From a virus, in the IMG/VR virus record IMGVR_UViG_3300046485_000051, positions 1 to 64,000 of that record: a stretch of 64,000 bases of DNA. One strand, given 5' to 3'. A program made the position numbers and the translations under genes. The notes under the pieces were generated by a model, which was given only the letters and a program-made list of their open reading frames with translations, was not told the DNA's origin and made no database searches. Shown in pieces: positions 1 to 64,000 of this stretch (its first letter is position 1; every line of letters begins with the position of its first letter).

Positions 1-131
1 GCATGGAGGACGAGCCAGGAGAATACCTCTTCGGCGGAGCCGCCGGGGAGGAGACCGTAACAGTTGAAATGCAGGTTTCCCGCAGCGGCAAAGATTCGGA
101 CTGGAATACCATCCACGGAGACCCTCGCTAA
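1..131 (+). CDS. 3' end of a gene entering from upstream of the window (or a 43-aa ORF from ATG at 3)
   Basis: Frame is open from the window edge to TAA at 129-131. The next ATG lies 2 nt later. Confidence 0.3.
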   Translation, partial: MEDEPGEYLFGGAAGEETVTVEMQVSRSGKDSDWNTIHGDPR

Positions 132-132
132 T

Positions 133-573
133 ATGAACGCCACTCACCCACTCGACGGTCTCTACCACGCGGCCCTGGGCTTCCCCGCCGGCATCCTCGA
201 AAGGGTTTGCCAGTCGTTCAAGCTGGAGCTGACGCCGCATGCCCGCATGGCGCTAGTCAATGACAAGTTTCTCTCCGAGGCCGTCGCCGATGGCCGCTCA
301 GAATACCCTGGCCGCTCAGAATACCCTGGCCGCTTCAATGCGCCGGACCTCATGCCCGGCCTGGTCTTTGTGCAGCCTTCCCACGTCGTCGAGGTCGAGG
401 TATCGGGCGGAGCCCCGACGAAGGTTCTCGTGCGGCTGCCGGCGACCAGCAAGTTCGACGTGGTGCTGGCGCTCGTGCCGGTCGGCTGGCGCGCTCGCGT
501 TAAGACTCTTTGGCTCAACCGCCGAGCCGACAACCACCAAACCCTAGATACAACCCAATACAGAAAACCATGA
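133..573 (+). CDS. Hypothetical protein carrying a GRSEYP tandem duplication
   Basis: ORF 64..573 trimmed to its first ATG (133), which follows the upstream stop. Its stop overlaps the next start (ATGA at 570-573). Confidence 0.5.
   Translation: MNATHPLDGLYHAALGFPAGILERVCQSFKLELTPHARMALVNDKFLSEAVADGRSEYPGRSEYPGRFNAPDLMPGLVFVQPSHVVEVEVSGGAPTKVLVRLPATSKFDVVLALVPVGWRARVKTLWLNRRADNHQTLDTTQYRKP
292..335 (+). repeat. 18-bp tandem repeat ggccgctcagaataccct, 2.4 copies (encodes GRSEYP-GRSEYP-GR)
   Basis: Perfect copies at 292-309 and 310-327, partial third copy at 328-335. Confidence 0.9.
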
Positions 574-1136
574 AGTTCTACGCTATCCTCATTTCCCTTC
601 TGCTCCTCGCTGCCGGCGCTCGGGCACAGACCAACGTCGCGCTGTCCTGGCCCTGGGCCGGGCCGAATAACACCGACTTCGCCGTCTACGCCTCGACTAG
701 CATAACCAAGCCGCCGGTGTCGTGGTCGCTGCTGACCAACACGACAGAGAAGGCGGTCGTGCTCCAGCGGCGCGTGCGGGCGAGCCGGCCCCAGGAGTAT
801 TACTTCGTGATTGCGAGGTATCTGACCACGCCGCCGGCACCGACAAACTCAACTGTAACCTTGGCCTGGGATGCCAGCACCGGCACGAACGTCGTTGACT
901 ACAAGGTCTACCAGGGCATTGCCAGCGGGACCTACACCAACAGCACCAACTCTAGCGGCCTGTTGACGGTGACGCTGCCAGTTGACCCAAGCGTAGCCAA
1001 CTATTTTGCGGCGACTGCTCTCGCTGATAACGGCCTGGAGAGTGATTTCTCCAACGAGGTCTCCTGCGGGCCAGTATCCCTGCCTTCCACAACAAACCTC
1101 GTTAGCGTGCCGAACCTAGCCATAAAATTACAATAG
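570..1136 (+). CDS. Secreted fibronectin type III-like protein
   Basis: N-terminal signal peptide MKFYAILISLLLLAAGARAQ. FN3-like stretch VTLAWDAS..VVDYKVYQG..YFAATALADNGLESDFSNEV. Confidence 0.65.
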   Translation: MKFYAILISLLLLAAGARAQTNVALSWPWAGPNNTDFAVYASTSITKPPVSWSLLTNTTEKAVVLQRRVRASRPQEYYFVIARYLTTPPAPTNSTVTLAWDASTGTNVVDYKVYQGIASGTYTNSTNSSGLLTVTLPVDPSVANYFAATALADNGLESDFSNEVSCGPVSLPSTTNLVSVPNLAIKLQ

Positions 1137-1138
1137 CC

Positions 1139-1408
1139 ATGAGACCCAACTACACCCCTCAAACAGTAACGCCACAAGAGGCCGAGCGGCTCAACACGAA
1201 ATGCACCTGCGGCCGGGTGAAGCTGGCTAAGCAGAAAGCCTGCTGGCTCTGCACACTGCGAACCTCTGAGAAATCCTGTCACAAGTGCGGGGCGGAGCCG
1301 ATGCCTGGAAAGACACTCTGCCGTGAGTGCGCGCAAAAGGCTGTGCTGGCAGATGCCGCCGATCATCGGCGCTATGTCCTGCTCGCCTGGCCGTCGGCCA
1401 GGCGATAA
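1139..1408 (+). CDS. Cys-rich zinc-ribbon-like protein; probably the N-terminal part of a frameshifted ZnF-LuxR regulator
   Basis: CxC..CxxC..CxxC..CxxC pattern (KCTCG, CWLC, CHKCG, CREC). The C-terminal HRRYVLLA resembles the first helix of a LuxR HTH domain. Confidence 0.5.
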   Translation: MRPNYTPQTVTPQEAERLNTKCTCGRVKLAKQKACWLCTLRTSEKSCHKCGAEPMPGKTLCRECAQKAVLADAADHRRYVLLAWPSARR

Positions 1409-1545
1409 AAGTCGTGGCGCGAGACATGGGGCTGTCTGAGAAGACCGTAGAATACCACTGGGCCGAAGCAAGGAAGCTCTTTGGCCTGCATACCTACGTT
1501 GACGCCTGCCGGTTCGCAATCCGCAATAACCTAATGACCGCCTGA
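1327..1545 (+). CDS. LuxR/GerE-type helix-turn-helix domain ORF, in the -1 frame relative to 1139..1408
   Basis: LAVGQAIKVVARDMGLSEKTVEYHWAEARKLFGLHTYVDACRFAIRNNL aligns with the LuxR C-terminal HTH consensus. GTG start; overlaps the upstream ORF by 82 nt. Confidence 0.55.
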   Translation: MRAKGCAGRCRRSSALCPARLAVGQAIKVVARDMGLSEKTVEYHWAEARKLFGLHTYVDACRFAIRNNLMTA

Positions 1546-1549
1546 ATTT

Positions 1550-2326
1550 ATGGAAAACAAATCAAAGCAAGCCTACAACGTAAACGAACTGCGCGAAGTC
1601 GCCGATGACATGGGCCGAGGCTGGCCTATCACAATGCAGGAAATGTGCCTGGCTCTCGACGATGCCGAGCGCTACCAGAAGCTCAAGGCGCGGCTGCCAG
1701 AGCCCGAGCGCTTAGCCAGCGCGCTGCTGGACTTCTCGAAGGACTGTGAACTGGGCGAGGACCTGGGATACAACGACCGGGAGCCCTGGGCCACACGCCG
1801 CAACATTGTCCGGCAACTCATGCGCGCCGCTGGACTAAACCCGACAAACCTGGACGCCTTTGACAACCCGCTGCCCATGCCGACAGAAGTGGAATGCGTC
1901 GCCGCTCAAGCCGGGGACCCGCTCGACAGAATGCCGGCGGCCCTGTTGGAACCCCGCGAGTGGACTCTGGGCGATATATGGCTGAGCACTGCCGGGTCTA
2001 TAATGACAGTTGTGGAAATCGGAAGCCCAGAAGGGAAACCGGCTTGGGCTATCTGCACGACTGAGGACGGCGTCCGCTTCCTAATCACGCAAGGCTTTGT
2101 GCCGACCGGCTGGACGCATGTGCTCGACGCGAAGAAGCGAGACGCCGCGATAGCCGAGGCAGCGAAGCCAGCGCCGGCCTGCTGCGGCAACTGCAAGCAC
2201 TGGGATATTGCTGGTGAGAATGCCCAGGCGAGGGGCTGGTGCCCGGTCTTCCAATGCCTGACCAGCCGACACTGCATATCGCCTGAGCACGAAAGCATGA
2301 ACTGCCCATACTACTCGCGAGCATGA
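1550..2326 (+). CDS. Hypothetical protein with Cys-rich C-terminus
   Basis: 258-aa ORF in the operon. C-terminal CCGNCKHW..WCPVFQC..HC..NCPYY cluster. Stop overlaps the next start (ATGA). Confidence 0.55.
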   Translation: MENKSKQAYNVNELREVADDMGRGWPITMQEMCLALDDAERYQKLKARLPEPERLASALLDFSKDCELGEDLGYNDREPWATRRNIVRQLMRAAGLNPTNLDAFDNPLPMPTEVECVAAQAGDPLDRMPAALLEPREWTLGDIWLSTAGSIMTVVEIGSPEGKPAWAICTTEDGVRFLITQGFVPTGWTHVLDAKKRDAAIAEAAKPAPACCGNCKHWDIAGENAQARGWCPVFQCLTSRHCISPEHESMNCPYYSRA

Positions 2327-2544
2327 GCGAGCCGCTTTATTTTGAAGGGCCTTTTGCGCCCGAGGAGTTGGTCAAGCGAGCAATCATCAATACAGCATGG
2401 CGCAGCTCGCGCCGGCGGCAGTCGCAACTCTGCTGGGTTATCGCGCACGACCTCTTCGGCCTGGGCTCAACTTCAAGTGTTCGCCTGTGCGAGCGCGTCG
2501 GCATTAACCCGTTCGCCGAGGCCCAGGACATTCTCCCTCACTAA
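2323..2544 (+). CDS. Hypothetical small protein
   Basis: ATGA start/stop overlap with the upstream gene; 73 aa. Confidence 0.45.
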   Translation: MSEPLYFEGPFAPEELVKRAIINTAWRSSRRRQSQLCWVIAHDLFGLGSTSSVRLCERVGINPFAEAQDILPH

Positions 2545-2547
2545 AAT

Positions 2548-2820
2548 ATGGCAACCTTCGGACTTCAATGCGACGCGATTACGCGCAAGGGCAATCGGTG
2601 CAAGCGCAAGAACCACTGGGAAATCCCCTGCACTGCTGTCTATGACGCGCGCTGTAGTTCTTACCGCGCCCAAGAGTATAAACCTGTCCGCCTGTGCCGG
2701 CAGCACGGTCGGGACCAGAGCCAGCACGCCGGCATGGGCCAGGCGCTCGTGCATTGGACAAACGAGGGTCAACGTATTTTTGATTCTTGCTTCGACTCCC
2801 TCGACTCTGCTATGCTGTAA
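2548..2820 (+). CDS. Hypothetical basic Cys-containing protein
   Basis: ATG 4 nt after the upstream stop; 90 aa. Confidence 0.45.
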   Translation: MATFGLQCDAITRKGNRCKRKNHWEIPCTAVYDARCSSYRAQEYKPVRLCRQHGRDQSQHAGMGQALVHWTNEGQRIFDSCFDSLDSAML

Positions 2821-2826
2821 CCCTGG

Positions 2827-3462
2827 ATGGCAAGCTCACGCGCATATCTTTGGCAGGCGGCTTTCGTCGCCTATTGTAACGGGACGCCCGAGGAGGAAAT
2901 CTCTCAGGTGTTCTCAATACCACTCGACACCCTCAACGACCGAATGGCGTTTGAGGGCTGGCGGGCACTGCGCACAAAGATGCCAATGGCGATGACGGTA
3001 ACGGGCGACGCGCAACTGCCGGCGAAGACAGAGGCCAAGCTCGCCGTCATCAATGAGAACCGGCAGAAGAACCTGGCGGTATTCACTGACCTGCGCGACC
3101 GACTGGTCGAGAAGCTGACAGCATGGCGCGACGGAAAGCTCAAGGTCCAGAAGGCTTTCAACTTCAAGGGCATAATCACGACGCACGAGGCCGACCCAGG
3201 CCCAGGCGACTGGGTGAACATCGCGACGTTTGCCCAGACCATTGCGCAGGGCACCTACCGGGCGTTAGGCGATTTCCAGGCGCAGGACAAGCCAGGGCAG
3301 GATGCCATAGGCGGCCAACTGACTGCGCCGGCCGGACCAGCAATTACAATTATCATGCCTGGCGCTGTGGCGTTCCCTCGCGAGGCGCGGGGCGTTGCAG
3401 AGGCCAAGGCTGGCAAGGTCATTGATATTGGGGAAGTGAAACCAGAAGACCCGAAGCCATGA
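2827..3462 (+). CDS. HTH-like N-terminus plus coiled-coil protein; weak candidate small terminase subunit
   Basis: N-terminal AAFVAYCNGTPEEEISQVFSIPLDTLNDRMAFEGW looks like TerS-type HTH regions. It lies 6 kb away from terL. Confidence 0.45.
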   Translation: MASSRAYLWQAAFVAYCNGTPEEEISQVFSIPLDTLNDRMAFEGWRALRTKMPMAMTVTGDAQLPAKTEAKLAVINENRQKNLAVFTDLRDRLVEKLTAWRDGKLKVQKAFNFKGIITTHEADPGPGDWVNIATFAQTIAQGTYRALGDFQAQDKPGQDAIGGQLTAPAGPAITIIMPGAVAFPREARGVAEAKAGKVIDIGEVKPEDPKP

Positions 3463-3677
3463 GCGACGACTACGAGCCCACGCCTGCCTACGCGGCCGAC
3501 TTCGTCAACGAGGCCCTGGATTACATCATCGAGCAGACCCGCTGGGCCAACGCCTTCCCCAAGAAATCGCTGGAGCGCATACGGCTGACGTGTGAAGCAG
3601 TGAAGGCCGGCCAGCCGTTGCCGTTCAAACGGATTCTGAAAGACTTAGGGTCAACCTTGCCGGTGGCGACCCTGTGA
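3459..3677 (+). CDS. Hypothetical small protein
   Basis: ATGA overlap with the upstream gene; 72 aa. Confidence 0.45.
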   Translation: MSDDYEPTPAYAADFVNEALDYIIEQTRWANAFPKKSLERIRLTCEAVKAGQPLPFKRILKDLGSTLPVATL

Positions 3678-3809
3678 AAACTAAAACGCAGTAACCGGAT
3701 TTGTCCGGCGCAGGCGGGAAGTCCCAAGGACGGGATGGCCCCAAGCGAGGCTATAAGCCACCGATGAGAAACCTCTGGGCCACTCATCTGCGCCGTGACT
3801 CTTTTTGTA

Positions 3810-4094
3810 ATGCTTGACACAGAGAAACTGCTTAAGATTGCCAGGCTCGCGCTGGAAATTAATACTATGAAAACAGAAGAACTACTTAATCGCATCCAGG
3901 ACTATCTGAGCAATGGCGGGCTGTTCAACCCCGAACTGATGGAGCCCGACAAGGTGCGCGCTCTACTGCTGGACTGTCGAGACCATATCCAGGCGGAGCC
4001 CCGAACCAGCAAGCCGCCGCTGGGCGTGATGCCGAGAGCCATTTGGATAGAGAAGCACCGGCAGGAGCTTAGCCGAGCCATCCAGGAGCATTGA
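3810..4094 (+). CDS. Hypothetical protein (start uncertain: GTG 3795, ATG 3810 or ATG 3867)
   Basis: ORF 3795..4094 with in-frame ATGs at 3810 and 3867. Confidence 0.4.
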   Translation: MLDTEKLLKIARLALEINTMKTEELLNRIQDYLSNGGLFNPELMEPDKVRALLLDCRDHIQAEPRTSKPPLGVMPRAIWIEKHRQELSRAIQEH

Positions 4095-4149
4095 GCGCCG
4101 GCCTGCATGAGCCGCTCAATGCCTGGTGGACAGAACTCCAATCCCTAGT

Positions 4150-4986
4150 ATGAAACACCGTTATATTGTATATAACCCGCCCTACAACGCCTGCTCGGCC
4201 GGCGTTCGCATGATGCACTACATACCGACGCTGCTCGACATGCTCGGGCTGCCAGTGTTGGTCAAGGAGCCCTGCCAGTTTAATCCCTTGCTGGGCGTGA
4301 CAGCGAGCGCTGGCCCGTTCAACCCCCTGCTGGGCGCGCCGGCAGTAGCTTGCGAGGGCGACGTGGCAATCTATGCGGACTACATCACCGGCAACCCGTT
4401 CGGGGCTGACCGATGCGTCCGCTTCCTGTGTTGCCCTAAGAGCCGGTTTACCGCGCGCCGCCTGGCGGCAGGCGACTGGCCCGGCACAGCCAAAGAGACC
4501 TTCGGGTCCTACCAGGAGGGCTACCTCGAACCGAACGACGGTATGACGCCGGCTGACTGCGTGACAATCCCCACCATCGAGGCCGCAGCTTGGCTGTTTG
4601 CCGAGCCCAAGACAATCCCAGCGCTCCTTTACGTCGGCAATAAAGGCAACGTAAAGGTCGGGCCGGACCTGGAGAACCTGCCGCGCATCGGCTATGGCGG
4701 CGGAGGGCTAGGCGACCGGGAGCGGACGCTCGCCCTGCTGCGCAAGACAGCGGCCATCTACACGACCGACCTGGACACCGTAATGGTCCACGAGGCGGCG
4801 CTGGCGGGCTGTAAGGTGTTCTACGTCCTCGGAAAGGGCGATTACCGCGAGCGCCAGGGCTCCCCAGGCGAGTTGATTAGCCAGGCGATGGGATTTACCA
4901 TGCGGCCTGCTCGCGACGCCGGGAAGGCGGCAACGCTGCACGCCTTGGCCTGCTTTGGGCTCGGGTTGAACCCTGCCGACTTCTAA
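4150..4986 (+). CDS. Hypothetical protein, possibly glycosyltransferase-like (GT-B-like C-terminal EAALAGCKVFYV)
   Basis: ORF 4126..4986 trimmed to ATG 4150. FNPLLG occurs twice. The C-terminal motif resembles the GT1 family E..G.PV region. Weak. Confidence 0.45.
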   Translation: MKHRYIVYNPPYNACSAGVRMMHYIPTLLDMLGLPVLVKEPCQFNPLLGVTASAGPFNPLLGAPAVACEGDVAIYADYITGNPFGADRCVRFLCCPKSRFTARRLAAGDWPGTAKETFGSYQEGYLEPNDGMTPADCVTIPTIEAAAWLFAEPKTIPALLYVGNKGNVKVGPDLENLPRIGYGGGGLGDRERTLALLRKTAAIYTTDLDTVMVHEAALAGCKVFYVLGKGDYRERQGSPGELISQAMGFTMRPARDAGKAATLHALACFGLGLNPADF

Positions 4987-5033
4987 CCCCTGGACGGTGC
5001 TCCGCTGGGCCTAACTGTCTAAATAAAGACACC

Positions 5034-5582
5034 ATGAGCGGAAAGCCACAGTTAGCGCTGGTCTATGTGGTCGAGTGCGAGGGCTGGGTCAAGGTCGGGA
5101 TAACCCGCCACCTAACGCCCAGAATGAGCGTGATGCAGGTCTGCAATCCCTTCCCCATCACAGTCCTGGCAGCCTGGGAGGCCGCAGATGCCGCCGGCGA
5201 GGAAAGGGCCATTCACGCCACGCTGGGAGCGCTGGCGAAGCGCCGGGGCGAGTGGTTCGAGGTAGCCGACCTGCGGACCTTCTGGATGGTTGTCCGGCTA
5301 ATCAGGTGGCGAATGCCCAAGCGGAGCACCGAGCCGAAGGCTAGGCGTAAGCGCGGTGGGCAACCAGGTCTTAGGCGAAGCACCGAGCCCGAACCCAAGC
5401 CCCTCCGATACCAGAGGCCAGGCCGAAGGCGGAGCACCGCAGGCCACCCTAAGCCGCCATTCGTGCCCTACCTCACCAGCAGAAAAGGCCGCTGTAGGGC
5501 AAGCGCGACCGCGCCGACCCTCCCGCCGGCCTCGGTGCTCGAACCCACAATTTCGGGGGCGGAAATAAGCGTAAGTGCCTGA
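5034..5582 (+). CDS. T5orf172 (GIY-YIG-like, MUG113-type) domain protein with a basic repetitive tail
   Basis: LVYVVECEGWVKVGITRHL..EERAIHATLG..RRGEWFEV matches the T5orf172 pattern. The C-terminus has 3 x 18-aa [KR]RST-type repeats. Confidence 0.65.
   Translation: MSGKPQLALVYVVECEGWVKVGITRHLTPRMSVMQVCNPFPITVLAAWEAADAAGEERAIHATLGALAKRRGEWFEVADLRTFWMVVRLIRWRMPKRSTEPKARRKRGGQPGLRRSTEPEPKPLRYQRPGRRRSTAGHPKPPFVPYLTSRKGRCRASATAPTLPPASVLEPTISGAEISVSA
5321..5482 (+). repeat. Imperfect 54-bp (18-aa) repeat x3 inside the T5orf172 gene
   Basis: gcg[ga]agcaccg starts at 5321, 5375 and 5429, an exact 54-nt period. Confidence 0.7.
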
Positions 5583-6065
5583 GCCTAGCGGAGTTCCACC
5601 AACTCTAAATACAACGTATATTGTGCGAACACGCACGCACAAGTGACTGTCAATACAGAGGTTAGCGCGGATGGCTAGATAGGCGCTTGGAGGCACGAGG
5701 GCCTGGTCGCGGGCGGAGCGCCGACCAGGAGCACGAGGAGGCGCGAAGTGTTCGATGATTGCTAAGTGCCGTATTGACAGGCACCTATCTCCACTTTCCT
5801 AAACCTGGTTCCATCCAGGGGTGTCAAAGTGGGCGGGGAGTCACAGACACACTGAGGCACCTACCACCCCCGCCGGCATGCCTGTATCTGGTTGTGAATA
5901 CAGAAGATGCGCCGACGTATTCGCACAGTATTTTAGGGGGTGGGGGTCAAAAATGGGTCCTCCCCTAAGATTCCCGCCCCGGTGCCGGCCCGGAGTTTTC
6001 TACGGGGCTCCGCCCGGCCGCCAGCCAAACCCAAACTCGAAAGTCGAATTCCCCTTTCTCTCTAT
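5583..6065 (+). other. Non-coding region with nested inverted repeats (candidate structured RNA or origin-like element)
   Basis: Outer pair 5619-5629/5920-5930, inner pair 5647-5656/5771-5780, central hairpin 5702-5709/5722-5729, extra hairpin 5933-5939/5962-5968. ORFs here look non-coding. Confidence 0.35.
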
Positions 6066-6140
6066 ACCTTACTTCTTTTTAATTTAAATAATAATAATAG
6101 TAATAATATAAGAAAGAATGAAGTAAGAAAGTGTTTGTAA
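6066..6140. other. AT-rich island with (AAT)n-like run in a GC-rich genome (DNA-unwinding element or UP-element/promoter region)
   Basis: acttctttttaatttaaataataataatagtaataatataagaaagaatgaagtaagaaag lies directly upstream of the 6170 gene. Confidence 0.5.
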
Positions 6141-6169
6141 GAAGCTCCCCCACCTGCTACGCTGTGGTC

Positions 6170-6562
6170 ATGCGATACCTATTCCTTGCTCTCGACACCA
6201 GCACCGGCAAAGGCGACGTGGTTTGCCAAACTGACGACCCTGCGGCTGTAGCCACCGGCTGCCGGGTTCTGTTCGACGCCGTGGCGGCAGCCGGCGCTCC
6301 GCCCAAGCGGACAACCCTGGTGCCCGGTAAACCTGGAGCCAAAGGGAAGCCGCTCCGTGTCATTTCTCTGGCTGAGGACTACGACGGCGTCCTCAAGGTC
6401 GGCGATGCCTTTCCTTCCGGGCGGGACGCGAGCGCCGCTTTGGGGTTCCTCTACAGCGCGGTCTCGATTGCGTTAGCCCAGGCGAAGCACCGGGGAGAGA
6501 CCGCCGCAGTCGTGCGCGGCGTCGAGTTTTCTTACGACGAAGACATTGGCACCGGCAACTGA
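6170..6562 (+). CDS. Small DNA-binding protein with C-terminal NUMOD1-like HTH (paralog of 7981..8421)
   Basis: GDAFPSGRDASAALGF..VSIAL..GETAAVVRGVEFSYDED fits the F.S..eAa..lG....i......G..F.Y pattern. The N-terminus aligns with the paralog only from ATG 6170. Confidence 0.55.
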   Translation: MRYLFLALDTSTGKGDVVCQTDDPAAVATGCRVLFDAVAAAGAPPKRTTLVPGKPGAKGKPLRVISLAEDYDGVLKVGDAFPSGRDASAALGFLYSAVSIALAQAKHRGETAAVVRGVEFSYDEDIGTGN

Positions 6563-6620
6563 AAAAGATTCTTCACGAAATATGTTGACCTCCAGCCGCC
6601 TGATGTTGTAAAGTTGAGTC

Positions 6621-6734
6621 ATGCTTAGCTGTTTTCTTGCCGCGCTCGGCGGCTGTGTGGTCGGTATCACGGGCACCCTGCTCGTCCTGGTGGTCTTCCT
6701 GGCCGCCGGGATGGAGAAGTTGGGAGGACACTGA
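6621..6734 (+). CDS. 37-aa membrane peptide (below the ORF-track cutoff)
   Basis: MLSCFLAALGGCVVGITGTLLVLVVFLAAGMEKLGGH. Its stop is followed 1 nt later by the next ATG. Confidence 0.35.
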   Translation: MLSCFLAALGGCVVGITGTLLVLVVFLAAGMEKLGGH

Positions 6735-6735
6735 T

Positions 6736-6861
6736 ATGGCCTTTTTCACGGTGAGATTTCTCTTCATACCCGTCGCGGTCGTCGCCTATTCGCGGGGAGG
6801 GCTACACTGGCGGGAGCTTCTAGTCTTCGGCTTCCGTGTGGCCTATTGGACCCTGGTTTAA
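6736..6861 (+). CDS. 41-aa membrane peptide
   Basis: MAFFTVRFLFIPVAVVAYSRGGLHWRELLVFGFRVAYWTLV, tightly packed between neighbouring genes. Confidence 0.35.
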   Translation: MAFFTVRFLFIPVAVVAYSRGGLHWRELLVFGFRVAYWTLV

Positions 6862-6862
6862 T

Positions 6863-7126
6863 ATGGCAATCCCCCTTGGCAACTACGCGGGCAAGGGTCC
6901 GCTAAAACACCTGCACTGCTCGACGCGGCTCTTTCGTGCTGAGCATGACCGAATCTTCGGCGGCAAGCCGCACAAGCAACTGAAGCTCAAGCTGGAGGAC
7001 AAGCGTTTGAAGTTCCCGGGTGAGTCCGCCGGCTGCCCTCACCACACTGAGTATCAGGCCAAGCGCCAGCCGCAGTGTAACTGCCAGGTGTGTTGGCGTA
7101 TCTGGCGCGCCCAGAGGGACCGATGA
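6863..7126 (+). CDS. Hypothetical Cys/His-rich small protein
   Basis: ATG 1 nt after the upstream TAA. Carries CPHH..CNCQVC. Confidence 0.45.
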   Translation: MAIPLGNYAGKGPLKHLHCSTRLFRAEHDRIFGGKPHKQLKLKLEDKRLKFPGESAGCPHHTEYQAKRQPQCNCQVCWRIWRAQRDR

Positions 7127-7452
7127 ACGAACTATTCCTTTGTGGCTTCACTTTAGCGCTGGGCTCCCTGCTGCTCCTGGTGCTGGATTTAATCGCGCGG
7201 CAGACTAGACAACAACTCCGAACCGAAAGAAATATTATGGCCAAACTATCCGAACTACCGGGACTCATCAATGGCTGCACTACTCAGTTGCAGGCCGCCG
7301 CCGACCGCATCACTGCTGCCCTGGCGAACCAGACTGACCCTGAACTGAGCCCGACGCTGACCGACAGCCTCAACATCTTGACGACTCAGACCGCCGCTAT
7401 CGTCGCGCTGGTGCCACCCGCGCCCGAGCCGACACCGACTCCCGCGACGTAA
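7123..7452 (+). CDS. Membrane-anchored hypothetical protein
   Basis: ATGA overlap. N-terminal TM segment LFLCGFTLALGSLLLLVLDLI and a Pro-rich C-terminus. Confidence 0.5.
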   Translation: MNELFLCGFTLALGSLLLLVLDLIARQTRQQLRTERNIMAKLSELPGLINGCTTQLQAAADRITAALANQTDPELSPTLTDSLNILTTQTAAIVALVPPAPEPTPTPAT

Positions 7453-7554
7453 ACGATTCAACCGGGTGTGCGAGTGAAACCGCGCGTGTTTCAACCCGAG
7501 AACCCCGAGGCCCTCAAGGTGCGAGCAGTGCCTCCTCGGGAGTGAACTGAGGGA

Positions 7555-7617
7555 TGCCGTCTCGTGACCGAGCCTGGTGCTTTGCCCCGGAGGCGCGGGA
7601 CGGCAGTTTTTGATTTT
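7555..7617 (+). terminator. Putative intrinsic terminator closing the 6170-7452 operon
   Basis: tgccgtc (7555-7561) pairs with gacggca (7599-7605) around a long loop, followed by gtttttgatttt. Confidence 0.4.
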
Positions 7618-7941
7618 ATGATACTTCGAGTGACCTGAGTAGGCTTTAACGGCGGCTGGAGGTTCGACCTTCGGCTCTGCGGGTCCGGGCGGGAATGGAT
7701 GCTAACTTTCTGGAAGTGGCACGTCCGCCTGATTCTTTGATTTTTGGATAGGGGCGCTTTCAGGCCGTCAGGCCGTCAAGCCTCGCGGAGCCCCGACAAG
7801 CGATAGACCTGGTGCGTTGACGCGCACGGAAAAGCATGCCGGTTGAAACCGGAGGTCCCCCTAGGTCGTGGGGTGCGGTTCATAGCCGTATGGTGTAAAA
7901 TTCGCTTCCTTTTCTGCCTCAAAAATAATCACACTTCTTTG

Positions 7942-7970
7942 TTGACACCCTCGCCTGCATAGACTATAAC
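7942..7970 (+). promoter_or_regulatory. Sigma70-type promoter TTGACA-N17-TATAAC
   Basis: -35 at 7942-7947 and -10 at 7965-7970. ATG at 7981 lies 10 nt after the -10 hexamer. Confidence 0.5.
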
Positions 7971-7980
7971 AAGTGACGGT

Positions 7981-8421
7981 ATGACACAGAACAAATTATG
8001 GTCTTTTGTAATCGTGACCCAGGGCGACGGGAAGCCGGGCGATTTGGGTTTTGAAACGCTCTTCAGCACGCGCGATGAAGTAGCGAAGGAAGCGCTCACC
8101 AAAATTCTTTGGGAACAGAATGCGGGTTTCCGCCGGTCCAACCAGACCCGCAACCGCCGGGAGGTAATTGTCACCCACATTGACAAGGCCGAGGCCGAGC
8201 GCTGGCAGAACACCGCCGGCCGGAATGGGCTCAAGGCCAAGCCAGTCAAGACCGGGCACGTCTTTAGCTCCGCAACAGAAGCCTCCGGGCACGTCGGGCT
8301 GCGACACAACGAGGTTGCGATGATTCTCTCGCGCTGCACATCCACGGGGGAAAAGCAGGCGACCGTCCGGGGCGTCACTTTTGCCTACCACGACGATGTG
8401 GCCGAAACAGCGAGCAAGTAA
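7981..8421 (+). CDS. Small DNA-binding protein with C-terminal NUMOD1-like HTH (paralog of 6170..6562)
   Basis: GHVFSSATEASGHVGLRHNEVAMILSR..GEKQATVRGVTFAYHDD. Confidence 0.6.
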   Translation: MTQNKLWSFVIVTQGDGKPGDLGFETLFSTRDEVAKEALTKILWEQNAGFRRSNQTRNRREVIVTHIDKAEAERWQNTAGRNGLKAKPVKTGHVFSSATEASGHVGLRHNEVAMILSRCTSTGEKQATVRGVTFAYHDDVAETASK

Positions 8422-8651
8422 TGAGCGCGTCAAATCAAAACCCCAACTGTGACGGGAGCGGGCCGCACGACCCGGGCGAGGTCCGCGTGCTGCCCCTGGG
8501 CTCGCAGCCCAACCACGGCAACCTGATTCTCTGCCGGCAGTGTTTTGGGCGGGAGCTTAGCTTTCGGCGTGAGCGTAACTGGTCGCTGAGCAAGGACTGC
8601 AAGTTCAAGCTGCCGCCCTGGGAGAGCCTGGAAGTTTACCCCGAGCCGTAA
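8421..8651 (+). CDS. Small Cys-containing (zinc-ribbon-like) protein
   Basis: TAATG overlap with the upstream gene. Carries NCDGSG..CRQC. Confidence 0.5.
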   Translation: MSASNQNPNCDGSGPHDPGEVRVLPLGSQPNHGNLILCRQCFGRELSFRRERNWSLSKDCKFKLPPWESLEVYPEP

Positions 8652-8656
8652 AAGTG

Positions 8657-8672
8657 GGGGAAAAGTTTCCCC
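8657..8672 (+). terminator. Short hairpin GGGGAAA-ag-TTTCCCC after the 8421 gene (weak terminator candidate)
   Basis: 7-bp inverted repeat followed by ttgacttttg. Confidence 0.25.
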
Positions 8673-8728
8673 TTGACTTTTGTCACCATAATTTGTTAAG
8701 CTCTGACAATGAGACCAAGTAAAACATT

Positions 8729-8938
8729 ATGCACGGCCTGAATCAAATCGTTGCCTTGAACGCTGAAAAGAAAAGCTCCTATGAGGGCAGGTTGCCCAGC
8801 CGCGAGCCCCAGGCTCCGCGCAGTATTCCTGTAAGTGAAGCTGACAAAGACAGCGCCTCGGGGAGAAACAACCAGCCCTACAACAAAGGTGGCGAGCCCC
8901 ATACTGGCGGCTGTGGCTGTCCTCCGGGCGCAAAATAA
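8729..8938 (+). CDS. Doubtful 69-aa ORF in the late-leader region
   Basis: ATG ORF, but third-position GC is only about 62% by hand count against about 73% in terL. It may be non-coding leader. Confidence 0.2.
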   Translation: MHGLNQIVALNAEKKSSYEGRLPSREPQAPRSIPVSEADKDSASGRNNQPYNKGGEPHTGGCGCPPGAK

Positions 8939-9040
8939 CTTACCCCGGTGCCAGGTCGGGAGCGCACGAGTGCGCGGAGGTCTTTTTTGTGTTTATCCTC
9001 CCCCTGCCCTGGCACCGGCTGCTTTAACTCAACCACGACT

Positions 9041-9196
9041 ATGGGAATCTTCGGAGCAATTTTTCTTCTGTTGGTCCTGGGCGGTCTCCTTGCCGGTGGC
9101 TACGTCTTTCTGTCGAAGCTGAACGCCGCGACCAAGGTTGCCCCGCTGGTCGATCTGCCGCATAGCCGGTGGACGGCCACGGGAACGTCCAGCTAA
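9041..9196 (+). CDS. 51-aa single-pass membrane peptide
   Basis: MGIFGAIFLLLVLGGLLAGGYVFLSKL... Third-position GC is about 73% by hand count, gene-like. Confidence 0.4.
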   Translation: MGIFGAIFLLLVLGGLLAGGYVFLSKLNAATKVAPLVDLPHSRWTATGTSS

Positions 9197-9208
9197 ATCT
9201 TCGGTGCC

Positions 9209-9253
9209 AGGGAGGATGGGAATGGCATAGGGATGGGGAATCAGGGATAGGGG
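9209..9253 (+). repeat. GGGA/GGGG-rich tract with three AGGGAU(A)GGGG-like units and six G-runs of 3 or more
   Basis: cagggaggatgggaatggcatagggatggggaatcagggatagggg. The last G-run is part of the terminator stem. Confidence 0.8.
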
Positions 9254-9291
9254 CCGCCGTCTGATGAAAAGGTCGGCGGCCCTTTCTGTTT
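9251..9291 (+). terminator. Strong intrinsic terminator ending at the terminase start codon
   Basis: gggccgccg (9251-9259) pairs with cggcggccc (9274-9282), then tttctgttt. ATG of terL is at 9292. Confidence 0.6.
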
Positions 9292-10833
9292 ATGGATACG
9301 GAAAACTGGTATAGACCGAGCAAGCAAATCGCCGAGTTCCACGAGAGCAAGGCCCGTATTCGCGCGCTAATTGGTGGGCGCGGCACCGGGAAGACCACGA
9401 CCATCGCGGTCGAGGCTATTGGGCACTGTCTGCACAACTCCGGTGCGAAGGCGTATATCCTCCGCAAGACCCAGGACTCGAACGAAGACACGACGCTGGA
9501 GACGTTCGAGAAGCAGGTCTTCCCGAACCTCGGGTCTGCTTACCGGGACACCGGGGTTTCACTGTTCAAGAAAGTTGATGGGGGCAAGCAGTTTCGGCTG
9601 CCGTCGCGTCTGGCCGTCGAGAAGTTCAACGAGTGGAAAGCAGCCAACCCGCGCGCGACGAAAGCCCAGACGTTGACCTGGCTCGAAGCGGTGGGGAATA
9701 TCTTCTGCTCGTGGCTCCTGTTCGCCGGTGTGCCCGAGGCGCGCTATCGTGCTTCGCGCTTTCGTGGTTACGAGTGCTCGCTGCTGATTTTTGTCGAGGC
9801 CGACCAGTTGGCCCGGGAAGACCTGGACCTCGGCGTCGCTTGTCTGCGGTGGAAGGGGGCGGACCCGACGACCTGCGATGAAAAGGGATTTATCAAGGAC
9901 GCCGGGGTCGTTCTGGACACCAACCCGCCGAGCCCCCGACATTGGATTGCCAAGCTCGAAGAAGAGTCCCTCGGTGACCCCTCAGTCCGCTTCTGGCACC
10001 TTCGCACGCGCGACAACGCACATAACTTACCCGAAGGCTACGCCGATGGCCTAGAGAGGCAATACCGGAAGAATCCGGCTATGCTGGCGCGGATGGTGAA
10101 CGGCGAATACGCCGAGGCGTTCGACGGGACGCCCGTGCTGCACGAGTTTGCCCAGGAGCACGCGAAGGAGAACCTGCCCTGGCCCAAGGGGGCCTATCTG
10201 ATTCGCGGCTGGGACTTCGGCTCGACCCAGGCCGTCATCTTCTCGGCCTACTGGGCGGAGGGGAACACGGAATACTGGTGGGACCTTCACGAGTTCTTTG
10301 CCCGGCAGTCCGACGTAGACCGTCAATGTAAGGCGGTGCTGGACATTACCCGGACGGCCTTTCCGTTCTGGAATGACCGGTCCATTTGTTCGGGCGTTCG
10401 CGACTACTGCGACCCGGCGGGCAATGCACAGACGGACAAGGGCTCCAGCGTCAACGTGCTGCGGACCTACGGCATCTATCCGGGCTTTATCCGCATGGGG
10501 CTCCAGGAGAGCATCGCGATTTACAACCGGCTGCTGGCGAAGAAGGACGCCTTCGACAAGCCTGTCTATCATCTGGACAAGCTGACGTGTCCGCAGCTTT
10601 TCGTCGCCAGTTCGGGCGGCTACCGGTATCCGGTCGAAGGGGAACCGGGCTTCGGCGGGGACGAGCCACTCAAAGGGCCGAGCGGCGGGGACTATGACCA
10701 CGTCTGTGACGCTAGCCGGTATGCCAAGTTTAACTGCCTGAAGCTCCTCCGAACGGAGGCCGAGCAGTCGAAGAAATCGGTCGGGGCGCTGGCGCACAAG
10801 GCGGCGGCCAACCACAACAAGCGGTATTATTAA
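9292..10833 (+). CDS. terL: Terminase large subunit
   Basis: 513 aa with Walker A IGGRGTGKTT near the N-terminus. Size and position ahead of the portal fit. Confidence 0.85.
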   Translation: MDTENWYRPSKQIAEFHESKARIRALIGGRGTGKTTTIAVEAIGHCLHNSGAKAYILRKTQDSNEDTTLETFEKQVFPNLGSAYRDTGVSLFKKVDGGKQFRLPSRLAVEKFNEWKAANPRATKAQTLTWLEAVGNIFCSWLLFAGVPEARYRASRFRGYECSLLIFVEADQLAREDLDLGVACLRWKGADPTTCDEKGFIKDAGVVLDTNPPSPRHWIAKLEEESLGDPSVRFWHLRTRDNAHNLPEGYADGLERQYRKNPAMLARMVNGEYAEAFDGTPVLHEFAQEHAKENLPWPKGAYLIRGWDFGSTQAVIFSAYWAEGNTEYWWDLHEFFARQSDVDRQCKAVLDITRTAFPFWNDRSICSGVRDYCDPAGNAQTDKGSSVNVLRTYGIYPGFIRMGLQESIAIYNRLLAKKDAFDKPVYHLDKLTCPQLFVASSGGYRYPVEGEPGFGGDEPLKGPSGGDYDHVCDASRYAKFNCLKLLRTEAEQSKKSVGALAHKAAANHNKRYY

Positions 10834-10840
10834 GGTCTGC

Positions 10841-10869
10841 TTGACCGAGGGTATTAAATTCGGTATGCT
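10841..10869 (+). promoter_or_regulatory. Promoter-like TTGACC-N17-TATGCT
   Basis: -35 at 10841-10846 and -10 at 10864-10869. ATG at 10878 is 8 nt downstream. Confidence 0.4.
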
Positions 10870-10877
10870 TGCTGATT

Positions 10878-11180
10878 ATGGACCAGGACACAGAAATCAC
10901 TACACCCGAGGCTGAGACCGCTGCGTCTCTCACGTTAAGCGGCGAGCAGGCCACCGAGTTTCTGGGCCTGGAGCCCGGCGACGAAGTCACTCTTCAGCTT
11001 ACCGGCAAGGACGAGAAGGCCGGCACCGTCACGTTTGAGAAGCTGACCGAGCCTGACGAAGCCGCGCCGGAGGAAGACGAAGCCACCACGGGCGCGGCCG
11101 AGGAGAAGGTCCTCGGCTACAAGCGCCCGAGTGTGAAGAAGGAAACGCCGAAGCTTTCGGCCGAAGACTTAATGAGCTAG
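10878..11180 (+). CDS. Acidic hypothetical protein
   Basis: ORF 10869..11180 trimmed to ATG 10878. Asp/Glu-rich, 100 aa. Confidence 0.5.
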   Translation: MDQDTEITTPEAETAASLTLSGEQATEFLGLEPGDEVTLQLTGKDEKAGTVTFEKLTEPDEAAPEEDEATTGAAEEKVLGYKRPSVKKETPKLSAEDLMS

Positions 11181-11189
11181 GGGGACGCT

Positions 11190-11570
11190 ATGCTGCACTA
11201 TCTGGGACCTGACATGGGGCCGCACGGCCCGGTGACCAACAACCTGCCGCCGGCTGTGCCGGGCTCGATGCCTAGCGGCGTGCCAGGCATTCTGCCTTCG
11301 CCCGCGCCGACACCAGCGCCAGCGATTCAGATGCACTGGGCTCCGCCCCCGCCGAACGCTCTGGCCGCGATTACCAACCGGATGCCGGGCGGCCCGAACG
11401 CCGCGCCTCCGCCGGCACCGCCCCCGCCCGCGCCGGAGTATGCCACGACGACTCAGGATGACGGCTCGATTTTGCTGCATATCCAAAACCCGGACGGCTC
11501 GCTCGGCCCGGTGGTCAAGGTCCTTCCGCCCATCAAGCGCCCAGGCGACAACAAGCCGGCGGCGCAGTAA
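11190..11570 (+). CDS. Proline-rich hypothetical protein
   Basis: 126 aa with PPPP/APAP runs and high third-position GC. Lies between terminase and portal. Confidence 0.5.
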   Translation: MLHYLGPDMGPHGPVTNNLPPAVPGSMPSGVPGILPSPAPTPAPAIQMHWAPPPPNALAAITNRMPGGPNAAPPPAPPPPAPEYATTTQDDGSILLHIQNPDGSLGPVVKVLPPIKRPGDNKPAAQ

Positions 11571-11576
11571 CGCACT

Positions 11577-13712
11577 ATGGACCGCCTCGTCGCCCGCCGG
11601 CTCGATACAGATAAGGACTATCGCTCTCGGCTCGTCAAGCTCGCCAAGGACTATCTGAAGATAGGCCGTGACGCGCTGGCTTATTGGTCGAGCGATTTCG
11701 ACCTGGCCTATGACCTGCTCTCCTGCTACTCGCCCTTGTCGAAGAAGGATATGGAAGCGCTCGAAAGGGGTCATCCGAAGCGGTTCGTGCTGCCGATGAC
11801 GGCGACGCAGATAACGACCATGAGCACATACGTCGCCCAGGTCCTCTTCGGCCAGGAAACCCCGTGGAAGGTGGAAGGCCGCCGGCCCGAGGACGAAGTC
11901 CCTGGCGAGTTTGTTAATCAGCTTTTGCGGTGGAACGCAGAACAACAGCCCACCTATCTGCTTGGCTACCTGTGGTGCCAGGACGCGCTCGCGGTGAACC
12001 GGGGTATCTTCTACAACTCCTGGGCACCTATCATGCGTCCTGAGCTTATCCAGGTGCCCGTGGCGGACCCGACAGACATAGACGAGGCAACCGGCCAGCC
12101 GAGAACGTATCTGCGCCCCACCCGGCGCAACAAGGTCATCGGCAGCTATAATCGTCTTGAGTTGGTTTCGCCTTACGACTTCGTTTGTGACCCGGCCTTA
12201 CCGCTCTGGCGGCAACAGGAAATGAGGTTCAATGGGCATCGGTCGATTATACCGGTGACCGAGCTTCGCCGACGCTCCAAGCTGCCGGTTGACCATCCGG
12301 CTTACGTCATGCCGACTGCGGTCGAGGATTTGGTCGCGAAAGCCAAGAAGGGCGTCGCTCAGAACGACCCCGGCATCCCTTCACTGCCCGGCGTGCAGCC
12401 CAACCCGGCGGAAATCCGAATGAGTCGAACGGCCTACGAGCGCACTCGCGCGCTTCAGCCGACCGGCCAGGTCCAGGCGGACAAGAACGATACCGGCAAT
12501 GTCGAGTGCTGGGAGTTGTGGGTCCGGCTCGTGCCGAGCGATAATCACATTTACGACGACGAGGTTCACGGGGCCGGCACGGGAGCCGGCGGCGCGCTCA
12601 GCGGCCCCCTGGCTGCGACCGAGACGACGGACGAGCCGGTCATCTTCCAGCTTCTCATTGCCGGCGGCGACGTGCTGCTGTCAATCAATGAATCGACCTA
12701 TGCGCACGGCATGTATCCGTATTCGGTGGGCGAAGGCCGGCCGAGCGCGCATTTCCAGTTCTCGCCCGGCTGGGTGCAGATTTTGAAGGGCTTGCAGGAC
12801 TATGTTGACTGGTTGAAGAACCGGCACCAGGAAGCGCTGAGCCGGACCCTGGGCAACATCTTTCTGTATGACCCGGCGATGGTGGACGTGACCGACTTCA
12901 TGGACCCCGATAAGGAGGGTCTGATGATTGCGCTCAAGCCCGAGGCCAACGGCAAGAAGCTCGACGAGGTTTTTAAGCAGATACCGATTAAGGACTTGAC
13001 GGAGAACTTCCTGGAGGAAGCGATGGAGTTTGTGAAGTTCTCGGAGAGCGTCACGGCGGCGGGCTCGGGTATGCAGGGCGTCATCCCGAATGGGGCTGAC
13101 CCCAGCGCGACGCAATTTGCCGGCACGCAGCAGATGGGCGCGGGGAGGATGACTTCCATCGCGCGGCTGCTCTCCTCGCAGGCGCTCGTGCCGCAGGCCA
13201 AGCAGTTTGTCTCGAACTTCCAGCAGTTCATGGACCAGCCGCAAGCGATTCGCTTCAAGCCGACCGACCCGACAGCGGTGCCGGCGGAGTTGGCGGACGC
13301 CGCCTCGGTGACGGTGAGCAAGGACACGATTGCGGGCGAATACGAGTTTGTGGCACACGATGGAACTTTGCCCGGGACGGACGGGCGCAAGGTGGCGGCG
13401 ATTGTCCGGCTGCTCGAAGCGGCGCAGGGTTTCCCTGACGCATTCACTCCGCAGCCCGGCAACATCAACCCGCGCAAGCTGCTCCTGGTCGGGGCCAAGG
13501 CTAGCGGGCTCAATGTCGAGAACTTCGTTTACGATTCGACAACGACCCCGCCGGCAGGTCCTCCCGCGCCGGGCGGGCCAGGCACTCCTCCGCCTCCGCC
13601 GGGGATGCCAATGAATCCCGGGCCGCAGCCGATGGTGCCGGCGCTGCCTGACCTCGGCGCAACAGATTTGACGCCAGTGAACGCACCCCAGCCGAGGCCG
13701 GGAAATGTTTAG
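11577..13712 (+). CDS. Portal (head-to-tail connector) protein
   Basis: 711 aa located between terL and scaffold/capsid. Called mainly from size and position; has a Pro-rich C-terminal tail. Confidence 0.7.
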   Translation: MDRLVARRLDTDKDYRSRLVKLAKDYLKIGRDALAYWSSDFDLAYDLLSCYSPLSKKDMEALERGHPKRFVLPMTATQITTMSTYVAQVLFGQETPWKVEGRRPEDEVPGEFVNQLLRWNAEQQPTYLLGYLWCQDALAVNRGIFYNSWAPIMRPELIQVPVADPTDIDEATGQPRTYLRPTRRNKVIGSYNRLELVSPYDFVCDPALPLWRQQEMRFNGHRSIIPVTELRRRSKLPVDHPAYVMPTAVEDLVAKAKKGVAQNDPGIPSLPGVQPNPAEIRMSRTAYERTRALQPTGQVQADKNDTGNVECWELWVRLVPSDNHIYDDEVHGAGTGAGGALSGPLAATETTDEPVIFQLLIAGGDVLLSINESTYAHGMYPYSVGEGRPSAHFQFSPGWVQILKGLQDYVDWLKNRHQEALSRTLGNIFLYDPAMVDVTDFMDPDKEGLMIALKPEANGKKLDEVFKQIPIKDLTENFLEEAMEFVKFSESVTAAGSGMQGVIPNGADPSATQFAGTQQMGAGRMTSIARLLSSQALVPQAKQFVSNFQQFMDQPQAIRFKPTDPTAVPAELADAASVTVSKDTIAGEYEFVAHDGTLPGTDGRKVAAIVRLLEAAQGFPDAFTPQPGNINPRKLLLVGAKASGLNVENFVYDSTTTPPAGPPAPGGPGTPPPPPGMPMNPGPQPMVPALPDLGATDLTPVNAPQPRPGNV

Positions 13713-14451
13713 GATACTTCTTCGTATGCTCTTGAACGCCCTTCACACTTGCGGGCTTTCCCCTTCCCAACAGATTATCGTTCTGGGACCTCCGGGGCCG
13801 CGAGACCCAGGTCCCACGGTTTTGGAGTCACCTGTTGCCAAGGCCGCGACAGACATAAGCCTGACTGGGTTTACAGTGAACTGGCGGCGAGTCGCCAAAG
13901 CGTCTTCCTACATCATCAAGATTTTCTCGAATGGCGGACCCACGCCGCTATTTGTCTTGAGCGCCTCCGCCGGAGACTCGTCCTTAGCTGTGACGGGACT
14001 CACACAAGGCACCGAATACGATTACCAGGTCTTCGCCCACTACGCGGCCGCCAACGCGGACAGCGGGCCTTCTAACACTGTCGCTGCGATTACAACATCG
14101 CCGCCTGATGTTGCTTACTGGTGGGTCCACGACTATGCCTCAGCCGACCCCAACAGCTTCGTGAGTTTCCCTCTTTTCTCTTCAGCTTATGCCGTCTATG
14201 GAAGCGGGGACGTGGACCACCCGGGTAATTACGTTTTTGGCACGGAGCAGGCTCTCGTGAACTACTTGAGCCCAAGAGAAGACGGCTTGCCCTGGGCGCG
14301 AGTGGTGCTGTATGTCAATGGGCTTGGAGACCTTGAGGGTTGGCTTGGGTCAGATTCCGGGGGGTATTGGGTAACCGAGCCCACGCTCGCACAGGTCGAG
14401 GCTGACCTCTTGGCTTCTCCGACGGCTCCGCCGGGGCTCAACTTCAGTTAA
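13705..14451 (+). CDS. FN3-domain protein (possible head decoration or accessory virion protein)
   Basis: DISLTGFTVNWRRVAKASSYIIKIFSNGG..LAVTGLTQGTEYDYQVFA is FN3-like. Overlaps the portal stop by 8 nt. Confidence 0.55.
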   Translation: MFRILLRMLLNALHTCGLSPSQQIIVLGPPGPRDPGPTVLESPVAKAATDISLTGFTVNWRRVAKASSYIIKIFSNGGPTPLFVLSASAGDSSLAVTGLTQGTEYDYQVFAHYAAANADSGPSNTVAAITTSPPDVAYWWVHDYASADPNSFVSFPLFSSAYAVYGSGDVDHPGNYVFGTEQALVNYLSPREDGLPWARVVLYVNGLGDLEGWLGSDSGGYWVTEPTLAQVEADLLASPTAPPGLNFS

Positions 14452-14462
14452 GCGGATTTCTG

Positions 14463-14491
14463 TTGACGCCGTTTAACTAGGTTGCTAGGTT
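14463..14491 (+). promoter_or_regulatory. Promoter-like TTGACG-N17-TAGGTT (ctaggttg duplicated)
   Basis: -35 at 14463-14468 and -10 at 14486-14491. ATG at 14504. Confidence 0.4.
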
Positions 14492-14503
14492 GGACCTTGT
14501 TAA

Positions 14504-14773
14504 ATGAACGACCTTGGAATTGACCCAAAGAACTTTCGCTACGACTTCGGGCGTGACTGGACAATGTTTCAGGAGACGCGGGTCGCTAAGTTCCTGGTGC
14601 TCTACCTGCGCAGAGAGATTGAGCAGGCGAGGACCGCCCTGGAGCGGGCGACCACCTTCGAGGACGTAAGATTGCAGCAGGGCGCGATCAACGAAGCCCG
14701 GCACCTGCTGACGATTCTGAAAAGCCCCAACGTCATTTCGCAAGTCAACGACGTATTAACAAGCATTAACTAA
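14504..14773 (+). CDS. Hypothetical protein
   Basis: 89-aa ORF directly upstream of the scaffold gene. Confidence 0.5.
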   Translation: MNDLGIDPKNFRYDFGRDWTMFQETRVAKFLVLYLRREIEQARTALERATTFEDVRLQQGAINEARHLLTILKSPNVISQVNDVLTSIN

Positions 14774-14776
14774 CTT

Positions 14777-15892
14777 ATGGCTGAACCTACTACCACTGGA
14801 GGCGCTTCGACGCCTGTAAACGCAACGCCGGAAACGGTAACTCCCGACCGCTTGACGGTCCCGGTATCGGCAATCTTCGACGCGGGCGACCTGACTATGC
14901 CCGGAGGAACAACTCCGCCAGCGCCCGCTGCGGCTCCGGCGGAGGCACCTACGCCAGCGCCCGCTGCGGCTCCGGCGGAGGCACCTACGCCAGCGCCCGC
15001 TGCGGCCCCGGCGGAGACGCCTACACCCGCGCCAGCGCCCGCTGCGGCCCCGGCGGAGACGCCCGTCCAGAAGGTGAAGGTCGGCGGGAAGGAATACACG
15101 CAAGAGGAGTTGGAAAAGCTTCTGGCGGAGCGCGCGGCCCAACCGGCTCCCGCTGTTGTTCCGACACCCGCACCGGCTGCCGCAGCCCCGGCCCCCGCCG
15201 CACCTACGCCCGAGCAGGTCGCTAAGGCTGAGAGCGAGTGGGCCGCCAAGTTCAGCGAGGAAGAGAAGCTCAACTTCGGGCTCTCGACGGAGGAAGTCGA
15301 GACGCTGCTGTCCGGCGGCGAGGACGCGGCCAAGCTCTTCGGTCAGAAGATTACGGACGCCTGCGCGAAGGCTGTCATGCTGGCGCGCAAGAGCATTTAT
15401 GCCGACCTCAACCCGACCCTGGAGCGTATCCAGCGGGACATGACACCGTTGCTGACCAACAACACCCAGGTTGAGCAGGTGGCGGCCGAGCACCAATTTG
15501 TGGCGGCCTACCCTGACTTCAAGGGCCATATCGACACTGCTCGCCAAGTCGGCGAGGCGCTGTTGACCAGGTATCCGGAGCAGTGCGCGGCGATGACGCG
15601 CGAGCAACTGCTGGCAGAGGTCGCGGCCCAGACGGACCGCATTCTCCAAACGGAATTCAAGCGCTGGAATCCGAGTGCGACAGGCACCTGGCGGGAAGCC
15701 GGCAAGACGGCTCCGGCTGCCCCGACGCCGGCCCTCGCAGCACCCGCCGCGCCGGTTCAGCCAGCCGCAGCACCCGCTGCGCCGGCAGTGGCTCCGGTTC
15801 GGGCTCCCGCGTCTAACTCTCCCGCAGCCGTGGCGGTTGGTGGGCAGCCGCAGGGCTGGCACAAGAGCACAGCCAAAAGCCTGGCTGACTAG
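14777..15892 (+). CDS. Scaffolding protein (putative)
   Basis: Ala/Pro/Glu-rich with predicted helical segments. Lies between portal and capsid and contains the PAPAAAPAEAPT repeats. Confidence 0.6.
   Translation: MAEPTTTGGASTPVNATPETVTPDRLTVPVSAIFDAGDLTMPGGTTPPAPAAAPAEAPTPAPAAAPAEAPTPAPAAAPAETPTPAPAPAAAPAETPVQKVKVGGKEYTQEELEKLLAERAAQPAPAVVPTPAPAAAAPAPAAPTPEQVAKAESEWAAKFSEEEKLNFGLSTEEVETLLSGGEDAAKLFGQKITDACAKAVMLARKSIYADLNPTLERIQRDMTPLLTNNTQVEQVAAEHQFVAAYPDFKGHIDTARQVGEALLTRYPEQCAAMTREQLLAEVAAQTDRILQTEFKRWNPSATGTWREAGKTAPAAPTPALAAPAAPVQPAAAPAAPAVAPVRAPASNSPAAVAVGGQPQGWHKSTAKSLAD
14918..15064 (+). repeat. 36-bp tandem repeat (about 4 copies) encoding PAPAAAPAE[AT]PT
   Basis: Units start at 14918, 14954 and 14990, with a fourth after a 6-nt insertion at 15032. 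Confidence 0.85.
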
Positions 15893-15911
15893 GCCGCAGC
15901 TAAGGAAAGAA

Positions 15912-15948
15912 CTCTCCCGCGCAAGCCCGGCGGGAGAGGCTTCTCTTT
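15912..15948 (+). terminator. Intrinsic terminator-like hairpin ending at the next start codon
   Basis: ctctcccgc (15912-15920) pairs with gcgggagag (15930-15938), then gcttctcttt. ATG at 15949. Confidence 0.5.
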
Positions 15949-16668
15949 ATGATTGACCTAGTTTATGTGTTGGGTCCCGGAAGTTCCTGGGGCGACCGGG
16001 AACTTTTCTATTCGCTGCGTAGCGCCCAGGAGCACTTGCGGGGGATGGGGAAGGTTTTCATCGTCGGCACGGCCCCGAAGATTGCGCCGGACTTTGGCGT
16101 CGAGTGGACGCACGTTCCGGTGGAGGATAAGTCTTCCTGGCCGGCGTGCAACATTAACGCTTGCCTGCTGGCGGCCTGCCAGGTGCCGCAGCTATCTGAC
16201 ACTTTCCTGCGGGTGGATGACGACACATTTTTCCTGCGCGCGCAGGACGCCGATACTTTCCCGAATTACTACCGGGGGCTTCTTCCGGAGCACGTTCAGA
16301 TGCTTAGCGACCGCGCCGGCTCGCTCTACTACAAGTCTCTGTTGCGGACGGTTGCCTGGCTCAACGCGCGCCAGGTATCAAATCTTGACTTCGAGGTCCA
16401 CGGTCCGATGCGTTTCGAGAAGGCGAAACTCGGAGCGCTGCTGGCGAGGCTGAAGCCGGAGACCGGATTTCTGAGCCGCTCGCTCTACGGCAATCTTCAC
16501 AATCTTGCGGGCGAGCCAATGTCTGACTCGAAGATAGACCTCTCGCTCTCACCGGGCCAGATTGAGCGCCGGGTCAAGGACCGCCCGTTCTTCTCGGTGG
16601 GCGACCTGGGTTTGACTCACGCGATGCGAACTTTTCTGGGGCAGATATATCCGGGGAGGGTGCCTTGA
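15949..16668 (+). CDS. Stealth-family-like sugar-1-phosphate transferase (CR2-like region)
   Basis: DRELFYSLRSAQEHLRGMGKVFIVG and PQLSDTFLRVDDDTFFLRAQDADTF resemble my recollection of Stealth conserved region 2 (D.ELRYSLRS...IFIVT ... LSE.FIY.NDD.FF). Confidence 0.55.
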   Translation: MIDLVYVLGPGSSWGDRELFYSLRSAQEHLRGMGKVFIVGTAPKIAPDFGVEWTHVPVEDKSSWPACNINACLLAACQVPQLSDTFLRVDDDTFFLRAQDADTFPNYYRGLLPEHVQMLSDRAGSLYYKSLLRTVAWLNARQVSNLDFEVHGPMRFEKAKLGALLARLKPETGFLSRSLYGNLHNLAGEPMSDSKIDLSLSPGQIERRVKDRPFFSVGDLGLTHAMRTFLGQIYPGRVP

Positions 16669-17297
16669 TTTATTACTTCATGCCTTATGACACGCGCGGC
16701 CTGGGCTTCGCTTACAACCGACATTGCGCGCTGGTGCCGGAGGACACTGACTGGATTTGCTTGATGGACATTGACACGATGTTCTTTTCCTCACAGCGCA
16801 TGGGTGAGCAGCTTGAACAAGTCATCACGGAATTTGGCTCGAAGTTCTCCGCGTTTACCTGCGTGACCAACCGGGCTTTCCGCCAGTCGCAGCAGCAGCT
16901 TATGAATATCCGCGATGAGCGCGACCTGGTGAAGCTGAAGCAGCGCGCGGACTTCCAGACGCGCACGCGCCAGGGCAAGGTCGAGGAACTGCGCACGCCG
17001 CTCAACGGACAATTTTTGCTCTTCCCCAAATCACTTTGGCGGCAGTATCCGTTCGCAGAAGTGGGCCGGGCGAAGAAAGCGCCAGGTCATCACATTTTAG
17101 GAATTGACACCGACTGGCGCGAGCGGCTTTACGCCGACGGCCGGCGTATCGGCCTCATTCACCAGCTTATGGCGGTGCATTTCTACCGCATGGACGACCC
17201 AGCGGAGTTGGTTGGGCACTTGCCGAAGGGCAACGAGTGGTGGCGCAAGACCTCGGCGGACCAGCGCGCCCAAAAAATAATCGCAGATGGGTGTTGA
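16665..17297 (+). CDS. GT-A fold (family 2-like) glycosyltransferase
   Basis: IYYFMPYDTRGLGFAYNRHCALVPEDTDWICLMDIDTMF carries a DxD motif. TTG start is preceded by a GGGGAGGG Shine-Dalgarno sequence. Confidence 0.55.
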   Translation: MIYYFMPYDTRGLGFAYNRHCALVPEDTDWICLMDIDTMFFSSQRMGEQLEQVITEFGSKFSAFTCVTNRAFRQSQQQLMNIRDERDLVKLKQRADFQTRTRQGKVEELRTPLNGQFLLFPKSLWRQYPFAEVGRAKKAPGHHILGIDTDWRERLYADGRRIGLIHQLMAVHFYRMDDPAELVGHLPKGNEWWRKTSADQRAQKIIADGC

Positions 17298-17323
17298 CAG
17301 TTTCAGGCGCTTTCCGCTAGGTT
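17294..17323 (+). promoter_or_regulatory. Promoter-like TTGACA-N18-TAGGTT upstream of the capsid gene
   Basis: -35 at 17294-17299 overlaps the GT stop codon. -10 at 17318-17323. Confidence 0.4.
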
Positions 17324-17364
17324 GTTATTAACAACGAGGTAACAGACCATAACAAAAGGGAACT

Positions 17365-18642
17365 ATGAGCGCCGTATCCGGACTACTTTCGAGCACCAAC
17401 GCCAGCGCGGACCTTGATACCAAGGCCGATTTGGTTGGTGAATATCAGGACACAATTTTGGTCCGCAATTCCAAGGGGATGAATGCGGGCAGCACACTGT
17501 TCGGGCTGATGAGCCGGCTGAAAGCCGAGCCCGCCGAGAACACCGAATTCAACTGGTTCGAGCGCGACCCCGTGCGGCGCGAGTTGGCCGCCGACGGTGC
17601 AGTCGCCGCGCCCGTCAGTTCGTGCGTTGCTGGCAGCATCGTCTTTTCCGAGAGCACCACCAGCGGCGACGCCTGGCCTTACCTGGCGCAGGGACATATC
17701 CTCCGCAACGCGCGGACGGGTGAGTATGTCAAGGTGACGGCTACGCCAACCTCGAATACCGTGGCGGTTCTGCGCGCCATCAACAACGCGGGCGTGTTGA
17801 CGGGTTACACCATCAACGACAACGACATTTTCTCCATCGTCACTCTTGGCAAGGACGAGGGCGCGCTCCCCACCCGGTCGAGCTACGAGGAGCCCACCAT
17901 CCTGACGAATTACGTCCAGACCTACAACGCGGTCGTGGAACTGACCAACGCCTTCAAGGCGAACAAGCTGCGTTCTGACCTGGCCGGCCCGTTGAAGGCC
18001 CGGCGCATTCAAGCCCTGGAGAAGATTTCCAAGGACATTGAAGGCTCTTTCCTCCTGGGTGTGAAGAAACGCCTTACCGGCTCGAACGGCTACGAGTATT
18101 ACACGGGCGGTCTCAAAGACGCCGTGGACAAAGCGGTCCCGCACAACTCTCTGAACGGCGGCGGCGCTTCCGGCGTCAACCTGAGCGTGGTGAACGATTG
18201 GATGCAGGGCTTTATGACGGTCGGCAGCGACGCCAAGCTGGCGCTCTGCGGCCCCAAAGCCTACGCGGTCTTCTCGGCCTTCGCCAATTCGGCAACCAAC
18301 GGGTTCCGGATTATGAACCAGGAAAACGTGTTCGGTATGAATATCACGGTCGTCAATACGCCTTTCGGCGAGTTGGACCTGGCATTCCATCCGCTGCTCA
18401 AGGAAATTAACAGCTTCAACGATTGGATGTTTGTCGTTGACCTGGCCCACGTCATGCAGAAGACGATGGAGCCGCTGTTCCTGGAGCCCAATATTCAAAC
18501 ACCGGGACAAGATTCATACAAGGAACAATTTCGCGCCAAGCTCGGCCTCAAGTTGCGCTTCGCGAACGCTTTCGGCTACGCGCACGGTCTCCAGAGCATC
18601 GTGCTCACTGGCGGCGCAGGCGGCGAAAGCTCCAGCGCTTAG
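17365..18642 (+). CDS. Major capsid protein
   Basis: 425 aa downstream of the scaffold, with NTEFNWFERDPVRRE near the N-terminus. Position and size fit; C-terminal tail is LTGGAGGESSSA. Confidence 0.7.
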   Translation: MSAVSGLLSSTNASADLDTKADLVGEYQDTILVRNSKGMNAGSTLFGLMSRLKAEPAENTEFNWFERDPVRRELAADGAVAAPVSSCVAGSIVFSESTTSGDAWPYLAQGHILRNARTGEYVKVTATPTSNTVAVLRAINNAGVLTGYTINDNDIFSIVTLGKDEGALPTRSSYEEPTILTNYVQTYNAVVELTNAFKANKLRSDLAGPLKARRIQALEKISKDIEGSFLLGVKKRLTGSNGYEYYTGGLKDAVDKAVPHNSLNGGGASGVNLSVVNDWMQGFMTVGSDAKLALCGPKAYAVFSAFANSATNGFRIMNQENVFGMNITVVNTPFGELDLAFHPLLKEINSFNDWMFVVDLAHVMQKTMEPLFLEPNIQTPGQDSYKEQFRAKLGLKLRFANAFGYAHGLQSIVLTGGAGGESSSA

Positions 18643-18645
18643 TCC

Positions 18646-18942
18646 GTGGAGAAGGTTATCGTGACCACGGCGGAGGCTCTCCGCCTGGTCAATGACCCGA
18701 GCGCCGGCCCGCCCCCGGCCCGGGCAACAGAGCGGTGGAAGTTCGTTAAGAACTTCGGAGCGGCGGAGGCAGTAAAGTTTCGGGATGGGTCGGAATATCG
18801 GTTCAGGCTCATTCGCAGTAACGGTCCGGGCGAAGGCTATTTGCCGGGGTCGCAGATGGAAACCGACGACGAAGGGCTGGCCCAGAAGTTGCGCGAGGCG
18901 ATGGAGAACCCGGCGACAGGGCTGGTAGAGATAACGATTTAG
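18646..18942 (+). CDS. Hypothetical head-associated protein
   Basis: GTG start 3 nt after the capsid stop; 98 aa. Confidence 0.45.
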   Translation: MEKVIVTTAEALRLVNDPSAGPPPARATERWKFVKNFGAAEAVKFRDGSEYRFRLIRSNGPGEGYLPGSQMETDDEGLAQKLREAMENPATGLVEITI

Positions 18943-18957
18943 TGAAAGGTAACTATT

Positions 18958-19125
18958 ATGAGCGATAATGTAAAGCCGACGTATCCGAAGTCCAGTGTGA
19001 AATCGGGCAACGAAAACAGCGCCTACGCCGAGAAGATTCTGGGCGGGATGCCTCCGAAGAAAAGCGTTGACGCCATCGAGGCGGAGAACACCGTCAAGAA
19101 AGCTCCCGGCTCCGTCGCCAAGTAG
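18958..19125 (+). CDS. 55-aa Lys/Ser-rich peptide (below the ORF-track cutoff)
   Basis: MSDNVKPTYPKSSVKSGNENSAYAEKILGG.., preceded by aaaggtaac and followed by a terminator. Confidence 0.35.
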   Translation: MSDNVKPTYPKSSVKSGNENSAYAEKILGGMPPKKSVDAIEAENTVKKAPGSVAK

Positions 19126-19150
19126 CGCGTGGCGAGCAAGTCTTTGCGTG

Positions 19151-19191
19151 TGCCGCAGGATGCTTAACCGCGTTCTGCGGCATTACTGCTT
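19151..19191 (+). terminator. Intrinsic terminator-like hairpin ending at the next start codon
   Basis: tgccgcag (19151-19158) pairs with ctgcggca (19175-19182), then ttactgctt. ATG at 19192. Confidence 0.5.
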
Positions 19192-19845
19192 ATGAGCCAA
19201 ACTTTTGCACAGTTCAAGGCACGCCTGGCGTCAGGCGTGCAGCGCAGCGATCTGGCTAGCAGCTACGGCCTGTTTATCAACGAGGCACTGCGGGAAATCC
19301 AGAATCGCCGCTCCTGGACGTGCATGAAGGTGGACGCGAGCGTCTCGATTGCGACCGGCACGGGCCGGGAGACGGCGGCGCTGCCAGCGGCCTTCAAGGA
19401 GTTTCAGAGGCGGACGGCGGTCGAGTATGTCGCGGATGACGGCGGCTTCGTCCCGGCCGATGTGGTGACGGAGGAGCAGCAGATTTACCGTATCTGGGCT
19501 TTCGGCGGCACGCCTATGTATACCTGGCCGCCGCGCGTGTTCTTTCTGCACCAGCCGGCGGCGACGTTAGGGGTCTTGGAGCCGCTTTCTCAGGCGCTCA
19601 ACTTCCGCGTGCGCTACTATGGCTATCTGCCCGATCTGTCGGCGGACGGTGACACGTCGCCGCTGATTAATGCTTACCCGCAGATGGTCCTAGCCAAGGC
19701 TAAGGCCATTGCGTTCACGGAAATTGTTGACCCGGTGGCGGCGCAGTTTGAGGAGCTTTTCGAGAAGAAACTGGCCGAGGCCGTAAGGCAAGACGCTTAC
19801 TCCGAAGTCTCGGGCCGGATTACCCGGCTGGGCCAGGGGGTCTAG
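19192..19845 (+). CDS. Virion protein, possible head-tail adaptor or tail tubular A-like
   Basis: 217 aa, first gene after the capsid block. Called by position only. Confidence 0.4.
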   Translation: MSQTFAQFKARLASGVQRSDLASSYGLFINEALREIQNRRSWTCMKVDASVSIATGTGRETAALPAAFKEFQRRTAVEYVADDGGFVPADVVTEEQQIYRIWAFGGTPMYTWPPRVFFLHQPAATLGVLEPLSQALNFRVRYYGYLPDLSADGDTSPLINAYPQMVLAKAKAIAFTEIVDPVAAQFEELFEKKLAEAVRQDAYSEVSGRITRLGQGV

Positions 19846-19846
19846 T

Positions 19847-20257
19847 ATGCGTCGCGCCAAGCCTATCAGCGTGCGGGTGAGGGCTCCGTCGCGGGGCCTG
19901 GTGAGCAGGCTCCCGGGGGAGTCGGCGGACCGGATGCAGGCGCAGGGCGGCCTGGTTCCAGGCACCGAGAAGCGGGCGGCCTCTCGCGCGAGCAACGTGC
20001 GGTATGAGGACGGCGTCGTCTGCAACGCGCCGGGGTATGAGAAGGTCGCGCTCCAGTCGGCATTGCTGGACGGGCTCGTTGCGGCATGGTCGCTGGACGA
20101 GACGGCCGGAAACCGGTTAGACGCTACAGTCAACAACCACTTGCTGACGCCGGTCGAAGGTCTCGACGACCGCACGGGCTTAACGGCAACAGTCGGCAGC
20201 GAGGGCGGCCAGTTTGCACTGGCAGCGGTGTTCCCCGCGCTTTCTGCCTTGCCCTGA
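19847..20257 (+). CDS. Hypothetical virion protein whose C-terminus resembles the start of a LamG domain
   Basis: LVAAWSLDETAGNRLDATVNNHLL resembles the opening strands of LamG_3 domains. Confidence 0.45.
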   Translation: MRRAKPISVRVRAPSRGLVSRLPGESADRMQAQGGLVPGTEKRAASRASNVRYEDGVVCNAPGYEKVALQSALLDGLVAAWSLDETAGNRLDATVNNHLLTPVEGLDDRTGLTATVGSEGGQFALAAVFPALSALP

Positions 20258-20329
20258 GCCCCCCGACGCTGGTAGAGTGGTGGTTGAGGAGCCAGCCCAG
20301 CAGTAACGGGAACAGCGAGAAAGAATTTT

Positions 20330-20908
20330 ATGCCGACCGCAGCAACAGTCACTCTAAGCGAGACAAACGGCCCCACTAGCGCGCCGGTTGTCACTAACGC
20401 AATTTCCACTCTGAACTTTGGGTCAGTGGACGCGCCCGACCTCGACCCGACGAGCTACCCGCTCGTGCAGCGCGCGGATGCGCTGACGTTCTCTTATACG
20501 AAGTGGCTGCGGGTCTACTGCTCTGCTTTTAACGACAGTCATCTTCTAACAAATTTCAAGATGTGGAAGGTGTCGGGCGACCTCAAGGCGTATGAGTATC
20601 TAGGCTATAGTAAATGCCGGAGTGGTGGGGCATATGGGGAGGGCGTTGTGGGGACTGGGTCCGTGGACCCGATGCCCTATAACGGTAGTGGGGCTTGGTT
20701 TTTTTCGGGAATGTCGGCGAGTTATTGGAATACGACCGGGATACCGGTTAGCGAGCCGGCCTCTAATCTGTTTGGGTCTATTGCGGCTAGCGGAGGTTTC
20801 TCGGGCTATGCAGCGATGGCGGTGCAGATAGCGGGCTGGCCGGGCTCGGCTACGCCTCTGGGGCCGCTCAGTCAAAAGGTAATTACTTACCAGTGGGACG
20901 AGTCTTAA
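20330..20908 (+). CDS. Hypothetical virion protein
   Basis: 192-aa ORF in the tail block. Confidence 0.5.
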   Translation: MPTAATVTLSETNGPTSAPVVTNAISTLNFGSVDAPDLDPTSYPLVQRADALTFSYTKWLRVYCSAFNDSHLLTNFKMWKVSGDLKAYEYLGYSKCRSGGAYGEGVVGTGSVDPMPYNGSGAWFFSGMSASYWNTTGIPVSEPASNLFGSIAASGGFSGYAAMAVQIAGWPGSATPLGPLSQKVITYQWDES

Positions 20909-21294
20909 TGACTACTCCTAAAGAAGCTCAACCATTCCTTCCCCGCTGGCGGGCTGGGATAGGGCCACTCAGAGAAGAGGGCAGTGGTCTCTTGTCGGCG
21001 TGCTTGGTTCGCCAGAAGGACCTGCTCGACTATTTCGCCGCCCTAATGGGAAGTTTCACGCTGACAGTGAAGCCGCAAGCGGGGGAAATCTGGGCCGACA
21101 GCCTGCTGGTTCACAAAGGTGCTCCGGCAAAGCTTCTTTGGTTTCGCCGCATGGGCCAGGAGGTAGGCTCGCTCGATAGAAATTCTAGCGCTCCGCGTTG
21201 CTTGTTCTACGGGGTCGGGCTGGATGGCGCGGGAGGCCGGGTCGGCTACCGGATTGCGGAGGACGGGTCAGCGGAGTGGAGCACTGAGCTATGA
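20908..21294 (+). CDS. Hypothetical protein
   Basis: TAATG overlap with the upstream gene. ORF 20893..21294 trimmed to the ATG. Confidence 0.45.
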   Translation: MTTPKEAQPFLPRWRAGIGPLREEGSGLLSACLVRQKDLLDYFAALMGSFTLTVKPQAGEIWADSLLVHKGAPAKLLWFRRMGQEVGSLDRNSSAPRCLFYGVGLDGAGGRVGYRIAEDGSAEWSTEL

Positions 21295-24200
21295 GCACGA
21301 TAGCGCGGACTCTCTATAGCAACGCTACACTTGTTGGGCCGAAGCGCCAGACTCTCACGAGCGACGCGGGGGTCGTGATGCAGCCGAGTGGAACTCTGAC
21401 CAGCGATGCTTCGGTGGTTGCTTTCTCCGGGACTTCACCTTACTTGAGTAACAGCGACACGCCCCTTACACAACTCCACGGCACGTCTTTTACGGTCTCG
21501 GCGTGGCTCAAAGCCTCGGGGACTGGCGCGGCCTTTATCTTTCTGTCTCCGGCTTGGTATTTCTTACTGAGTAACGGGAATCTGTCGTTTGTGGTCCAAA
21601 GCTCGGTATCGGGCGAGACTATGGCGGCTACCGCTCCGCTGCCGGCTTTCGGTGACTGGCATTTCGTCGCGCTCCGGGTGGACTTTCTCAATTCTCTTAT
21701 CAGCATTTACGTGGACGGCACTGTAGCCGGCAGCACTCCGCTTATCTACGCGCCGGATTGCTCGGTATCCTCATTCACCGACTTCTTTCAAGTCGGCTCG
21801 AAGGACCGGGTCAGTATGGGGGATTCCTTATCTGATTTCAGTTTGGACGAAGTCGCTGTCTGGGCACGGGCCTTGTCGGATGCCGAAGTAGATTCGCTTT
21901 GGGCGGACGGCGGCGGGGAGACCTACCCTTTCCTCGGCGGCGCTTTCAACCGGGTCTTTCAGGGTCGCCTAATCAACGACCCGCCGAAGCCTCTCGTCCT
22001 GGGCTCTGACCGCTCGCTCTTGGCAGTGACGCAGCTTTACGACGGTGTCGCGGAAGAGTTTCAGGCGAAGCTGGATTTGCTTTTTTCGGGCAGCAGAGCG
22101 ACCGAGGGCTATCCCTGGGCGGCAGACAACTTCTACGACAAGATTCTTTTCGCCCAGCACGACAACCGCGCTCAGTATTGGACGCCCCCTCTTCCGGCCT
22201 TGGCGTATGACTTGCCTGGGCTTCCTTCAGATGACGCGGCTTGGGATGGGGTCGCCGCATTCGCCGGGCATGTGCTGCTTTGGAAAGAGGACAGGCTCAA
22301 GTGGAGCGACCGGGACGATTTCACGCTCTACATACCGGTTGCGCAGACGGCAATCTCGACGGCGTTGACGCTGGGCCAGGCGTTCAAACAGCCGGCCCCT
22401 GGCGGCTCAGTAGCAGTAACAGTCACTAATCCTATCGCCGCTGTGGGTAGCGTAAACTTGAGCGGGGACGCGAGCTTCGGGTCTATACCGGTCGGGACCA
22501 CCAGCCAGGGAGTGTTGACGATAACCAACACCGGGACGGCACCGGTCAATGTGAAGAACGTTCAGCTTCCTGCTGGGTTCTCCGGCACGTTTTCTACGCC
22601 GGATGGGACCAACGTAGTTCCGCCCGGACAAGCGTTCCCGATGACTGTCACCTTTAATCCGCCGTTGGGGGCTGGGGGGACTTTCGGAGGGAATGCGCAT
22701 ATCTACTCGGATGCGACAGAAGGCACCTGGGATTTCTACATTAGCGGGGTTGGGATTTCCACGGCTCCTCATGTTGTTCTGAGTGGAGTGCTTGACTTCG
22801 GGCCGGTCAAGGCGGACAGCCATAATTATTCGCTGACTAGCGCGCTCATTATTCAGAACACCGGCAATGCCCCACTTCATGTCACCGGTCTGACAATGCC
22901 GGCCTCTGTTTTTTCCGGTAACTGGGTCGGGACAGTCCCCGCTATGAGCGGCAGCGGTGTCCCCGGACAGCAGATAGTTAATGTTACGTTTACGCCCGGA
23001 AAGACTGTGGCGGAGTATAGCGGGGTCATCACTGTGAAGGTCGCTTCCAGCGACCACGCTTCCGGAGTTTTGACTATAGGGGCATCGGGCTCGGGTATCT
23101 CCAGCTTTTCAAAGTCGGCAATCTTTGTTACTGACATGGGGACTTGCCAGTTCGGCCCCCGCGTGGCCGGCTCGTATACCGGGACTTTGCGGGTTTACAA
23201 TCCGACAAGTTTTGCCTTCCAGGTTATTGGCATCGCGCACCCAGACGGGTTCACGACGAGCTACGCGACCCCTACTGTTATCCCTACTTTTGGGCATGCC
23301 GATTTCACTGTGACCTACTCGGCGGCAGCCGGAGTAGCAGCCGCCGGCTCGCTTACGGTGTCCGTCAACCACCCTGCGCCGGGGCTGAATACGTGCGGTG
23401 TCTCGGGGACTGGCATAGCAAGCGGAAGCGCCCTGACGCTCTCTGGCAATCTGAATTTCGGGGATACTCCGGTCGGCGGCTCGGCGCAGGCGTCTCTGAC
23501 GATAAAGAATTCCGGCTCGACGACCGTCAACATTACTTCGATTTCTTTTGATACCTCGCTAGCGGGCGCAGTCTCGGGAACTTTGGCCGGCCCGATTGCA
23601 CCCGGAGTATCCCAGACCGTGGCTATAGCCTTCAGGCCGACTACAACCAGCACCTATACAGGAAATTTGACGGTCAACACTGTCGAGACGATTACTGGCA
23701 ATGTGTTCCCTGTCTCCGGCACCGGGTTTAATCTATCGCAGCCGTTGGCCCTTGTAGCTGACCAGGTCGTGTCTCTTGAAGATACACGCGACGGGCGGAC
23801 TTACTATAACTTCTACACCGTGGTCAGCATGGCGGATACCGCGTTGACCCTGACGCTGATGGACTTAACGGGTGGCACGCCTGCGGGTTTGAGCATCCCA
23901 GCCGACGGTCGGCAGTTCTTCACGGTGGACGCTAACGAGGCCGGCGAGACGCGAGTCGTCGGCGCAGGGATGAATGGACCTATCTTCCAGGTAGTGCCGC
24001 AAGGAGACTACGCGTATATCTTCAAAGAGCGCTCGATTCAGAGCGTGCAATACACGGGCCTGGGCAGCGGCACGTTCTTCGTCCACAACGAAGTCAGCAA
24101 TGAGGGGCTGATAGGGCGTGAGGCACTTTGCGAACGCGGTGACGCGATTGTCTTTCTCGGGCACCGGGAGCTTTACATTTACCAGGGTGGCCCGAGCCCG

Positions 24201-24899
24201 GTGCCGGTTTGCCAGCAGACAACGCGCGAACTGTTTACCGAGCTTGACCGGTCGCGAGCAGGGGCTATCCGTCTGTTCCACAACGAGAGCCGCAAAGAAG
24301 TCTGGGTCAAGTATCCAACTCTCGGCGGGGGTTTCCGGGTCCTGGTCTGGAACTACGTCGAAGACTCGGCGACGTTCGACGACTACAAACCGGCAGTCGA
24401 GTTTACCGGGTTAGGCTTGGTGGACTGGCCGACGGACGACGCTACGGGCTCGGCGATTGAGCGGATTTGTGTGTTAGGCAACGCCGACGGCAACCTCCGG
24501 GTGCATGGGCGGGTGTATTCACGCGACGGTGCGGGTTATCTGGCCGCGTCTGAAACGATGGACTTTGACCTCGGCGAGCCCGACATTTGGAAGTATGTTG
24601 ACGTAGTGGTTTTGGGGCTCGAAGTGAAAGCGCCGGAGACCGCGTCGCGTTACATGGCGGTCCAAATAGGCACACGGGCGTCTTTGAGCGGCTACTCCAA
24701 TGCGCCTGACGAGGACGGCAGTATAACATGGACTGCACCGCAGCAGGTCCTTGTCAACGGGCACGCGCCGGTCCCGGTGAAGGTCAACCCAGGTGGGGCC
24801 GGCAGGTATCTGCGGGTCCGTTTTTCGAGCAGCGACCCCGGCGTCCAGTGGCGGGTCTCGTCGTTCGAGGTTCACTGCCGACCTGGAGGATACTACTAG
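21291..24899 (+). CDS. Large tail protein: N-terminal LamG, four Ig-like repeats, C-terminal nozzle/tail-tubular-B-like region
   Basis: LamG-like FTVSAWLKA..DWHFVALRVD..LDEVAVWARALSDAEV. Four ~108-aa repeats each ending SG[VST]G[IF] (about 22437-23735). C-terminal part resembles a beta-propeller. Confidence 0.7.
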   Translation: MSTIARTLYSNATLVGPKRQTLTSDAGVVMQPSGTLTSDASVVAFSGTSPYLSNSDTPLTQLHGTSFTVSAWLKASGTGAAFIFLSPAWYFLLSNGNLSFVVQSSVSGETMAATAPLPAFGDWHFVALRVDFLNSLISIYVDGTVAGSTPLIYAPDCSVSSFTDFFQVGSKDRVSMGDSLSDFSLDEVAVWARALSDAEVDSLWADGGGETYPFLGGAFNRVFQGRLINDPPKPLVLGSDRSLLAVTQLYDGVAEEFQAKLDLLFSGSRATEGYPWAADNFYDKILFAQHDNRAQYWTPPLPALAYDLPGLPSDDAAWDGVAAFAGHVLLWKEDRLKWSDRDDFTLYIPVAQTAISTALTLGQAFKQPAPGGSVAVTVTNPIAAVGSVNLSGDASFGSIPVGTTSQGVLTITNTGTAPVNVKNVQLPAGFSGTFSTPDGTNVVPPGQAFPMTVTFNPPLGAGGTFGGNAHIYSDATEGTWDFYISGVGISTAPHVVLSGVLDFGPVKADSHNYSLTSALIIQNTGNAPLHVTGLTMPASVFSGNWVGTVPAMSGSGVPGQQIVNVTFTPGKTVAEYSGVITVKVASSDHASGVLTIGASGSGISSFSKSAIFVTDMGTCQFGPRVAGSYTGTLRVYNPTSFAFQVIGIAHPDGFTTSYATPTVIPTFGHADFTVTYSAAAGVAAAGSLTVSVNHPAPGLNTCGVSGTGIASGSALTLSGNLNFGDTPVGGSAQASLTIKNSGSTTVNITSISFDTSLAGAVSGTLAGPIAPGVSQTVAIAFRPTTTSTYTGNLTVNTVETITGNVFPVSGTGFNLSQPLALVADQVVSLEDTRDGRTYYNFYTVVSMADTALTLTLMDLTGGTPAGLSIPADGRQFFTVDANEAGETRVVGAGMNGPIFQVVPQGDYAYIFKERSIQSVQYTGLGSGTFFVHNEVSNEGLIGREALCERGDAIVFLGHRELYIYQGGPSPVPVCQQTTRELFTELDRSRAGAIRLFHNESRKEVWVKYPTLGGGFRVLVWNYVEDSATFDDYKPAVEFTGLGLVDWPTDDATGSAIERICVLGNADGNLRVHGRVYSRDGAGYLAASETMDFDLGEPDIWKYVDVVVLGLEVKAPETASRYMAVQIGTRASLSGYSNAPDEDGSITWTAPQQVLVNGHAPVPVKVNPGGAGRYLRVRFSSSDPGVQWRVSSFEVHCRPGGYY

Positions 24900-24901
24900 G
24901 T

Positions 24902-26647
24902 ATGCCGACGCTTATCACGCTGCCGGCGTCACCCAAGCCCGCGCGGACGCTGGCTGAGCTTAGTCAGGCGATCACGGTCTGGACGCGCCAGGCGGAGCAG
25001 GCTATTCGTAAGGTCGCGTCGGTCGCTGATACCTCGCCCACCAGCCAGCTTGCCGGGCCGAGCCAGACGGGGCTGCTGTCGGCGTCGGATTGGCTGGTCT
25101 TCAACGCCAAGCAGGCGGCGGGGTCTTACCTGGTGGACGCTCCCAGCGACGGCGCAGTTTACGGGAGGCGGAATGGTGCTTGGTCGGCGGCGAGCGCGGG
25201 TGGCATAGCGGACGCGCCTAGTGACGGGACTTATTACAGCCGGAAGGATGCGGACTGGGCACATTTGCCGGCGGCGAGCGGGAGCACGGCGGGGCTGCTC
25301 TCGGCGGCGGATTGGAGCACCTTCACCGGGAAACAACCGGCGGGGTCCTACTTGACCGACGCGGCGAGCGATGGTAATAGCTACGCCCGGAAGAACGGGG
25401 CTTGGGCAGCGATCGGGACTGCGAGCGGCTCGGTAACCGGGCTGCTCTCTTCGTCCGACTGGACGACTTTCAACGGCAAGCAGGCCGCGCTGGTCGCAGC
25501 AGACTCGACGCATAACGGCTATCTAACCTCTGCTGATTGGGCCACGTTCAACAGTAAGCAGGCTGCCGGCAGCTACGTAACGGAGGCCGCTTCCGATGGC
25601 ACCTATTACACCCGGAAGGACGGGGTTTGGGCTCATCTGCCCAACGCGACAGGCTCGGTTATCGGTCTCTTATCCTCGACCGACTGGACGACGTTCAACA
25701 GCAAACAGGCGGCTTTGGTCCAGGCCGATGCAGCGCACGCCGGATACCTCTCTTCGACCGATTGGAGCACGTTTAATGGCAAGCAGGCTGCGCTGGTGGC
25801 GGCTGATGCGACGCACGCCGGTTACCTTACCTCGGCCGACTGGACGACTTTCAACAGCAAGCAGGCCGCCGGCAGTTATGTGACAGACGCCACCCACGAC
25901 GGGACCTATTACACGCTCAAGGATGGCGCGTGGGCTCACCTACCTTCTGCCTCAAGCTCGGTTACTGGTCTCTTGTCCTCGACGGACTGGGGCACCTTTA
26001 ACGGTAAGCAGGCGACGTTGGTAGCGGCCGACGCTACACACAGCGGCTATCTGACCTCTACGGACTGGGCAGCATTTAATGGGAAGCAGGCGACACTAGT
26101 AGCGGCAGATGCGACGTATAACGGTTACCTTACCTCTTCTGATTGGTCTACTTTTAACAACAAGCAGGCCACACTGGTCGTAGCCGACGCGACGCACAAC
26201 GGTTATCTGTCCTCGACCGATTGGTCTACCTTCTATAGCAAGCAGGCCGCCGGTTCCTATCTGACGGATGCCGCAGGGAGTATTAGCGCCGACAGTAAAT
26301 TTTACACCCGCAAGAACGGGGCTTGGTCCTCGCTACCTATTGCCGGAGCCTTCACTGCCGGGCTGCTCCAAGCCAGTGATTGGATAATTTTTAACGCTAA
26401 GACTGCCGCCAACCCAATTAATGGGGTTACCTATGTCCGCAAGGACGATGCCTGGATAGTCCCACCTACCGCGTCGGGCTCAGTTGCCGGGTTTCTCTCC
26501 GCCGCAGACTGGACGACGTTCAACAGCAAACAGGCCGCCGGCTCCTACCTCACAGACGCGGCGAGTGACGGGAAGACTTACGGCCGAAACAATGGCGCTT
26601 GGGCAGTGGTCGCTACTGATATTCTCAGTGTCCAGGTTTTCAGCTAA
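24902..26647 (+). CDS. Tail fibre built from two interleaved repeat motifs
   Basis: 13 copies of G[LY]L[ST]..DW.[TI]F[NTY].K[QT]-type motifs and 8 copies of DG..Y.RK.G.W. ATG follows 2 nt after the upstream stop. Confidence 0.7.
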   Translation: MPTLITLPASPKPARTLAELSQAITVWTRQAEQAIRKVASVADTSPTSQLAGPSQTGLLSASDWLVFNAKQAAGSYLVDAPSDGAVYGRRNGAWSAASAGGIADAPSDGTYYSRKDADWAHLPAASGSTAGLLSAADWSTFTGKQPAGSYLTDAASDGNSYARKNGAWAAIGTASGSVTGLLSSSDWTTFNGKQAALVAADSTHNGYLTSADWATFNSKQAAGSYVTEAASDGTYYTRKDGVWAHLPNATGSVIGLLSSTDWTTFNSKQAALVQADAAHAGYLSSTDWSTFNGKQAALVAADATHAGYLTSADWTTFNSKQAAGSYVTDATHDGTYYTLKDGAWAHLPSASSSVTGLLSSTDWGTFNGKQATLVAADATHSGYLTSTDWAAFNGKQATLVAADATYNGYLTSSDWSTFNNKQATLVVADATHNGYLSSTDWSTFYSKQAAGSYLTDAAGSISADSKFYTRKNGAWSSLPIAGAFTAGLLQASDWIIFNAKTAANPINGVTYVRKDDAWIVPPTASGSVAGFLSAADWTTFNSKQAAGSYLTDAASDGKTYGRNNGAWAVVATDILSVQVFS

Positions 26648-26653
26648 GACTTT

Positions 26654-27007
26654 ATGGCAACATTTACGAAGAAGAGTCTGTCCGGTAGCACGACCGGGCT
26701 GCAAATTAAAGTCACGGGCGCGTCAGCGGGGGCGGCAGTGACAATCCATACGGCGGTCGCCGGCACGAGCAGCTTGGACGAGGTTTGGATTTATGCCTAC
26801 AACGAGGATACGGTCGCACGGCTGCTCTCGATTCAGTGGGGCGGCACGACAGAGCCGGACAACGTAATCCGAACAGTGATACCCCCGAAGTCTGGCCGGG
26901 TCCTGGTGGTGGATGGTATGCTCCTTCAAAACGGGCTGCTTGTAAAGGCTTATGCAGACGCCGCGAACATGATAATTCTGGATGGGTTCGTAAACAACAT
27001 TGCATGA
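26654..27007 (+). CDS. Hypothetical small beta-rich protein (tail-fibre associated by position)
   Basis: 117-aa ORF immediately after the fibre gene. Confidence 0.5.
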   Translation: MATFTKKSLSGSTTGLQIKVTGASAGAAVTIHTAVAGTSSLDEVWIYAYNEDTVARLLSIQWGGTTEPDNVIRTVIPPKSGRVLVVDGMLLQNGLLVKAYADAANMIILDGFVNNIA

Positions 27008-27888
27008 GCAGCGTTCACACTTTCCGACGGCATCGGCGCTACTCGCTCGGCGAATACGCCCAAGACGTGGCCTCGGCAGCGGTCCAGAACTGGGTCGCCC
27101 GTGTTTCAGTTTACGGAGGCGCTACTCCTTCGGCGACGACCCAGTCGGTGCTCTCCGTCTTCTATGCCGGACTGGTGAACACAGGGCTGCTGCCGCTCAT
27201 GCGGTCGGTGAATTGCTTCGTGCCGGACAGCCTGCCGGCGGCGCTAACTCCGCTGGTCTGCGCGGCGGGGCTGGCTTCGTGGAATAACCACGCCTTCGTG
27301 TCTGGGGACGTGTCTTCTGCCGGGCTCGCTGCGCAGAGCGCCAAGTATCTCGATACCGGAGTAGTTCCTGCCTTGTGTTTGGCCGGAGACAACGCTGGAC
27401 TGACGGTCTATTTGTCGGTAGCCGAGACTGCCCAGGGGGTTGTGGCCCTCGGGTGCACGAGTGCGTCTGGCTCTTTTCAACTTCTCCCCCGGCTTATTCT
27501 GACCAGGTCGGCGTTTGAAGCCTTCGCTACTACTGGCACTCTCGGCACAGGATGGGTTTACGCGACTAATGCTACCTGGGCGGGGTTCTTGTCTGGCAGC
27601 ATTACTCCTGGGCCGGCCCTCGCCCTCTACAAGGCGAACTCCGGCGGCTTCTCCACGCTGGCGACCGGGAGCATAGCGGCTGGCTCTTGCCCGACTGAAG
27701 TGCCTGTCTACTGTTTCGCGTCTTGCTCGAATGCTTCTTACGACTATTTTGGTGGGCCTCAAGGAAACCTCACGGTCAGCAAGCTCTCCTTCGCAGCCGT
27801 TCACGCTGGCCTGACGGCGGCGCAAACGCAGACGCTCTACAACCTGGTCCAGGCGATGCGGACCGGGCTGGGCGGCGGATACGTGTAA
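27004..27888 (+). CDS. Hypothetical tail-associated protein
   Basis: ATGA overlap. ORF 26785..27888 trimmed to ATG 27004. Confidence 0.5.
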   Translation: MSSVHTFRRHRRYSLGEYAQDVASAAVQNWVARVSVYGGATPSATTQSVLSVFYAGLVNTGLLPLMRSVNCFVPDSLPAALTPLVCAAGLASWNNHAFVSGDVSSAGLAAQSAKYLDTGVVPALCLAGDNAGLTVYLSVAETAQGVVALGCTSASGSFQLLPRLILTRSAFEAFATTGTLGTGWVYATNATWAGFLSGSITPGPALALYKANSGGFSTLATGSIAAGSCPTEVPVYCFASCSNASYDYFGGPQGNLTVSKLSFAAVHAGLTAAQTQTLYNLVQAMRTGLGGGYV

Positions 27889-27921
27889 TGTGTTGACATG
27901 GTCAACACATCTGGCCATAAT
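27889..27921 (+). promoter_or_regulatory. Promoter TTGACA-N17-CATAAT embedded in a 9-bp perfect palindrome
   Basis: tgtgttgac-atg-gtcaacaca spans 27889-27909. -10 at 27916-27921. ATG at 27928 is 6 nt after the -10. Confidence 0.45.
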
Positions 27922-27927
27922 AGGACA

Positions 27928-28104
27928 ATGGAAATCAAACTTTCCCTGTCTGAGACTGATGCGGAGAACTTGGCAAAGCTGTTAGACGCCGCTGTGCGCG
28001 CGGAGGGCCTGTCGGCAGCAGAGGCGGCCTTACCCATTTTTCGCCGCTTGCGGATGGCAGCGGATGAAGCCAGAAAGCAGGAGACTGATGCCGTTCGTTC
28101 TTGA
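27928..28104 (+). CDS. Hypothetical 58-aa protein (probably leaderless)
   Basis: ORF 27898..28104 trimmed to the ATG that fits the promoter geometry. Confidence 0.4.
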   Translation: MEIKLSLSETDAENLAKLLDAAVRAEGLSAAEAALPIFRRLRMAADEARKQETDAVRS

Positions 28105-28522
28105 GACCGCCTGGCAGGAAATCTCGAAGGGCGACGCTGGCGCGGCGGAGTTTTGCCGCACGTTCTACGCCTGGACGCAGAGCTTCGATGACTTGATAGA
28201 CCGCGACAAGTCTCTGCGGGTGGACGAGGCTGTTTTGGCTCAGGTCGCGCTGCTGGCCAACGTGGCGACCAGCTCGTTTGTTCAGGCGAACCGGGACACC
28301 TTGTTGCCGGTTATCTCAGTCAGCGCCCTGGCCTACATTGCCTCGGAGGACCGCAAGAACAACCCCGACGTAGTCGAGCGGATGACGGCCCAAGTGCTCA
28401 AATCCGAATATGTCAACGTCTTCCTGACCGTGGCGCTTATTGTTGGCGGCTGGGAGCACGCGCTCACCATGAGCCGGCGCTACCGGGAATACAACTTCGA
28501 CGTGGAGCCGGTTAAGGTCTGA
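28088..28522 (+). CDS. Hypothetical protein (start 28064 or 28088)
   Basis: 152-aa ORF that overlaps the upstream gene. Confidence 0.45.
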   Translation: MPFVLETAWQEISKGDAGAAEFCRTFYAWTQSFDDLIDRDKSLRVDEAVLAQVALLANVATSSFVQANRDTLLPVISVSALAYIASEDRKNNPDVVERMTAQVLKSEYVNVFLTVALIVGGWEHALTMSRRYREYNFDVEPVKV

Positions 28523-28532
28523 CGGTTTGACC

Positions 28533-28561
28533 TTGTCAAGCAGAGGGGTTTCGGGTAGTTT
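28533..28561 (+). promoter_or_regulatory. Promoter-like TTGTCA-N17-TAGTTT (GGGTAGTTTGGG box)
   Basis: -10 at 28556-28561. An SD-like GTGAGGA precedes ATG 28576. Confidence 0.35.
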
Positions 28562-28575
28562 GGGGGTGAGGATTT

Positions 28576-29292
28576 ATGGGATTCTGCGACAACAAACAAA
28601 GCGGGAACACGCAATACCAATACCAGGACCCCCTTGGCCCGACTTCTATTGGGCCGGGCGGGCATCCCGTGTATTCTGCGACTGGCGCGCCCCAGATGCG
28701 CAGCCAGGTATTCAACTACCTGAGCGGCGCAATGCCACAGATGGCGCAGGCCGGCCAGGATTACGCGGCGGCGTTGAAGGGCGCGGCCTCGAATGCCGGC
28801 TGGGGCCAGGAGGCCAAGCTCGCGCAGGACACGCTGGCGGGCAAGTATCTGAATGGGAGCCCGCAGCTTGACCGAGCCCTGGCGACTAACCGCGCGGCGG
28901 CCCAGGCAGACGCGGCCAACCAGACGGCGCGTATCCGGAGCGGCTACGGAAAGAACGGGATGGGCTTCTCGACGGCGAGCCAGCAGGCGGACCAGTCTAA
29001 TCGGGCTTCGGCAAACGCCCAGGCGAACCAGACCAACACCCAGGCGTATTTGCAGAACTACCTGGCGGAGCGGGGCAACCAGAACAACGCCGGCAGCATG
29101 CTCGCGCAGGCGGTCGGGACTCCGTTGAATTACATGGGCGGCGTTTCCGGCGCATACGCGAGCCCGCTGGGCCAAATCGGCAACATTCTGAGCGCTCTCA
29201 GCAGCGGCGGCCAGTCGATTGCGACCAACTCGCACGCGATTGACTCACCCTCGGCGGGGTCGAGCGTGCTGTCGGGGATTGGTTCGCTGTAA
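28576..29292 (+). CDS. Internal virion protein candidate (Gln/Asn/Ala-rich)
   Basis: Position after the tail genes and low-complexity Q/N/A composition typical of podoviral internal proteins. Confidence 0.5.
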   Translation: MGFCDNKQSGNTQYQYQDPLGPTSIGPGGHPVYSATGAPQMRSQVFNYLSGAMPQMAQAGQDYAAALKGAASNAGWGQEAKLAQDTLAGKYLNGSPQLDRALATNRAAAQADAANQTARIRSGYGKNGMGFSTASQQADQSNRASANAQANQTNTQAYLQNYLAERGNQNNAGSMLAQAVGTPLNYMGGVSGAYASPLGQIGNILSALSSGGQSIATNSHAIDSPSAGSSVLSGIGSL

Positions 29293-29305
29293 CCAGCTTT
29301 GACTT

Positions 29306-29626
29306 ATGGCACTGAACTATTTGGGGAACGACTACGGGGACGAGGCTGGCGGCGGGCAAGGATTTCCTGGCGGCGGGAATGACTATGGCGGCGAGCTTGC
29401 TGGGCCTGCGGGAGCGTCTCCTCTAGCTCAGCCTGGCTTCTTGGAGAATTTGAAGGGGGCGCTACTACGTGCTTCGGCGATGGGCGGCGGGGCGGCCGGT
29501 ATGGCCGCTGCTGTGAGCCCGGGCTTTTACAACGGGGTCTCGAAGACGAAGGGTGGCCAGAATGGCGGCAGCGGACTGTTGTCTAAGTTTGGCTCTTCTG
29601 CGGCTGGTGGGTCAGGCTCCTTCTAA
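29306..29626 (+). CDS. Gly-rich small virion protein candidate
   Basis: 106 aa with GGG runs. Confidence 0.5.
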   Translation: MALNYLGNDYGDEAGGGQGFPGGGNDYGGELAGPAGASPLAQPGFLENLKGALLRASAMGGGAAGMAAAVSPGFYNGVSKTKGGQNGGSGLLSKFGSSAAGGSGSF

Positions 29627-29635
29627 GGTTCTACT

Positions 29636-31108
29636 ATGAGTGCAGCAAGCGACAATGCTCTTTCGGCCAGTCAAGCCCGCCAGGGGCTCCTGGGTCTCGG
29701 CGGCTTTATTCAAGGTCTGCGCGAGTGGCAGGTCCAGAAGCCTTTGCTCCAAGCACAGGCGGCGCAGATGAGCGCGCAGCCGGGCCTGGTGCAGGCGCAG
29801 ACGGATGTAGCCAAAGCGAACGCCGCCGCGTTGAAGCAGCAGACCGATCAGCAGAAGCAACTTTTTGAAGCGTGGGGCCTGAAGGCCGCACAGGCGCGCG
29901 CTAACGCTCTCAGTGGCCTTGGCTTTGGTTCTGGCGATGGGAGCGGGCCGTCGCTCTTTACCCCCGGGGACAAGAGCGTCAGTCCTTTTGGGCCACCGGT
30001 CACGGAGCCAGGCGCGCCTTCCGCCGGCTTCGGGGGTGCTCCTAATTTCCTGGACGTTTCTCGCGGGCTGCCGCCGACTATCTCGGCCCCAGGCTCGACG
30101 AAGCCTTTCCAGTTGGCGGGCCGGTCGGGAATCGCCACCACCCTAAACCCGGCTGGCGAAATCGAATTTGGACCCGGCTCTCTCAGTCCCGAGTTGAAGT
30201 CTCAGATTGACAACGACCCGGCGACAACCTGGTCGCAGGCGGACCCGATGACGCGCAAGGCAATCGAAGGTTATCTGAAGTCCAACGCCGCAGCGCTCGG
30301 TAACCGTGAGTCAGCGGCGAAGCTGGTGGACGCAAAGCGCAGCGCCTCCTACGGCAACACTACGGAGCAGAAGGAGCATCGAGACTTTGCTCTCAATGCG
30401 TCGCTGCTGTCGCACCGGCTCAACCAATATGACGACGTAGTCGCGAAGCACGGCAACTGGAACAACACACTCGGCACGCGCGACCCGGAGGCGACGGCGA
30501 AGTTGTCTTCGCTGCCGATGGATATTTCGGAGAACTGGAATAAGGTGTCCAACCCGGGCGCGACGCTCCGCGAGGGCCTTGTCCACCTGGGCAAGGAGAA
30601 TCAAATACCCGCTGGTTTCTGGACGCTAAGCAACACGACCCGCGCGGGAATCAAGCAGACCAAGTCAGTCCTGGCCGAGTATGTCCGGGCCTACGAGAAC
30701 CTGGCAGCCACACGGGCACCGATTGAAGGGCTCTCGGCAGACGTGCGTAAGGCTGTCGGGCCGACAGAAGCGTCCAAGCGGTTTGAACAGCAGTTTGGCG
30801 TTCCCGTCCCGACGGACGAGGGGGCCTATCAGCCTGAGCCGGCGGCCGCTAAGCCGGCACCGAAGGGCGCGGGGGACAGCACACAGCCCGGGACTTCCGG
30901 CACCGCTGGCCCCGAGGCTGCGGTCGAGGTCAAGACTCAGCAACAATATGAAAGCCTGGCCCCGGGCACCTGGTATAAAGACAGCACTGGCGCGGTAAAG
31001 CAGAAGTCCGGGGCTCGCCCGACCGTGAACACAGGAAGCACAGCCGGCGCTCCTAAAGGGCCGTCTTTGCCGGCCTTGACGCTCAGCCCAGTATTGAAGC
31101 CTCGCTAG
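29636..31108 (+). CDS. Internal virion protein candidate
   Basis: 490 aa with a coiled-coil Q/A-rich N-terminus, directly ahead of the giant ORF. Confidence 0.55.
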   Translation: MSAASDNALSASQARQGLLGLGGFIQGLREWQVQKPLLQAQAAQMSAQPGLVQAQTDVAKANAAALKQQTDQQKQLFEAWGLKAAQARANALSGLGFGSGDGSGPSLFTPGDKSVSPFGPPVTEPGAPSAGFGGAPNFLDVSRGLPPTISAPGSTKPFQLAGRSGIATTLNPAGEIEFGPGSLSPELKSQIDNDPATTWSQADPMTRKAIEGYLKSNAAALGNRESAAKLVDAKRSASYGNTTEQKEHRDFALNASLLSHRLNQYDDVVAKHGNWNNTLGTRDPEATAKLSSLPMDISENWNKVSNPGATLREGLVHLGKENQIPAGFWTLSNTTRAGIKQTKSVLAEYVRAYENLAATRAPIEGLSADVRKAVGPTEASKRFEQQFGVPVPTDEGAYQPEPAAAKPAPKGAGDSTQPGTSGTAGPEAAVEVKTQQQYESLAPGTWYKDSTGAVKQKSGARPTVNTGSTAGAPKGPSLPALTLSPVLKPR

Positions 31109-31374
31109 TTGCGGGGCTTGAAGGTTGCGTAGAGCACGAAGGCCAGCAGGCCGACGTAAAAGGCAACGCGCCAGTAGGCTACCACCAGGTATGCTACAAC
31201 GGCGAGGGCGACGAGAATGCCGGCCCATTTGAGCTTCGGGTAGGCATATTCTTTAGCACCACCCACCAGGGCGGCAAAGATGACCGGCCAGGGCTCCCGC
31301 GTTCGCGGCGGACAGACCCATAGTTCGGGATGTTCCCGGCGGGACTTCTCGGCAGCTTCAGCAGATAGACTCAT
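31105..31374 (-). CDS. Two-TM membrane protein on the opposite strand (moron-like)
   Basis: PVIFAALVGGA and GILVALAVVAYLVVAYWRVAFYVGLLAFVLYA. It is the only minus-strand gene inside the late block. Start taken at ATG 31374. Confidence 0.5.
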   Translation of the reverse strand: MSLSAEAAEKSRREHPELWVCPPRTREPWPVIFAALVGGAKEYAYPKLKWAGILVALAVVAYLVVAYWRVAFYVGLLAFVLYATFKPRN

Positions 31375-31456
31375 ACGGGGCAAGCCTTTCAGAAGATTGC
31401 TCGCCTGTCAACTGAAAAGGGCGGCCCTGGGTTTAACAACGTCAGCGAATTTGATG

Positions 31457-31485
31457 TTGAAAAGCTGGCTGGATTCGGGTAGTCT
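31457..31485 (+). promoter_or_regulatory. Promoter-like TTGAAA-N17-TAGTCT (GGGTAGTCTGG box)
   Basis: -10 at 31480-31485. ATG of the giant ORF at 31494 is 8 nt later. Confidence 0.4.
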
Positions 31486-31493
31486 GGTCCGAT

Positions 31494-34400
31494 ATGGCTG
31501 CTGATTTCATTGGCCCCGACACCGACCTCGCCGCCCCTCAGACTCCGGGGAAACCCGAAGGCTTCGTAGGGCCTGACTCCGACACTACCGCCTCTTTTGT
31601 GGGGCCGAAGTCTGATGCGGCTCAGCCCGAGGATATTCGTGGGCGGATGCAGGACCCAAAGTTCTGGCCGTCGAATGACCAGTGGCGCGCGCTTTACGAG
31701 AGCGAGAAGAACAAGCCTTCCGACCGCCTGGGCGCGGTAGCGCGGGGCTTGAAGGGCATCGCGGCATTGCCCGGCCAGGCGTGGGACGAAGCTTCGGCCG
31801 AGGCCGCTCAGGGCAAGCCAGGGCACTTTCTGCAACGCGAGGCGGCGGTCGTTCCTGAAGCACTGGGCCAACTTGCGCGGATGGTTATAGACCCGGTCGC
31901 GGATTTCGTGCTGGCCCCTCCTCACTCCACGAACGAAGAGCAGGCTTTTCAGAACTGGAAAGAGGAACAGGGCAACAAGCTGGCTCGGTCTCGGATGCCG
32001 GCCTCGGCTCCGTGGACGCGGACCTGGCGGGAACCGGTCGAGGGTGAGGACCCCGAACAGGCCGCCGTGCAGCCGTTCCAAGCGGCCTCGACTATCGCCA
32101 GCCTTGGTGTGCCTATCGGGGCGGCTACCGGGCCGGCGCTGAAGTATCTGGGCGCGGCGGGGCCGGCGGCTACTGCCGGCAAGACTCTCGTGCAGTCCGC
32201 TATTGAGGGCGCGGCGGGGCCGGCGACTAAGGCGTTGGGCGAGCGGGCTGCCGGCGCTGTCGGCGCTGCGGTCGAGAACACGGGCAAGCTGGCTAAGGTC
32301 GTAGGCGGGGCTCCGCGCAAACTAATCAACAAGGCCGCCGAGGCTATCACCGGCCCGGAAATGGCAAAGCCGCTGGCTGGCGGTATCGCGGGCGCACTGC
32401 TGCACAATCCTGTTGCCCAGGGCTTGGCAACTGCCGAAGGTGTTGGCACAGGCGTCGCGAAGGCCGGCGAGCTTATCCAGAAGGTGGCGGGAGCCTCTGC
32501 GGCTGGGCCTGGCCGCTTTGCTAACCTCCTCAAGAACCCGGCGACTCCTACCTGGATACGCGGGACAATCGGCTCATTGACAGCCGGCGCTGCGGGCATA
32601 GTCGTGCCTGCCGCCAAGTCGATAGTGAAAGGTGCAGTCGGTGGTGCTGCTGTCGGTGCCGGACTGAACGCTGCGAACGGTGAAGACCCCTGGGAAGGCG
32701 CGGGCGCGGGCCTGGCCTTGGGCGGAGGTTTCGGATTGGCCGGTGCCGGCGAGGTCAGGAAGGGCGACGTATTCAAGAACCGCGTCGCCGGGCTCACCGA
32801 GCTTATGCGGTCCAACCTGGACGCAGGTGTCACTCCTGAGACTCTGGCGAAGGTGCCGGATGCGGCGGCGCTGGCGGCGTCAGACCTGCCCTATCTGGGA
32901 ATCAAGGATGCGCAAGGGCGAGACCTCAAGGTCCGTTTCGCCGACGAAAAGACAGACACGTCTCTGGCCGGCCAGGATGGCTACTACGACCGGGGCCAGC
33001 ATACCATTGTGATGAACGCCGACGCGCTCCAGCGCAGCCCGGCGGCCTGGGGCTCGCTGTTCCACGAGGTTCTTCATCCGTTGATGGAGAGCGAGGTTGC
33101 CAACCGTCCCGAGTTAAAGGGCCAAGTGGACGCGGCGCTGGCGAAGAACGGCCAGACGCTCGACGAGGCGAAGCGCGCCTACGCTTCTGCGCACTTGGCG
33201 GAGCAACTTAAAGGCAGCACGCCCGAGGCGGCCAAGGCTACGATAGACCAATGGGTCACGGCGCAGGACCAAGCTTCCGCCGTGAACAACAAGGGCGATG
33301 CAAACCATTGGGTTTACTCTGAACTGTTGGCCGAGGCTGGCCGCTGTGCGCTGGGTGGTCTCGGCGACATAGTCAGGCCCGAGGGCGCAATCAATAGGGC
33401 GCTGGCCCCGTCGGTGAGCAAGATTCTTGGGAACGTCTTAGAGCGCATGGGCATAGGCTCCCGGCCGGGGCCGAAGCCCGGCACAGTCATTCCTGGATTT
33501 CAGAACGTGGCGGAGGACCCGTCGCTTCGCAAGGCCGTCTATAGCCTTCTGAGGAATCAACGGGATTTTGCGCCGGGTATCTCGAAGGGGGCTCCGCAGG
33601 AAGTCCGGCTCACGCCGCAGGACGTGGGTGGGGCGAAGCTTCCAGTCAGCGGCCAGACGGCGCAGGACTATCTGCGCGAGACTAGGCCCGGCTCGGGCCG
33701 GTATGAAGTGCGCCCGAAGGCCGAGCAACGAAAGGCCGAGCGAGACCGGAAGGCGGTCATGGAGCGCATATTTCCGACGACGGGCACGGCGCTGCCGGCG
33801 AACGATGCCAGCGACGCGATGGCGCTGCGCACGCGCGCAGACGGCTCCGCAGAGCGGCGCGGCAGGGTGCTGGGCGATGCTTTCTATCAGGACCCGAACG
33901 TCAGCGACTCGATGAAGCAGACGGCGGCAATCTTTGAGGCGATGATTAACAAGGGTGGGGCCTTCGAGGGCTGGTATAACAAAACCCACAAGAACGGCAT
34001 CGCCAGCCTGAAGGACCTCGTCTCTGAGTATAAGCGCGGCGTCCGGCCTTACGAGTTTTTCATGGACAAGCACGGGCACCTTCTGGTGCGCAGCTTCGAC
34101 ATGGGTCACGCGGAGGACGTGAAGCTCGGCGAGTGGGCACAACGCACTGGGCCGGTGAGCCTGGAGCTTTGGGGCAACGACCCGGCAGCGGCGAAGGTTG
34201 ACCTGGTGACTTACACCGACAACCTGGCGTCCGGCCGGCCGGGTGCCGATAGCATCGGCGAGAAGAAACGCGACGTATTGAACGCGCTGGTCTTCGGCGA
34301 CAACGCCGCGAACCGAGACGCCAACCCACTGCGGAAGAACCTCAAGAGCGCGAAGGCCAGGGAAGGTTTGGTCCGGTCTTACCGGATTGACCGGGTCGAG

Positions 34401-37400
34401 ACGGCGAAGCCGAGCCCGAGTGACTTGCACACTCCGGACTATCGCCGGGGCGTCTTCAATTTCTCCCCATCAGCCGACCCGCGCGCTGTCAAGCTGGCTG
34501 CCGTCATGGACGAATCGACGGGCAAGATTTATGAAGGCCCGTATCATGCTGCCGCTGCCGAAAAGTATTGGGAGACGAAGTTTCCCGGTGACGAGACCAA
34601 CGCTCTGCGGGCCTGGAATAGCGTGCCCGAGTTGAAAGAGGGCTTCATCACTAACAGCGGCGAGTTTCTGGACCGCGACCAGGCATTTCAGCGAGCCACG
34701 GAGCTAAATCAGTATAAGCCGACGGCGCGCGACGACGGACAGCTTGAGTCCACCCGGTTCAATCACCAGCGGGAACTACAGGCCGCCGGCTTCGCGCCAG
34801 ACGTGAGATATTCCCCGGCAGCGGAGGATAAGGTTGCCCAGGTCGGCCAGAACATTGTAGACCAGGCCGGCGAAGAGCGGCGCTTCTCTCCGGCCACGAA
34901 GTTTGTTGACAACCAGCCGTCTGATGTTAATAATCGCGGCGTGAAGAAATTGCCGCACGCCGTCGGGGAAGGCTCCGTCCGAGTTATCCACCTGAGCAGC
35001 CGGGGAGACCTGAAGACCGTCAATCCCCGTTACTTCGGCAAAGGGGCGGCCAACACGACCGACCTACGGGGCGGCAACAAATCCTTTTTCTTCGTCGAGG
35101 GCTCGCCCCTGGGCGCGGATGCCAACATCTTCAGCCAGGGCGGCTACAACGCCTTCACGGCGGAGCTAGACGGCTCGAAGCTTTACGACTTGCGCGCCGG
35201 CAAGCCGGACCCGCTGGGCTACTATAGCGGGGTAAACCGGGAGAAGGCCGACGACCTGGTCCGCCGGAAAGGCTACCACGGCATTCTGGTCGAGACCGGC
35301 AAGGGTGACGGGCGCAACGTCGTCCTGATGTATCGCGCGGTCCCGGTCAAGCCGGCGGGCAACTTCTATGGCGACGTTGCCCGGCCGCTGGCGACCCAAG
35401 CGAAGTCTGGGCTGACGTTCAAGGACTTCTTCTCGCAGGCAACGAAGGGCGCGGTCGGCAAATCTACGGTGCCCTGGGAGCCGATAATGGACCTGGGCGG
35501 AGACAAGGCATTCCGCGCCGAGCAGGCCAAGCACACCGGCAACTTCGACGAGCATATTGCGAAGTCCATCCCGGGCTTCCGCGAGACCCAGGTCCGCACG
35601 GGCTCCGCGATTGTCAAGACGTTTGGCAAGGGCGCGGACATGCTCGACATTGCCGCCAGCGAGGGCAGTTACGCGAAGACGATTTCTGCACGCTCGAACG
35701 GCAGTATCAAGACAGTGTCGCTCGACCCAAATCCGGACATGGCGCAATTCTTTGCCAAGCAGAGCAAGGTCCCCGGAGCGAACTACGACACGTCCGCCTT
35801 CTTGCAGGGCTTCGAGGACAACGGCAAAGTCGTGCCGGCCTATAACCCGACGAAGCGGTTCGACGTGGTTCACGAGTCGATGGGCTTCCAGTTTATCAGC
35901 CCCGACCGAGAGCCTCAGTTTGCTGAGGCCAAGCGGTTGATGAAGCCGGACGGCGTGTTCCTGACCGAGGAGAAGGTCCGTAATGGTGCCTGGGCGGCGA
36001 ATGAGGCTAAGAAGGATGCCGGCTACAAGGCCAAATTTTTTACGGGCGAGGAGCTTGCGAAAAAGAATGAGGTCGTCGGCTTCCAGCAGTCTGAGCAGGA
36101 GACCCAGAAGGTCGGGATGCTCGACAACATGGTTACCGACGTAGACCTCGAAGCCGCCCTGGCTAAGAACTTCAAGCACGTTGTTCAATATTGGGACTCG
36201 GGGAATTTCAGGGGCTACGCGGCGAGCGACAACCCGGCGGTCCTGGCGAAGCTTGTAAAAAACATGGGCGACCTGCGGACTGACTATAGCACGGTCGAGA
36301 CTCCGCGCACGGTCGGCGAAAAGCCCGAAGGAAAGCAGTTCTCCCCAGCGCACGCAGACTACAAGGGCGAGGGCGAAGGCGAAGCCGCGCGGCCCGAGCA
36401 GTTCCACGCGGTCGGCTCGTTCGACAAGCTGGGCAAACTGACGGCGGCGCTTAACCCTTCGGGCGGCTACGCCAGCGAGAACGAGAACGCTGGAGGCCGC
36501 GCTCCCTGGCGCTATGACGCCGGCACCAAAGCGGTCTCCTGGCCGAGCGGATTGCCTGCGACCTCGAAGCGCAACGCTGTGGCTGCCTGGTTGAAGGAAC
36601 GCGGCTACCCGGTCGAGACCCATACCAGGGCTGCGACTGATTTTGCCTACAGCCCGAGCGCTGCGGCCGGAAAGTTCCAGGATGCTATCGGCTCCATCGC
36701 GGAAGACGGCGAGGTCAAGGGCGTCACCAACTCAGGCGGCGATTTCTTGAGCCACGCCGCTAACGCAGTCACGGGGGACAACTCCTGGCGCTACGACGCG
36801 GCCAGCAAGACTGTGGGCTGGTGGGCCGGCCTGCCCAACGCTAAGACTCAGGACATAGTCAAGGCATGGCTGGAAAAGAAGGGTTTCGCGGTGGAGCACC
36901 AGAAGGCGGTCGGCTACAACGCCGGCTCCCATTTTGCTTTCAGCCCGGCGGCTCCGGTCTTCTATTCGCAACTCGAAAAGACGGTCGATGCGAAGTTCTC
37001 CGGCAAGGAAATGCCGGCGGCGCAACTGGCGGCGCTCCTGCGCAATCCGCAGAACGGCGTCAAGGCCGAGGAGTTGAAATGGTCCGGGCTGGACGACTAT
37101 TTGAAGTCCAAAGGCCGTGTGACGAAGGCAGAGGTCCAGGAGTTTCTGAAGGCCAACGCCGTGCAGGTCAAGGAAGTGCAGAAGGGCACTAACCCCGAGC
37201 ATGAAGCGGCCGAGAAGGCTGCGGAAGACATTCGCGTCGAAATGGACCGCAAGTATGGTCCTAACTGGTATTATGACGACCGGTTCATCAACAGCCCCGA
37301 CCGCGCGCGGTTGCGCGAGGCTGACGAGCGCTTGCACGACGCCCAAACGATGGGCAAGACTGACACCAAGTTCGAGAACTACCAACTCCCCGGCGGCGAG

Positions 37401-39731
37401 AACTACCGGGAGCTTCTGTTTACGCTGCCAGAACAGGGAAAGTTGGTTTACACTAAGGAGAATGTCATCCCGGAAGAAGGACCGGAAACTAATAGCCGGT
37501 ATAATCATCTGTTTTGGTTTTTCCGCACGCCGGACAACGTGCTGCAAATCTCAAAGTCAAAGCACCCAAGCCAGGAAGCCGCGCTTGATTATATCCTGCG
37601 CGAGAAGCAGCCGGCGACGCGCTACGAGCACAATTTCAAGTCCCCGCACTGGGACGAGCCGAACGTCCTGGCGCACACGCGCCTGAATGACCGGACGGAC
37701 AGCGCTGGCAAGCCCGGCCTCTTCTGTGAGGAAATTCAGAGCGACTGGCACCAGAAGGGGCGGAAGGAAGGATACCGTGTTAATCTGACTCCGGAGCAGC
37801 AGGAGCTAGATGCACTAGTCAAACGGATTAGCTTAAACGGGTGGGAGAGTTTGACCCGCGAAGAACGGGCAAGAAAACACGAGCTTGTGAGGAGCGGGGT
37901 AGGCGAGTCTTTGATGGGGAAGAGCGGCAACGAAGGCGTCCCGGATGCTCCTTTCAAAGGCACCTGGCAGGAGCTTGTCTTCCGCAGGCTCGTTCGCATG
38001 GCCGCCGAGCAGGGCAAGGACTGGCTGGGCTGGACGACCGGCGACCAGCAGGCCGAGCGCTATGACTTGAGCAAGCAGGTTGACGCTGTGGACGTTCACT
38101 TGATGCCCAATGATGACAACCGGGGCAAGTATCTGGTGGAAGCCATACAGGGTCGCAACGCTGTTGTCAGCGAGCGCTGCGAAGACCTTGCTGCTGTCGA
38201 GCGGCTCATCGGCAAGGACCTCGCCAAGCAAGTCGCCGAGCAGAAAGAGCCCTTCCATAAATACACCGGGACCGACCTCAAGGTCGGCGGCGAGGGCATG
38301 AAAGGCTTCTACGACAAGATGCTCGTGGACTACGCCAACAAGTTCGGCAAGAAGTTCGGGGCCAAGGTTGAGGACCGCAACATTCCTTCAACCTCGCACG
38401 GCCAGAGTTACTACGCCGAGCAAAACCCCGAGGGGAATTGGACCGTTTACGAGAACACATCTAGCGGACCAGCCGCCTACGATGACGCACCCACTAAGCA
38501 AGCTGCGGACAGGATTTTGAAGAAACTCCTCGGAACGCAGACCATAATTCACTCTCTGCCCATCACGCCGGAAATGAAGGCCAGCGTTGTCGGCCAGGGC
38601 GTGCAGATGTTCTCCCCTGCTGCCGAGAAGGCTCCTGAACAGGGCCGGCTGGACCTGGGCCTCCCCTCGTTTTCAAACGTGGGCGGTATGACGAAGGCCC
38701 AGATAGTCGAGCGCTTCCCCGAAGCCGTGAAGGCCGGCGCGCGAGACGAAAAGCACGATTACAACATCGTCGGCGCTCCGCTGGTGAAAGGGCTCCCTCA
38801 CGACCAGGCCGTCAAGACCTACGCGGATAAGCTCGAAGGCGAAGCCAAGAAGTGGCTGGACCATCCGGCCTTCCAGTCGGGGCTCCGCTGGTATTCCGAA
38901 TTTACGCCGCTGCTCAAGAAGCACTTCGGCAAGGACGCGAACCTCATGGCCGAGCTTCTGGCGGCGACCAGCAAGCGGACCAATCCGGCGGTAAACTTTG
39001 GTTTCGCTCAGGACGCGCTGGAGCTTAACCGGCGCGGGCACTACAAGAAGCTCGTGGCGAAGTTCGAGCAGGGGGTGAAGATGGCTGAGAACGGGACGCT
39101 GGAGCGGTGGTATAAAACCCGGCTCACAAAGGGCCTGGTTGACAACCCGCCGAAGGTAGCCGGCCCGGGCACCTGGCTGGGCCACTGGGTTAAGGCCCAT
39201 GACCTCTTTCCTCGCCAGAGCAACGGGAAGCTCTTCGGCATGTCGTCGGGGGCGGTGTTGCAAGTGCTGGCCCGCCGCTGGCTGGAGTTGAACAAGGGGC
39301 CGAAGGTGGCGAACTTCGTCAAGAACCTGCTGGGCACAGGCCACGAGGCGACCGTTGACGTGTGGTCGGCGCGCGACCTGCGCCGGCTGGGCTACGAGGG
39401 TCAGCCCGGGCATGAGAAGTGGCGCATTCTGCCGATGAATGAGACTGGTGTCAGTGACGCGGATTTTACCTTCTCGCAGAAGGTATTCCGCCAGGCCGCA
39501 ACTCAGATGGGTTTGAAGCCGGACGCTCTCCAGGGTGGTATGTGGTTCGCGGAGAAGTCGCGCTGGGAGGATAACGGCTGGGCTCCGCTGGACCTGGGCG
39601 ACTACCGCAAGGAAATCAAGAAGACCGGGCTGCTGCGCGCCGGAGTCGGCCAGCGGCTCGCGACTCACGCTCAGGAAGTGAAATCCAACCGGGCCGCGCA
39701 CCCCGAGCAAGCTTTGTTATTTAACCGTTGA
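31494..39731 (+). CDS. 2745-aa polyvalent internal-virion/ejection protein (zincin HExxH, class I SAM methyltransferase and unassigned modules)
   Basis: Uninterrupted 8238-nt ORF. HEVLH at 33063-33077. MTase motifs FDEHIAKSIPGF, DMLDIAASEGSY, RFDVVHESMGFQFI and LMKPDGVFL at about 35520-36010. Ala/Gly-rich N-terminal third. Confidence 0.85.
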   Translation: MAADFIGPDTDLAAPQTPGKPEGFVGPDSDTTASFVGPKSDAAQPEDIRGRMQDPKFWPSNDQWRALYESEKNKPSDRLGAVARGLKGIAALPGQAWDEASAEAAQGKPGHFLQREAAVVPEALGQLARMVIDPVADFVLAPPHSTNEEQAFQNWKEEQGNKLARSRMPASAPWTRTWREPVEGEDPEQAAVQPFQAASTIASLGVPIGAATGPALKYLGAAGPAATAGKTLVQSAIEGAAGPATKALGERAAGAVGAAVENTGKLAKVVGGAPRKLINKAAEAITGPEMAKPLAGGIAGALLHNPVAQGLATAEGVGTGVAKAGELIQKVAGASAAGPGRFANLLKNPATPTWIRGTIGSLTAGAAGIVVPAAKSIVKGAVGGAAVGAGLNAANGEDPWEGAGAGLALGGGFGLAGAGEVRKGDVFKNRVAGLTELMRSNLDAGVTPETLAKVPDAAALAASDLPYLGIKDAQGRDLKVRFADEKTDTSLAGQDGYYDRGQHTIVMNADALQRSPAAWGSLFHEVLHPLMESEVANRPELKGQVDAALAKNGQTLDEAKRAYASAHLAEQLKGSTPEAAKATIDQWVTAQDQASAVNNKGDANHWVYSELLAEAGRCALGGLGDIVRPEGAINRALAPSVSKILGNVLERMGIGSRPGPKPGTVIPGFQNVAEDPSLRKAVYSLLRNQRDFAPGISKGAPQEVRLTPQDVGGAKLPVSGQTAQDYLRETRPGSGRYEVRPKAEQRKAERDRKAVMERIFPTTGTALPANDASDAMALRTRADGSAERRGRVLGDAFYQDPNVSDSMKQTAAIFEAMINKGGAFEGWYNKTHKNGIASLKDLVSEYKRGVRPYEFFMDKHGHLLVRSFDMGHAEDVKLGEWAQRTGPVSLELWGNDPAAAKVDLVTYTDNLASGRPGADSIGEKKRDVLNALVFGDNAANRDANPLRKNLKSAKAREGLVRSYRIDRVETAKPSPSDLHTPDYRRGVFNFSPSADPRAVKLAAVMDESTGKIYEGPYHAAAAEKYWETKFPGDETNALRAWNSVPELKEGFITNSGEFLDRDQAFQRATELNQYKPTARDDGQLESTRFNHQRELQAAGFAPDVRYSPAAEDKVAQVGQNIVDQAGEERRFSPATKFVDNQPSDVNNRGVKKLPHAVGEGSVRVIHLSSRGDLKTVNPRYFGKGAANTTDLRGGNKSFFFVEGSPLGADANIFSQGGYNAFTAELDGSKLYDLRAGKPDPLGYYSGVNREKADDLVRRKGYHGILVETGKGDGRNVVLMYRAVPVKPAGNFYGDVARPLATQAKSGLTFKDFFSQATKGAVGKSTVPWEPIMDLGGDKAFRAEQAKHTGNFDEHIAKSIPGFRETQVRTGSAIVKTFGKGADMLDIAASEGSYAKTISARSNGSIKTVSLDPNPDMAQFFAKQSKVPGANYDTSAFLQGFEDNGKVVPAYNPTKRFDVVHESMGFQFISPDREPQFAEAKRLMKPDGVFLTEEKVRNGAWAANEAKKDAGYKAKFFTGEELAKKNEVVGFQQSEQETQKVGMLDNMVTDVDLEAALAKNFKHVVQYWDSGNFRGYAASDNPAVLAKLVKNMGDLRTDYSTVETPRTVGEKPEGKQFSPAHADYKGEGEGEAARPEQFHAVGSFDKLGKLTAALNPSGGYASENENAGGRAPWRYDAGTKAVSWPSGLPATSKRNAVAAWLKERGYPVETHTRAATDFAYSPSAAAGKFQDAIGSIAEDGEVKGVTNSGGDFLSHAANAVTGDNSWRYDAASKTVGWWAGLPNAKTQDIVKAWLEKKGFAVEHQKAVGYNAGSHFAFSPAAPVFYSQLEKTVDAKFSGKEMPAAQLAALLRNPQNGVKAEELKWSGLDDYLKSKGRVTKAEVQEFLKANAVQVKEVQKGTNPEHEAAEKAAEDIRVEMDRKYGPNWYYDDRFINSPDRARLREADERLHDAQTMGKTDTKFENYQLPGGENYRELLFTLPEQGKLVYTKENVIPEEGPETNSRYNHLFWFFRTPDNVLQISKSKHPSQEAALDYILREKQPATRYEHNFKSPHWDEPNVLAHTRLNDRTDSAGKPGLFCEEIQSDWHQKGRKEGYRVNLTPEQQELDALVKRISLNGWESLTREERARKHELVRSGVGESLMGKSGNEGVPDAPFKGTWQELVFRRLVRMAAEQGKDWLGWTTGDQQAERYDLSKQVDAVDVHLMPNDDNRGKYLVEAIQGRNAVVSERCEDLAAVERLIGKDLAKQVAEQKEPFHKYTGTDLKVGGEGMKGFYDKMLVDYANKFGKKFGAKVEDRNIPSTSHGQSYYAEQNPEGNWTVYENTSSGPAAYDDAPTKQAADRILKKLLGTQTIIHSLPITPEMKASVVGQGVQMFSPAAEKAPEQGRLDLGLPSFSNVGGMTKAQIVERFPEAVKAGARDEKHDYNIVGAPLVKGLPHDQAVKTYADKLEGEAKKWLDHPAFQSGLRWYSEFTPLLKKHFGKDANLMAELLAATSKRTNPAVNFGFAQDALELNRRGHYKKLVAKFEQGVKMAENGTLERWYKTRLTKGLVDNPPKVAGPGTWLGHWVKAHDLFPRQSNGKLFGMSSGAVLQVLARRWLELNKGPKVANFVKNLLGTGHEATVDVWSARDLRRLGYEGQPGHEKWRILPMNETGVSDADFTFSQKVFRQAATQMGLKPDALQGGMWFAEKSRWEDNGWAPLDLGDYRKEIKKTGLLRAGVGQRLATHAQEVKSNRAAHPEQALLFNR

Positions 39732-39755
39732 CAGCAACCGGAAAAAGCTTAAAGT
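39728..39755 (+). promoter_or_regulatory. Promoter-like TTGACA-N16-TAAAGT overlapping the giant ORF stop
   Basis: -35 at 39728-39733 and -10 at 39750-39755. Confidence 0.3.
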
Positions 39756-39764
39756 ATGGGCACT

Positions 39765-39953
39765 ATGAAGAAGCCGCTGAACCTGTTCACGCCGGACCAA
39801 AAGACCGCACTGGTTGAGGGAGCCCGGGCCGCCCACGGTCGCCCCAAGGACGGGGGCTTCTGGGACGAGTTTGCTGCGGTCGTGGTGCCCGCCGGCCAAG
39901 CGCTGGCGGTGAAGGAGTTCTCAGCCCACAAGGGCAAGGCCAAAAATAACTAG
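39765..39953 (+). CDS. Hypothetical 62-aa protein (alternative start ATG 39756)
   Basis: MKKPLNLFTPDQKTALVEGARAAHG.. ATG 39765 lies 9 nt after the -10. Confidence 0.4.
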   Translation: MKKPLNLFTPDQKTALVEGARAAHGRPKDGGFWDEFAAVVVPAGQALAVKEFSAHKGKAKNN

Positions 39954-39969
39954 GTCCGGCAATCTGACC

Positions 39970-39998
39970 TTGATAAAGCGCCCGCCCCCTGGTAGTTT
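39970..39998 (+). promoter_or_regulatory. Promoter-like TTGATA-N17-TAGTTT (GGTAGTTTGG box)
   Basis: -35 at 39970-39975 and -10 at 39993-39998. GTG at 40005. Confidence 0.4.
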
Positions 39999-40004
39999 GG
40001 AAGG

Positions 40005-40478
40005 GTGGAGCTTTTCAACTCGCCGGCAGTGGTGCTGGCAATCGACCCAGGACTTTCAGGAGCGGTCTGCCGTTTAGGCGGCGGGCACTTCGACCTGCGG
40101 CGGGACTTCAAGGTGGGCGCTGATATTGCCCGGGCGATTCGCGATCTGGCCGGCGGAGTGACTCACGCGGTTATGGAATTCGTCCACGCCATGCCGGGCC
40201 AAGGGGTTTGCTCGATGTTCAGTTTTGGTCGATCTTCAGGGGTGGCGGACGGGGCTCTGGCGCTTTGCGTGGCGGTGCCGGTTGAGCAAGTATCTCCTCA
40301 AAAGTGGCAAGGGTTCTTTCGTCAACGGCTAGACATTCCGAAAGGGGCTGATTTCGATTCGCGCGCAGTGGCATCCAGTATCCTCCCAATGAGCGTGCCA
40401 TACCTCAAGCGTAAGCTCGACCACAACAGCGCCGATGCTATTTTGATTGCTGCCTGGAAGCTTTTGTCTCCCGTTTGA
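40005..40478 (+). CDS. RuvC-like Holliday junction resolvase
   Basis: VLAIDPGLSGA, VMEFVH and DHNSADAILIA supply the catalytic acidic residues in RuvC order. Start is uncertain (GTG 40005, 40029 or 40032). Confidence 0.7.
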   Translation: MELFNSPAVVLAIDPGLSGAVCRLGGGHFDLRRDFKVGADIARAIRDLAGGVTHAVMEFVHAMPGQGVCSMFSFGRSSGVADGALALCVAVPVEQVSPQKWQGFFRQRLDIPKGADFDSRAVASSILPMSVPYLKRKLDHNSADAILIAAWKLLSPV

Positions 40479-40812
40479 AGGCCAGGATGCCGTCCACGAT
40501 GGTCGAGGAGGCTTCCGCCAGCAGTTCTTCGGCCTGTCCGTCTTCCAGGTTGAGCCGCAGATAGCGCGCCAGGGTCAGAACGGCGTGATAGGTCTCGTGG
40601 ACGACCGTCGCCAGCGGCATGTCTTGCCGGTTGAAATGGAGTTCTGCGAATATGTCGTCCTGGACCCCGGGACGGGCGCAGAAGGCGGCGATGGTGTCGT
40701 CCTTGTCGCCGCTAAGGGCTCTGTGGGCTTGGTGGAGCTTCGCCCGGTTCGAGTGGATGGTCACCCCGACCTGGAGGGTGGTAAACGGGCCGGCGTCGAA
40801 TGTTCTTCTCAT
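40438..40812 (-). CDS. Small HExxH (zincin-like) protein
   Basis: VVHETYHAV motif; 124 aa. Last gene of the minus-strand block. Its 3' end overlaps the RuvC-like gene by 41 nt (convergent). Confidence 0.5.
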   Translation of the reverse strand: MRRTFDAGPFTTLQVGVTIHSNRAKLHQAHRALSGDKDDTIAAFCARPGVQDDIFAELHFNRQDMPLATVVHETYHAVLTLARYLRLNLEDGQAEELLAEASSTIVDGILAFKRETKASRQQSK

Positions 40813-40960
40813 AAAGCACCCTTTCAGACCTGGTCAGCCGGCGGTAGGTTCGCTGGTCGGGACAGGTTTCTGCTAAAATGACCATGCCCGCCCAGCCGGC
40901 GGAGCCTACGGCCAGGTCCTTACCTAGCCAGCAATGCTTCTGTCCTGCCCCGTAAGCCAT
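40712..40960 (-). CDS. Doubtful 82-aa ORF coupled to the lipoprotein gene
   Basis: TAATG overlap with the upstream stop supports it. The last 100 nt overlap the HExxH gene and read as low-complexity sequence. Confidence 0.2.
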   Translation of the reverse strand: MAYGAGQKHCWLGKDLAVGSAGWAGMVILAETCPDQRTYRRLTRSERVLYEKNIRRRPVYHPPGRGDHPLEPGEAPPSPQSP

Positions 40961-41958
40961 TAGATGGACGCGGGGGGTGTGACGACAGCCGGCGGAGCCT
41001 CCGGGCTCGTAGAAGGCCCTACAGCGCTCGCTGGCTGGGCCGTCTGGCTGACCGTTACCTGAACAGAACCGGTCGAAACGGTGGTTTGAGACCCGCCGGC
41101 ACCCGCCGGGGTGGAAATATTGACTTGTGCGGTCGGAATAGCCGCTGTAGCAGGTATATTTCCCGAGCCCAGCGCCGGGGTGACAGGGACAGTGCTCGGC
41201 GTCGAGGAGGCGACCTGCTTTGTCAGGCTGGTTACGACGGCCTGCACGTCCTGGCTCTGGGCTTCCTGGTGCGCCCGGCTGAAGAGGTCAGAAACGAGGG
41301 CCTTGGCGTCTGCCGGCAGTTTGCTGGTCTCCAGGTAAGACTTGAAGCGTTCGCCGCCGGCCACAACCTCGGCCATGCCCTTGGAAAGCACCGAGGAGGC
41401 TACCCGGCCGACCACGTTGACGCCGGCACCGACTGCTGGATTGATGGAGCCGTAGATTTTGAGGCCGCCCCAGAGCAGCGCTATCAGGAGGATAGGGCCG
41501 ACGATAACCAGCGCCATGTTAGTAAAGTAGCCGAGTTGCAGGAAGCCGGTGCCTTCAATCTTCTTGCCGACTTCGGGCTCGACCTTCTCGCGGTAGGTCT
41601 CGATCTTTTCGTTGAGCTTGGCCTGGTCCTTGTGGAGGGTCTGCACTAGCTCAGGCATCGGCCCAATGAACGGCTTCTCTGCCGGCCCGAGGGATTCGGT
41701 GAGGGCCTCGGCCGCCCCGTGGGCTTCGGCCGCCGGCACCAGAATGTTTGTGCTGGAATTTTCTTTGAGGGCGGCCACCTTGACCTCCTCAGTCTTCACG
41801 GCGACATACTGGGCTGCCTGGCGCTGGTGCTCGACCATGACCTTCGGGGCTTCGGGCACTGGCTTAACCTTCTTTTGGCCGTATTCGACTTTCTTAGGTA
41901 ATAGAGAGCAACCACTGAGCAGGGCAAGAGAAAGGCAGATGGAGAGAAGCTTTTTCAT
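40960..41958 (-). CDS. Lipoprotein with central TM segment and Ser/Thr/Pro/Ala-rich tail (unimolecular-spanin-like topology)
   Basis: Lipobox in MKKLLSICLSLALLSGC. TM segment FTNMALVIVGPILLIALLWGGLKIY. ATGA overlap with the holin-like gene. Confidence 0.65.
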   Translation of the reverse strand: MKKLLSICLSLALLSGCSLLPKKVEYGQKKVKPVPEAPKVMVEHQRQAAQYVAVKTEEVKVAALKENSSTNILVPAAEAHGAAEALTESLGPAEKPFIGPMPELVQTLHKDQAKLNEKIETYREKVEPEVGKKIEGTGFLQLGYFTNMALVIVGPILLIALLWGGLKIYGSINPAVGAGVNVVGRVASSVLSKGMAEVVAGGERFKSYLETSKLPADAKALVSDLFSRAHQEAQSQDVQAVVTSLTKQVASSTPSTVPVTPALGSGNIPATAAIPTAQVNISTPAGAGGSQTTVSTGSVQVTVSQTAQPASAVGPSTSPEAPPAVVTPPASI

Positions 41959-42194
41959 AAAGGGGATGGCGGATTTTTGACGGCGATATTGGTATGATGG
42001 TGACGTTGTTCACGCTCCCACTTGTGGCGCTGTATGCGCCAGGTGTAGAAGCCAGCGCCGAAGCCAAAGGCGGCTCCCAGGAAGGAAAGGATAGGGGTAG
42101 CGGCTTGCAGCCACGTCACCAAGGCAGCGCTTGTGCCCGTGAAGCTGGCCAGGATGCCGACACTGGGCCGCCGTTCGAGAAATTCAACTAGCAT
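41955..42194 (-). CDS. Holin-like two-TM protein
   Basis: VGILASFTGTSAALVTWL and PILSFLGAAFGFGAGFYTW followed by a basic tail RIQRHKWEREQRHHH. GGAGG SD lies upstream. Confidence 0.5.
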   Translation of the reverse strand: MLVEFLERRPSVGILASFTGTSAALVTWLQAATPILSFLGAAFGFGAGFYTWRIQRHKWEREQRHHHTNIAVKNPPSPL

Positions 42195-42233
42195 AAGTTA
42201 TTGACCTCCCTGCACTGGGTCACGACAAACAGC

Positions 42234-42737
42234 CTAGCTGACCGCTGGGGCGGAGTCAATCAGGAAGCGGGTTAGGTATGCGGCAGCTTTTGCGAGACGC
42301 TCTGCCTTTTCGGAGAAGTAAGAGAGTCCCCAGTTGCAGCGGAAGCAGAGCAGGCCCCGGACCCGGCCTGTCTCGTGGTCATGGTCCACGGCAAGCCGCT
42401 TCTTCAAACCCGGCGGTCGCCCACAGATGGCACAGCCGCCGCCCTGGTCTTTCAGCATCCTTGTGTAATCGTCCGGCGTCAGCCCATACACGCGCAGGCT
42501 GCGAGCCTTCTGGTGCTCCCGGTCGTATTTTGCTTGCCATCGGGCTTTGATAGCGCGGCTGCGCTCGGTGTTCTCCTTACACCAGTTGAGACAGTTCTGT
42601 CTCTGCCGGTGCGCGTAACTGGGGTTTACTTCCCTGAGCCAGCCGTCGTAGCAGGATTTGCATAGGCCCCTCGCCCAGATAACCCTGCTTGGGTGACAGG
42701 GCGCTGGTTTCGACTTGCGCGTATCTAGGGAGCCCAT
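42234..42737 (-). CDS. Endonuclease VII family (HNH-type) nuclease
   Basis: YGLTPDDYTRMLKDQGGGCAICG..LAVDHDHETGRVRGLLCFRCNWGL matches the Endonuclease_7 pattern. Confidence 0.75.
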   Translation of the reverse strand: MGSLDTRKSKPAPCHPSRVIWARGLCKSCYDGWLREVNPSYAHRQRQNCLNWCKENTERSRAIKARWQAKYDREHQKARSLRVYGLTPDDYTRMLKDQGGGCAICGRPPGLKKRLAVDHDHETGRVRGLLCFRCNWGLSYFSEKAERLAKAAAYLTRFLIDSAPAVS

Positions 42738-42738
42738 G

Positions 42739-43491
42739 CTAGCCGGTCAAAAGGCCGTTTATTATACGGTCGTCCGTGCCCCTCTTGTATTTCTGAAACC
42801 AGAGAAGTGTGAAGGCGTGCCAAGCCACTTGCGCAAGGTGGTGATTACCTAACTCGTCTCGCTCCTCGCCGCGCCACCAGGCCCACAGATGGCGATTGAG
42901 CGCCCCAAAAGACAACCGCCACGAGTAGCCTTTAGCCCAGTTATTGTCAGCGTATTTCTTCGCCCCGCGCCCATAGACCTCCGCCAGTTCCCACAACGGC
43001 TCGCCAGGAATCAGGTCAAAGCGCTGGAGCTTCTGCCCCTTCTGTCCGCCGGTTGTCGGGTCGGTAACACGGACCTCGCCTGATGCTGTAGCAGGGGGCT
43101 CTTGCCAGGTCTCAAACTTCACTCGGTCAGTCTCGTAATTTGCGACAGGAGCAAGCCGTGTTGCCCCTTGCCAGTCCAGAATAGATTTTTCTGCCTTAGC
43201 CCCGGTGGACCGTTCCCAACCGTCGAGCGCGACATAGTAGGCGCATGTCCGGAGCGCCTCAATATCGCGCGTAATTATGTCGTCTAGGTTCAGGCCCTCC
43301 GCGATGGAGTTCCAGTCGAAGTCGTGCGGTAGCAAGAGTGCGTCGAAGCCGTTTTCCCGGTCCAGTTGGGCAGGGTTGACAGGCTCCAGCTCCACCCGGC
43401 GCAGTTCTTCTGCCATGCTGTCGAACGCCGGAAAGTTATATAGGGACTTGCCCCGCATGGGGCCAAGGATATAAACGCGGGTATTACTCAT
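42739..43491 (-). CDS. Fusion of a DUF4406 (nucleoside 2-deoxyribosyltransferase-like) domain and a phage all-alpha NTP pyrophosphohydrolase-like domain
   Basis: N-terminal VYILGPMRGKSLYNFPAF..VNPA..DGWERSTGAKAE. C-terminal GGQKGQKLQRFDLIP..GAKKYADNNWAKG..LNRHLWAWWRGEERDELGNHHLAQVAWH. Confidence 0.55.
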   Translation of the reverse strand: MSNTRVYILGPMRGKSLYNFPAFDSMAEELRRVELEPVNPAQLDRENGFDALLLPHDFDWNSIAEGLNLDDIITRDIEALRTCAYYVALDGWERSTGAKAEKSILDWQGATRLAPVANYETDRVKFETWQEPPATASGEVRVTDPTTGGQKGQKLQRFDLIPGEPLWELAEVYGRGAKKYADNNWAKGYSWRLSFGALNRHLWAWWRGEERDELGNHHLAQVAWHAFTLLWFQKYKRGTDDRIINGLLTG

Positions 43492-43868
43492 GCGAAGAGG
43501 AGGTAAGCGCCTTTGACGCGGTCGAATATGATTCGTTTGATGGTGACGCCGGCTAGCTGCGCCAGCTTGGTATCGAGGCTCTTCGGAGTCTCGCGAATGT
43601 CTAGGGTTACGGCTAGGGTAAGCTCCTCGACCGGTGTGCGTAGGGCTTCGGCAATCCTGAGCTTGTGATATTCCTCCGACAGCGCTGCGCAGCGCTGCGC
43701 GTAGTCGTGGTAGGCCGATAGCTGCGGTCTGAACTGGTCGAACAGTTCGAGGAGCTTCGTGCGGGTCTCGTCCGCAGTCGGCGTGAGGGTAACTGCACCC
43801 ACAAGGGGCGCGTTGTGTTGTGCCGCCGTTTGGGGAAACGGCACGAGGTTATTTGGTGTGTCTTCCAT
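43488..43868 (-). CDS. Hypothetical protein
   Basis: ORF 43488..43925 trimmed to ATG 43868, just after the upstream stop. Confidence 0.45.
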   Translation of the reverse strand: MEDTPNNLVPFPQTAAQHNAPLVGAVTLTPTADETRTKLLELFDQFRPQLSAYHDYAQRCAALSEEYHKLRIAEALRTPVEELTLAVTLDIRETPKSLDTKLAQLAGVTIKRIIFDRVKGAYLLFA

Positions 43869-43872
43869 AAAA

Positions 43873-44151
43873 TCAGGTGAACATTTGCAGGCAGCTTCCA
43901 TCGAACCGGACGCCGCAGCGGACAAGCTCGATGACCTGCTCCTCGGTGATTACCTTCGCGAGGTCCTCGGGCTCGACCCCGAGCCAAATCTCGTCGTGCT
44001 CTGAGTGACAGATTAGGTCGGCTGTGCCCGGCACGAGTCTGTCAAGCAACAGGAAAGCGTGAACGTCCGGCCGACTGCTGAGCTTGTTTGCCACACGGCC
44101 GAACTTGATATACTCGTCGGTGTATTTGTCGAATAGTGCTTTGAGGTCCAT
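43873..44151 (-). CDS. Hypothetical protein
   Basis: 92-aa ORF in the operon. Confidence 0.45.
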   Translation of the reverse strand: MDLKALFDKYTDEYIKFGRVANKLSSRPDVHAFLLLDRLVPGTADLICHSEHDEIWLGVEPEDLAKVITEEQVIELVRCGVRFDGSCLQMFT

Positions 44152-44155
44152 AAAA

Positions 44156-45442
44156 TCAGTGCATCGAGAATTCTGCCGGGATGGCGTAGGGCGCTACCGC
44201 GCCAACCTCGGCAAACTTGAGGCTAATGTCATAGGTCGCGGTCTTCCCATACTGCGGGTGCATGAAGAAAAACTTCTGCGAAGGGTCCGCCGGGGTGAAC
44301 ATTTCCGAGAGCCCGAATTCGTCCACGCCGGGAAAGCCACCGTTCACGAGCACGCTACCGGTGGCGTGCGGCAGAACAATGTCGCGGTGAAGGTGCCCGA
44401 CCAGATAGTAGTTGGGGGCCTTCTTTCCGTATTTGTTCATCAACTGCGTGGCCGTGCTGACCAGGCGGCCGACAGCGTGGTTCGGGATGCCCAGATTCTT
44501 GTCGCCGCCGCGCAGGCTGTCGCCGTGGGCGCAGAAGAACTCGAAGCCCTGCACGTCGAAGCGCTGGTAGGGCTGCGCGTCAAGGGTCCATTGGATGTTC
44601 TTCACGTCGCGGACCAGTTCGCGAATGAGCGCATAGAGGAACTTGTCGAAGTTGCTGTAGCGGTTCTTGGTGGGCATCCGCTTTTGGTTCTGGAATCGGG
44701 TATGATTGCCGACCACGTCATAGACGCGCACCAGCGGGAAGTGCGGGGCGAGGTTACGAAGGAACTGGGCCAGGACGTGGGCTCCGCAGTAAAACTGGTT
44801 GAATACCGGGTCCAGTTGGCCGGCCTCGTTCGAGTGCGCCAGCGCGCCGTCCAGCATATCGCCGAGCATGGCGATGACAAGCTCCGGGACCTCGGTAGTG
44901 ACGTGATTCTCGGTAATCGAGAGGACTGACTCCTCAAGATACTTGAGCCGCGCCATGAAGGTGTTGAAGTTGTAGGTTCCGAAGCTGAGCGTCTGGCTCG
45001 GGCTCGTGCTCTTGCCGATATGAGTGTCCGAGAGTTGCAGCAGCGCGGACTGGGGCTGCCCCGAACTGCGGCGCTTGCTCTTCCACACGGACGGCAGCGA
45101 CGTGTAGCTTCTCGGGGCCAGGCTGGCGACCTGGGCGACCAGGCGCTCGACGACGTTCTCGGCCTTGAGGAGCTTCTGATACTTCGAGTTGAGAGAGCCA
45201 AACTGCTCGTGCCAATAAGCTTCGTCCTGCTTTTCGAGGTCCTGGGCAACGCTCGACTCAGACGCAGGGACCGGCGGCAGTTCTGTCCGAATGCCAAGCT
45301 CGCACCGCTTATTGCGAACGGCCTGGTAGGTGCGCTTACAGGCAGCGGCAGCTTCCGCATGGGTGAGGCGGCTGCGCAGGACTGTGACTTCTTCGGGCGT
45401 CCACCTGGACCGATGTTTATTAAGGTCAGTTGATTTGTTCAT
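44156..45442 (-). CDS. Calcineurin-like metallophosphoesterase with N-terminal Myb/SANT-like HTH
   Basis: LSDTHIG, MLGDMLDG, VVGNHTR, CAHGD and GHLHRD motifs occur in the expected order. N-terminal WTPEEVTVLRSRL. Confidence 0.7.
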   Translation of the reverse strand: MNKSTDLNKHRSRWTPEEVTVLRSRLTHAEAAAACKRTYQAVRNKRCELGIRTELPPVPASESSVAQDLEKQDEAYWHEQFGSLNSKYQKLLKAENVVERLVAQVASLAPRSYTSLPSVWKSKRRSSGQPQSALLQLSDTHIGKSTSPSQTLSFGTYNFNTFMARLKYLEESVLSITENHVTTEVPELVIAMLGDMLDGALAHSNEAGQLDPVFNQFYCGAHVLAQFLRNLAPHFPLVRVYDVVGNHTRFQNQKRMPTKNRYSNFDKFLYALIRELVRDVKNIQWTLDAQPYQRFDVQGFEFFCAHGDSLRGGDKNLGIPNHAVGRLVSTATQLMNKYGKKAPNYYLVGHLHRDIVLPHATGSVLVNGGFPGVDEFGLSEMFTPADPSQKFFFMHPQYGKTATYDISLKFAEVGAVAPYAIPAEFSMH

Positions 45443-45449
45443 GTTAAAT

Positions 45450-47294
45450 TCACTTGGTATAAGCAGTGCAGAATTCGCCTTCAACGCCCAGGGGCAGGTC
45501 GGCGGCCCACTCGGGCGGGGTGGTCATAATCCGGATGGCTTCTTCGCGGGCCTCCTCTTTTGAGTCAATCGGGATTTCCAGAATCACTTCATCATGGACC
45601 GTGAAGGCCACGCGGAGCCCCGCTTCTTCCAGGCGCACGATAGCCGAGGCGAGGAGGTCTCTAGCCATTCTCTGGGTGACGTTCTCGGTGAGGGTGCCGC
45701 CCCAGAGCCGATTCTGTTTGCTGGTGAAACCAAAATCGCCTTTGGTTACGTATCCCTGGTGACCTCCCCCAGTTCCCCGGATGTTGAAATACTGGAGCAG
45801 GTCGCCGGAAGGCATTTCCATTGCCAGGTGGTGCGACTTATCCCGCGCGGCGTTCGCTATCAGGTTGTCGAGCCGGTTCCATAGCTTGACGATTTCCCGA
45901 TTGTCCACGCGGAAGCCGGCGACAATCTTCTTCGACTCCTCGGGCGTGATGCTGCCGCCGTTGGTGCGGACGTAGTCCTCGAACTTGGCCGAGCCCATCC
46001 CGTAGCCCAGGCCGAGCACTCGGTTTTTCAACAGGGTGTAGCGCTTCTTGCCCAGAGCCTCTTTGATGGTGCCGGGCTCGCCGCGCCAGCCCTCAGACTT
46101 CATCGCGAAGGCTTCATAGACGGAATAGCCCTTGCGCATGGCGTCGAGCATTTCGTTGTTCTCGGCCAGCCAGTTCAAGCAGCGCGGTTCCACTTGGGCA
46201 TAGTCGAGCGGCAGGAAAAGATGCCCGGGGCGCGGGACGACCCAGTTGCGGCTCCAGACGGTTTCCTTTTTCGTGACTTCGTTGTCCGGGTGCCCACCGG
46301 GCATCGTCACGACTTCCCGCGTTACCAGCGGTTCCTTGTCGAGGTTCTGAATGTTAAACCCCTTGCTGGACCATCGGCGCGTATGCGGAGCCCCGCAATA
46401 GAGCATGTCCAGCGGCATAATTCCGTCTTCAGTGACGCGGGCCTTAAGTGACTCGATTTTGCAAAGCATGGTGTTCGAGCGGCGGTAGCGGCGCATGCTT
46501 CCGACCAGGCCGGCCAGTTCGGCGTTGTCGGTCATCAAGTCAGAACACTCCTCGTCTGTTTTTGCCAGGCTCTTCGGGACTTCGATGCCTCGGCTGGCGC
46601 AATGGCGCGCGAGGGCTTGGTAGGAGAGCGGCGGAAAGTCGGCGTGCCAGGGCAGCGCTTTGAACGCCTCGAACCGCATGGCTTCGAGCTTAGTCTTGTC
46701 AGAGTCTACTAGCTCGACGTTGATGGCGACGCCGCGCCGGTTGATAGCGCGCGTGTGGGCCGCGATCCTCTCCTCAATCAGCGACATAGGAGGCAGCTTC
46801 GCCAAGCACTCGGCTTCCTTGATGCAATCGTTGTTGCAATACTCCTGGACCTGGTTCTTCGAGGGCAGGCCGCTGTCCGCGCTGGGCTCGTCGGGCAGGT
46901 CCTCGTAGCGGACGCCCTTCATCACGTCGCGCGTCTTCTTATCTACCTTCTCACCCAGGACGACGCCGGCCAAGCTGGCGAGGTTGCGGGGGTGCTGGTT
47001 GAAGGCCGCCAGGTCGAGCAGGCAAAACCACTCCTGCTTGAAGGCCGGCCAATACTTCTCCCACCAGGCTTGGTCAAAGTTTGAGTTGGCGGCGACTGGG
47101 CGGACCGCCGGGTCGGCGGCCAGGTTGGCGCAAAGCTCGCCCATTTCCGCCAGCGTGCCACATTGGGCTTGTCCGTCCACGAGGACACCGACGACGTAGG
47201 CGTCAGCGGCGGCGACGTAGTTGGGCGTGCCCTGGTTGACGACAGAAATGTCCTTGTCGTAATAGGTCTCGAAGTCAATAACTGCGTTTTTCAT
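45450..47294 (-). CDS. Family A DNA polymerase with 3'-5' exonuclease domain
   Basis: Exo motifs VIDFETY, NSNFDQAWW and YCNND. Pol motifs LDYAQVEPRCL (A), RYTLLKNRVLGLGYGMG (B) and FTVHDEVILE (C). Confidence 0.85.
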   Translation of the reverse strand: MKNAVIDFETYYDKDISVVNQGTPNYVAAADAYVVGVLVDGQAQCGTLAEMGELCANLAADPAVRPVAANSNFDQAWWEKYWPAFKQEWFCLLDLAAFNQHPRNLASLAGVVLGEKVDKKTRDVMKGVRYEDLPDEPSADSGLPSKNQVQEYCNNDCIKEAECLAKLPPMSLIEERIAAHTRAINRRGVAINVELVDSDKTKLEAMRFEAFKALPWHADFPPLSYQALARHCASRGIEVPKSLAKTDEECSDLMTDNAELAGLVGSMRRYRRSNTMLCKIESLKARVTEDGIMPLDMLYCGAPHTRRWSSKGFNIQNLDKEPLVTREVVTMPGGHPDNEVTKKETVWSRNWVVPRPGHLFLPLDYAQVEPRCLNWLAENNEMLDAMRKGYSVYEAFAMKSEGWRGEPGTIKEALGKKRYTLLKNRVLGLGYGMGSAKFEDYVRTNGGSITPEESKKIVAGFRVDNREIVKLWNRLDNLIANAARDKSHHLAMEMPSGDLLQYFNIRGTGGGHQGYVTKGDFGFTSKQNRLWGGTLTENVTQRMARDLLASAIVRLEEAGLRVAFTVHDEVILEIPIDSKEEAREEAIRIMTTPPEWAADLPLGVEGEFCTAYTK

Positions 47295-49450
47295 ATTGTG
47301 TTCTTTGTGATGATAAATTCACGGCCGGCACCGATGGAGTGCCTGACGAGGTTGACGCCCTGCTTGGCGAGCACGGTCAAGCTTTTCGCTATCTTCTGCT
47401 GGTCCCACTTCTGCGCGATGCCGGCGGTGCCGGGGTTGTTCTGCAAGGCCGATAAGAGAGCGGTCGGGGTGCCGCGCCATTCTTTCACTGTGGCGTCAGT
47501 CCAGTAGGCATCCTGGTCAATCCACATTCCGATTAGGTCGCCGAGGTTGCTGGCGAAGGTCTGGTTATGGGAAAGCTCCAGAATGACGGGGTCGTAGTAG
47601 CTCTTGATGCCCATGCGGTCATGCGACAGGATTTCTGCCGGCGTTTGATACACGTTGAGCAACCACCAGCAGAAGGCCGGGCGCTCTTTTGCCAGTATGG
47701 CCTCTAGCTCGTGCTGCGGCGGGAAGACGCCCTTGTAGGGCTGCGAGGCGAAGAACATCATCTTGTCTTTGGTGTTGGCCTCGACCTCGGGGAGCATCCC
47801 GACGCTGCCGGGGTCGTCATTCAAGGTGACGAAAATCCTGCCGTTCCAGTAAATGGTAACGGGCTTCTGGAATTTCGCATGGAACTTGTGTGACGGGTTG
47901 ACGACGAAACCCTTTAGCTTCGCGTTCATGCGGCGGCGCGCGGCTTCAGTCGCCGGGCTGTCTTCATCGTTCACGGCCCAGAGGGCCGACTCGAAAAGCT
48001 CCGAGTTGAAGCTCGTTTCGCCGAGCATGTTCTCAATCGGGTTGGCAACGCGATTGCCCAGGAGGGGCTTGGCGATATGCAGACAGATAAGCGTCTTGCC
48101 GTTGTTCTTGGGGCCACAAAGGAAGATGGCTTGGCCCATGAGCGGGCGACCGTCAAGAAGCATACTGTAGCCGCGTTGCAGCCATGAGAGCCAATGGTCG
48201 AGAGGCAAGAACTCCGGTCGTGGGAAGTGGCCTGACAGCAGACCCCAGTGAAAAGGGAAGTCCGCTGTCGTGCCGGTCAAGCCCTTCACAGGCTGCGCCG
48301 GGTTCAGGTTGGCGGTGTTCAAAATACGTTCGCCGTCAACCTCGACAATGCCGGGCGGGTGGTTAATCAGAGGCGCTGCGCCGATGACGCGGTTATGCAC
48401 CTGAATGTGGCTCAGCACACGGCCGGCGTCGGACTGGGTCGCGCCACGGGGCACTTTGTCGCTCAGGCCGCGCCCGGTAAGCCGCAGCAGCGCGTCACAG
48501 CGGGCAATACTGTCCCAGCGCTTGCCGCTGGGTTCCCAGTAGTTCTTGCCGTCGAAGAGAAGGCCCTCGCCGGCCCGGCCCAGGTTGAGAATCTTTTGCT
48601 CCTCGCACCAGTCGCGGCCAAAGATGGCCTCCCACTTGACGAAGGGCTCGTTACCAGTGAAGCAGAGCATGCCGTCGGGTTTCACCTGACAGCCGGTTTC
48701 GTTGTCCGCCTTCGGGTCCCAGAAGCGGAGACCCTGGGCGTCGAGCTTGAAGTCACCCTGCCAGCGCCCGGGGAATTGTTCCTGGGCCTTGGCGGCAATG
48801 GTCTCCATCGGGATTTCGCCCTTGTCGAAGATACTCAGTTTCTTGCTGACCTCGCAGACGATGCCGAAGAGGAACTCTTTGGAAAGAAAGTGCGTCGGCT
48901 CCTGCTTGTCCTGGCCGGCTCCGTCAACCACTTCCCAATGCGCGCCGTTGGTCCAGAGTTGGCTGGGCTTGGTCGAGGCAGGGTCATAGCCGGCCAGGAG
49001 GGTCGGCACGCCGAGCTTCTCAAAGAGCAGCTTGAAGAAAGCCTCGCAGAACTCGGCGGAGGGCATGAGGATGCCGCACTCGAACACCCAGATTAGCCGG
49101 CCCTTTTTACTGAGGGACTGCTCGAAGAAAGCGGGGCGAAAGTTGGCCGGCTTTTGGTCGATGTAGCCAAAGACGACCGCCGAGTCGGCTACCATGTCGT
49201 AGTCAGCGACCGCTCCGAACACCGTCTGAGGCGGGTTGTCTTTGGAAATCCGTTTGCTGGCGATCACGCCCTTGACCGGGGTATAGACATTCCACGCGGT
49301 CGCCGGCTTTAGCATATCCAGGCGGCGCTTTGACTTCGGGATGGTCAAGTATTTGTTTTCCGCGTCGGGGGTATTGAAATCCCAGGGCGCACCCTCGACC
49401 AGGGTGTCAACGACCAGATTCTTCGCGCAAAGGAAATTCAAAGGGGCCAT
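47291..49450 (-). CDS. DNA primase/helicase (D5/P4-type SF3 NTPase C-terminal half)
   Basis: Walker A FLCGPKNNGKTLI and Walker B-like LWAVNDED. 719 aa; ATGA overlap with the polymerase gene. Confidence 0.65.
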   Translation of the reverse strand: MAPLNFLCAKNLVVDTLVEGAPWDFNTPDAENKYLTIPKSKRRLDMLKPATAWNVYTPVKGVIASKRISKDNPPQTVFGAVADYDMVADSAVVFGYIDQKPANFRPAFFEQSLSKKGRLIWVFECGILMPSAEFCEAFFKLLFEKLGVPTLLAGYDPASTKPSQLWTNGAHWEVVDGAGQDKQEPTHFLSKEFLFGIVCEVSKKLSIFDKGEIPMETIAAKAQEQFPGRWQGDFKLDAQGLRFWDPKADNETGCQVKPDGMLCFTGNEPFVKWEAIFGRDWCEEQKILNLGRAGEGLLFDGKNYWEPSGKRWDSIARCDALLRLTGRGLSDKVPRGATQSDAGRVLSHIQVHNRVIGAAPLINHPPGIVEVDGERILNTANLNPAQPVKGLTGTTADFPFHWGLLSGHFPRPEFLPLDHWLSWLQRGYSMLLDGRPLMGQAIFLCGPKNNGKTLICLHIAKPLLGNRVANPIENMLGETSFNSELFESALWAVNDEDSPATEAARRRMNAKLKGFVVNPSHKFHAKFQKPVTIYWNGRIFVTLNDDPGSVGMLPEVEANTKDKMMFFASQPYKGVFPPQHELEAILAKERPAFCWWLLNVYQTPAEILSHDRMGIKSYYDPVILELSHNQTFASNLGDLIGMWIDQDAYWTDATVKEWRGTPTALLSALQNNPGTAGIAQKWDQQKIAKSLTVLAKQGVNLVRHSIGAGREFIITKNTI

Positions 49451-49547
49451 AGAAAAATTAGTGCTGTCTCTCCAGCGTCACGCCTAGGTTGCAGTGCCGG
49501 CGTTCGCGCGGTTCCTTCCCCGAGTATGACGGCGGGGAGGAAATCCG

Positions 49548-50588
49548 TTATTCAGCAGCGACAGCCTCGCCCGAGGTCGAGACAAGCTGCTCGCAGTAAC
49601 CGCGAACCTCGGGGCCGGTCTCTTCCTTGGAAAGGAGCTTCACGACGGGCCGCCACGGGTTGAAGTTGCCGGCCTGGACCTTGGCGAAGTTGAGAGTCCA
49701 GACATTTTTCCACAGCATGGGCCGCTTGATGACCTGGCCCCGGGGGTTCTTCAACACCTGACCGGCGTCATCAAGAACCGGGACAAGCAGGCTTGTCAGG
49801 CTCGTGTTGAAGATGACCTTCGCTGAAGAGCGGAAGGCTCCTCCGGCGGCATAGTAGACGGCGACGCCGTAGCTCTTGCCGTCCAACTCCAGCGCGAAAG
49901 CCGGGTGGTCGCTGTTCTCGGGCTTCTCCAGAAGGAAGATGCACCGGGACGACGGCTCCCAGAAGTTACCCGGGCGCTGGTCGTCGACCCAGCGGGTCGT
50001 CCCGCCCAGGTCTTCGACTTCCTGGAGGCTGTTCACTACGCGCGGCATTTCGCCGGCCTGGGCGTCTTCCTGGCTGAGCTTCTCGCGGAATTGCTTGGTC
50101 AGCGTGACCGGCACGAAGCGGATAGCGGTATTCTTGGCACCCGGCACTACGCTGGGCGGCGGGAGGAGTTGCTCGTCGGCATAAACGATGGTGCCGTTGT
50201 CGAACATCTTCGACATTTCGCCGGAGCCCTGGACGAGCTTCAACTGCGGGAAGCGGAGGTCGTCGGCACCCCATTCGCCTTCCACGCCGTCAACGTGATA
50301 CTGTGAGGCCGGCCGGCTTACTGCGGTGTTCTGCGGCCGCGTGGCGACTGCCTGAGAGGGCTCCTGCGCGTCAGCTTGCACTGGCTGCTGGAGCGCCCCG
50401 GTGTGGTCGGCCAGAAGGGTGTTTTCAAGACCCTGCTCGGCTGCCGGTGTCGCGGTGTTCACGCACTCGACTTTGACGCCCTCAACCTCGACGACCTGGG
50501 CCTCGACAGTCGTGGCTGAGGTAGCGGGCTGCGGAGTCGCCGGGGGCGCGACGGTTACGGTGCTTTTTCGGACGGTTGCTGTTATCAT
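49548..50588 (-). CDS. Hypothetical replication/recombination-module protein (possibly ssDNA-binding; unassigned)
   Basis: 346-aa ORF between the nuclease and the primase-helicase. Confidence 0.5.
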   Translation of the reverse strand: MITATVRKSTVTVAPPATPQPATSATTVEAQVVEVEGVKVECVNTATPAAEQGLENTLLADHTGALQQPVQADAQEPSQAVATRPQNTAVSRPASQYHVDGVEGEWGADDLRFPQLKLVQGSGEMSKMFDNGTIVYADEQLLPPPSVVPGAKNTAIRFVPVTLTKQFREKLSQEDAQAGEMPRVVNSLQEVEDLGGTTRWVDDQRPGNFWEPSSRCIFLLEKPENSDHPAFALELDGKSYGVAVYYAAGGAFRSSAKVIFNTSLTSLLVPVLDDAGQVLKNPRGQVIKRPMLWKNVWTLNFAKVQAGNFNPWRPVVKLLSKEETGPEVRGYCEQLVSTSGEAVAAE

Positions 50589-50590
50589 AA

Positions 50591-51910
50591 TTATACTTTC
50601 TCGATTTGCTTTGTTACTTCTTTCTTTTGTTTCAGAAACCGGATTTTGTAGTCCGGTCGGCTAAGGAGCCCGTGCGCTTCCAGGGTTGAGCAGGTCTGCT
50701 CCCAGGCGGCTTTCTTGGTCAACTTCTCGCCGCGCGCTCGGGAGACTTCGACCAGCGCGTTCTTCGCGATGGTTTCCAGTTTCCCGAGAGCGAGCTTTGC
50801 CGCTCCGAGGATTTCCTCGGGCGAGCAAAATTCTTTGAGGGCCTCGGCGACTTCTGGAGCGGAGCCCAGGACGCGGTCGGCGCTGCGCTCCTGGACTTCA
50901 TAATGGACCTCGGTGCCGTCGGGCAAAGTGCAGTGGATTTCTCCTCCGTTGGTCTCGGCGATTTCAAAAGCTCGGGCTTTGATTTCGTCCAGGCCGCTCT
51001 CGATTATGTCCACCCAGTAGCGCGCCAGGGCCACGTCTTCGGGCTTGGTCAACTCCAGGCCCTTGAAGGACGGCGGCGTCGGCAGGCCGGCGTAGCGCGT
51101 GGCAGCAATGGCCCGATGGTTTGAAAGGACGGTGCAGCCTCCTGCCAGGGCGCAGTATTGGCAGTAGTGGCCCGGCTTCATGTAGCGCTGGGCATCCTGC
51201 GGGTTGGCTTTGACAAACTCGGCGCGCTCGATGACCTCGGCGAGCCGGGTGTAGAGCGCGTGAATATCCCGGCGCTCGAAAACTTTGGATGTGACCCAGT
51301 TAAGCTTCGGCTGAACGAATTCGACGCCGATGCGGTCCAGGTTGCGATACTTCAGGAAGCAACCGAGAGCGTAATTGATACCTTGCAGGTTGTCACTGGC
51401 TGGGCGGACAGGCACCTGCCCGAATTTGAAGTCCTGGACAATCCCCACGTTGCTGAACACGTAGAGAACATCGAGGAAGCCCCGGTTAAGTTCGGTGCCG
51501 TCGGGGTGGGTGACACTAACGGAAATTTCAGTAATGACGGCGGTAGGCTTCCGAGCCAGGAACGTATCCACACGTTTGCAGCAGAAGCGAAGGTAATCAA
51601 TTTCTTCATCGGTCAATTCGTGCTTTTTGGTGAGCCAGGCGGCGACTTGCTCCAGCGTGGTCTTATGTGCGCCCTTGTTCACCAGCGCTATCATGTCTTC
51701 CATGAGACCATGCAAGAAGGTCCCCTGCTCTGCCGCTTCACTGGTGCCACTCCTGGACGTGAAGCCGGCGCAGTCGTCCAGGTAGTTCATCTTGGACGGG
51801 CCGTATTTATGGTGGCTGCGCGTCTGGACTGTCTCAGGCGGCGGGATGACAGCCGGCAACAGTGCAGGAGTGCTTTCGGTCGGTGCGGGGGCAACAGTGG
51901 TTTCGTTCAT
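50591..51910 (-). CDS. PD-(D/E)XK nuclease of the Cas4/RecB type with a Cys cluster
   Basis: LDVLYVF..IVQDFKFGQ gives D..(D/E)xK. Cys in YLDDCAG plus CQYCALAGGC gives the C...CxxCx5C pattern of Fe-S Cas4-like nucleases. Confidence 0.7.
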   Translation of the reverse strand: MNETTVAPAPTESTPALLPAVIPPPETVQTRSHHKYGPSKMNYLDDCAGFTSRSGTSEAAEQGTFLHGLMEDMIALVNKGAHKTTLEQVAAWLTKKHELTDEEIDYLRFCCKRVDTFLARKPTAVITEISVSVTHPDGTELNRGFLDVLYVFSNVGIVQDFKFGQVPVRPASDNLQGINYALGCFLKYRNLDRIGVEFVQPKLNWVTSKVFERRDIHALYTRLAEVIERAEFVKANPQDAQRYMKPGHYCQYCALAGGCTVLSNHRAIAATRYAGLPTPPSFKGLELTKPEDVALARYWVDIIESGLDEIKARAFEIAETNGGEIHCTLPDGTEVHYEVQERSADRVLGSAPEVAEALKEFCSPEEILGAAKLALGKLETIAKNALVEVSRARGEKLTKKAAWEQTCSTLEAHGLLSRPDYKIRFLKQKKEVTKQIEKV

Positions 51911-51947
51911 TTAATGTGGTCAGCTTAACAGACCTTAATAAACTACG

Positions 51948-53381
51948 TCAACACAAAAAATCGGAATCATTCAGAACGTCGAGATTAAAACTCTTCTGGG
52001 CGAGGCGCTCGGCGACAGTTTCCTCGTAGGTATCCGCGAAGTAAGTCGAGAATTGGAGCGAGCTTGCCCCACCGTCGCGGTTGACGCGGCCTGTGACCTG
52101 CTTGAACTGGCGACCGCTCTCGCAGGGCGAAATAAAAGTTGTGCGCTCGATCTGCCCGGTCGGGTCGTGCATGTTCGCGGACTCACCGCCGGCCTGAATG
52201 TTGCAGACCAGGGCGTCGAGTTGGTTGGCCTGGAATTGCTCCAGGTAGCGGAAGCGCTCGGTCTCGCCTTTCTTGCCGGCCTGCTCGCCGCTGATATAGC
52301 CGACCTTGTCGTTGCCGAATACTTTACGCAGGCCGTCAAAGAGCATGTGCAACGGCTCGGTGAAGTTGACAAAGATAACAACCTTGCTGGTCTGCGCGTA
52401 GTCGCTCGCCAGGTCTACCAGATGCGGCACCTTGAGCTTCTCCAGGCCCAGGCGGCACTTGATGGTGTCCTCTAGGGCGCTGGCTCCGTTGGCGTCATGC
52501 AGAGCGCTGGCGAGCTTCTTGGCCTTGCCGGTGTCGTCGGTCAGCAGCTTAATGTCAAGGACGGTTTTGGGGAAGTCGGGGATTTCTGCCTTGCGGATAC
52601 GCGCGCCGTGAAGGGGAAAGATTTCGCCGTGCAGGCGCTCGAAGGCTTTCTTCTGCTTCTCCCTGTCGGCGGAGAAATCAAAACCGCCGAAGGTCCCAGG
52701 TGTGCATCCGTGGCGCATGAGCCAGGACATATAATTCAAACGACTCGGCGGGGCCTTCTTGCTAAGCCCGTGCAGGCCGAGCGCGAAGCCCAGGGCCTTC
52801 ATCTGTCGCGGGTCGTCCGCCGCTGTGGCCGAGAGCGCGAGCACAAATTGAGCTTGACGCTTGGCAGCAATCAGCAGCTTCGAGTTTAGCGAAGTCGCCC
52901 CGCCGCAGCGGTGGGCCTCGTCAAAAATGATAAGAGCGTAGGCATTCTTCCAGCGGATGAAGCTACCCTGGCCCCAGGGGACTTCCTCGACCCAGTTGGT
53001 CGTCGCGACTGCACGCGGGGGTTGCGGTTCGGGGCGGAATTCAAGCGGCCAGCCGGCAGCATCAAAATCGGCATTCCACTTCTGCCGGGCCGTCTCGTAA
53101 GCGGCCTGAGCGACCGGGTCAACCGCGCGCCGGCCCCGAAGCTTCTCGTAGTTTACAAACTCCATGTCCACGCCGACGAGCTTGCCAAGGTGCTCCCAGC
53201 CGGCGCGCGAGGTCTTCGGGCCAATAACCAGCGGGACAACGCCCAACGCCTTGCAGATGAACAACGCGACGACCGTCTTACCGGTCCCGGTGTCCGAGGC
53301 GTCGAGCGCAGCCCCGTTCTTCTGAAGAATAGAAAGGAGCCGCACATAATGCGGCTCCTGATACGAACGGAGTTGAATCAT
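51948..53381 (-). CDS. SNF2/DEAD-like superfamily 2 helicase
   Basis: DASDTGTGKTVVAL (motif I), IIFDEAHRCGG (DEAH box) and TGRVNRDG (motif VI). Confidence 0.75.
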   Translation of the reverse strand: MIQLRSYQEPHYVRLLSILQKNGAALDASDTGTGKTVVALFICKALGVVPLVIGPKTSRAGWEHLGKLVGVDMEFVNYEKLRGRRAVDPVAQAAYETARQKWNADFDAAGWPLEFRPEPQPPRAVATTNWVEEVPWGQGSFIRWKNAYALIIFDEAHRCGGATSLNSKLLIAAKRQAQFVLALSATAADDPRQMKALGFALGLHGLSKKAPPSRLNYMSWLMRHGCTPGTFGGFDFSADREKQKKAFERLHGEIFPLHGARIRKAEIPDFPKTVLDIKLLTDDTGKAKKLASALHDANGASALEDTIKCRLGLEKLKVPHLVDLASDYAQTSKVVIFVNFTEPLHMLFDGLRKVFGNDKVGYISGEQAGKKGETERFRYLEQFQANQLDALVCNIQAGGESANMHDPTGQIERTTFISPCESGRQFKQVTGRVNRDGGASSLQFSTYFADTYEETVAERLAQKSFNLDVLNDSDFLC

Positions 53382-53684
53382 CTATTCAGCCAGGGCCATT
53401 CCCAGCAGCAAGCCCAGCCCTGCCGCTTTCAGCCGGTCGAGGCTGAAGCCCATCTGGACACCCTGGCCTTCGGCTGGCGTAATTTCTACGCCCACGGCCT
53501 CGCGGTCGCCGGGGTCCAGGCCGATACTGACTTTCATGGTCGAACCGTCCTGGCTCTGGGCCACGAAACCGGGCCGAGTCTGCCGGAATATGGCGGGCTG
53601 CGCAGGTGCCGGCGCTGGTGTTGCTGTTTTCGGAGGCGCTACACGCGCCACTCGCTTCTTCGTTTTGATTTTGCTTTTAGGCAT
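53382..53684 (-). CDS. Hypothetical protein
   Basis: 100 aa. Its stop abuts the SNF2 start codon. Confidence 0.45.
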   Translation of the reverse strand: MPKSKIKTKKRVARVAPPKTATPAPAPAQPAIFRQTRPGFVAQSQDGSTMKVSIGLDPGDREAVGVEITPAEGQGVQMGFSLDRLKAAGLGLLLGMALAE

Positions 53685-53687
53685 AGA

Positions 53688-54194
53688 TTAGGCAGTTGCT
53701 AACGAGAGGGCCGGTGCGGGGAATGGCTTACTCCGCAGCAGATGTGGCGTAGCGTCGCGCCAGGGTCTACCGCCGACATTGTGGCGCTTCAGTTCAAAGG
53801 CGAGTAGCTTCCCCGCCTGGAAGGCCCCGGCGATCTTGGCGCGCAGGAGTTTGACGGTCGAGTCGGCGAGCTTCTTGCCGCTGATAAGCTTCGCGGAGCA
53901 CCGGGCACGGACGCGCGGAATGCGTCGAGCGAGCTTGGCTAGCTGGTAGATGGTGTGCTTCTCCGTCCGGAGTTGGAAGCGCTCGACCGGGCCGGTGTAG
54001 GCTTCCGGCATCGGCGACAGGAACGGCTTCCGGCGGGCGATGACTTGCCACTCGCGGTGCAGGTCTCGGCGCGACGGCGCTTTAGGCTCGGGGTGGTAGT
54101 CGCCCGGGGCGATGAATTTCATACGGCTGCTGCCGAGTTTCTGATAGGCTTTCCAGGCGGCTTTCTGTTCAGGACTGTTGTTTTTATTACTCAT
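53688..54194 (-). CDS. Hypothetical basic protein
   Basis: 168-aa ORF. Confidence 0.45.
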   Translation of the reverse strand: MSNKNNSPEQKAAWKAYQKLGSSRMKFIAPGDYHPEPKAPSRRDLHREWQVIARRKPFLSPMPEAYTGPVERFQLRTEKHTIYQLAKLARRIPRVRARCSAKLISGKKLADSTVKLLRAKIAGAFQAGKLLAFELKRHNVGGRPWRDATPHLLRSKPFPAPALSLATA

Positions 54195-54236
54195 AATTGA
54201 TGTTAGTTTCGTTAATATTAGTTAAGAGAAAGTGAA

Positions 54237-54262
54237 GCGGAGGAGGGTCGGACTCCCCCGCT
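54237..54262 (-). repeat. 26-nt hairpin element, copy 1 (gcggaggagggtcggactcccccgct on the plus strand)
   Basis: Identical to 55072-55097. On the minus-strand RNA it forms a 9-bp stem with one G-U pair and a 7-nt loop, followed by a U-rich ttcactttctctt. Confidence 0.85.
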
Positions 54263-54269
54263 ATAGTTT

Positions 54270-55049
54270 TTAGTAAGCTTCAGCTTCTTCGCGGGTGATA
54301 AAGAAGTGAATGCCGCTAGAGCATTCAATCATGGGGTCTGGGTCGAAGGTATCCGGGCGCACGATCTGGCCCACGGCATACATGAAAGAATAGTCGTGCT
54401 GCGAGTGCCCTTCCCCTTCGAGGACGACTGCATACTCAGCGCGACACTTTCGCCCGATAAGGCCCCCGACACGCTTGGCCGCCGCCGGTATTTGGAGCTT
54501 GGAAATAGTCCCACCAGAAAGCTGTTTCCAGCCTACCAGGTCGCCTTCTGGCAGTATGGTGCGCTGCGAAAGCAGCTTGGACAGGTCGGCCCCGGACAGG
54601 TTGGCCCCGAACAGGTCGGCCCCGGACAGGTTGGCCCCGAACAGGTTGGCCCCGGACAGGTCGGCCCCGGACAGGTTGGCCCCGAACAGGTCGGCCCCGG
54701 ACAGGTTGGCCCCGGACAGGTTGGCCCCGAACAGGTTGGCCCCGAACAGGTCGGCCCCGGACAGGCTGGCCCCGGACAGGTCGGCCCTGGACAGGTTGGC
54801 CCCGGACAGGTCGGCCCTGGACAGGTTGGCCCCGAACAGGTTGGCCCCGGACAGGTTGGCCCCGGACAGGTTGGCCCCGGACAGGTCGGCCCTGGACAGG
54901 TTGGCCCCGGACAGGTCGGCCCCGGACAGGTCGGCCCCGGACAGGTTGGCTTTAGCAGCTATTGCCACCACCACGGCAGCGCCCAGGTATTCGGCATCCG
55001 TCTCGAAGAGAGTAGAGCCTGAATAGCGGTGTTTAATTTGAATCTTCAT
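54270..55049 (-). CDS. Pentapeptide-repeat protein (25 near-perfect A[ND]L[SF][GRK] units) with a globular C-terminal domain
   Basis: [25 protein letters not shown]... The C-terminal domain ends [16 protein letters not shown]. Confidence 0.8.
54576..54950 (-). repeat. 15-nt periodic coding repeat x25 (pentapeptide array)
   Basis: cccggacaggt[tc]ggc-type units back to back over 375 nt. Confidence 0.9.
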
Positions 55050-55071
55050 ATTGTGCTTTAGTAAGGGGTTG

Positions 55072-55097
55072 GCGGAGGAGGGTCGGACTCCCCCGCT
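55072..55097 (-). repeat. 26-nt hairpin element, copy 2
   Basis: Identical to 54237-54262. Lies 12 nt after the DUF932-like stop and 22 nt before the pentapeptide ATG. Confidence 0.85.
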
Positions 55098-55109
55098 GGG
55101 GTTAAAGTC

Positions 55110-56219
55110 TTAGGCCACGAGTGCAATCAGCTTGCCGGCGCGGGTCTCCAGGTCAATCCGGCTGTCCACAAACTCGTAACCCCGGGCGTGGGCCGTCAGG
55201 CCGTTGACGAGGTCCCAGAGGTTGTCGCACTGGCCCTCTTCCTCGGTCGCCAGAGCGAACGCACCGCGAACCTCGGGCCGGGTGAAGCCATACTTGAGGC
55301 CAAAGGGAATCAGGGCGTCCGCGCCCTTCTTGCCGTCCTCGAACGGGAGGCGGTAAGCCTTGGCCTTGCGGACCTGGTCCTCGACGGGCTTCGCGCTGGC
55401 GTTGGTGTATTCGAGCAAGCGGGGGAAAGCCTCGTTGTCGAACCGGGCCGGCGCGCCCTGGCTGTGGCGGATAACCAACTCCGTAATGTCCTCGGCACCC
55501 CAGACAATATGGTTGCCGCAGGCATAGCGGAATAGGAAGGTCTTCAGACCGAAGCTCTTCGCGCCGGTCTCACTGTTCCAGACGAAGAAACCGCGATTGA
55601 GTTGGTCCCGGTCGCCGCCGCCGTCAACGATGCTGCCACCGTCAATCATAAAGGCGAAAACGTCATGGTCGCTGGCGTAAAGGCCGGAGTGCTTGCCGCT
55701 CCAATCTTTGGGGTTGAAGAACTTGCCACCGGACTTATCGACGATGCGCTGGACGGCGGCCACTACGTCGGCATCCCAAATGCGCCCGTAGGTGGTGCTG
55801 GTGACGGCGTTCAGGGTGTCAGAGGCGCTGCTCTCGCTCTCGACGGTGAGGAGCCGCAACTCTTCCTTGTCGGCCTGCTTGAGCGAGTGGTTAAGGTTCT
55901 GCGCGACCAGGTCGGTCGGCAGGTTGCGGAGGTAGCCGGCGGGGGCACCGATGCGCTGGCACAACTGGCCGAAGGCCCAGCTGGTCGGCGAGACAACCGC
56001 GCCGGAGCCGTTGGAGACAATTTCGACGCCCTTCTCACCGGCGGCCCGGACAGATACGTCCTGGAGCTTCGCGACCTTGCTGCGGCTGCGCGAGCGCCGG
56101 TCTGTAACCGACTGCGCAAGGGCGGCGAGGGTCTCGAAGCGCTGGTCCGCCGGCCGGTTCATCCACTGGGCGTTCGCGTCGTAGAGGTTTACGTTACTGT
56201 GTTTATTTACTGCGTTCAT
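55110..56219 (-). CDS. DUF932-like (phage/plasmid TIGR03299-type) protein
   Basis: GFFVWNSETGAKSFGLKTFLFRYACGNHIVWG resembles the DUF932 core (..NShDGs....fR.vC.Ng). Confidence 0.6.
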   Translation of the reverse strand: MNAVNKHSNVNLYDANAQWMNRPADQRFETLAALAQSVTDRRSRSRSKVAKLQDVSVRAAGEKGVEIVSNGSGAVVSPTSWAFGQLCQRIGAPAGYLRNLPTDLVAQNLNHSLKQADKEELRLLTVESESSASDTLNAVTSTTYGRIWDADVVAAVQRIVDKSGGKFFNPKDWSGKHSGLYASDHDVFAFMIDGGSIVDGGGDRDQLNRGFFVWNSETGAKSFGLKTFLFRYACGNHIVWGAEDITELVIRHSQGAPARFDNEAFPRLLEYTNASAKPVEDQVRKAKAYRLPFEDGKKGADALIPFGLKYGFTRPEVRGAFALATEEEGQCDNLWDLVNGLTAHARGYEFVDSRIDLETRAGKLIALVA

Positions 56220-56290
56220 TTTTCAGTTCTTTCGTTTTACGTGTTTTCGTTATGCGGTGGCGCTATCTATTAACGTCATCGACTGCCATC

Positions 56291-56318
56291 ACATTAACAA
56301 ACTCCCAAGAACCGTCAA
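56291..56318 (-). promoter_or_regulatory. Early promoter-like TTGACG-N16-TAATGT carrying the AGTTTGTTAATGT box
   Basis: On the minus strand, -35 is plus 56313-56318 and -10 is plus 56291-56296. Confidence 0.4.
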
Positions 56319-56348
56319 CAAATATCTTCAACAATCTTTTAGAATCTT

Positions 56349-56510
56349 TTACGAGGCTACAATAGAGCGGCTAATGAGCCATGCCAGCCACGCGGCCATG
56401 CCGAGCATTGTCAGCGCGGCTACCCATAAGGGCCAGAGCGGCGGAGGAGACCAGTCGCCGCAGTCCGGCCACGGCAGCGCGAATTCTGGGTTCTTGTGGT
56501 AGGCGCTCAT
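56349..56510 (-). CDS. 53-aa Trp/Pro-rich membrane peptide (doubtful)
   Basis: MSAYHKNPEFALPWPDCGDWSPPPLWPLWVAALTMLGMAAWLAWLI.., trimmed from ORF 56349..56564. Confidence 0.3.
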   Translation of the reverse strand: MSAYHKNPEFALPWPDCGDWSPPPLWPLWVAALTMLGMAAWLAWLISRSIVAS

Positions 56511-56634
56511 TTCCGGAAGAGGTTTCGGAGTGACCGGCTCCAGAGCCAGACGCAGACAGACCAAACGAGAGCGACGATTGCCACGTTGAAAGCGTGGTGC
56601 GTCGAGACCGGCAAAGTGTGGGCAATAGGAGGAG

Positions 56635-57459
56635 TCATACCTTCACCCCGTCGGCCTGGAGAGACTTTTGGTAATAGTAGGCGTTCACATTGGGCCAGAG
56701 GTTGCGCAACGAGTTGGGGGCGTTGGTGGCAAACCGATGAATGTAGGCGAAGCCCTCTTTGTCGCCGTCCAGGCGGTCGAGCATCACGTCGTAAAAGCTG
56801 GCGCTGTTGATGTGGTCGTAGCAGGCCAGGTGCTCAGCCCCAAACGCATACGCCTGAAGCTCAGTGCTTGTCAACATCCCGTAGAGGTTGGCGCAGCAGT
56901 CCCAGAAGACCGGTTTGCCCTCGATGAACTTAATGTCAGTCATAAAGGGGTTGCAGGGACAATACTCGCCAGCCTCCCGGTAAGTCCAGGGATACACTTC
57001 CTTGATGCGGCGGCGGAGCCCCGACGGGTTCGGGAAGAACATAAAGCTGGTGTGGATGCGGGGCACCGACACGCACTGCGCGAAATCATTCCAAATGCGC
57101 GGGACGTAGTAGCCGGCCAGCAAGGTATCCCCCGGAAACTCCCAGCCCTCACAGGGCTGCCAAAAAACAGTGTCGGCGTCCAGGATGACCAGTTGGTCGT
57201 CGGCCTGCTCGACCTGCCGGCTAATCCAGTCGGCCAGGTGGACCTTCTCAGGCAGCAGATGCCAGGCACAGCCGGCGTCAATCGCCTTCTGGGCGACCCT
57301 GGCCGTGGTGTCAATTCGCAGGTCGCCGGTCGGGGGGTTTATGTCCACACTGATATGCGCGGTCGGGAAGCCGACCCGGAGGCTGTCAAAGCAGAGCGTG
57401 CAGGCGTTGAAGTGTTCAGGCTTGGGGACGGTTACCAGGATTTTGACGGAGAGTTTCAT
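56635..57459 (-). CDS. Nucleotide-sugar transferase-like protein (DxD motif)
   Basis: LVILDADTVFW after a predicted Rossmann-like N-terminus (KILVTVPKPE). ORF trimmed to ATG 57459. Confidence 0.45.
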   Translation of the reverse strand: MKLSVKILVTVPKPEHFNACTLCFDSLRVGFPTAHISVDINPPTGDLRIDTTARVAQKAIDAGCAWHLLPEKVHLADWISRQVEQADDQLVILDADTVFWQPCEGWEFPGDTLLAGYYVPRIWNDFAQCVSVPRIHTSFMFFPNPSGLRRRIKEVYPWTYREAGEYCPCNPFMTDIKFIEGKPVFWDCCANLYGMLTSTELQAYAFGAEHLACYDHINSASFYDVMLDRLDGDKEGFAYIHRFATNAPNSLRNLWPNVNAYYYQKSLQADGVKV

Positions 57460-57573
57460 TCGTAGATAAAATAAGGGCGGTCGCAGCCGGGGGTAACCCG
57501 GGCTACTCTTTTGGGGGTGCCGGCCAGTGGGAGGGCGTCTGGGCCGCCAGCCGGACGGCGGACCCAAATAGGC

Positions 57574-57789
57574 TTAGCGTTCGGTGACGCGCGCTGGGTG
57601 ATAGCTTCGAGAATTTTTGTAACGAGCTTGCGCATGGTTCTTCTTGCGAGCGGCCTCGCGAATGCGCTTGGCGCACTTCGGGCCGTGGTTCTTGGTCAAC
57701 AGCGGTTCCTTGCCGCACAGTATGCACAGCCCTTGACGCCGCCGGTCTTCCTGCCATTTCTGTTGCCGGCTCTGCTTGATGTTCCTCAT
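57574..57789 (-). CDS. Basic zinc-ribbon-like small protein
   Basis: CILCG...HGPKC within a Lys/Arg-rich 71-aa protein. ATG lies 8 nt after the -10. Confidence 0.45.
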   Translation of the reverse strand: MRNIKQSRQQKWQEDRRRQGLCILCGKEPLLTKNHGPKCAKRIREAARKKNHAQARYKNSRSYHPARVTER

Positions 57790-57797
57790 TAACCTCA

Positions 57798-57826
57798 ATC
57801 ATAAGGACATTAACAAACTCCGTCAA
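57798..57826 (-). promoter_or_regulatory. Early promoter TTGACG-N17-TATGAT
   Basis: On the minus strand, -35 is plus 57821-57826 and -10 is plus 57798-57803. It contains the 15-nt box at 57807-57821. Confidence 0.45.
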
Positions 57827-58181
57827 CAGAATTGAGGACGGCTTTCCGGCGCTTGCGCAGCCGGTCGCGTGTCCGGACCACGTTCTGCCTCTGCTCGGTC
57901 AGCCGGAGCTTTTCGACGGCGACGCGGTAGCAGTCATCAATGGCGGACTGCCGGAAGCTGTCGGGGGAGCCGTCACCGGTCAACCAACGCCGCAGGGCAG
58001 AGCCGTTCATGTCGAGGGCGTCCGCTGCCTTGGTCTGGCTGCCGGCCATCCGGATAATCAGCCGCAGCTTGTGCAAAAGGCATTCCCGAAAGGAGGGCAA
58101 CTCCTGGAAGCCGGGCGGAGCCTCGCCCTGGACCAGGGCCGGCTCTCCGTAGCCGGGGCGGTAGGCTTCAGCTAAAGGCAT
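57810..58181 (-). CDS. Cro/CI-like helix-turn-helix regulator
   Basis: GSQTKAADALDMNGSALRRWLTG is an HTH. ORF 57810..58268 trimmed to ATG 58181. Confidence 0.55.
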   Translation of the reverse strand: MPLAEAYRPGYGEPALVQGEAPPGFQELPSFRECLLHKLRLIIRMAGSQTKAADALDMNGSALRRWLTGDGSPDSFRQSAIDDCYRVAVEKLRLTEQRQNVVRTRDRLRKRRKAVLNSVDGVC

Positions 58182-58458
58182 AGGCAACCTCGTCCTCCTC
58201 TGGTGACGGCCAGCCCTGGCGAATGTCCCGCTGCTTGCGCAGGACCTTGTGAAGGAACTCGGCGACACCGGCCGGAGCCAGGAAGGTGGGGTCGTCGAAC
58301 TTGACGATGCTGCCGCCTTGCAGCGAGGGGAACACCAGGCGCTTTTGGAAGATTAGGAATATCCGGTTGAGGGGAGTCAGCCAGAATTCGATTTCTCCGA
58401 TGTGGTGGAATCGCGTGCTCCCGTCTTTTGGGGCTTGTTGCTGGTCTCTATGCTTCAT
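58168..58458 (-). CDS. Hypothetical early protein
   Basis: 96-aa ORF, translationally coupled to its neighbours. Confidence 0.45.
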   Translation of the reverse strand: MKHRDQQQAPKDGSTRFHHIGEIEFWLTPLNRIFLIFQKRLVFPSLQGGSIVKFDDPTFLAPAGVAEFLHKVLRKQRDIRQGWPSPEEDEVAYAFS

Positions 58459-58748
58459 AGTTCGACGCGCAGAGCCGGCGCTTGGTGGGGCATGAGTTGA
58501 TTGCTGAACGCTAGGACCTTGCTAGTCGCCTGGTGGACAGCAAGGACGACCAGGTCCTTCTCCAGAGCCTCGTTAAGCATCTTGACTGTGGCCTCTGGCG
58601 TGAGGATGCGAAACTCTTCGTCCTGGGTATGGGCGAGCCAAAGGTTGTTTGGTTGGGGGTCGAAGCGCAAGGGCTTCGGTGCGATTTGAATGGTATAGCG
58701 CCACTCGGAATTGACAGCGACAAAGCTGTCGGTTGTGTGCATGGGCAT
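58455..58748 (-). CDS. Hypothetical early protein
   Basis: 97-aa ORF with ATGA overlap downstream. Confidence 0.45.
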   Translation of the reverse strand: MPMHTTDSFVAVNSEWRYTIQIAPKPLRFDPQPNNLWLAHTQDEEFRILTPEATVKMLNEALEKDLVVLAVHQATSKVLAFSNQLMPHQAPALRVEL

Positions 58749-58868
58749 ACTGTTACGACTTTCTGACTCTACTTCTACGCGGCCCTGGAACTTCTCACCG
58801 CTGACGGGGTCGGGCTACGCCCCGGGCGGAGGCTCGATGCTGTTATTAACATCATCAAGCTTGGTGAC

Positions 58869-58897
58869 ATTAAATACTAAACTTCTGGGACGGTCAA
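58869..58897 (-). promoter_or_regulatory. Early promoter-like TTGACC-N17-TTTAAT
   Basis: On the minus strand, -35 is plus 58892-58897 and -10 is plus 58869-58874. It carries a degenerate copy of the early box. Confidence 0.35.
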
Positions 58898-58980
58898 CAG
58901 ATTTCTTTATTTTTCTTCGACACCGTGGGGGAACCACCCCGGGGGACCTCCCCCATACCGAAACCCCCAGCAAACACGGC

Positions 58981-59169
58981 CTATTTTGCTTTAATCAGGC
59001 CGGCTTGCCTCAGTTCTTTTTCGACTAAGTCGAGGTCGAAGCGGACGATTCTTCCGATTTTAAGGAAGGAAATTCTCCGTGCCTGCATCCAGTTGGTGAT
59101 GGTCCGCTCAGTTACCGCGTAGCGGGCCGCCAACTCCGGCTTGGTCACAATCTGATTTAGTGTTTGCAT
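58981..59169 (-). CDS. xis: Excisionase-family (MerR-like HTH) DNA-binding protein
   Basis: MQTLNQIVTKPELAARYAVTERTITNWMQARRISFLKIGRIVRFDLDLVEKEL; 62 aa; divergent from int. Confidence 0.7.
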   Translation of the reverse strand: MQTLNQIVTKPELAARYAVTERTITNWMQARRISFLKIGRIVRFDLDLVEKELRQAGLIKAK

Positions 59170-59177
59170 TAGCGGGG

Positions 59178-59190
59178 GGTGTTTTACACC
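59178..59190. promoter_or_regulatory. Palindromic operator-like site GGTGT-TTT-ACACC
   Basis: Lies 9 nt upstream of the xis ATG. Exact reverse complement of the site at 59316-59328. Confidence 0.5.
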
Positions 59191-59315
59191 TATGGCAATG
59201 GGAACTAAACTAGGTAATTCCTTGCTTTTGCCCGGTGGGGAAATCCCCTCCGTAGGGCTACAGCCAGTGCTGGGCTTGGCATTCCACGCTTGCGGGTAAG
59301 CGGATTGCGTGCGAC

Positions 59316-59328
59316 GGTGTAAAACACC
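59316..59328. promoter_or_regulatory. Palindromic operator-like site GGTGT-AAA-ACACC
   Basis: Partner of 59178-59190. Followed by an A10 run at 59334-59343. Confidence 0.5.
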
Positions 59329-59364
59329 GTGAGAAAAAAAAAAGCTGTAAAGAAACCTGCGAGA

Positions 59365-59610
59365 ATGGGATTGACGACCCTCGGCGAACGCCACTACCTT
59401 CCCGACGTGCCGAACAAACGAAGGGCTGGGATGGTCTTTCTGGGCGGTTGGGTGCCGAAAGCCTGGAAAGACAGTCTAAAGGAAGTCGCTGCCCGGGAGA
59501 CGGGCGGAAACCTAGCGCTTGCTGCTAAACACCTAATCGAAGAAGCCCTGGCGGGCCGGGAGGAAACCCAGAAGCGGCCCAAGAAGAAAGCGGCAAAGCG
59601 TGTCGGCTAA
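59365..59610 (+). CDS. Ribbon-helix-helix (CopG/Arc-like) protein
   Basis: MVFLGGWVPKAWKDSLKEVAARETGGNLALAAKHLIEEAL fits a strand-helix-helix layout. ORF trimmed to ATG 59365. Confidence 0.5.
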   Translation: MGLTTLGERHYLPDVPNKRRAGMVFLGGWVPKAWKDSLKEVAARETGGNLALAAKHLIEEALAGREETQKRPKKKAAKRVG

Positions 59611-60796
59611 AGTCACTGTCAAGCGAGGCTCGGTATCTGTCCCCGTCTATCACACACCCGGCCCGCGCGGCGATGGCTGGACGGTGGCCTTTCGCGAGCC
59701 CGACGGCACCCGGCGGCGTATCTTTCGGGCTTCCCTGGTAGGAGCTAAGCAGGAGGCTGAAGTCATCGCGACGCGCCTGGCCAACGTGCCGGACACCCTG
59801 GTCGGCCCCGAGGCGCGCGAAGCTGGACAGGCTGCACAAGCAGCCCAGGCCGCCGGCATGACGCTGCTGGAAGCCGTCCAGGAGTGCTGCGGGGCCAAGG
59901 CGAAGCTCAAGGGCAAGGCCACGCTGGACACCGCTATCGACTACTTCCTAGCCCGGCACGTCGAGGAGCCGGCCCAGGTCTCGCTCGTTCAGATTTGCGA
60001 GGAGTTTCTCCGCCAGCAGGAGCAAGACGGACTCAATGAGCGCTACCGCGTGGAGCTTCTCCGCCAGCTTCGGCCATTCTGCGCGGACCTCGCCTGTCCT
60101 CCGGCGACCTTAACCGCCCGGCTGATTGATGACTGGTTGCGCGCCAGTCAAAAAGCGCACGCTTGGACGGGCAGAACGCGCAACCACTGCCGGGCGGCAA
60201 TTTCAAACATGCTCAACTTCGCGAAGCGACGCGGACACCTTCCCCGCGACTGGGCAGAAATGCCGTTCGTGCCCAAGGCCGTAGAAGAGGACGGGGAAAT
60301 CGGGATTTACTCTCCCGAGGACCTGGCGAAAATTCTAGCCAAGCCGATTGAGGTGGACCTCCTGCCCCTGGTTGTCCTCGGGGCGTTCACCGGGGCGCGG
60401 CCCAGCGAAATTCTGCGGCTGGGCTGGGAGGACTTTCACTGGGAGAGCGGCGAGCTATTCGTCGGCCAGGGTAAGGTAAGGACTGCCGGCCACCGAATAG
60501 CGCCGCTCTTGCCGGCGTGCGCGGCTTGGCTTCACCCGGTCCGCAAGACTTCGGGCCGGGTGACGGCGTTCGAGTTCTACGCGCCAGCGCTCGTCGGGCT
60601 TGTGCGGAGCGCTGGGGTAGCTTCCATCCAGGACGGCTTGCGCCACTCCTTCATAACCTATCGGCGTGCGGTGACTAAGGACCTGGCAAAGGTCAGCGGC
60701 GAGGTCGGCACTAATCCTGGCACCCTCACGAAACGCTACTGCCGACCCGTGAAACAGGCGGACGCGGAAGCGTGGTTCTCTCTGCGCCCGTCCTGA
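59600..60796 (+). CDS. int: Tyrosine recombinase/integrase
   Basis: GARPSEILRLGWEDF, HRIAPLLP, GLRHSFITYR and a C-terminal LTKRYCRP supply R..H.xR..Y residues in the usual order. GTG start. Confidence 0.8.
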   Translation: MSAKVTVKRGSVSVPVYHTPGPRGDGWTVAFREPDGTRRRIFRASLVGAKQEAEVIATRLANVPDTLVGPEAREAGQAAQAAQAAGMTLLEAVQECCGAKAKLKGKATLDTAIDYFLARHVEEPAQVSLVQICEEFLRQQEQDGLNERYRVELLRQLRPFCADLACPPATLTARLIDDWLRASQKAHAWTGRTRNHCRAAISNMLNFAKRRGHLPRDWAEMPFVPKAVEEDGEIGIYSPEDLAKILAKPIEVDLLPLVVLGAFTGARPSEILRLGWEDFHWESGELFVGQGKVRTAGHRIAPLLPACAAWLHPVRKTSGRVTAFEFYAPALVGLVRSAGVASIQDGLRHSFITYRRAVTKDLAKVSGEVGTNPGTLTKRYCRPVKQADAEAWFSLRPS

Positions 60797-61058
60797 CAAT
60801 CCTGACAGACTGTTTTCCCGTTGTTGCCCTCCGGTTCCAACTTGATATTAAATGCCTGCTCCGCATTGCTTAGAAATCAAGCGGATTGCTAGGCAGTTTG
60901 TTAATATCAGGAAATATGATTTGCAGTTAAGGAAGGTGCGTGGTGGCCGAGACCCTGGACACCCACCGAAGGCCCGTATTTATTGACTGAAACCTCGGTT
61001 ATTAAGGTCATCGCCTATCACCTTATTGAATCCTGTCCTGACTAAAACCTGACAATTC
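60797..61058. other. Candidate attP region
   Basis: 262-bp AT-richer non-coding stretch directly after int. Same-orientation CCTGAC(A) repeats at 60792, 60801, 61037 and 61048. Confidence 0.4.
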
Positions 61059-61301
61059 TCAAAGCAGGTGTTTCATGGCCTCTTCGATGGTGTCCCAGCC
61101 GGTCCGGTAGCGCGCATAGCCAGTGGCCCGGTTCCAGCCGCACTTGAAGAGGGTCTTCTCGGCGAAGCGGAGGGACTCCGGCAGGGTGACATAGCAGACC
61201 TCAGTCGGGGCCTCGACAATCAACTCCCACGAGCCGCCGGGCAGTTCGGTCAGCCCGGGGCCGTAAATGACTATCGGGACGCTGGGGTCTTCGTCACTCA
61301 T
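61059..61301 (-). CDS. Hypothetical protein
   Basis: 80-aa ORF with ATGA coupling to the upstream gene. Confidence 0.45.
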   Translation of the reverse strand: MSDEDPSVPIVIYGPGLTELPGGSWELIVEAPTEVCYVTLPESLRFAEKTLFKCGWNRATGYARYRTGWDTIEEAMKHLL

Positions 61302-61477
61302 ACTCTCGTTTGGTCTAGTTCGACGTTGCAGCCTAGCCAGGCGTCGCGTGCCATGTCCAAGCCTTTCTGTTGCAGCAGTTGACCATCGGCGAACAGAATA
61401 CCCTGGTCGGTCTTGACTTCAAGGACAACCGTCGGCGGGTCCGTGCGGTTGTCGATGTAGGTATAGACGGCGGTCAT
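61298..61477 (-). CDS. Hypothetical protein
   Basis: Trimmed to ATG 61477, which overlaps the upstream stop (ATGA). Confidence 0.4.
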   Translation of the reverse strand: MTAVYTYIDNRTDPPTVVLEVKTDQGILFADGQLLQQKGLDMARDAWLGCNVELDQTRV

Positions 61478-61926
61478 GTCTTGTGCTGTTCTGCCCACTC
61501 GGCCAGGGTAAGCTGGCGCGCCGGGGCCATGATGACGGCTTCCTGGGTGTCATAGTCAAACTCTTGGAAGGCTCCCTTGCCGGCCTTCTCGACGGCCTTG
61601 CGGACCTTGCGAGTGCTGGCGTCAGTAAGCTTGAGGACCAGGCCCGAAGCGCCGGCCCGGACTGCGACATGGAAGCGCTCGACTTCTTTGTCCTCAACGA
61701 CCAGGACCTCCTTCGGGTCAGTGATGACACGTGAGGGCGCGGCCTCAGCCCGCCAGGGATGCGGCTTCGGTGTAAGCGTTCCGTCCACCTGACGTAACGG
61801 CGTGCTCCAGGACTGGTCCAGGTTGCCGAAGTCAATGCTGCGCCACACAGCAATGCCGCCACGGGTGCGAATCCAGCTAAGAAACTTCGGCGCGTTCTCC
61901 AGTTGGCAATAGTGAGGCTCGCTCAT
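61474..61926 (-). CDS. Hypothetical protein
   Basis: 150-aa ORF, coupled. Confidence 0.45.
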   Translation of the reverse strand: MSEPHYCQLENAPKFLSWIRTRGGIAVWRSIDFGNLDQSWSTPLRQVDGTLTPKPHPWRAEAAPSRVITDPKEVLVVEDKEVERFHVAVRAGASGLVLKLTDASTRKVRKAVEKAGKGAFQEFDYDTQEAVIMAPARQLTLAEWAEQHKT

Positions 61927-62291
61927 AACCCTAGGACGAAGGCCGGCACTCCCCAGCGCCGAGCCTCGTGCTCGATAACAACAATGCTTTCAGTCTTCGC
62001 GACGATGCCAACAGTCTTGCCGAGTAGCTGCTCTGCGAAGCGCGACGCTAGACCGGCGGCCGTCAGCGCTTCGAGGGCGCGCGGCGTGTTCTGGATGGTC
62101 GCTGCCCGGCGAGCAGCCGAGAGCCCTCTCACGTTTGATGCCTCGTTCTCCCAGGCCCGAGTGACGGCGAGCCCGTTGATAGAAGGAGCCGGCGGTCGGG
62201 CCGGGTCCCAAGGCTTCCTCATTTCCACCGAACGTGTCGGGCTCTTCGACAAGTCGGCCAGTGCAATTTTGAGTTTCTTTAGTGCTTTCAT
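61923..62291 (-). CDS. Hypothetical protein
   Basis: 122-aa ORF. Confidence 0.45.
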   Translation of the reverse strand: MKALKKLKIALADLSKSPTRSVEMRKPWDPARPPAPSINGLAVTRAWENEASNVRGLSAARRAATIQNTPRALEALTAAGLASRFAEQLLGKTVGIVAKTESIVVIEHEARRWGVPAFVLGL

Positions 62292-62294
62292 TTT

Positions 62295-62489
62295 TCAGTT
62301 CTCCATGTCTGCCCAGGTGGGCTTGCGCGTGGCCATCGCCTCGGCCCGGATTACGTCCAGGTCGTGGCAGCGAGCGCTGTAGCGCAGGTTGCTGGCGAAG
62401 CGCCGGAAGGCTTTGCCTGGGCGGCAGCCTCGTGCGCGGATTGAGGTTTCGAGGGTTTGAACGTGTCGGTCTGTTGTTAGTATGCTCAT
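62295..62489 (-). CDS. Hypothetical 64-aa protein
   Basis: ORF 62295..62750 trimmed to ATG 62489. The longer N-terminus overlaps the next gene and reads as Arg/Pro/Thr junk. Confidence 0.4.
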   Translation of the reverse strand: MSILTTDRHVQTLETSIRARGCRPGKAFRRFASNLRYSARCHDLDVIRAEAMATRKPTWADMEN

Positions 62490-62493
62490 AAGT

Positions 62494-62838
62494 TTATCTG
62501 TAGAATTTAGCGTGCGGAATGATTTCAAGAACGTCCTGCTTGGCCTTCTCGCGGGACGTGGCGCGGGTGAAGACCTCGATGGCGAAGCCGTGCTTATCGT
62601 AGGCAGCGGCTCGGTAGATGGCGGTGCCCCGGGTGTAGCCCCAGTATGCGCCGCCCTGGTCGTAGTCGCCGTCAACGAGACGGAGCTTACGCAGGTAGAG
62701 CCTGGGCGTGGCCAGCAATGGGTTCTTTGGCAGCACGTCGCGCCGGCCAAGCATCGCGCCTGAGCAGTGCTTGACGTTGTTGTCGTCGTAGAAGTAGCGC
62801 AGCCCGTTGCCGAGCGGCGGATAGTTGGAGTCTTTCAT
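62494..62838 (-). CDS. Hypothetical protein (GGAYWGY motif)
   Basis: 114-aa ORF containing LRLVDGDYDQGGAYWGY. Confidence 0.5.
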   Translation of the reverse strand: MKDSNYPPLGNGLRYFYDDNNVKHCSGAMLGRRDVLPKNPLLATPRLYLRKLRLVDGDYDQGGAYWGYTRGTAIYRAAAYDKHGFAIEVFTRATSREKAKQDVLEIIPHAKFYR

Positions 62839-63122
62839 AAATCAGTTTTGATGGGGAAGAGCGGCCCGATTTCGACTTGAGCGCCGCGCGCCAGGGCTGC
62901 CTCTAGGTCGCGCTTCAGCTTGGTTACAAAGGTCTTGTTATTGTGGTCGCCGACCTGCGCAGGTATGGCGGCCTTGTTGATGTGAATCGCGCAATACATC
63001 CCGACGAAGTAGGATTGCAGCAGAAACCTCACTTCGTAGCCGTTTGGCTCTACGACGTTGACGAAAGTGGGGTAGTTCACCCCTGGCCTAATTGTCTTCA
63101 GTGTTTCAAGTGTAGCTGGCAT
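62835..63122 (-). CDS. Hypothetical protein
   Basis: Trimmed to ATG 63122, directly after the upstream stop. Confidence 0.45.
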   Translation of the reverse strand: MPATLETLKTIRPGVNYPTFVNVVEPNGYEVRFLLQSYFVGMYCAIHINKAAIPAQVGDHNNKTFVTKLKRDLEAALARGAQVEIGPLFPIKTDL

Positions 63123-63123
63123 G

Positions 63124-63468
63124 TCAGCGTGTCCTCCCCAAGGTCTTGCCGCAACTCGGCTGGCGCTGGACCTTGTTCTGGATAATCCTCGCGACCCAGT
63201 CGTCCAGGAGTTGGCCGGCGCGGTCGCGCAGGAGACCGGTGACGAAGGTCTCGTCCGGCGGAAGCGGGTCGAAGATTTGCGTCGGCGCTTTGGCGCGTAG
63301 TGCGCGGAGGAGCGCTTCAACGTCAGCCTTAACCTCGTCAACGAAGTCCTGGCTGACTCGGCTAAACCGGTCAACCTTGAACTTGGCGGAGCACCGCAGC
63401 GCGTGGGCGCGGATGGCGCTCTCGTTGAGGTAGCGCTGGCTGGAGAGGTCTATGGTGTTGTCGTTCAT
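63124..63468 (-). CDS. Hypothetical protein
   Basis: 114-aa ORF. Confidence 0.45.
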   Translation of the reverse strand: MNDNTIDLSSQRYLNESAIRAHALRCSAKFKVDRFSRVSQDFVDEVKADVEALLRALRAKAPTQIFDPLPPDETFVTGLLRDRAGQLLDDWVARIIQNKVQRQPSCGKTLGRTR

Positions 63469-63472
63469 AAGA

Positions 63473-63697
63473 TTAGCGGCTCAGGGTCAGCCCGGCGTCA
63501 ACTGCGAGCGTCCAAAGGCCCGCAGCATACCGCGCTTCAACTGCCAGGTTCGGCCCCAGGTATTGGTGCTCACCATCCGCCAGGCAGTGGTCTTCCAGCC
63601 AGCAGCGGGCGGCCTCTGTTTGTGGGCAGAAGAGGTAAAGAGAGCCGTGGTCCTCTAGCCGGAAGTCAGTAGGGGGAACTTTGTTTTTAATGCTCAT
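63473..63697 (-). CDS. Hypothetical 74-aa protein
   Basis: Trimmed to ATG 63697. Confidence 0.4.
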   Translation of the reverse strand: MSIKNKVPPTDFRLEDHGSLYLFCPQTEAARCWLEDHCLADGEHQYLGPNLAVEARYAAGLWTLAVDAGLTLSR

Positions 63698-63701
63698 AAT
63701 G

Positions 63702-64000
63702 TTAGCGGGGTAAGCAGACGTGAATGACTGCGCAGTCGACGAGCTTGCCGTCGGGCAGTTGAAACAAGCAGGAGGACGTGAAGGCCCGGTAGCTTTTCCC
63801 GTTGAGCGAGACCCGGCCTTCCAACTCGTGGCCGGCCTGCCGGGCGTGCGACAGCGTGCGGACGCCATAGACGGTTATCTGGTGGCGCACTTCTGTGGCC
63901 GATGAGACGCTGAAATCCTGCGAGCACGCCAGCGCCGTGTAACTGAGCGGCTGCTGCCAAGGCCCGAAGGTCTTCAGCTTGCCGAGCTTCTGGCCGGCGG
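63702..64000 (-). CDS. Hypothetical protein, 5' end beyond the window edge
   Basis: Hand translation shows the frame stays open from 63890 to 64000 (..QKLGKLKTFGPWQQPLSYTALACSQDFSVSSATE..). Confidence 0.4.
   Translation of the reverse strand, partial: AGQKLGKLKTFGPWQQPLSYTALACSQDFSVSSATEVRHQITVYGVRTLSHARQAGHELEGRVSLNGKSYRAFTSSCLFQLPDGKLVDCAVIHVCLPR

Follow-up and report, generated by a model that had tools for sequence, protein, structure and literature searches.

The giant gene and its surroundings

The window, that is, the whole stretch of 64,000 nucleotides analysed here, contains a giant ORF that is the last on the + strand and comes after the virion structural and tail genes. On its 5' side lie the terminase, portal, capsid, SU10-type adaptor and tail genes, and on its 3' side RuvC, replication genes (polymerase and helicase) and an integrase. 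ORFs of 152, 238 and 490 aa run directly before it, in an order that recurs in locus L001 and in phage phi24B, and in L001 the gene arrangement around the giant ORF is syntenic. The ejection or internal virion proteins of podoviruses (P22 gp7/gp20/gp16, T7 gp14-16) are likewise encoded behind the tail genes by a series of small, medium and large ORFs. A protein identical to its product, P0001, is encoded on a JGI contig of 65,420 nt. Judging from the position of the gene, the protein may be a virion component that enters the host together with the DNA; searches of PHROGs and Pfam for homology to ejection proteins gave no match for its N-region (see below) or for the upstream ORFs.

The product is polyvalent in that unrelated effector and enzyme domains, represented by methyltransferase (MTase) and DUF7178 matches, are joined in one polypeptide. 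Its modules are found piecemeal in proteins with ART-PolyVal, GNAT, InPase and LPD38. The gene and the features of its N-terminal part are the following.

31494..39731, + strand: giant ORF, 2,745 aa, polyvalent multi-module protein (ORF list, translation)
31506..31616, + strand: three N-terminal F-[IV]-G-P-[DK]-[ST]-D repeats (F5, F24, F35; translation)
32787..33362, + strand: zincin domain, residues 432-623 (invariant ligands, pLDDT 77-96, IrrE profile match)
33063-33077, + strand: HEVLH, residues 524-528 (invariant H524, E525, H528)
33321-33323, + strand: likely third ligand, E610 (invariant in alignments)
33474..34418, + strand: conserved C-terminal domain of the N-region, residues 661-975, fold unassigned (HMM match 1.9e-100)

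The N-region and its zincin domain

The first ~990 residues constitute a region, here called the N-region, that is common to an unannotated family of giant phage proteins, lacks Pfam coverage and ends at the first copy of the motif described below. It contains glycine-rich helices, the zincin domain and the conserved C-terminal domain. The residues H524, E525, H528 and E610 are invariant in two family alignments, and the pattern HExxH..Exxx[ED] is found in 135 of 158 family alignments. The best PDB match of the zincin profile is IrrE (3dte), a weak match with a marginal E=0.0037 over ~60 residues, in which 'YYD..I.VN......HE..HAL' is aligned to the IrrE sequence; in M78/COG2856 zincins a strand of the form Y-D-P-x...I-x-x-N comes before HExxH. 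No Pfam peptidase model matches the giant protein at E<0.1, the N-region alignment yields a single weak match to DUF6782, and a PDB sequence search with the N-region returned no match. A Foldseek search with the N-region model gave nothing significant, its top matches being WYL-domain proteins with E about 0.5. The C-terminal domain (pLDDT 70-94) is common to all motif-bearing relatives, with D903, Y907, N910, N944 and R967 as invariant residues. The repeats at the extreme N-terminus are a linear motif distinct from the junction motif, and the first ~70 residues of relatives hold 2-4 F-x(1,2)-P repeats of an analogous kind.

A recurrent motif between modules

The earlier note had listed seven copies of a [FY]SP[AS] motif at apparent domain boundaries of the giant protein. 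All seven lie where it had placed them (residues 990, 1106, 1131, 1616, 1719, 1816 and 2373); the pattern occurs exactly seven times, and the protein contains no further [FY]SP tripeptide. Its rough estimate that well under one match is to be expected agrees with the value of 0.089 computed from composition. Of 20,000 residue shuffles, 3 contained 3 copies and none contained at least 4. A chance cluster in a protein that is long and rich in Ala, Ser and Pro could be argued from the degeneracy of the pattern, which spans just 4 residues, but these figures, together with the ~10-fold enrichment across 64 diverged relatives presented below, already refute this reading, and its probability is negligible. 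Among the other 44 long ORFs of the window chosen as likely genes (14,237 aa), [FY]SP is found 3 times against 4.2 expected, and [FY]SP[AS] does not occur in the coding frame.

The codons vary among the copies, with TCC, TCT or AGC for Ser and CCA, CCG or CCT for Pro. Because the Ser and Pro codons differ from copy to copy, selection acts at the protein level, and for the same reason a DNA-level repeat or recombination signal was ruled out. Neither an artefact nor a product of chance, the motif is maintained by selection on the protein. The junctions and the modules that they separate are arranged as follows.

34458..34475, + strand: junction 1 (J1), N989-F-S-P-S-A, end of the N-region family-wide (HMMER alignment ends, invariant N989/P992)
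34461..34808, + strand: module M1, residues 990-1105, starting FSPSADPRAVK (BLAST HSPs)
34809..34823, + strand: motif copy 2, YSPAA, residue 1106 (pLDDT<50 stretch)
34884..34898, + strand: motif copy 3, FSPAT, residue 1131, ahead of module M3 (about 1142-1302)
35400..36338, + strand: SAM-dependent methyltransferase module, residues about 1303-1615 (Pfam Methyltransf_11, phrog_4752)
36339..36353, + strand: motif copy 4, FSPAH, residue 1616, opening WRYDA module 1 (1616-1718)
36648..36662, + strand: motif copy 5, YSPSA, residue 1719, opening WRYDA module 2 (1719-1815; pLDDT<50 stretch)
36939..36953, + strand: motif copy 6, FSPAA, residue 1816, opening a widespread ~557-aa module (1816-2372; pLDDT<50 stretch)
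38610..38624, + strand: motif copy 7, FSPAA, residue 2373, joining the 557-aa module to the C-terminal DUF7178 module (2373-2745)

Module M1 is linked to P0039, P0004 and P0030 by BLAST HSPs (q989-1098 and q976-1102), and its predicted fold is confident at about 986-1075 (pLDDT 76-95). A spacer of 25 residues separates copies 2 and 3, and the position of copy 3 is kept in P0002 (1289) and P0044 (1084). The block of residues 1131-1615 is bounded by two motif copies, as had been claimed for the MTase-containing block; it in fact consists of two modules, about 1142-1302 and 1302-1615, the latter delimited by HSPs at q1302-1618 and modelled with pLDDT >90 for about 1306-1612. The internal joint at ~1302 has no motif in this protein, and FSP is found there in the relatives P0002, P0005, P0006 and P0044. 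Both WRYDA modules start at a motif copy, again in agreement with the earlier claim, and represent a true tandem duplication (BLASTP E=3e-16, 39% identity).

HSPs to about 20 other giant proteins start at q1811-1823, where copy 6 is located, and HSPs end at q2373-2380, where copy 7 is located. The Phe of copy 7 is conserved and closes the module end 'ITPEM..G.PLF', and the Ser-Pro is present only in this N-region family. The 557-aa module ends in ...PLF in all proteins, and SP, MP, QP or LP comes next only in those with the N-region, the added residue agreeing with the other joints of each protein (FSP in P0001 and P0002; FMP in P0014, P0149 and P0161; FQP in P0019; FLP in P0024). A motif intrinsic to the module fold was ruled out, as the same modules occur elsewhere without Ser-Pro. 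P0040, considered as a stand-alone module that starts at the motif, was likewise discarded, since its locus (L002) looks like a giant ORF broken by a frameshift.

Predicted structural context of the motifs

AlphaFold2 models cover the motif copies from 990 to 1816. None of the modelled motifs falls in a confidently folded core, in line with the linker position that the earlier note had proposed to check by structure prediction. J1 is in a segment of pLDDT<50 (residues 977-999) directly after a confident domain, with motif 990 at the N-edge of the predicted M1 fold. The model is of low confidence at copy 3, and copy 4 lies 4-5 residues past the end of the confident MTase fold, within a pLDDT<50 stretch. 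The motifs at 1106, 1131, 1719 and 1816 are also in stretches of pLDDT<50; because the alignments there are shallow, this low confidence is a weak sign of disorder.

Conservation and lineage-specific variation

A HMMER search with residues 43-995 identified 218 representatives at the 50% identity level, all of them uncultured. A tblastn search of 50,697 phage genomes yielded no match to the N-region; when cultured phages were searched by megablast and tblastn, two distant module matches emerged and none for the N-region, and neither a further homologue search nor a scan of genome contigs brought up a relative. In nearly all of the 150 alignments listed, the N-region alignment ends at query 950-953, which corresponds to residues 992-995. 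J1 reads N-[LFYM]-x-P across the family, with N989 and P992 invariant. About 100 uncultured relatives also bear the recurrent tag at their module joints, so that conservation of the motif at the junctions of homologous giant proteins, which had been put forward as a check, is seen. Their cargo includes ART and GNAT modules, instead of or besides those found here.

In 64 S-class proteins, [FY]SP is observed 212 times against 20.1 expected in the cargo part (~10-fold) and 25 times against 10.9 in the N-region, with a median motif spacing of 191 aa. Past residue 1150, the starts of BLAST HSPs peak on the aromatic residue of the motif (10.7x) and their ends on its Pro (13.7x). The joint consensus is [QR]-[FY(L)]-S-P-[EAD]-[AT], position 0 being F in 51%, L in 24% and Y in 21%. 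A recurrent [FY]xP is found in all 8 of the compared full-length giant proteins that have the C-terminal domain of the N-region, versus about 2 of the 21 compared that are without it. The motif marks module boundaries across the family and co-occurs with the zincin-bearing region. Punctuation of modules, the first part of the earlier interpretation, is strongly supported and holds across a large family. As a general trait of polyvalent ejection proteins the motif was ruled out, phi24B gp47 and most of P0007-P0029 lacking it.

The middle residue of the motif varies by lineage (S, M, R, Q, L) and is uniform at all joints of one protein. Where J1 has S, downstream [LFYM]SP is observed 263 times against 45 expected and [LFYM]MP 10 times against 14; where J1 has M, downstream [LFYM]MP is observed 19 times against 3.1 expected. 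P0186 combines LRP at J1 with four downstream copies of [LFYM]RP. None of 10,000 label permutations reached the observed concordance between J1 and the downstream joints.

This concerted variation bears on readings of the motif that involve no trans-acting reader, in which it would mark boundaries structurally, as a helix N-cap, hinge or cis-proline, or would be a by-product of module shuffling, for instance through recombination in the DNA that encodes the linkers. Ser-Pro-x-x is a common helix N-cap, the residues after the Pro (E/A/D, then A/T) fit such a role, and the modules are clearly shuffled among proteins. However, not every one of S, M, R, Q and L can cap a helix, and yet each is uniform in its lineage, which also led us to reject a helix N-cap or a proline-directed phosphorylation site as such; homologous modules in proteins of other families have no motif. 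A shuffling by-product is at variance with the change of serine codons among copies (TCN vs AGC), and 9 nt are too short for homology-driven recombination. We consider this group of explanations very improbable.

A second possibility is that the motifs are cleavage sites for another protease, either a host protease acting after ejection or a phage protein in trans. The boundary, linker and conservation evidence fits this proposal, of which the earlier note had named the host protease, equally well. L, F, Y and W act as N-degrons in bacteria, and the F, L and Y preferred at position 0 coincide with them, so that N-degrons would arise if the chain were cut in front of the aromatic residue. A host protease, though, gives no account of a middle residue that is uniform per protein but differs among related phages. 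PHROGs and Pfam recognise no prohead or other protease in the structural module, no other virion ORF has the motif, and the motif tracks the zincin-bearing N-region. A general prohead-protease site was ruled out, given that no protease gene is recognisable and that the other virion ORFs show no motif enrichment. Cleavage by another protease is improbable, if somewhat less so than the absence of a reader.

A docking motif as an alternative to processing

The motif could also be non-proteolytic, serving in the linkers as a docking site for packaging, organising or translocating a beads-on-a-string protein. Candidate partners could be the portal, the scaffold, another ejection protein, the conserved domain of the N-region or a host factor. 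Such a docking or packaging motif, which the earlier note had named as its alternative, explains most of the same data as processing. Invariant N989 and P992 within a predicted disordered segment are a hallmark of a binding motif, copies are many per protein, with closely spaced pairs just after J1, and the concerted lineage-specific variation fits co-evolution with any single partner. In the RMP clade, HExxH and J1 are intact and J1 stands alone, with no downstream copies. Several representatives, among them P0129, P0146, P0160, P0165 and P0180, end 2-5 residues after J1, at a stop codon or at a contig break; if these are true stops, J1 is kept in members with little or no cargo and would therefore have a role beyond cargo release. 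The separate F-x-P repeats at the N-terminus suggest that members of this family dock by means of motifs of this type.

Against docking, the universally intact zincin would have no role in the motif pattern, and the similarity blocks start and end on the motif, a tight abutment typical of polyprotein sites. In one member, P0158, HEVGE replaces HExxH, the J1 Pro is lost (N-L-R-R) and there is no recurrent motif; this joint loss of a zinc ligand and the J1 Pro, although anecdotal, also speaks against docking. We judge docking rather unlikely, while taking it more seriously than the alternatives above.

Proposed processing of a phage polyprotein

We propose that the motifs are lineage-specific polyprotein processing sites, cut after the aromatic residue by the zincin in cis. 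This sequence-based reading is the best-supported hypothesis because the motif co-occurs with the zincin-bearing N-region, because the catalytic residues are invariant, because the variable residue shifts jointly at the joints of a lineage, and because the zincin resembles IrrE and the proteases IrrE, ImmA and CapP cut after Phe or Leu. Proteolytic processing, the second part of the earlier interpretation, accordingly stands as the leading hypothesis only, with a probability that we place slightly below even.

According to this proposal, a conserved carrier of ~990 residues would come first, with glycine-rich helices, an IrrE/ImmA-like HExxH zincin and a conserved domain of unassigned fold. 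Interchangeable cargo would follow, in this protein the methyltransferase, the two WRYDA modules, the widespread 557-residue module and the DUF7178 module, with each joint formed by a short linear motif in a presumably exposed linker. The zincin of the same polypeptide would cleave the joints site-specifically, with Phe/Tyr | Ser-Pro as the predicted scissile bond, and cleavage would free the modules as separate proteins, in the capsid or after ejection into the host. That cleavage takes place, which protease performs it, at which bond and when, are inferences.

Several observations speak against processing. The similarity of the zincin to IrrE is weak, with no match to a Pfam peptidase model and nothing significant from Foldseek. 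S, M, R, Q, L, A and T all occur at the middle position, a broad spectrum for a single subsite of a protease, J1 occurs without downstream copies in the RMP clade, members that end just after J1 would, if their stops are true, keep it without cargo, and some joints, such as that at about residue 1302, are free of the motif. Moreover, a disordered binding motif would likewise sit at module boundaries and co-evolve with its partner.

A more far-reaching version of the proposal is that an uncultured podovirus-like lineage delivers a true polyprotein, whose carrier, equipped with an IrrE-like zincin, would cleave its own [FY]|x-P junctions and so free a customisable cocktail of effector enzymes in the host, the protease and its sites having co-diversified (S, M, R, Q, L) such that the protease of each lineage would read its own junctions only. 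We advance it as a tentative possibility, with somewhat less confidence than in processing as such.

Phages and conjugative elements commonly encode giant polyvalent proteins, which are regarded as arsenals injected to counter host defences, and whether and where they are cut has been no more than a prediction since 2017. The present analysis names putative cleavage sites together with the bond predicted to be cut, points to a possible protease on the same polypeptide and provides ~200 diverged sequences in which the site consensus shifts in step between lineages, and the processing hypothesis therefore becomes directly testable. If it is true, the motif would provide a rule for parsing module boundaries in giant proteins, exemplify polyprotein logic in dsDNA phages and possibly offer naturally orthogonal pairs of site-specific proteases and sites. 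If the motif is a docking signal instead, it would show how a ~300 kDa protein is organised inside the capsid, a question explicitly raised for phi24B gp47.

Comparison with known systems

Like the polyvalent proteins described in the relevant passages of Iyer et al. 2017 (PMC5512222), the present protein is giant, encoded beside virion genes and composed of a putative zincin and unrelated effector modules. Autoproteolytic processing of polyvalent proteins by the zincin is predicted in those passages, and a keyword search of the same paper revealed neither a cleavage-site motif nor a junction motif (PMC5512222). The statement of the earlier note that no equivalent had been described holds for the literature searched, in which no description of the motif was found. 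Most other polyvalent proteins, including phi24B gp47, have no such motif, which is confined to this N-region family; P0022, a polyvalent protein without this N-region, uses a different one, [YLF]-SLR.

P1 DdrB/DarB and phi24B gp47 are giant proteins packaged with DNA. DdrB bears a zincin and is proteolytically processed, as cited in a passage of Iyer et al. 2017 (PMC5512222). A role in ejection has been proposed for the phi24B protein (2,811 aa), which was detected in virions, and the gene order small, small, ~420-490 aa, giant is similar here and in phi24B. Neither the P1 proteins nor gp47 has detectable homology to the N-region, and gp47 is without a recurrent junction motif.

With the M78/COG2856 zincins IrrE, ImmA and CapP, the zincin domain shares HExxH and a downstream Glu at marginal sequence similarity. 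All three are endopeptidases that cleave specific sites located in loops, with Phe or Leu ahead of the cut bond: IrrE cuts L106|R107 and ImmA F95|M96 (PMC6868357), and CapP cuts F82|R83 (PMC13228613). The motif described here has F, Y or L at position 0. Whereas IrrE, ImmA and CapP act on one site in a separate repressor, here there would be up to 18 sites in cis, with neither a GAF domain nor a repressor partner. IrrE and CapP are activated by DNA.

Boundary motifs are also known in polymorphic toxins, namely VENN in CdiA and PxxxxDPxGL in Rhs, each found once per protein. J1 resembles them in separating a conserved carrier from variable cargo, but the motif described here recurs between modules and varies in concert between lineages. 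In RNA-virus polyproteins, a short consensus of each lineage's own is placed at domain junctions and read by an embedded protease (3C in picornaviruses, NIa in potyviruses). The giant protein family has in common with them a recurrent junction consensus that lies in inter-domain linkers predicted to be accessible and co-varies with the lineage of the protease-bearing protein, cleavage being proposed here. It differs in that it belongs to a dsDNA tailed phage, that its candidate protease is a zincin and not a Cys/Ser protease, and that its product would be a virion and ejection cargo protein, as opposed to the replicase of RNA viruses.

Recurrence of the motif in the giant protein

The [FY]SP[AS] motif is found at residues 990, 1106, 1131, 1616, 1719, 1816 and 2373 of the giant protein, at exactly the nucleotide coordinates of the earlier note, and no other [FY]SP tripeptide is present. 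The claim that this recurrence is not due to chance is upheld, with 0.089 matches expected from composition against the seven observed, and at least four in 0 of 20,000 shuffles. The copies differ in their codons (TCC, TCT or AGC for Ser; CCA, CCG or CCT for Pro), which rules out a DNA repeat or recombination signal. Among the 44 other long ORFs of the window (14,237 aa), [FY]SP[AS] is absent from the coding frame, and [FY]SP occurs three times against 4.2 expected. Selection on the motif operates at the protein level and is confined, within the phage, to the giant protein.

Genomic setting

The window is a near-complete tailed-phage genome, with the giant gene located between the tail genes and genes for RuvC, DNA polymerase A, helicase, exonuclease and integrase.

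Features of the window (coordinates, strand, description)
9292-10833, +, terminase
11577-13712, +, portal
17365-18642, +, major capsid protein
19192-19845, +, SU10-type adaptor
21291-26647, +, tail proteins
28064-31108, +, three ORFs of 152, 238 and 490 aa, between the tail genes and the giant gene, directly upstream of the latter
31494-39731, +, giant ORF, 2,745 aa

The 152-, 238- and 490-aa ORFs, without matches in PHROG and Pfam searches, probably encode the remaining ejection or internal virion proteins. Their counterparts in the syntenic locus L001 (139, 232 and 485 aa) keep order and size, with an additional 128-aa ORF preceding the last, and phage phi24B has a similar run of ORFs (small, small, ~420-aa, giant). 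The relative P0006 is encoded on a syntenic phage contig. Two further ORFs, taken together, point tentatively to roles in nucleotide or DNA modification: a 250-aa ORF (42739-43491, -) with a nucleoside 2-deoxyribosyltransferase-like N-terminus and a dATP/dGTP pyrophosphohydrolase-like C-terminus (phrog_355, phrog_801), and a Stealth-CR2-like ORF between the portal and capsid genes (15949-16668, +) that scores far under the Pfam gathering threshold.

The motif marks module junctions

BLAST similarity segments shared with other giant metagenomic proteins end at the motifs (query residues 43-994, 976-1102, 1152-1302, 1302-1618, 1811/1816-2373/2380 and 2408-2744). Pfam and PHROGs recognise just two domains, a methyltransferase (about 1380-1570) and DUF7178 (2595-2686); sequence comparison establishes the two WRYDA modules as a true tandem duplication, as the earlier note had proposed. 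In the relative P0002, FSP at 1866, 2001 and 2164 brackets GNAT and ART-PolyVal domains individually. When all-against-all BLAST HSPs were restricted to those entirely downstream of residue 1150, thereby excluding the N-region (the first ~990 residues), their starts peaked at the motif aromatic residue (10.7 times background) and their ends at the motif Pro (13.7 times). The extended logo of 313 sites reads [Q 21%, R 14%]-[F 51%, L 24%, Y 21%]-S-P-[E/A/D]-[A/T].

Residues 43-995 are matched by 218 representatives (exhaustive HMMER, E<1e-3, library clustered at 50% identity), and in nearly all of the 150 listed among them the first motif, at query position 950-953, is where the alignment stops. 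The family consensus at this junction 1 is [DN]-[YW]-x-K-x-x-x-N-[LFYM]-x-P, with tripeptide counts of LSP 43, FSP 25, RMP 19, LMP 6 and LTP 5; N989, P992, H524, E525, H528 and E610 are invariant in a 25-sequence alignment. The N-region has no Pfam coverage, and no relatives were found among 50,697 cultured phage genomes or when representative bacterial genomes were scanned once. Across 64 proteins whose junction 1 contains Ser, [FY]SP occurs 212 times downstream (20.1 expected) and 25 times within the N-region (10.9 expected), with a median motif spacing of 191 aa, i.e., domain-sized. Conservation at the module junctions of homologous giant proteins, which the earlier note had put forward as a check, is thus borne out family-wide by enrichment and HSP boundaries. 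Wider literature searches returned no description of the junction motif, which is a strongly non-random and deeply conserved marker of module junctions in a giant-phage-protein family without earlier description.

Several features of relatives and of the N-region deserve mention. P0129, P0146, P0160, P0165 and P0180 stop 2-5 residues past junction 1 (e.g., ...N-FSP-DLPQ), and are either cargo-less carriers or assemblies broken where variable cargo starts. In the related contig L002 (5634-12856), gene calling divides the giant gene into four ORFs (1453, 604, 178 and 163 aa); since alternative frames remain open over the ORF junctions inspected, the split probably reflects frameshifts, from assembly errors or a decaying gene, and a seeming protein start, MVNKL-FSP, sits inside a longer frame. 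At the extreme N-terminus of the giant protein (31506-31616, residues 5-41), three tandem F-[IV]-G-P-[DK]-[ST]-D repeats may constitute a packaging or portal-docking signal separate from the junction motif; relatives carry two to four analogous repeats at the equivalent position (FDPxxAGA in P0003, P0005 and P0006; FPGTPLD in P0042; LGLSP in P0048; FDPF in P0034). A long Gly/Ala-rich stretch (32100-32760, residues ~200-420), modelled as low-confidence helices (pLDDT<50) with G380, G384, G406 and G410 invariant or nearly so, is reminiscent of glycine-zipper or membrane-active segments such as those in ejection and tape-measure proteins.

Structure models

The AlphaFold2 model of residues 1-1015 (25 sequences) shows confident folds at about 430-620 (zincin, pLDDT 77-96) and about 660-975 (pLDDT 70-94). 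Junction 1 lies inside a pLDDT<50 segment (977-999), though its residues include invariant ones. In the model of residues 976-1830 (21 sequences), two regions fold confidently: the methyltransferase, at about 1306-1612, and M1, the module that follows junction 1, at about 986-1075. The N-edge of M1 holds motif 990, the methyltransferase fold ends 4-5 residues before motif 1616, and motifs 1106, 1131, 1719 and 1816 occupy pLDDT<50 stretches, to whose low confidence shallow alignments contribute. The proposal that the motifs avoid folded cores agrees with both models, in which none falls in a confident core (motif 2373 is outside both).

Concerted variation of the motif

The concerted, lineage-specific variation of the motif is the most informative of all results. 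Ser at junction 1 is accompanied by 263 downstream [LFYM]SP (45 expected) and 10 [LFYM]MP (14 expected), and Met by 19 downstream [LFYM]MP (3.1 expected); this concordance was matched by 0 of 10,000 permutations of the junction-1 labels. The motif classes track clades in a neighbour-joining tree, which implies few independent switches of the middle residue. P0149 and P0161 contain five to six [LFYM]MP each, P0186 combines LRP at junction 1 with four downstream [LFYM]RP, and repeated variants are found in P0019 (four AR-FQP), P0004 (four FQP), P0014 (three Q-FMP) and P0030 (five FLPG and a single FLPS). The variation is clearest at a single orthologous joint, where a widespread 557-aa module has its C-terminal end; this end reads ...ITPEM..V..G.PLF in all proteins and is followed by SP in P0001 (identical to the giant protein) and P0002, MP in P0014, P0149 and P0161, QP in P0019 and LP in P0024; giant proteins without the N-region have unrelated residues there. 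The aromatic residue can therefore be the module's own, while x-Pro is imposed by the hosting protein, which is best accounted for by one reader that co-evolves with its sites.

Cleavage by a host protease is unlikely because the variation is lineage-specific, and the variation of codons and residues makes both a purely structural role and an origin through DNA shuffling improbable. The chief alternative to proteolysis is a docking motif in the linkers, which would likewise be expected to be conserved, disordered, repeated and co-evolving. Two observations favour docking: the RMP clade has junction 1 alone, and junction 1 may persist in proteins that end just past it, where either the frame truly stops or the contig breaks off.

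A candidate protease and comparison with known systems

Proteolysis of some kind at the motif seems slightly better than an even prospect, and autoprocessing by the in-cis zincin, the most likely single reading, falls somewhat short of even. The results agree with a phage-encoded polyprotein whose carrier region, equipped with a site-specific zincin, precedes exchangeable cargo modules linked by cleavage sites. The candidacy of the zincin rests on its co-occurrence with the motif and a weak match to IrrE. Recurrent [FY]xP is present in 8/8 full-length giant proteins of the homologue set with the N-region C-domain (p<=7e-3), and comparable recurrence in 2/21 without it (P0004 and P0008). HExxH..Exxx[ED] is found in 135/158 aligned family domains; in a single case, P0158, the zincin has HEVGE, junction 1 reads N-L-R-R with the Pro lost, and the recurrent motif is absent. 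IrrE is the top PDB match of the zincin-region profile (E=0.0037), across a YDP..I..N......HE..HAL core.

Iyer et al. (2017, PMC5512222) proposed zincin autoprocessing for polyvalent proteins generally, citing P1 DdrB; a keyword search of that article gave no mention of a site motif. P0022, a giant metagenomic polyvalent protein of another family without N-region homology, shows a junction motif of its own, [YLF]-S-L-R, seven times (e.g., NPDIRY-SLR and LPKF-SLR), so junction punctuation may exist in other polyvalent-protein families with other consensus sequences. The phi24B decoration esterase gp84 is reportedly cleaved in two interdomain linkers, each with SSP (bioRxiv 10.64898/2026.04.10.717836). 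Its sequence (HM208303, 3315-5252) does contain SSP, at residues 57 and 414; phi24B also packages a zincin-bearing polyvalent protein, and a relation of these linkers to the junction motif is speculative. IrrE cuts DdrO between L106 and R107 and ImmA cuts ImmR between F95 and M96, both in loops (PMC6868357), and CapP, activated by ssDNA, cuts CapH between F82 and R83 (PMC13228613). By analogy with these sites, the scissile bond in the giant protein is predicted to lie between Phe/Tyr and Ser-Pro.
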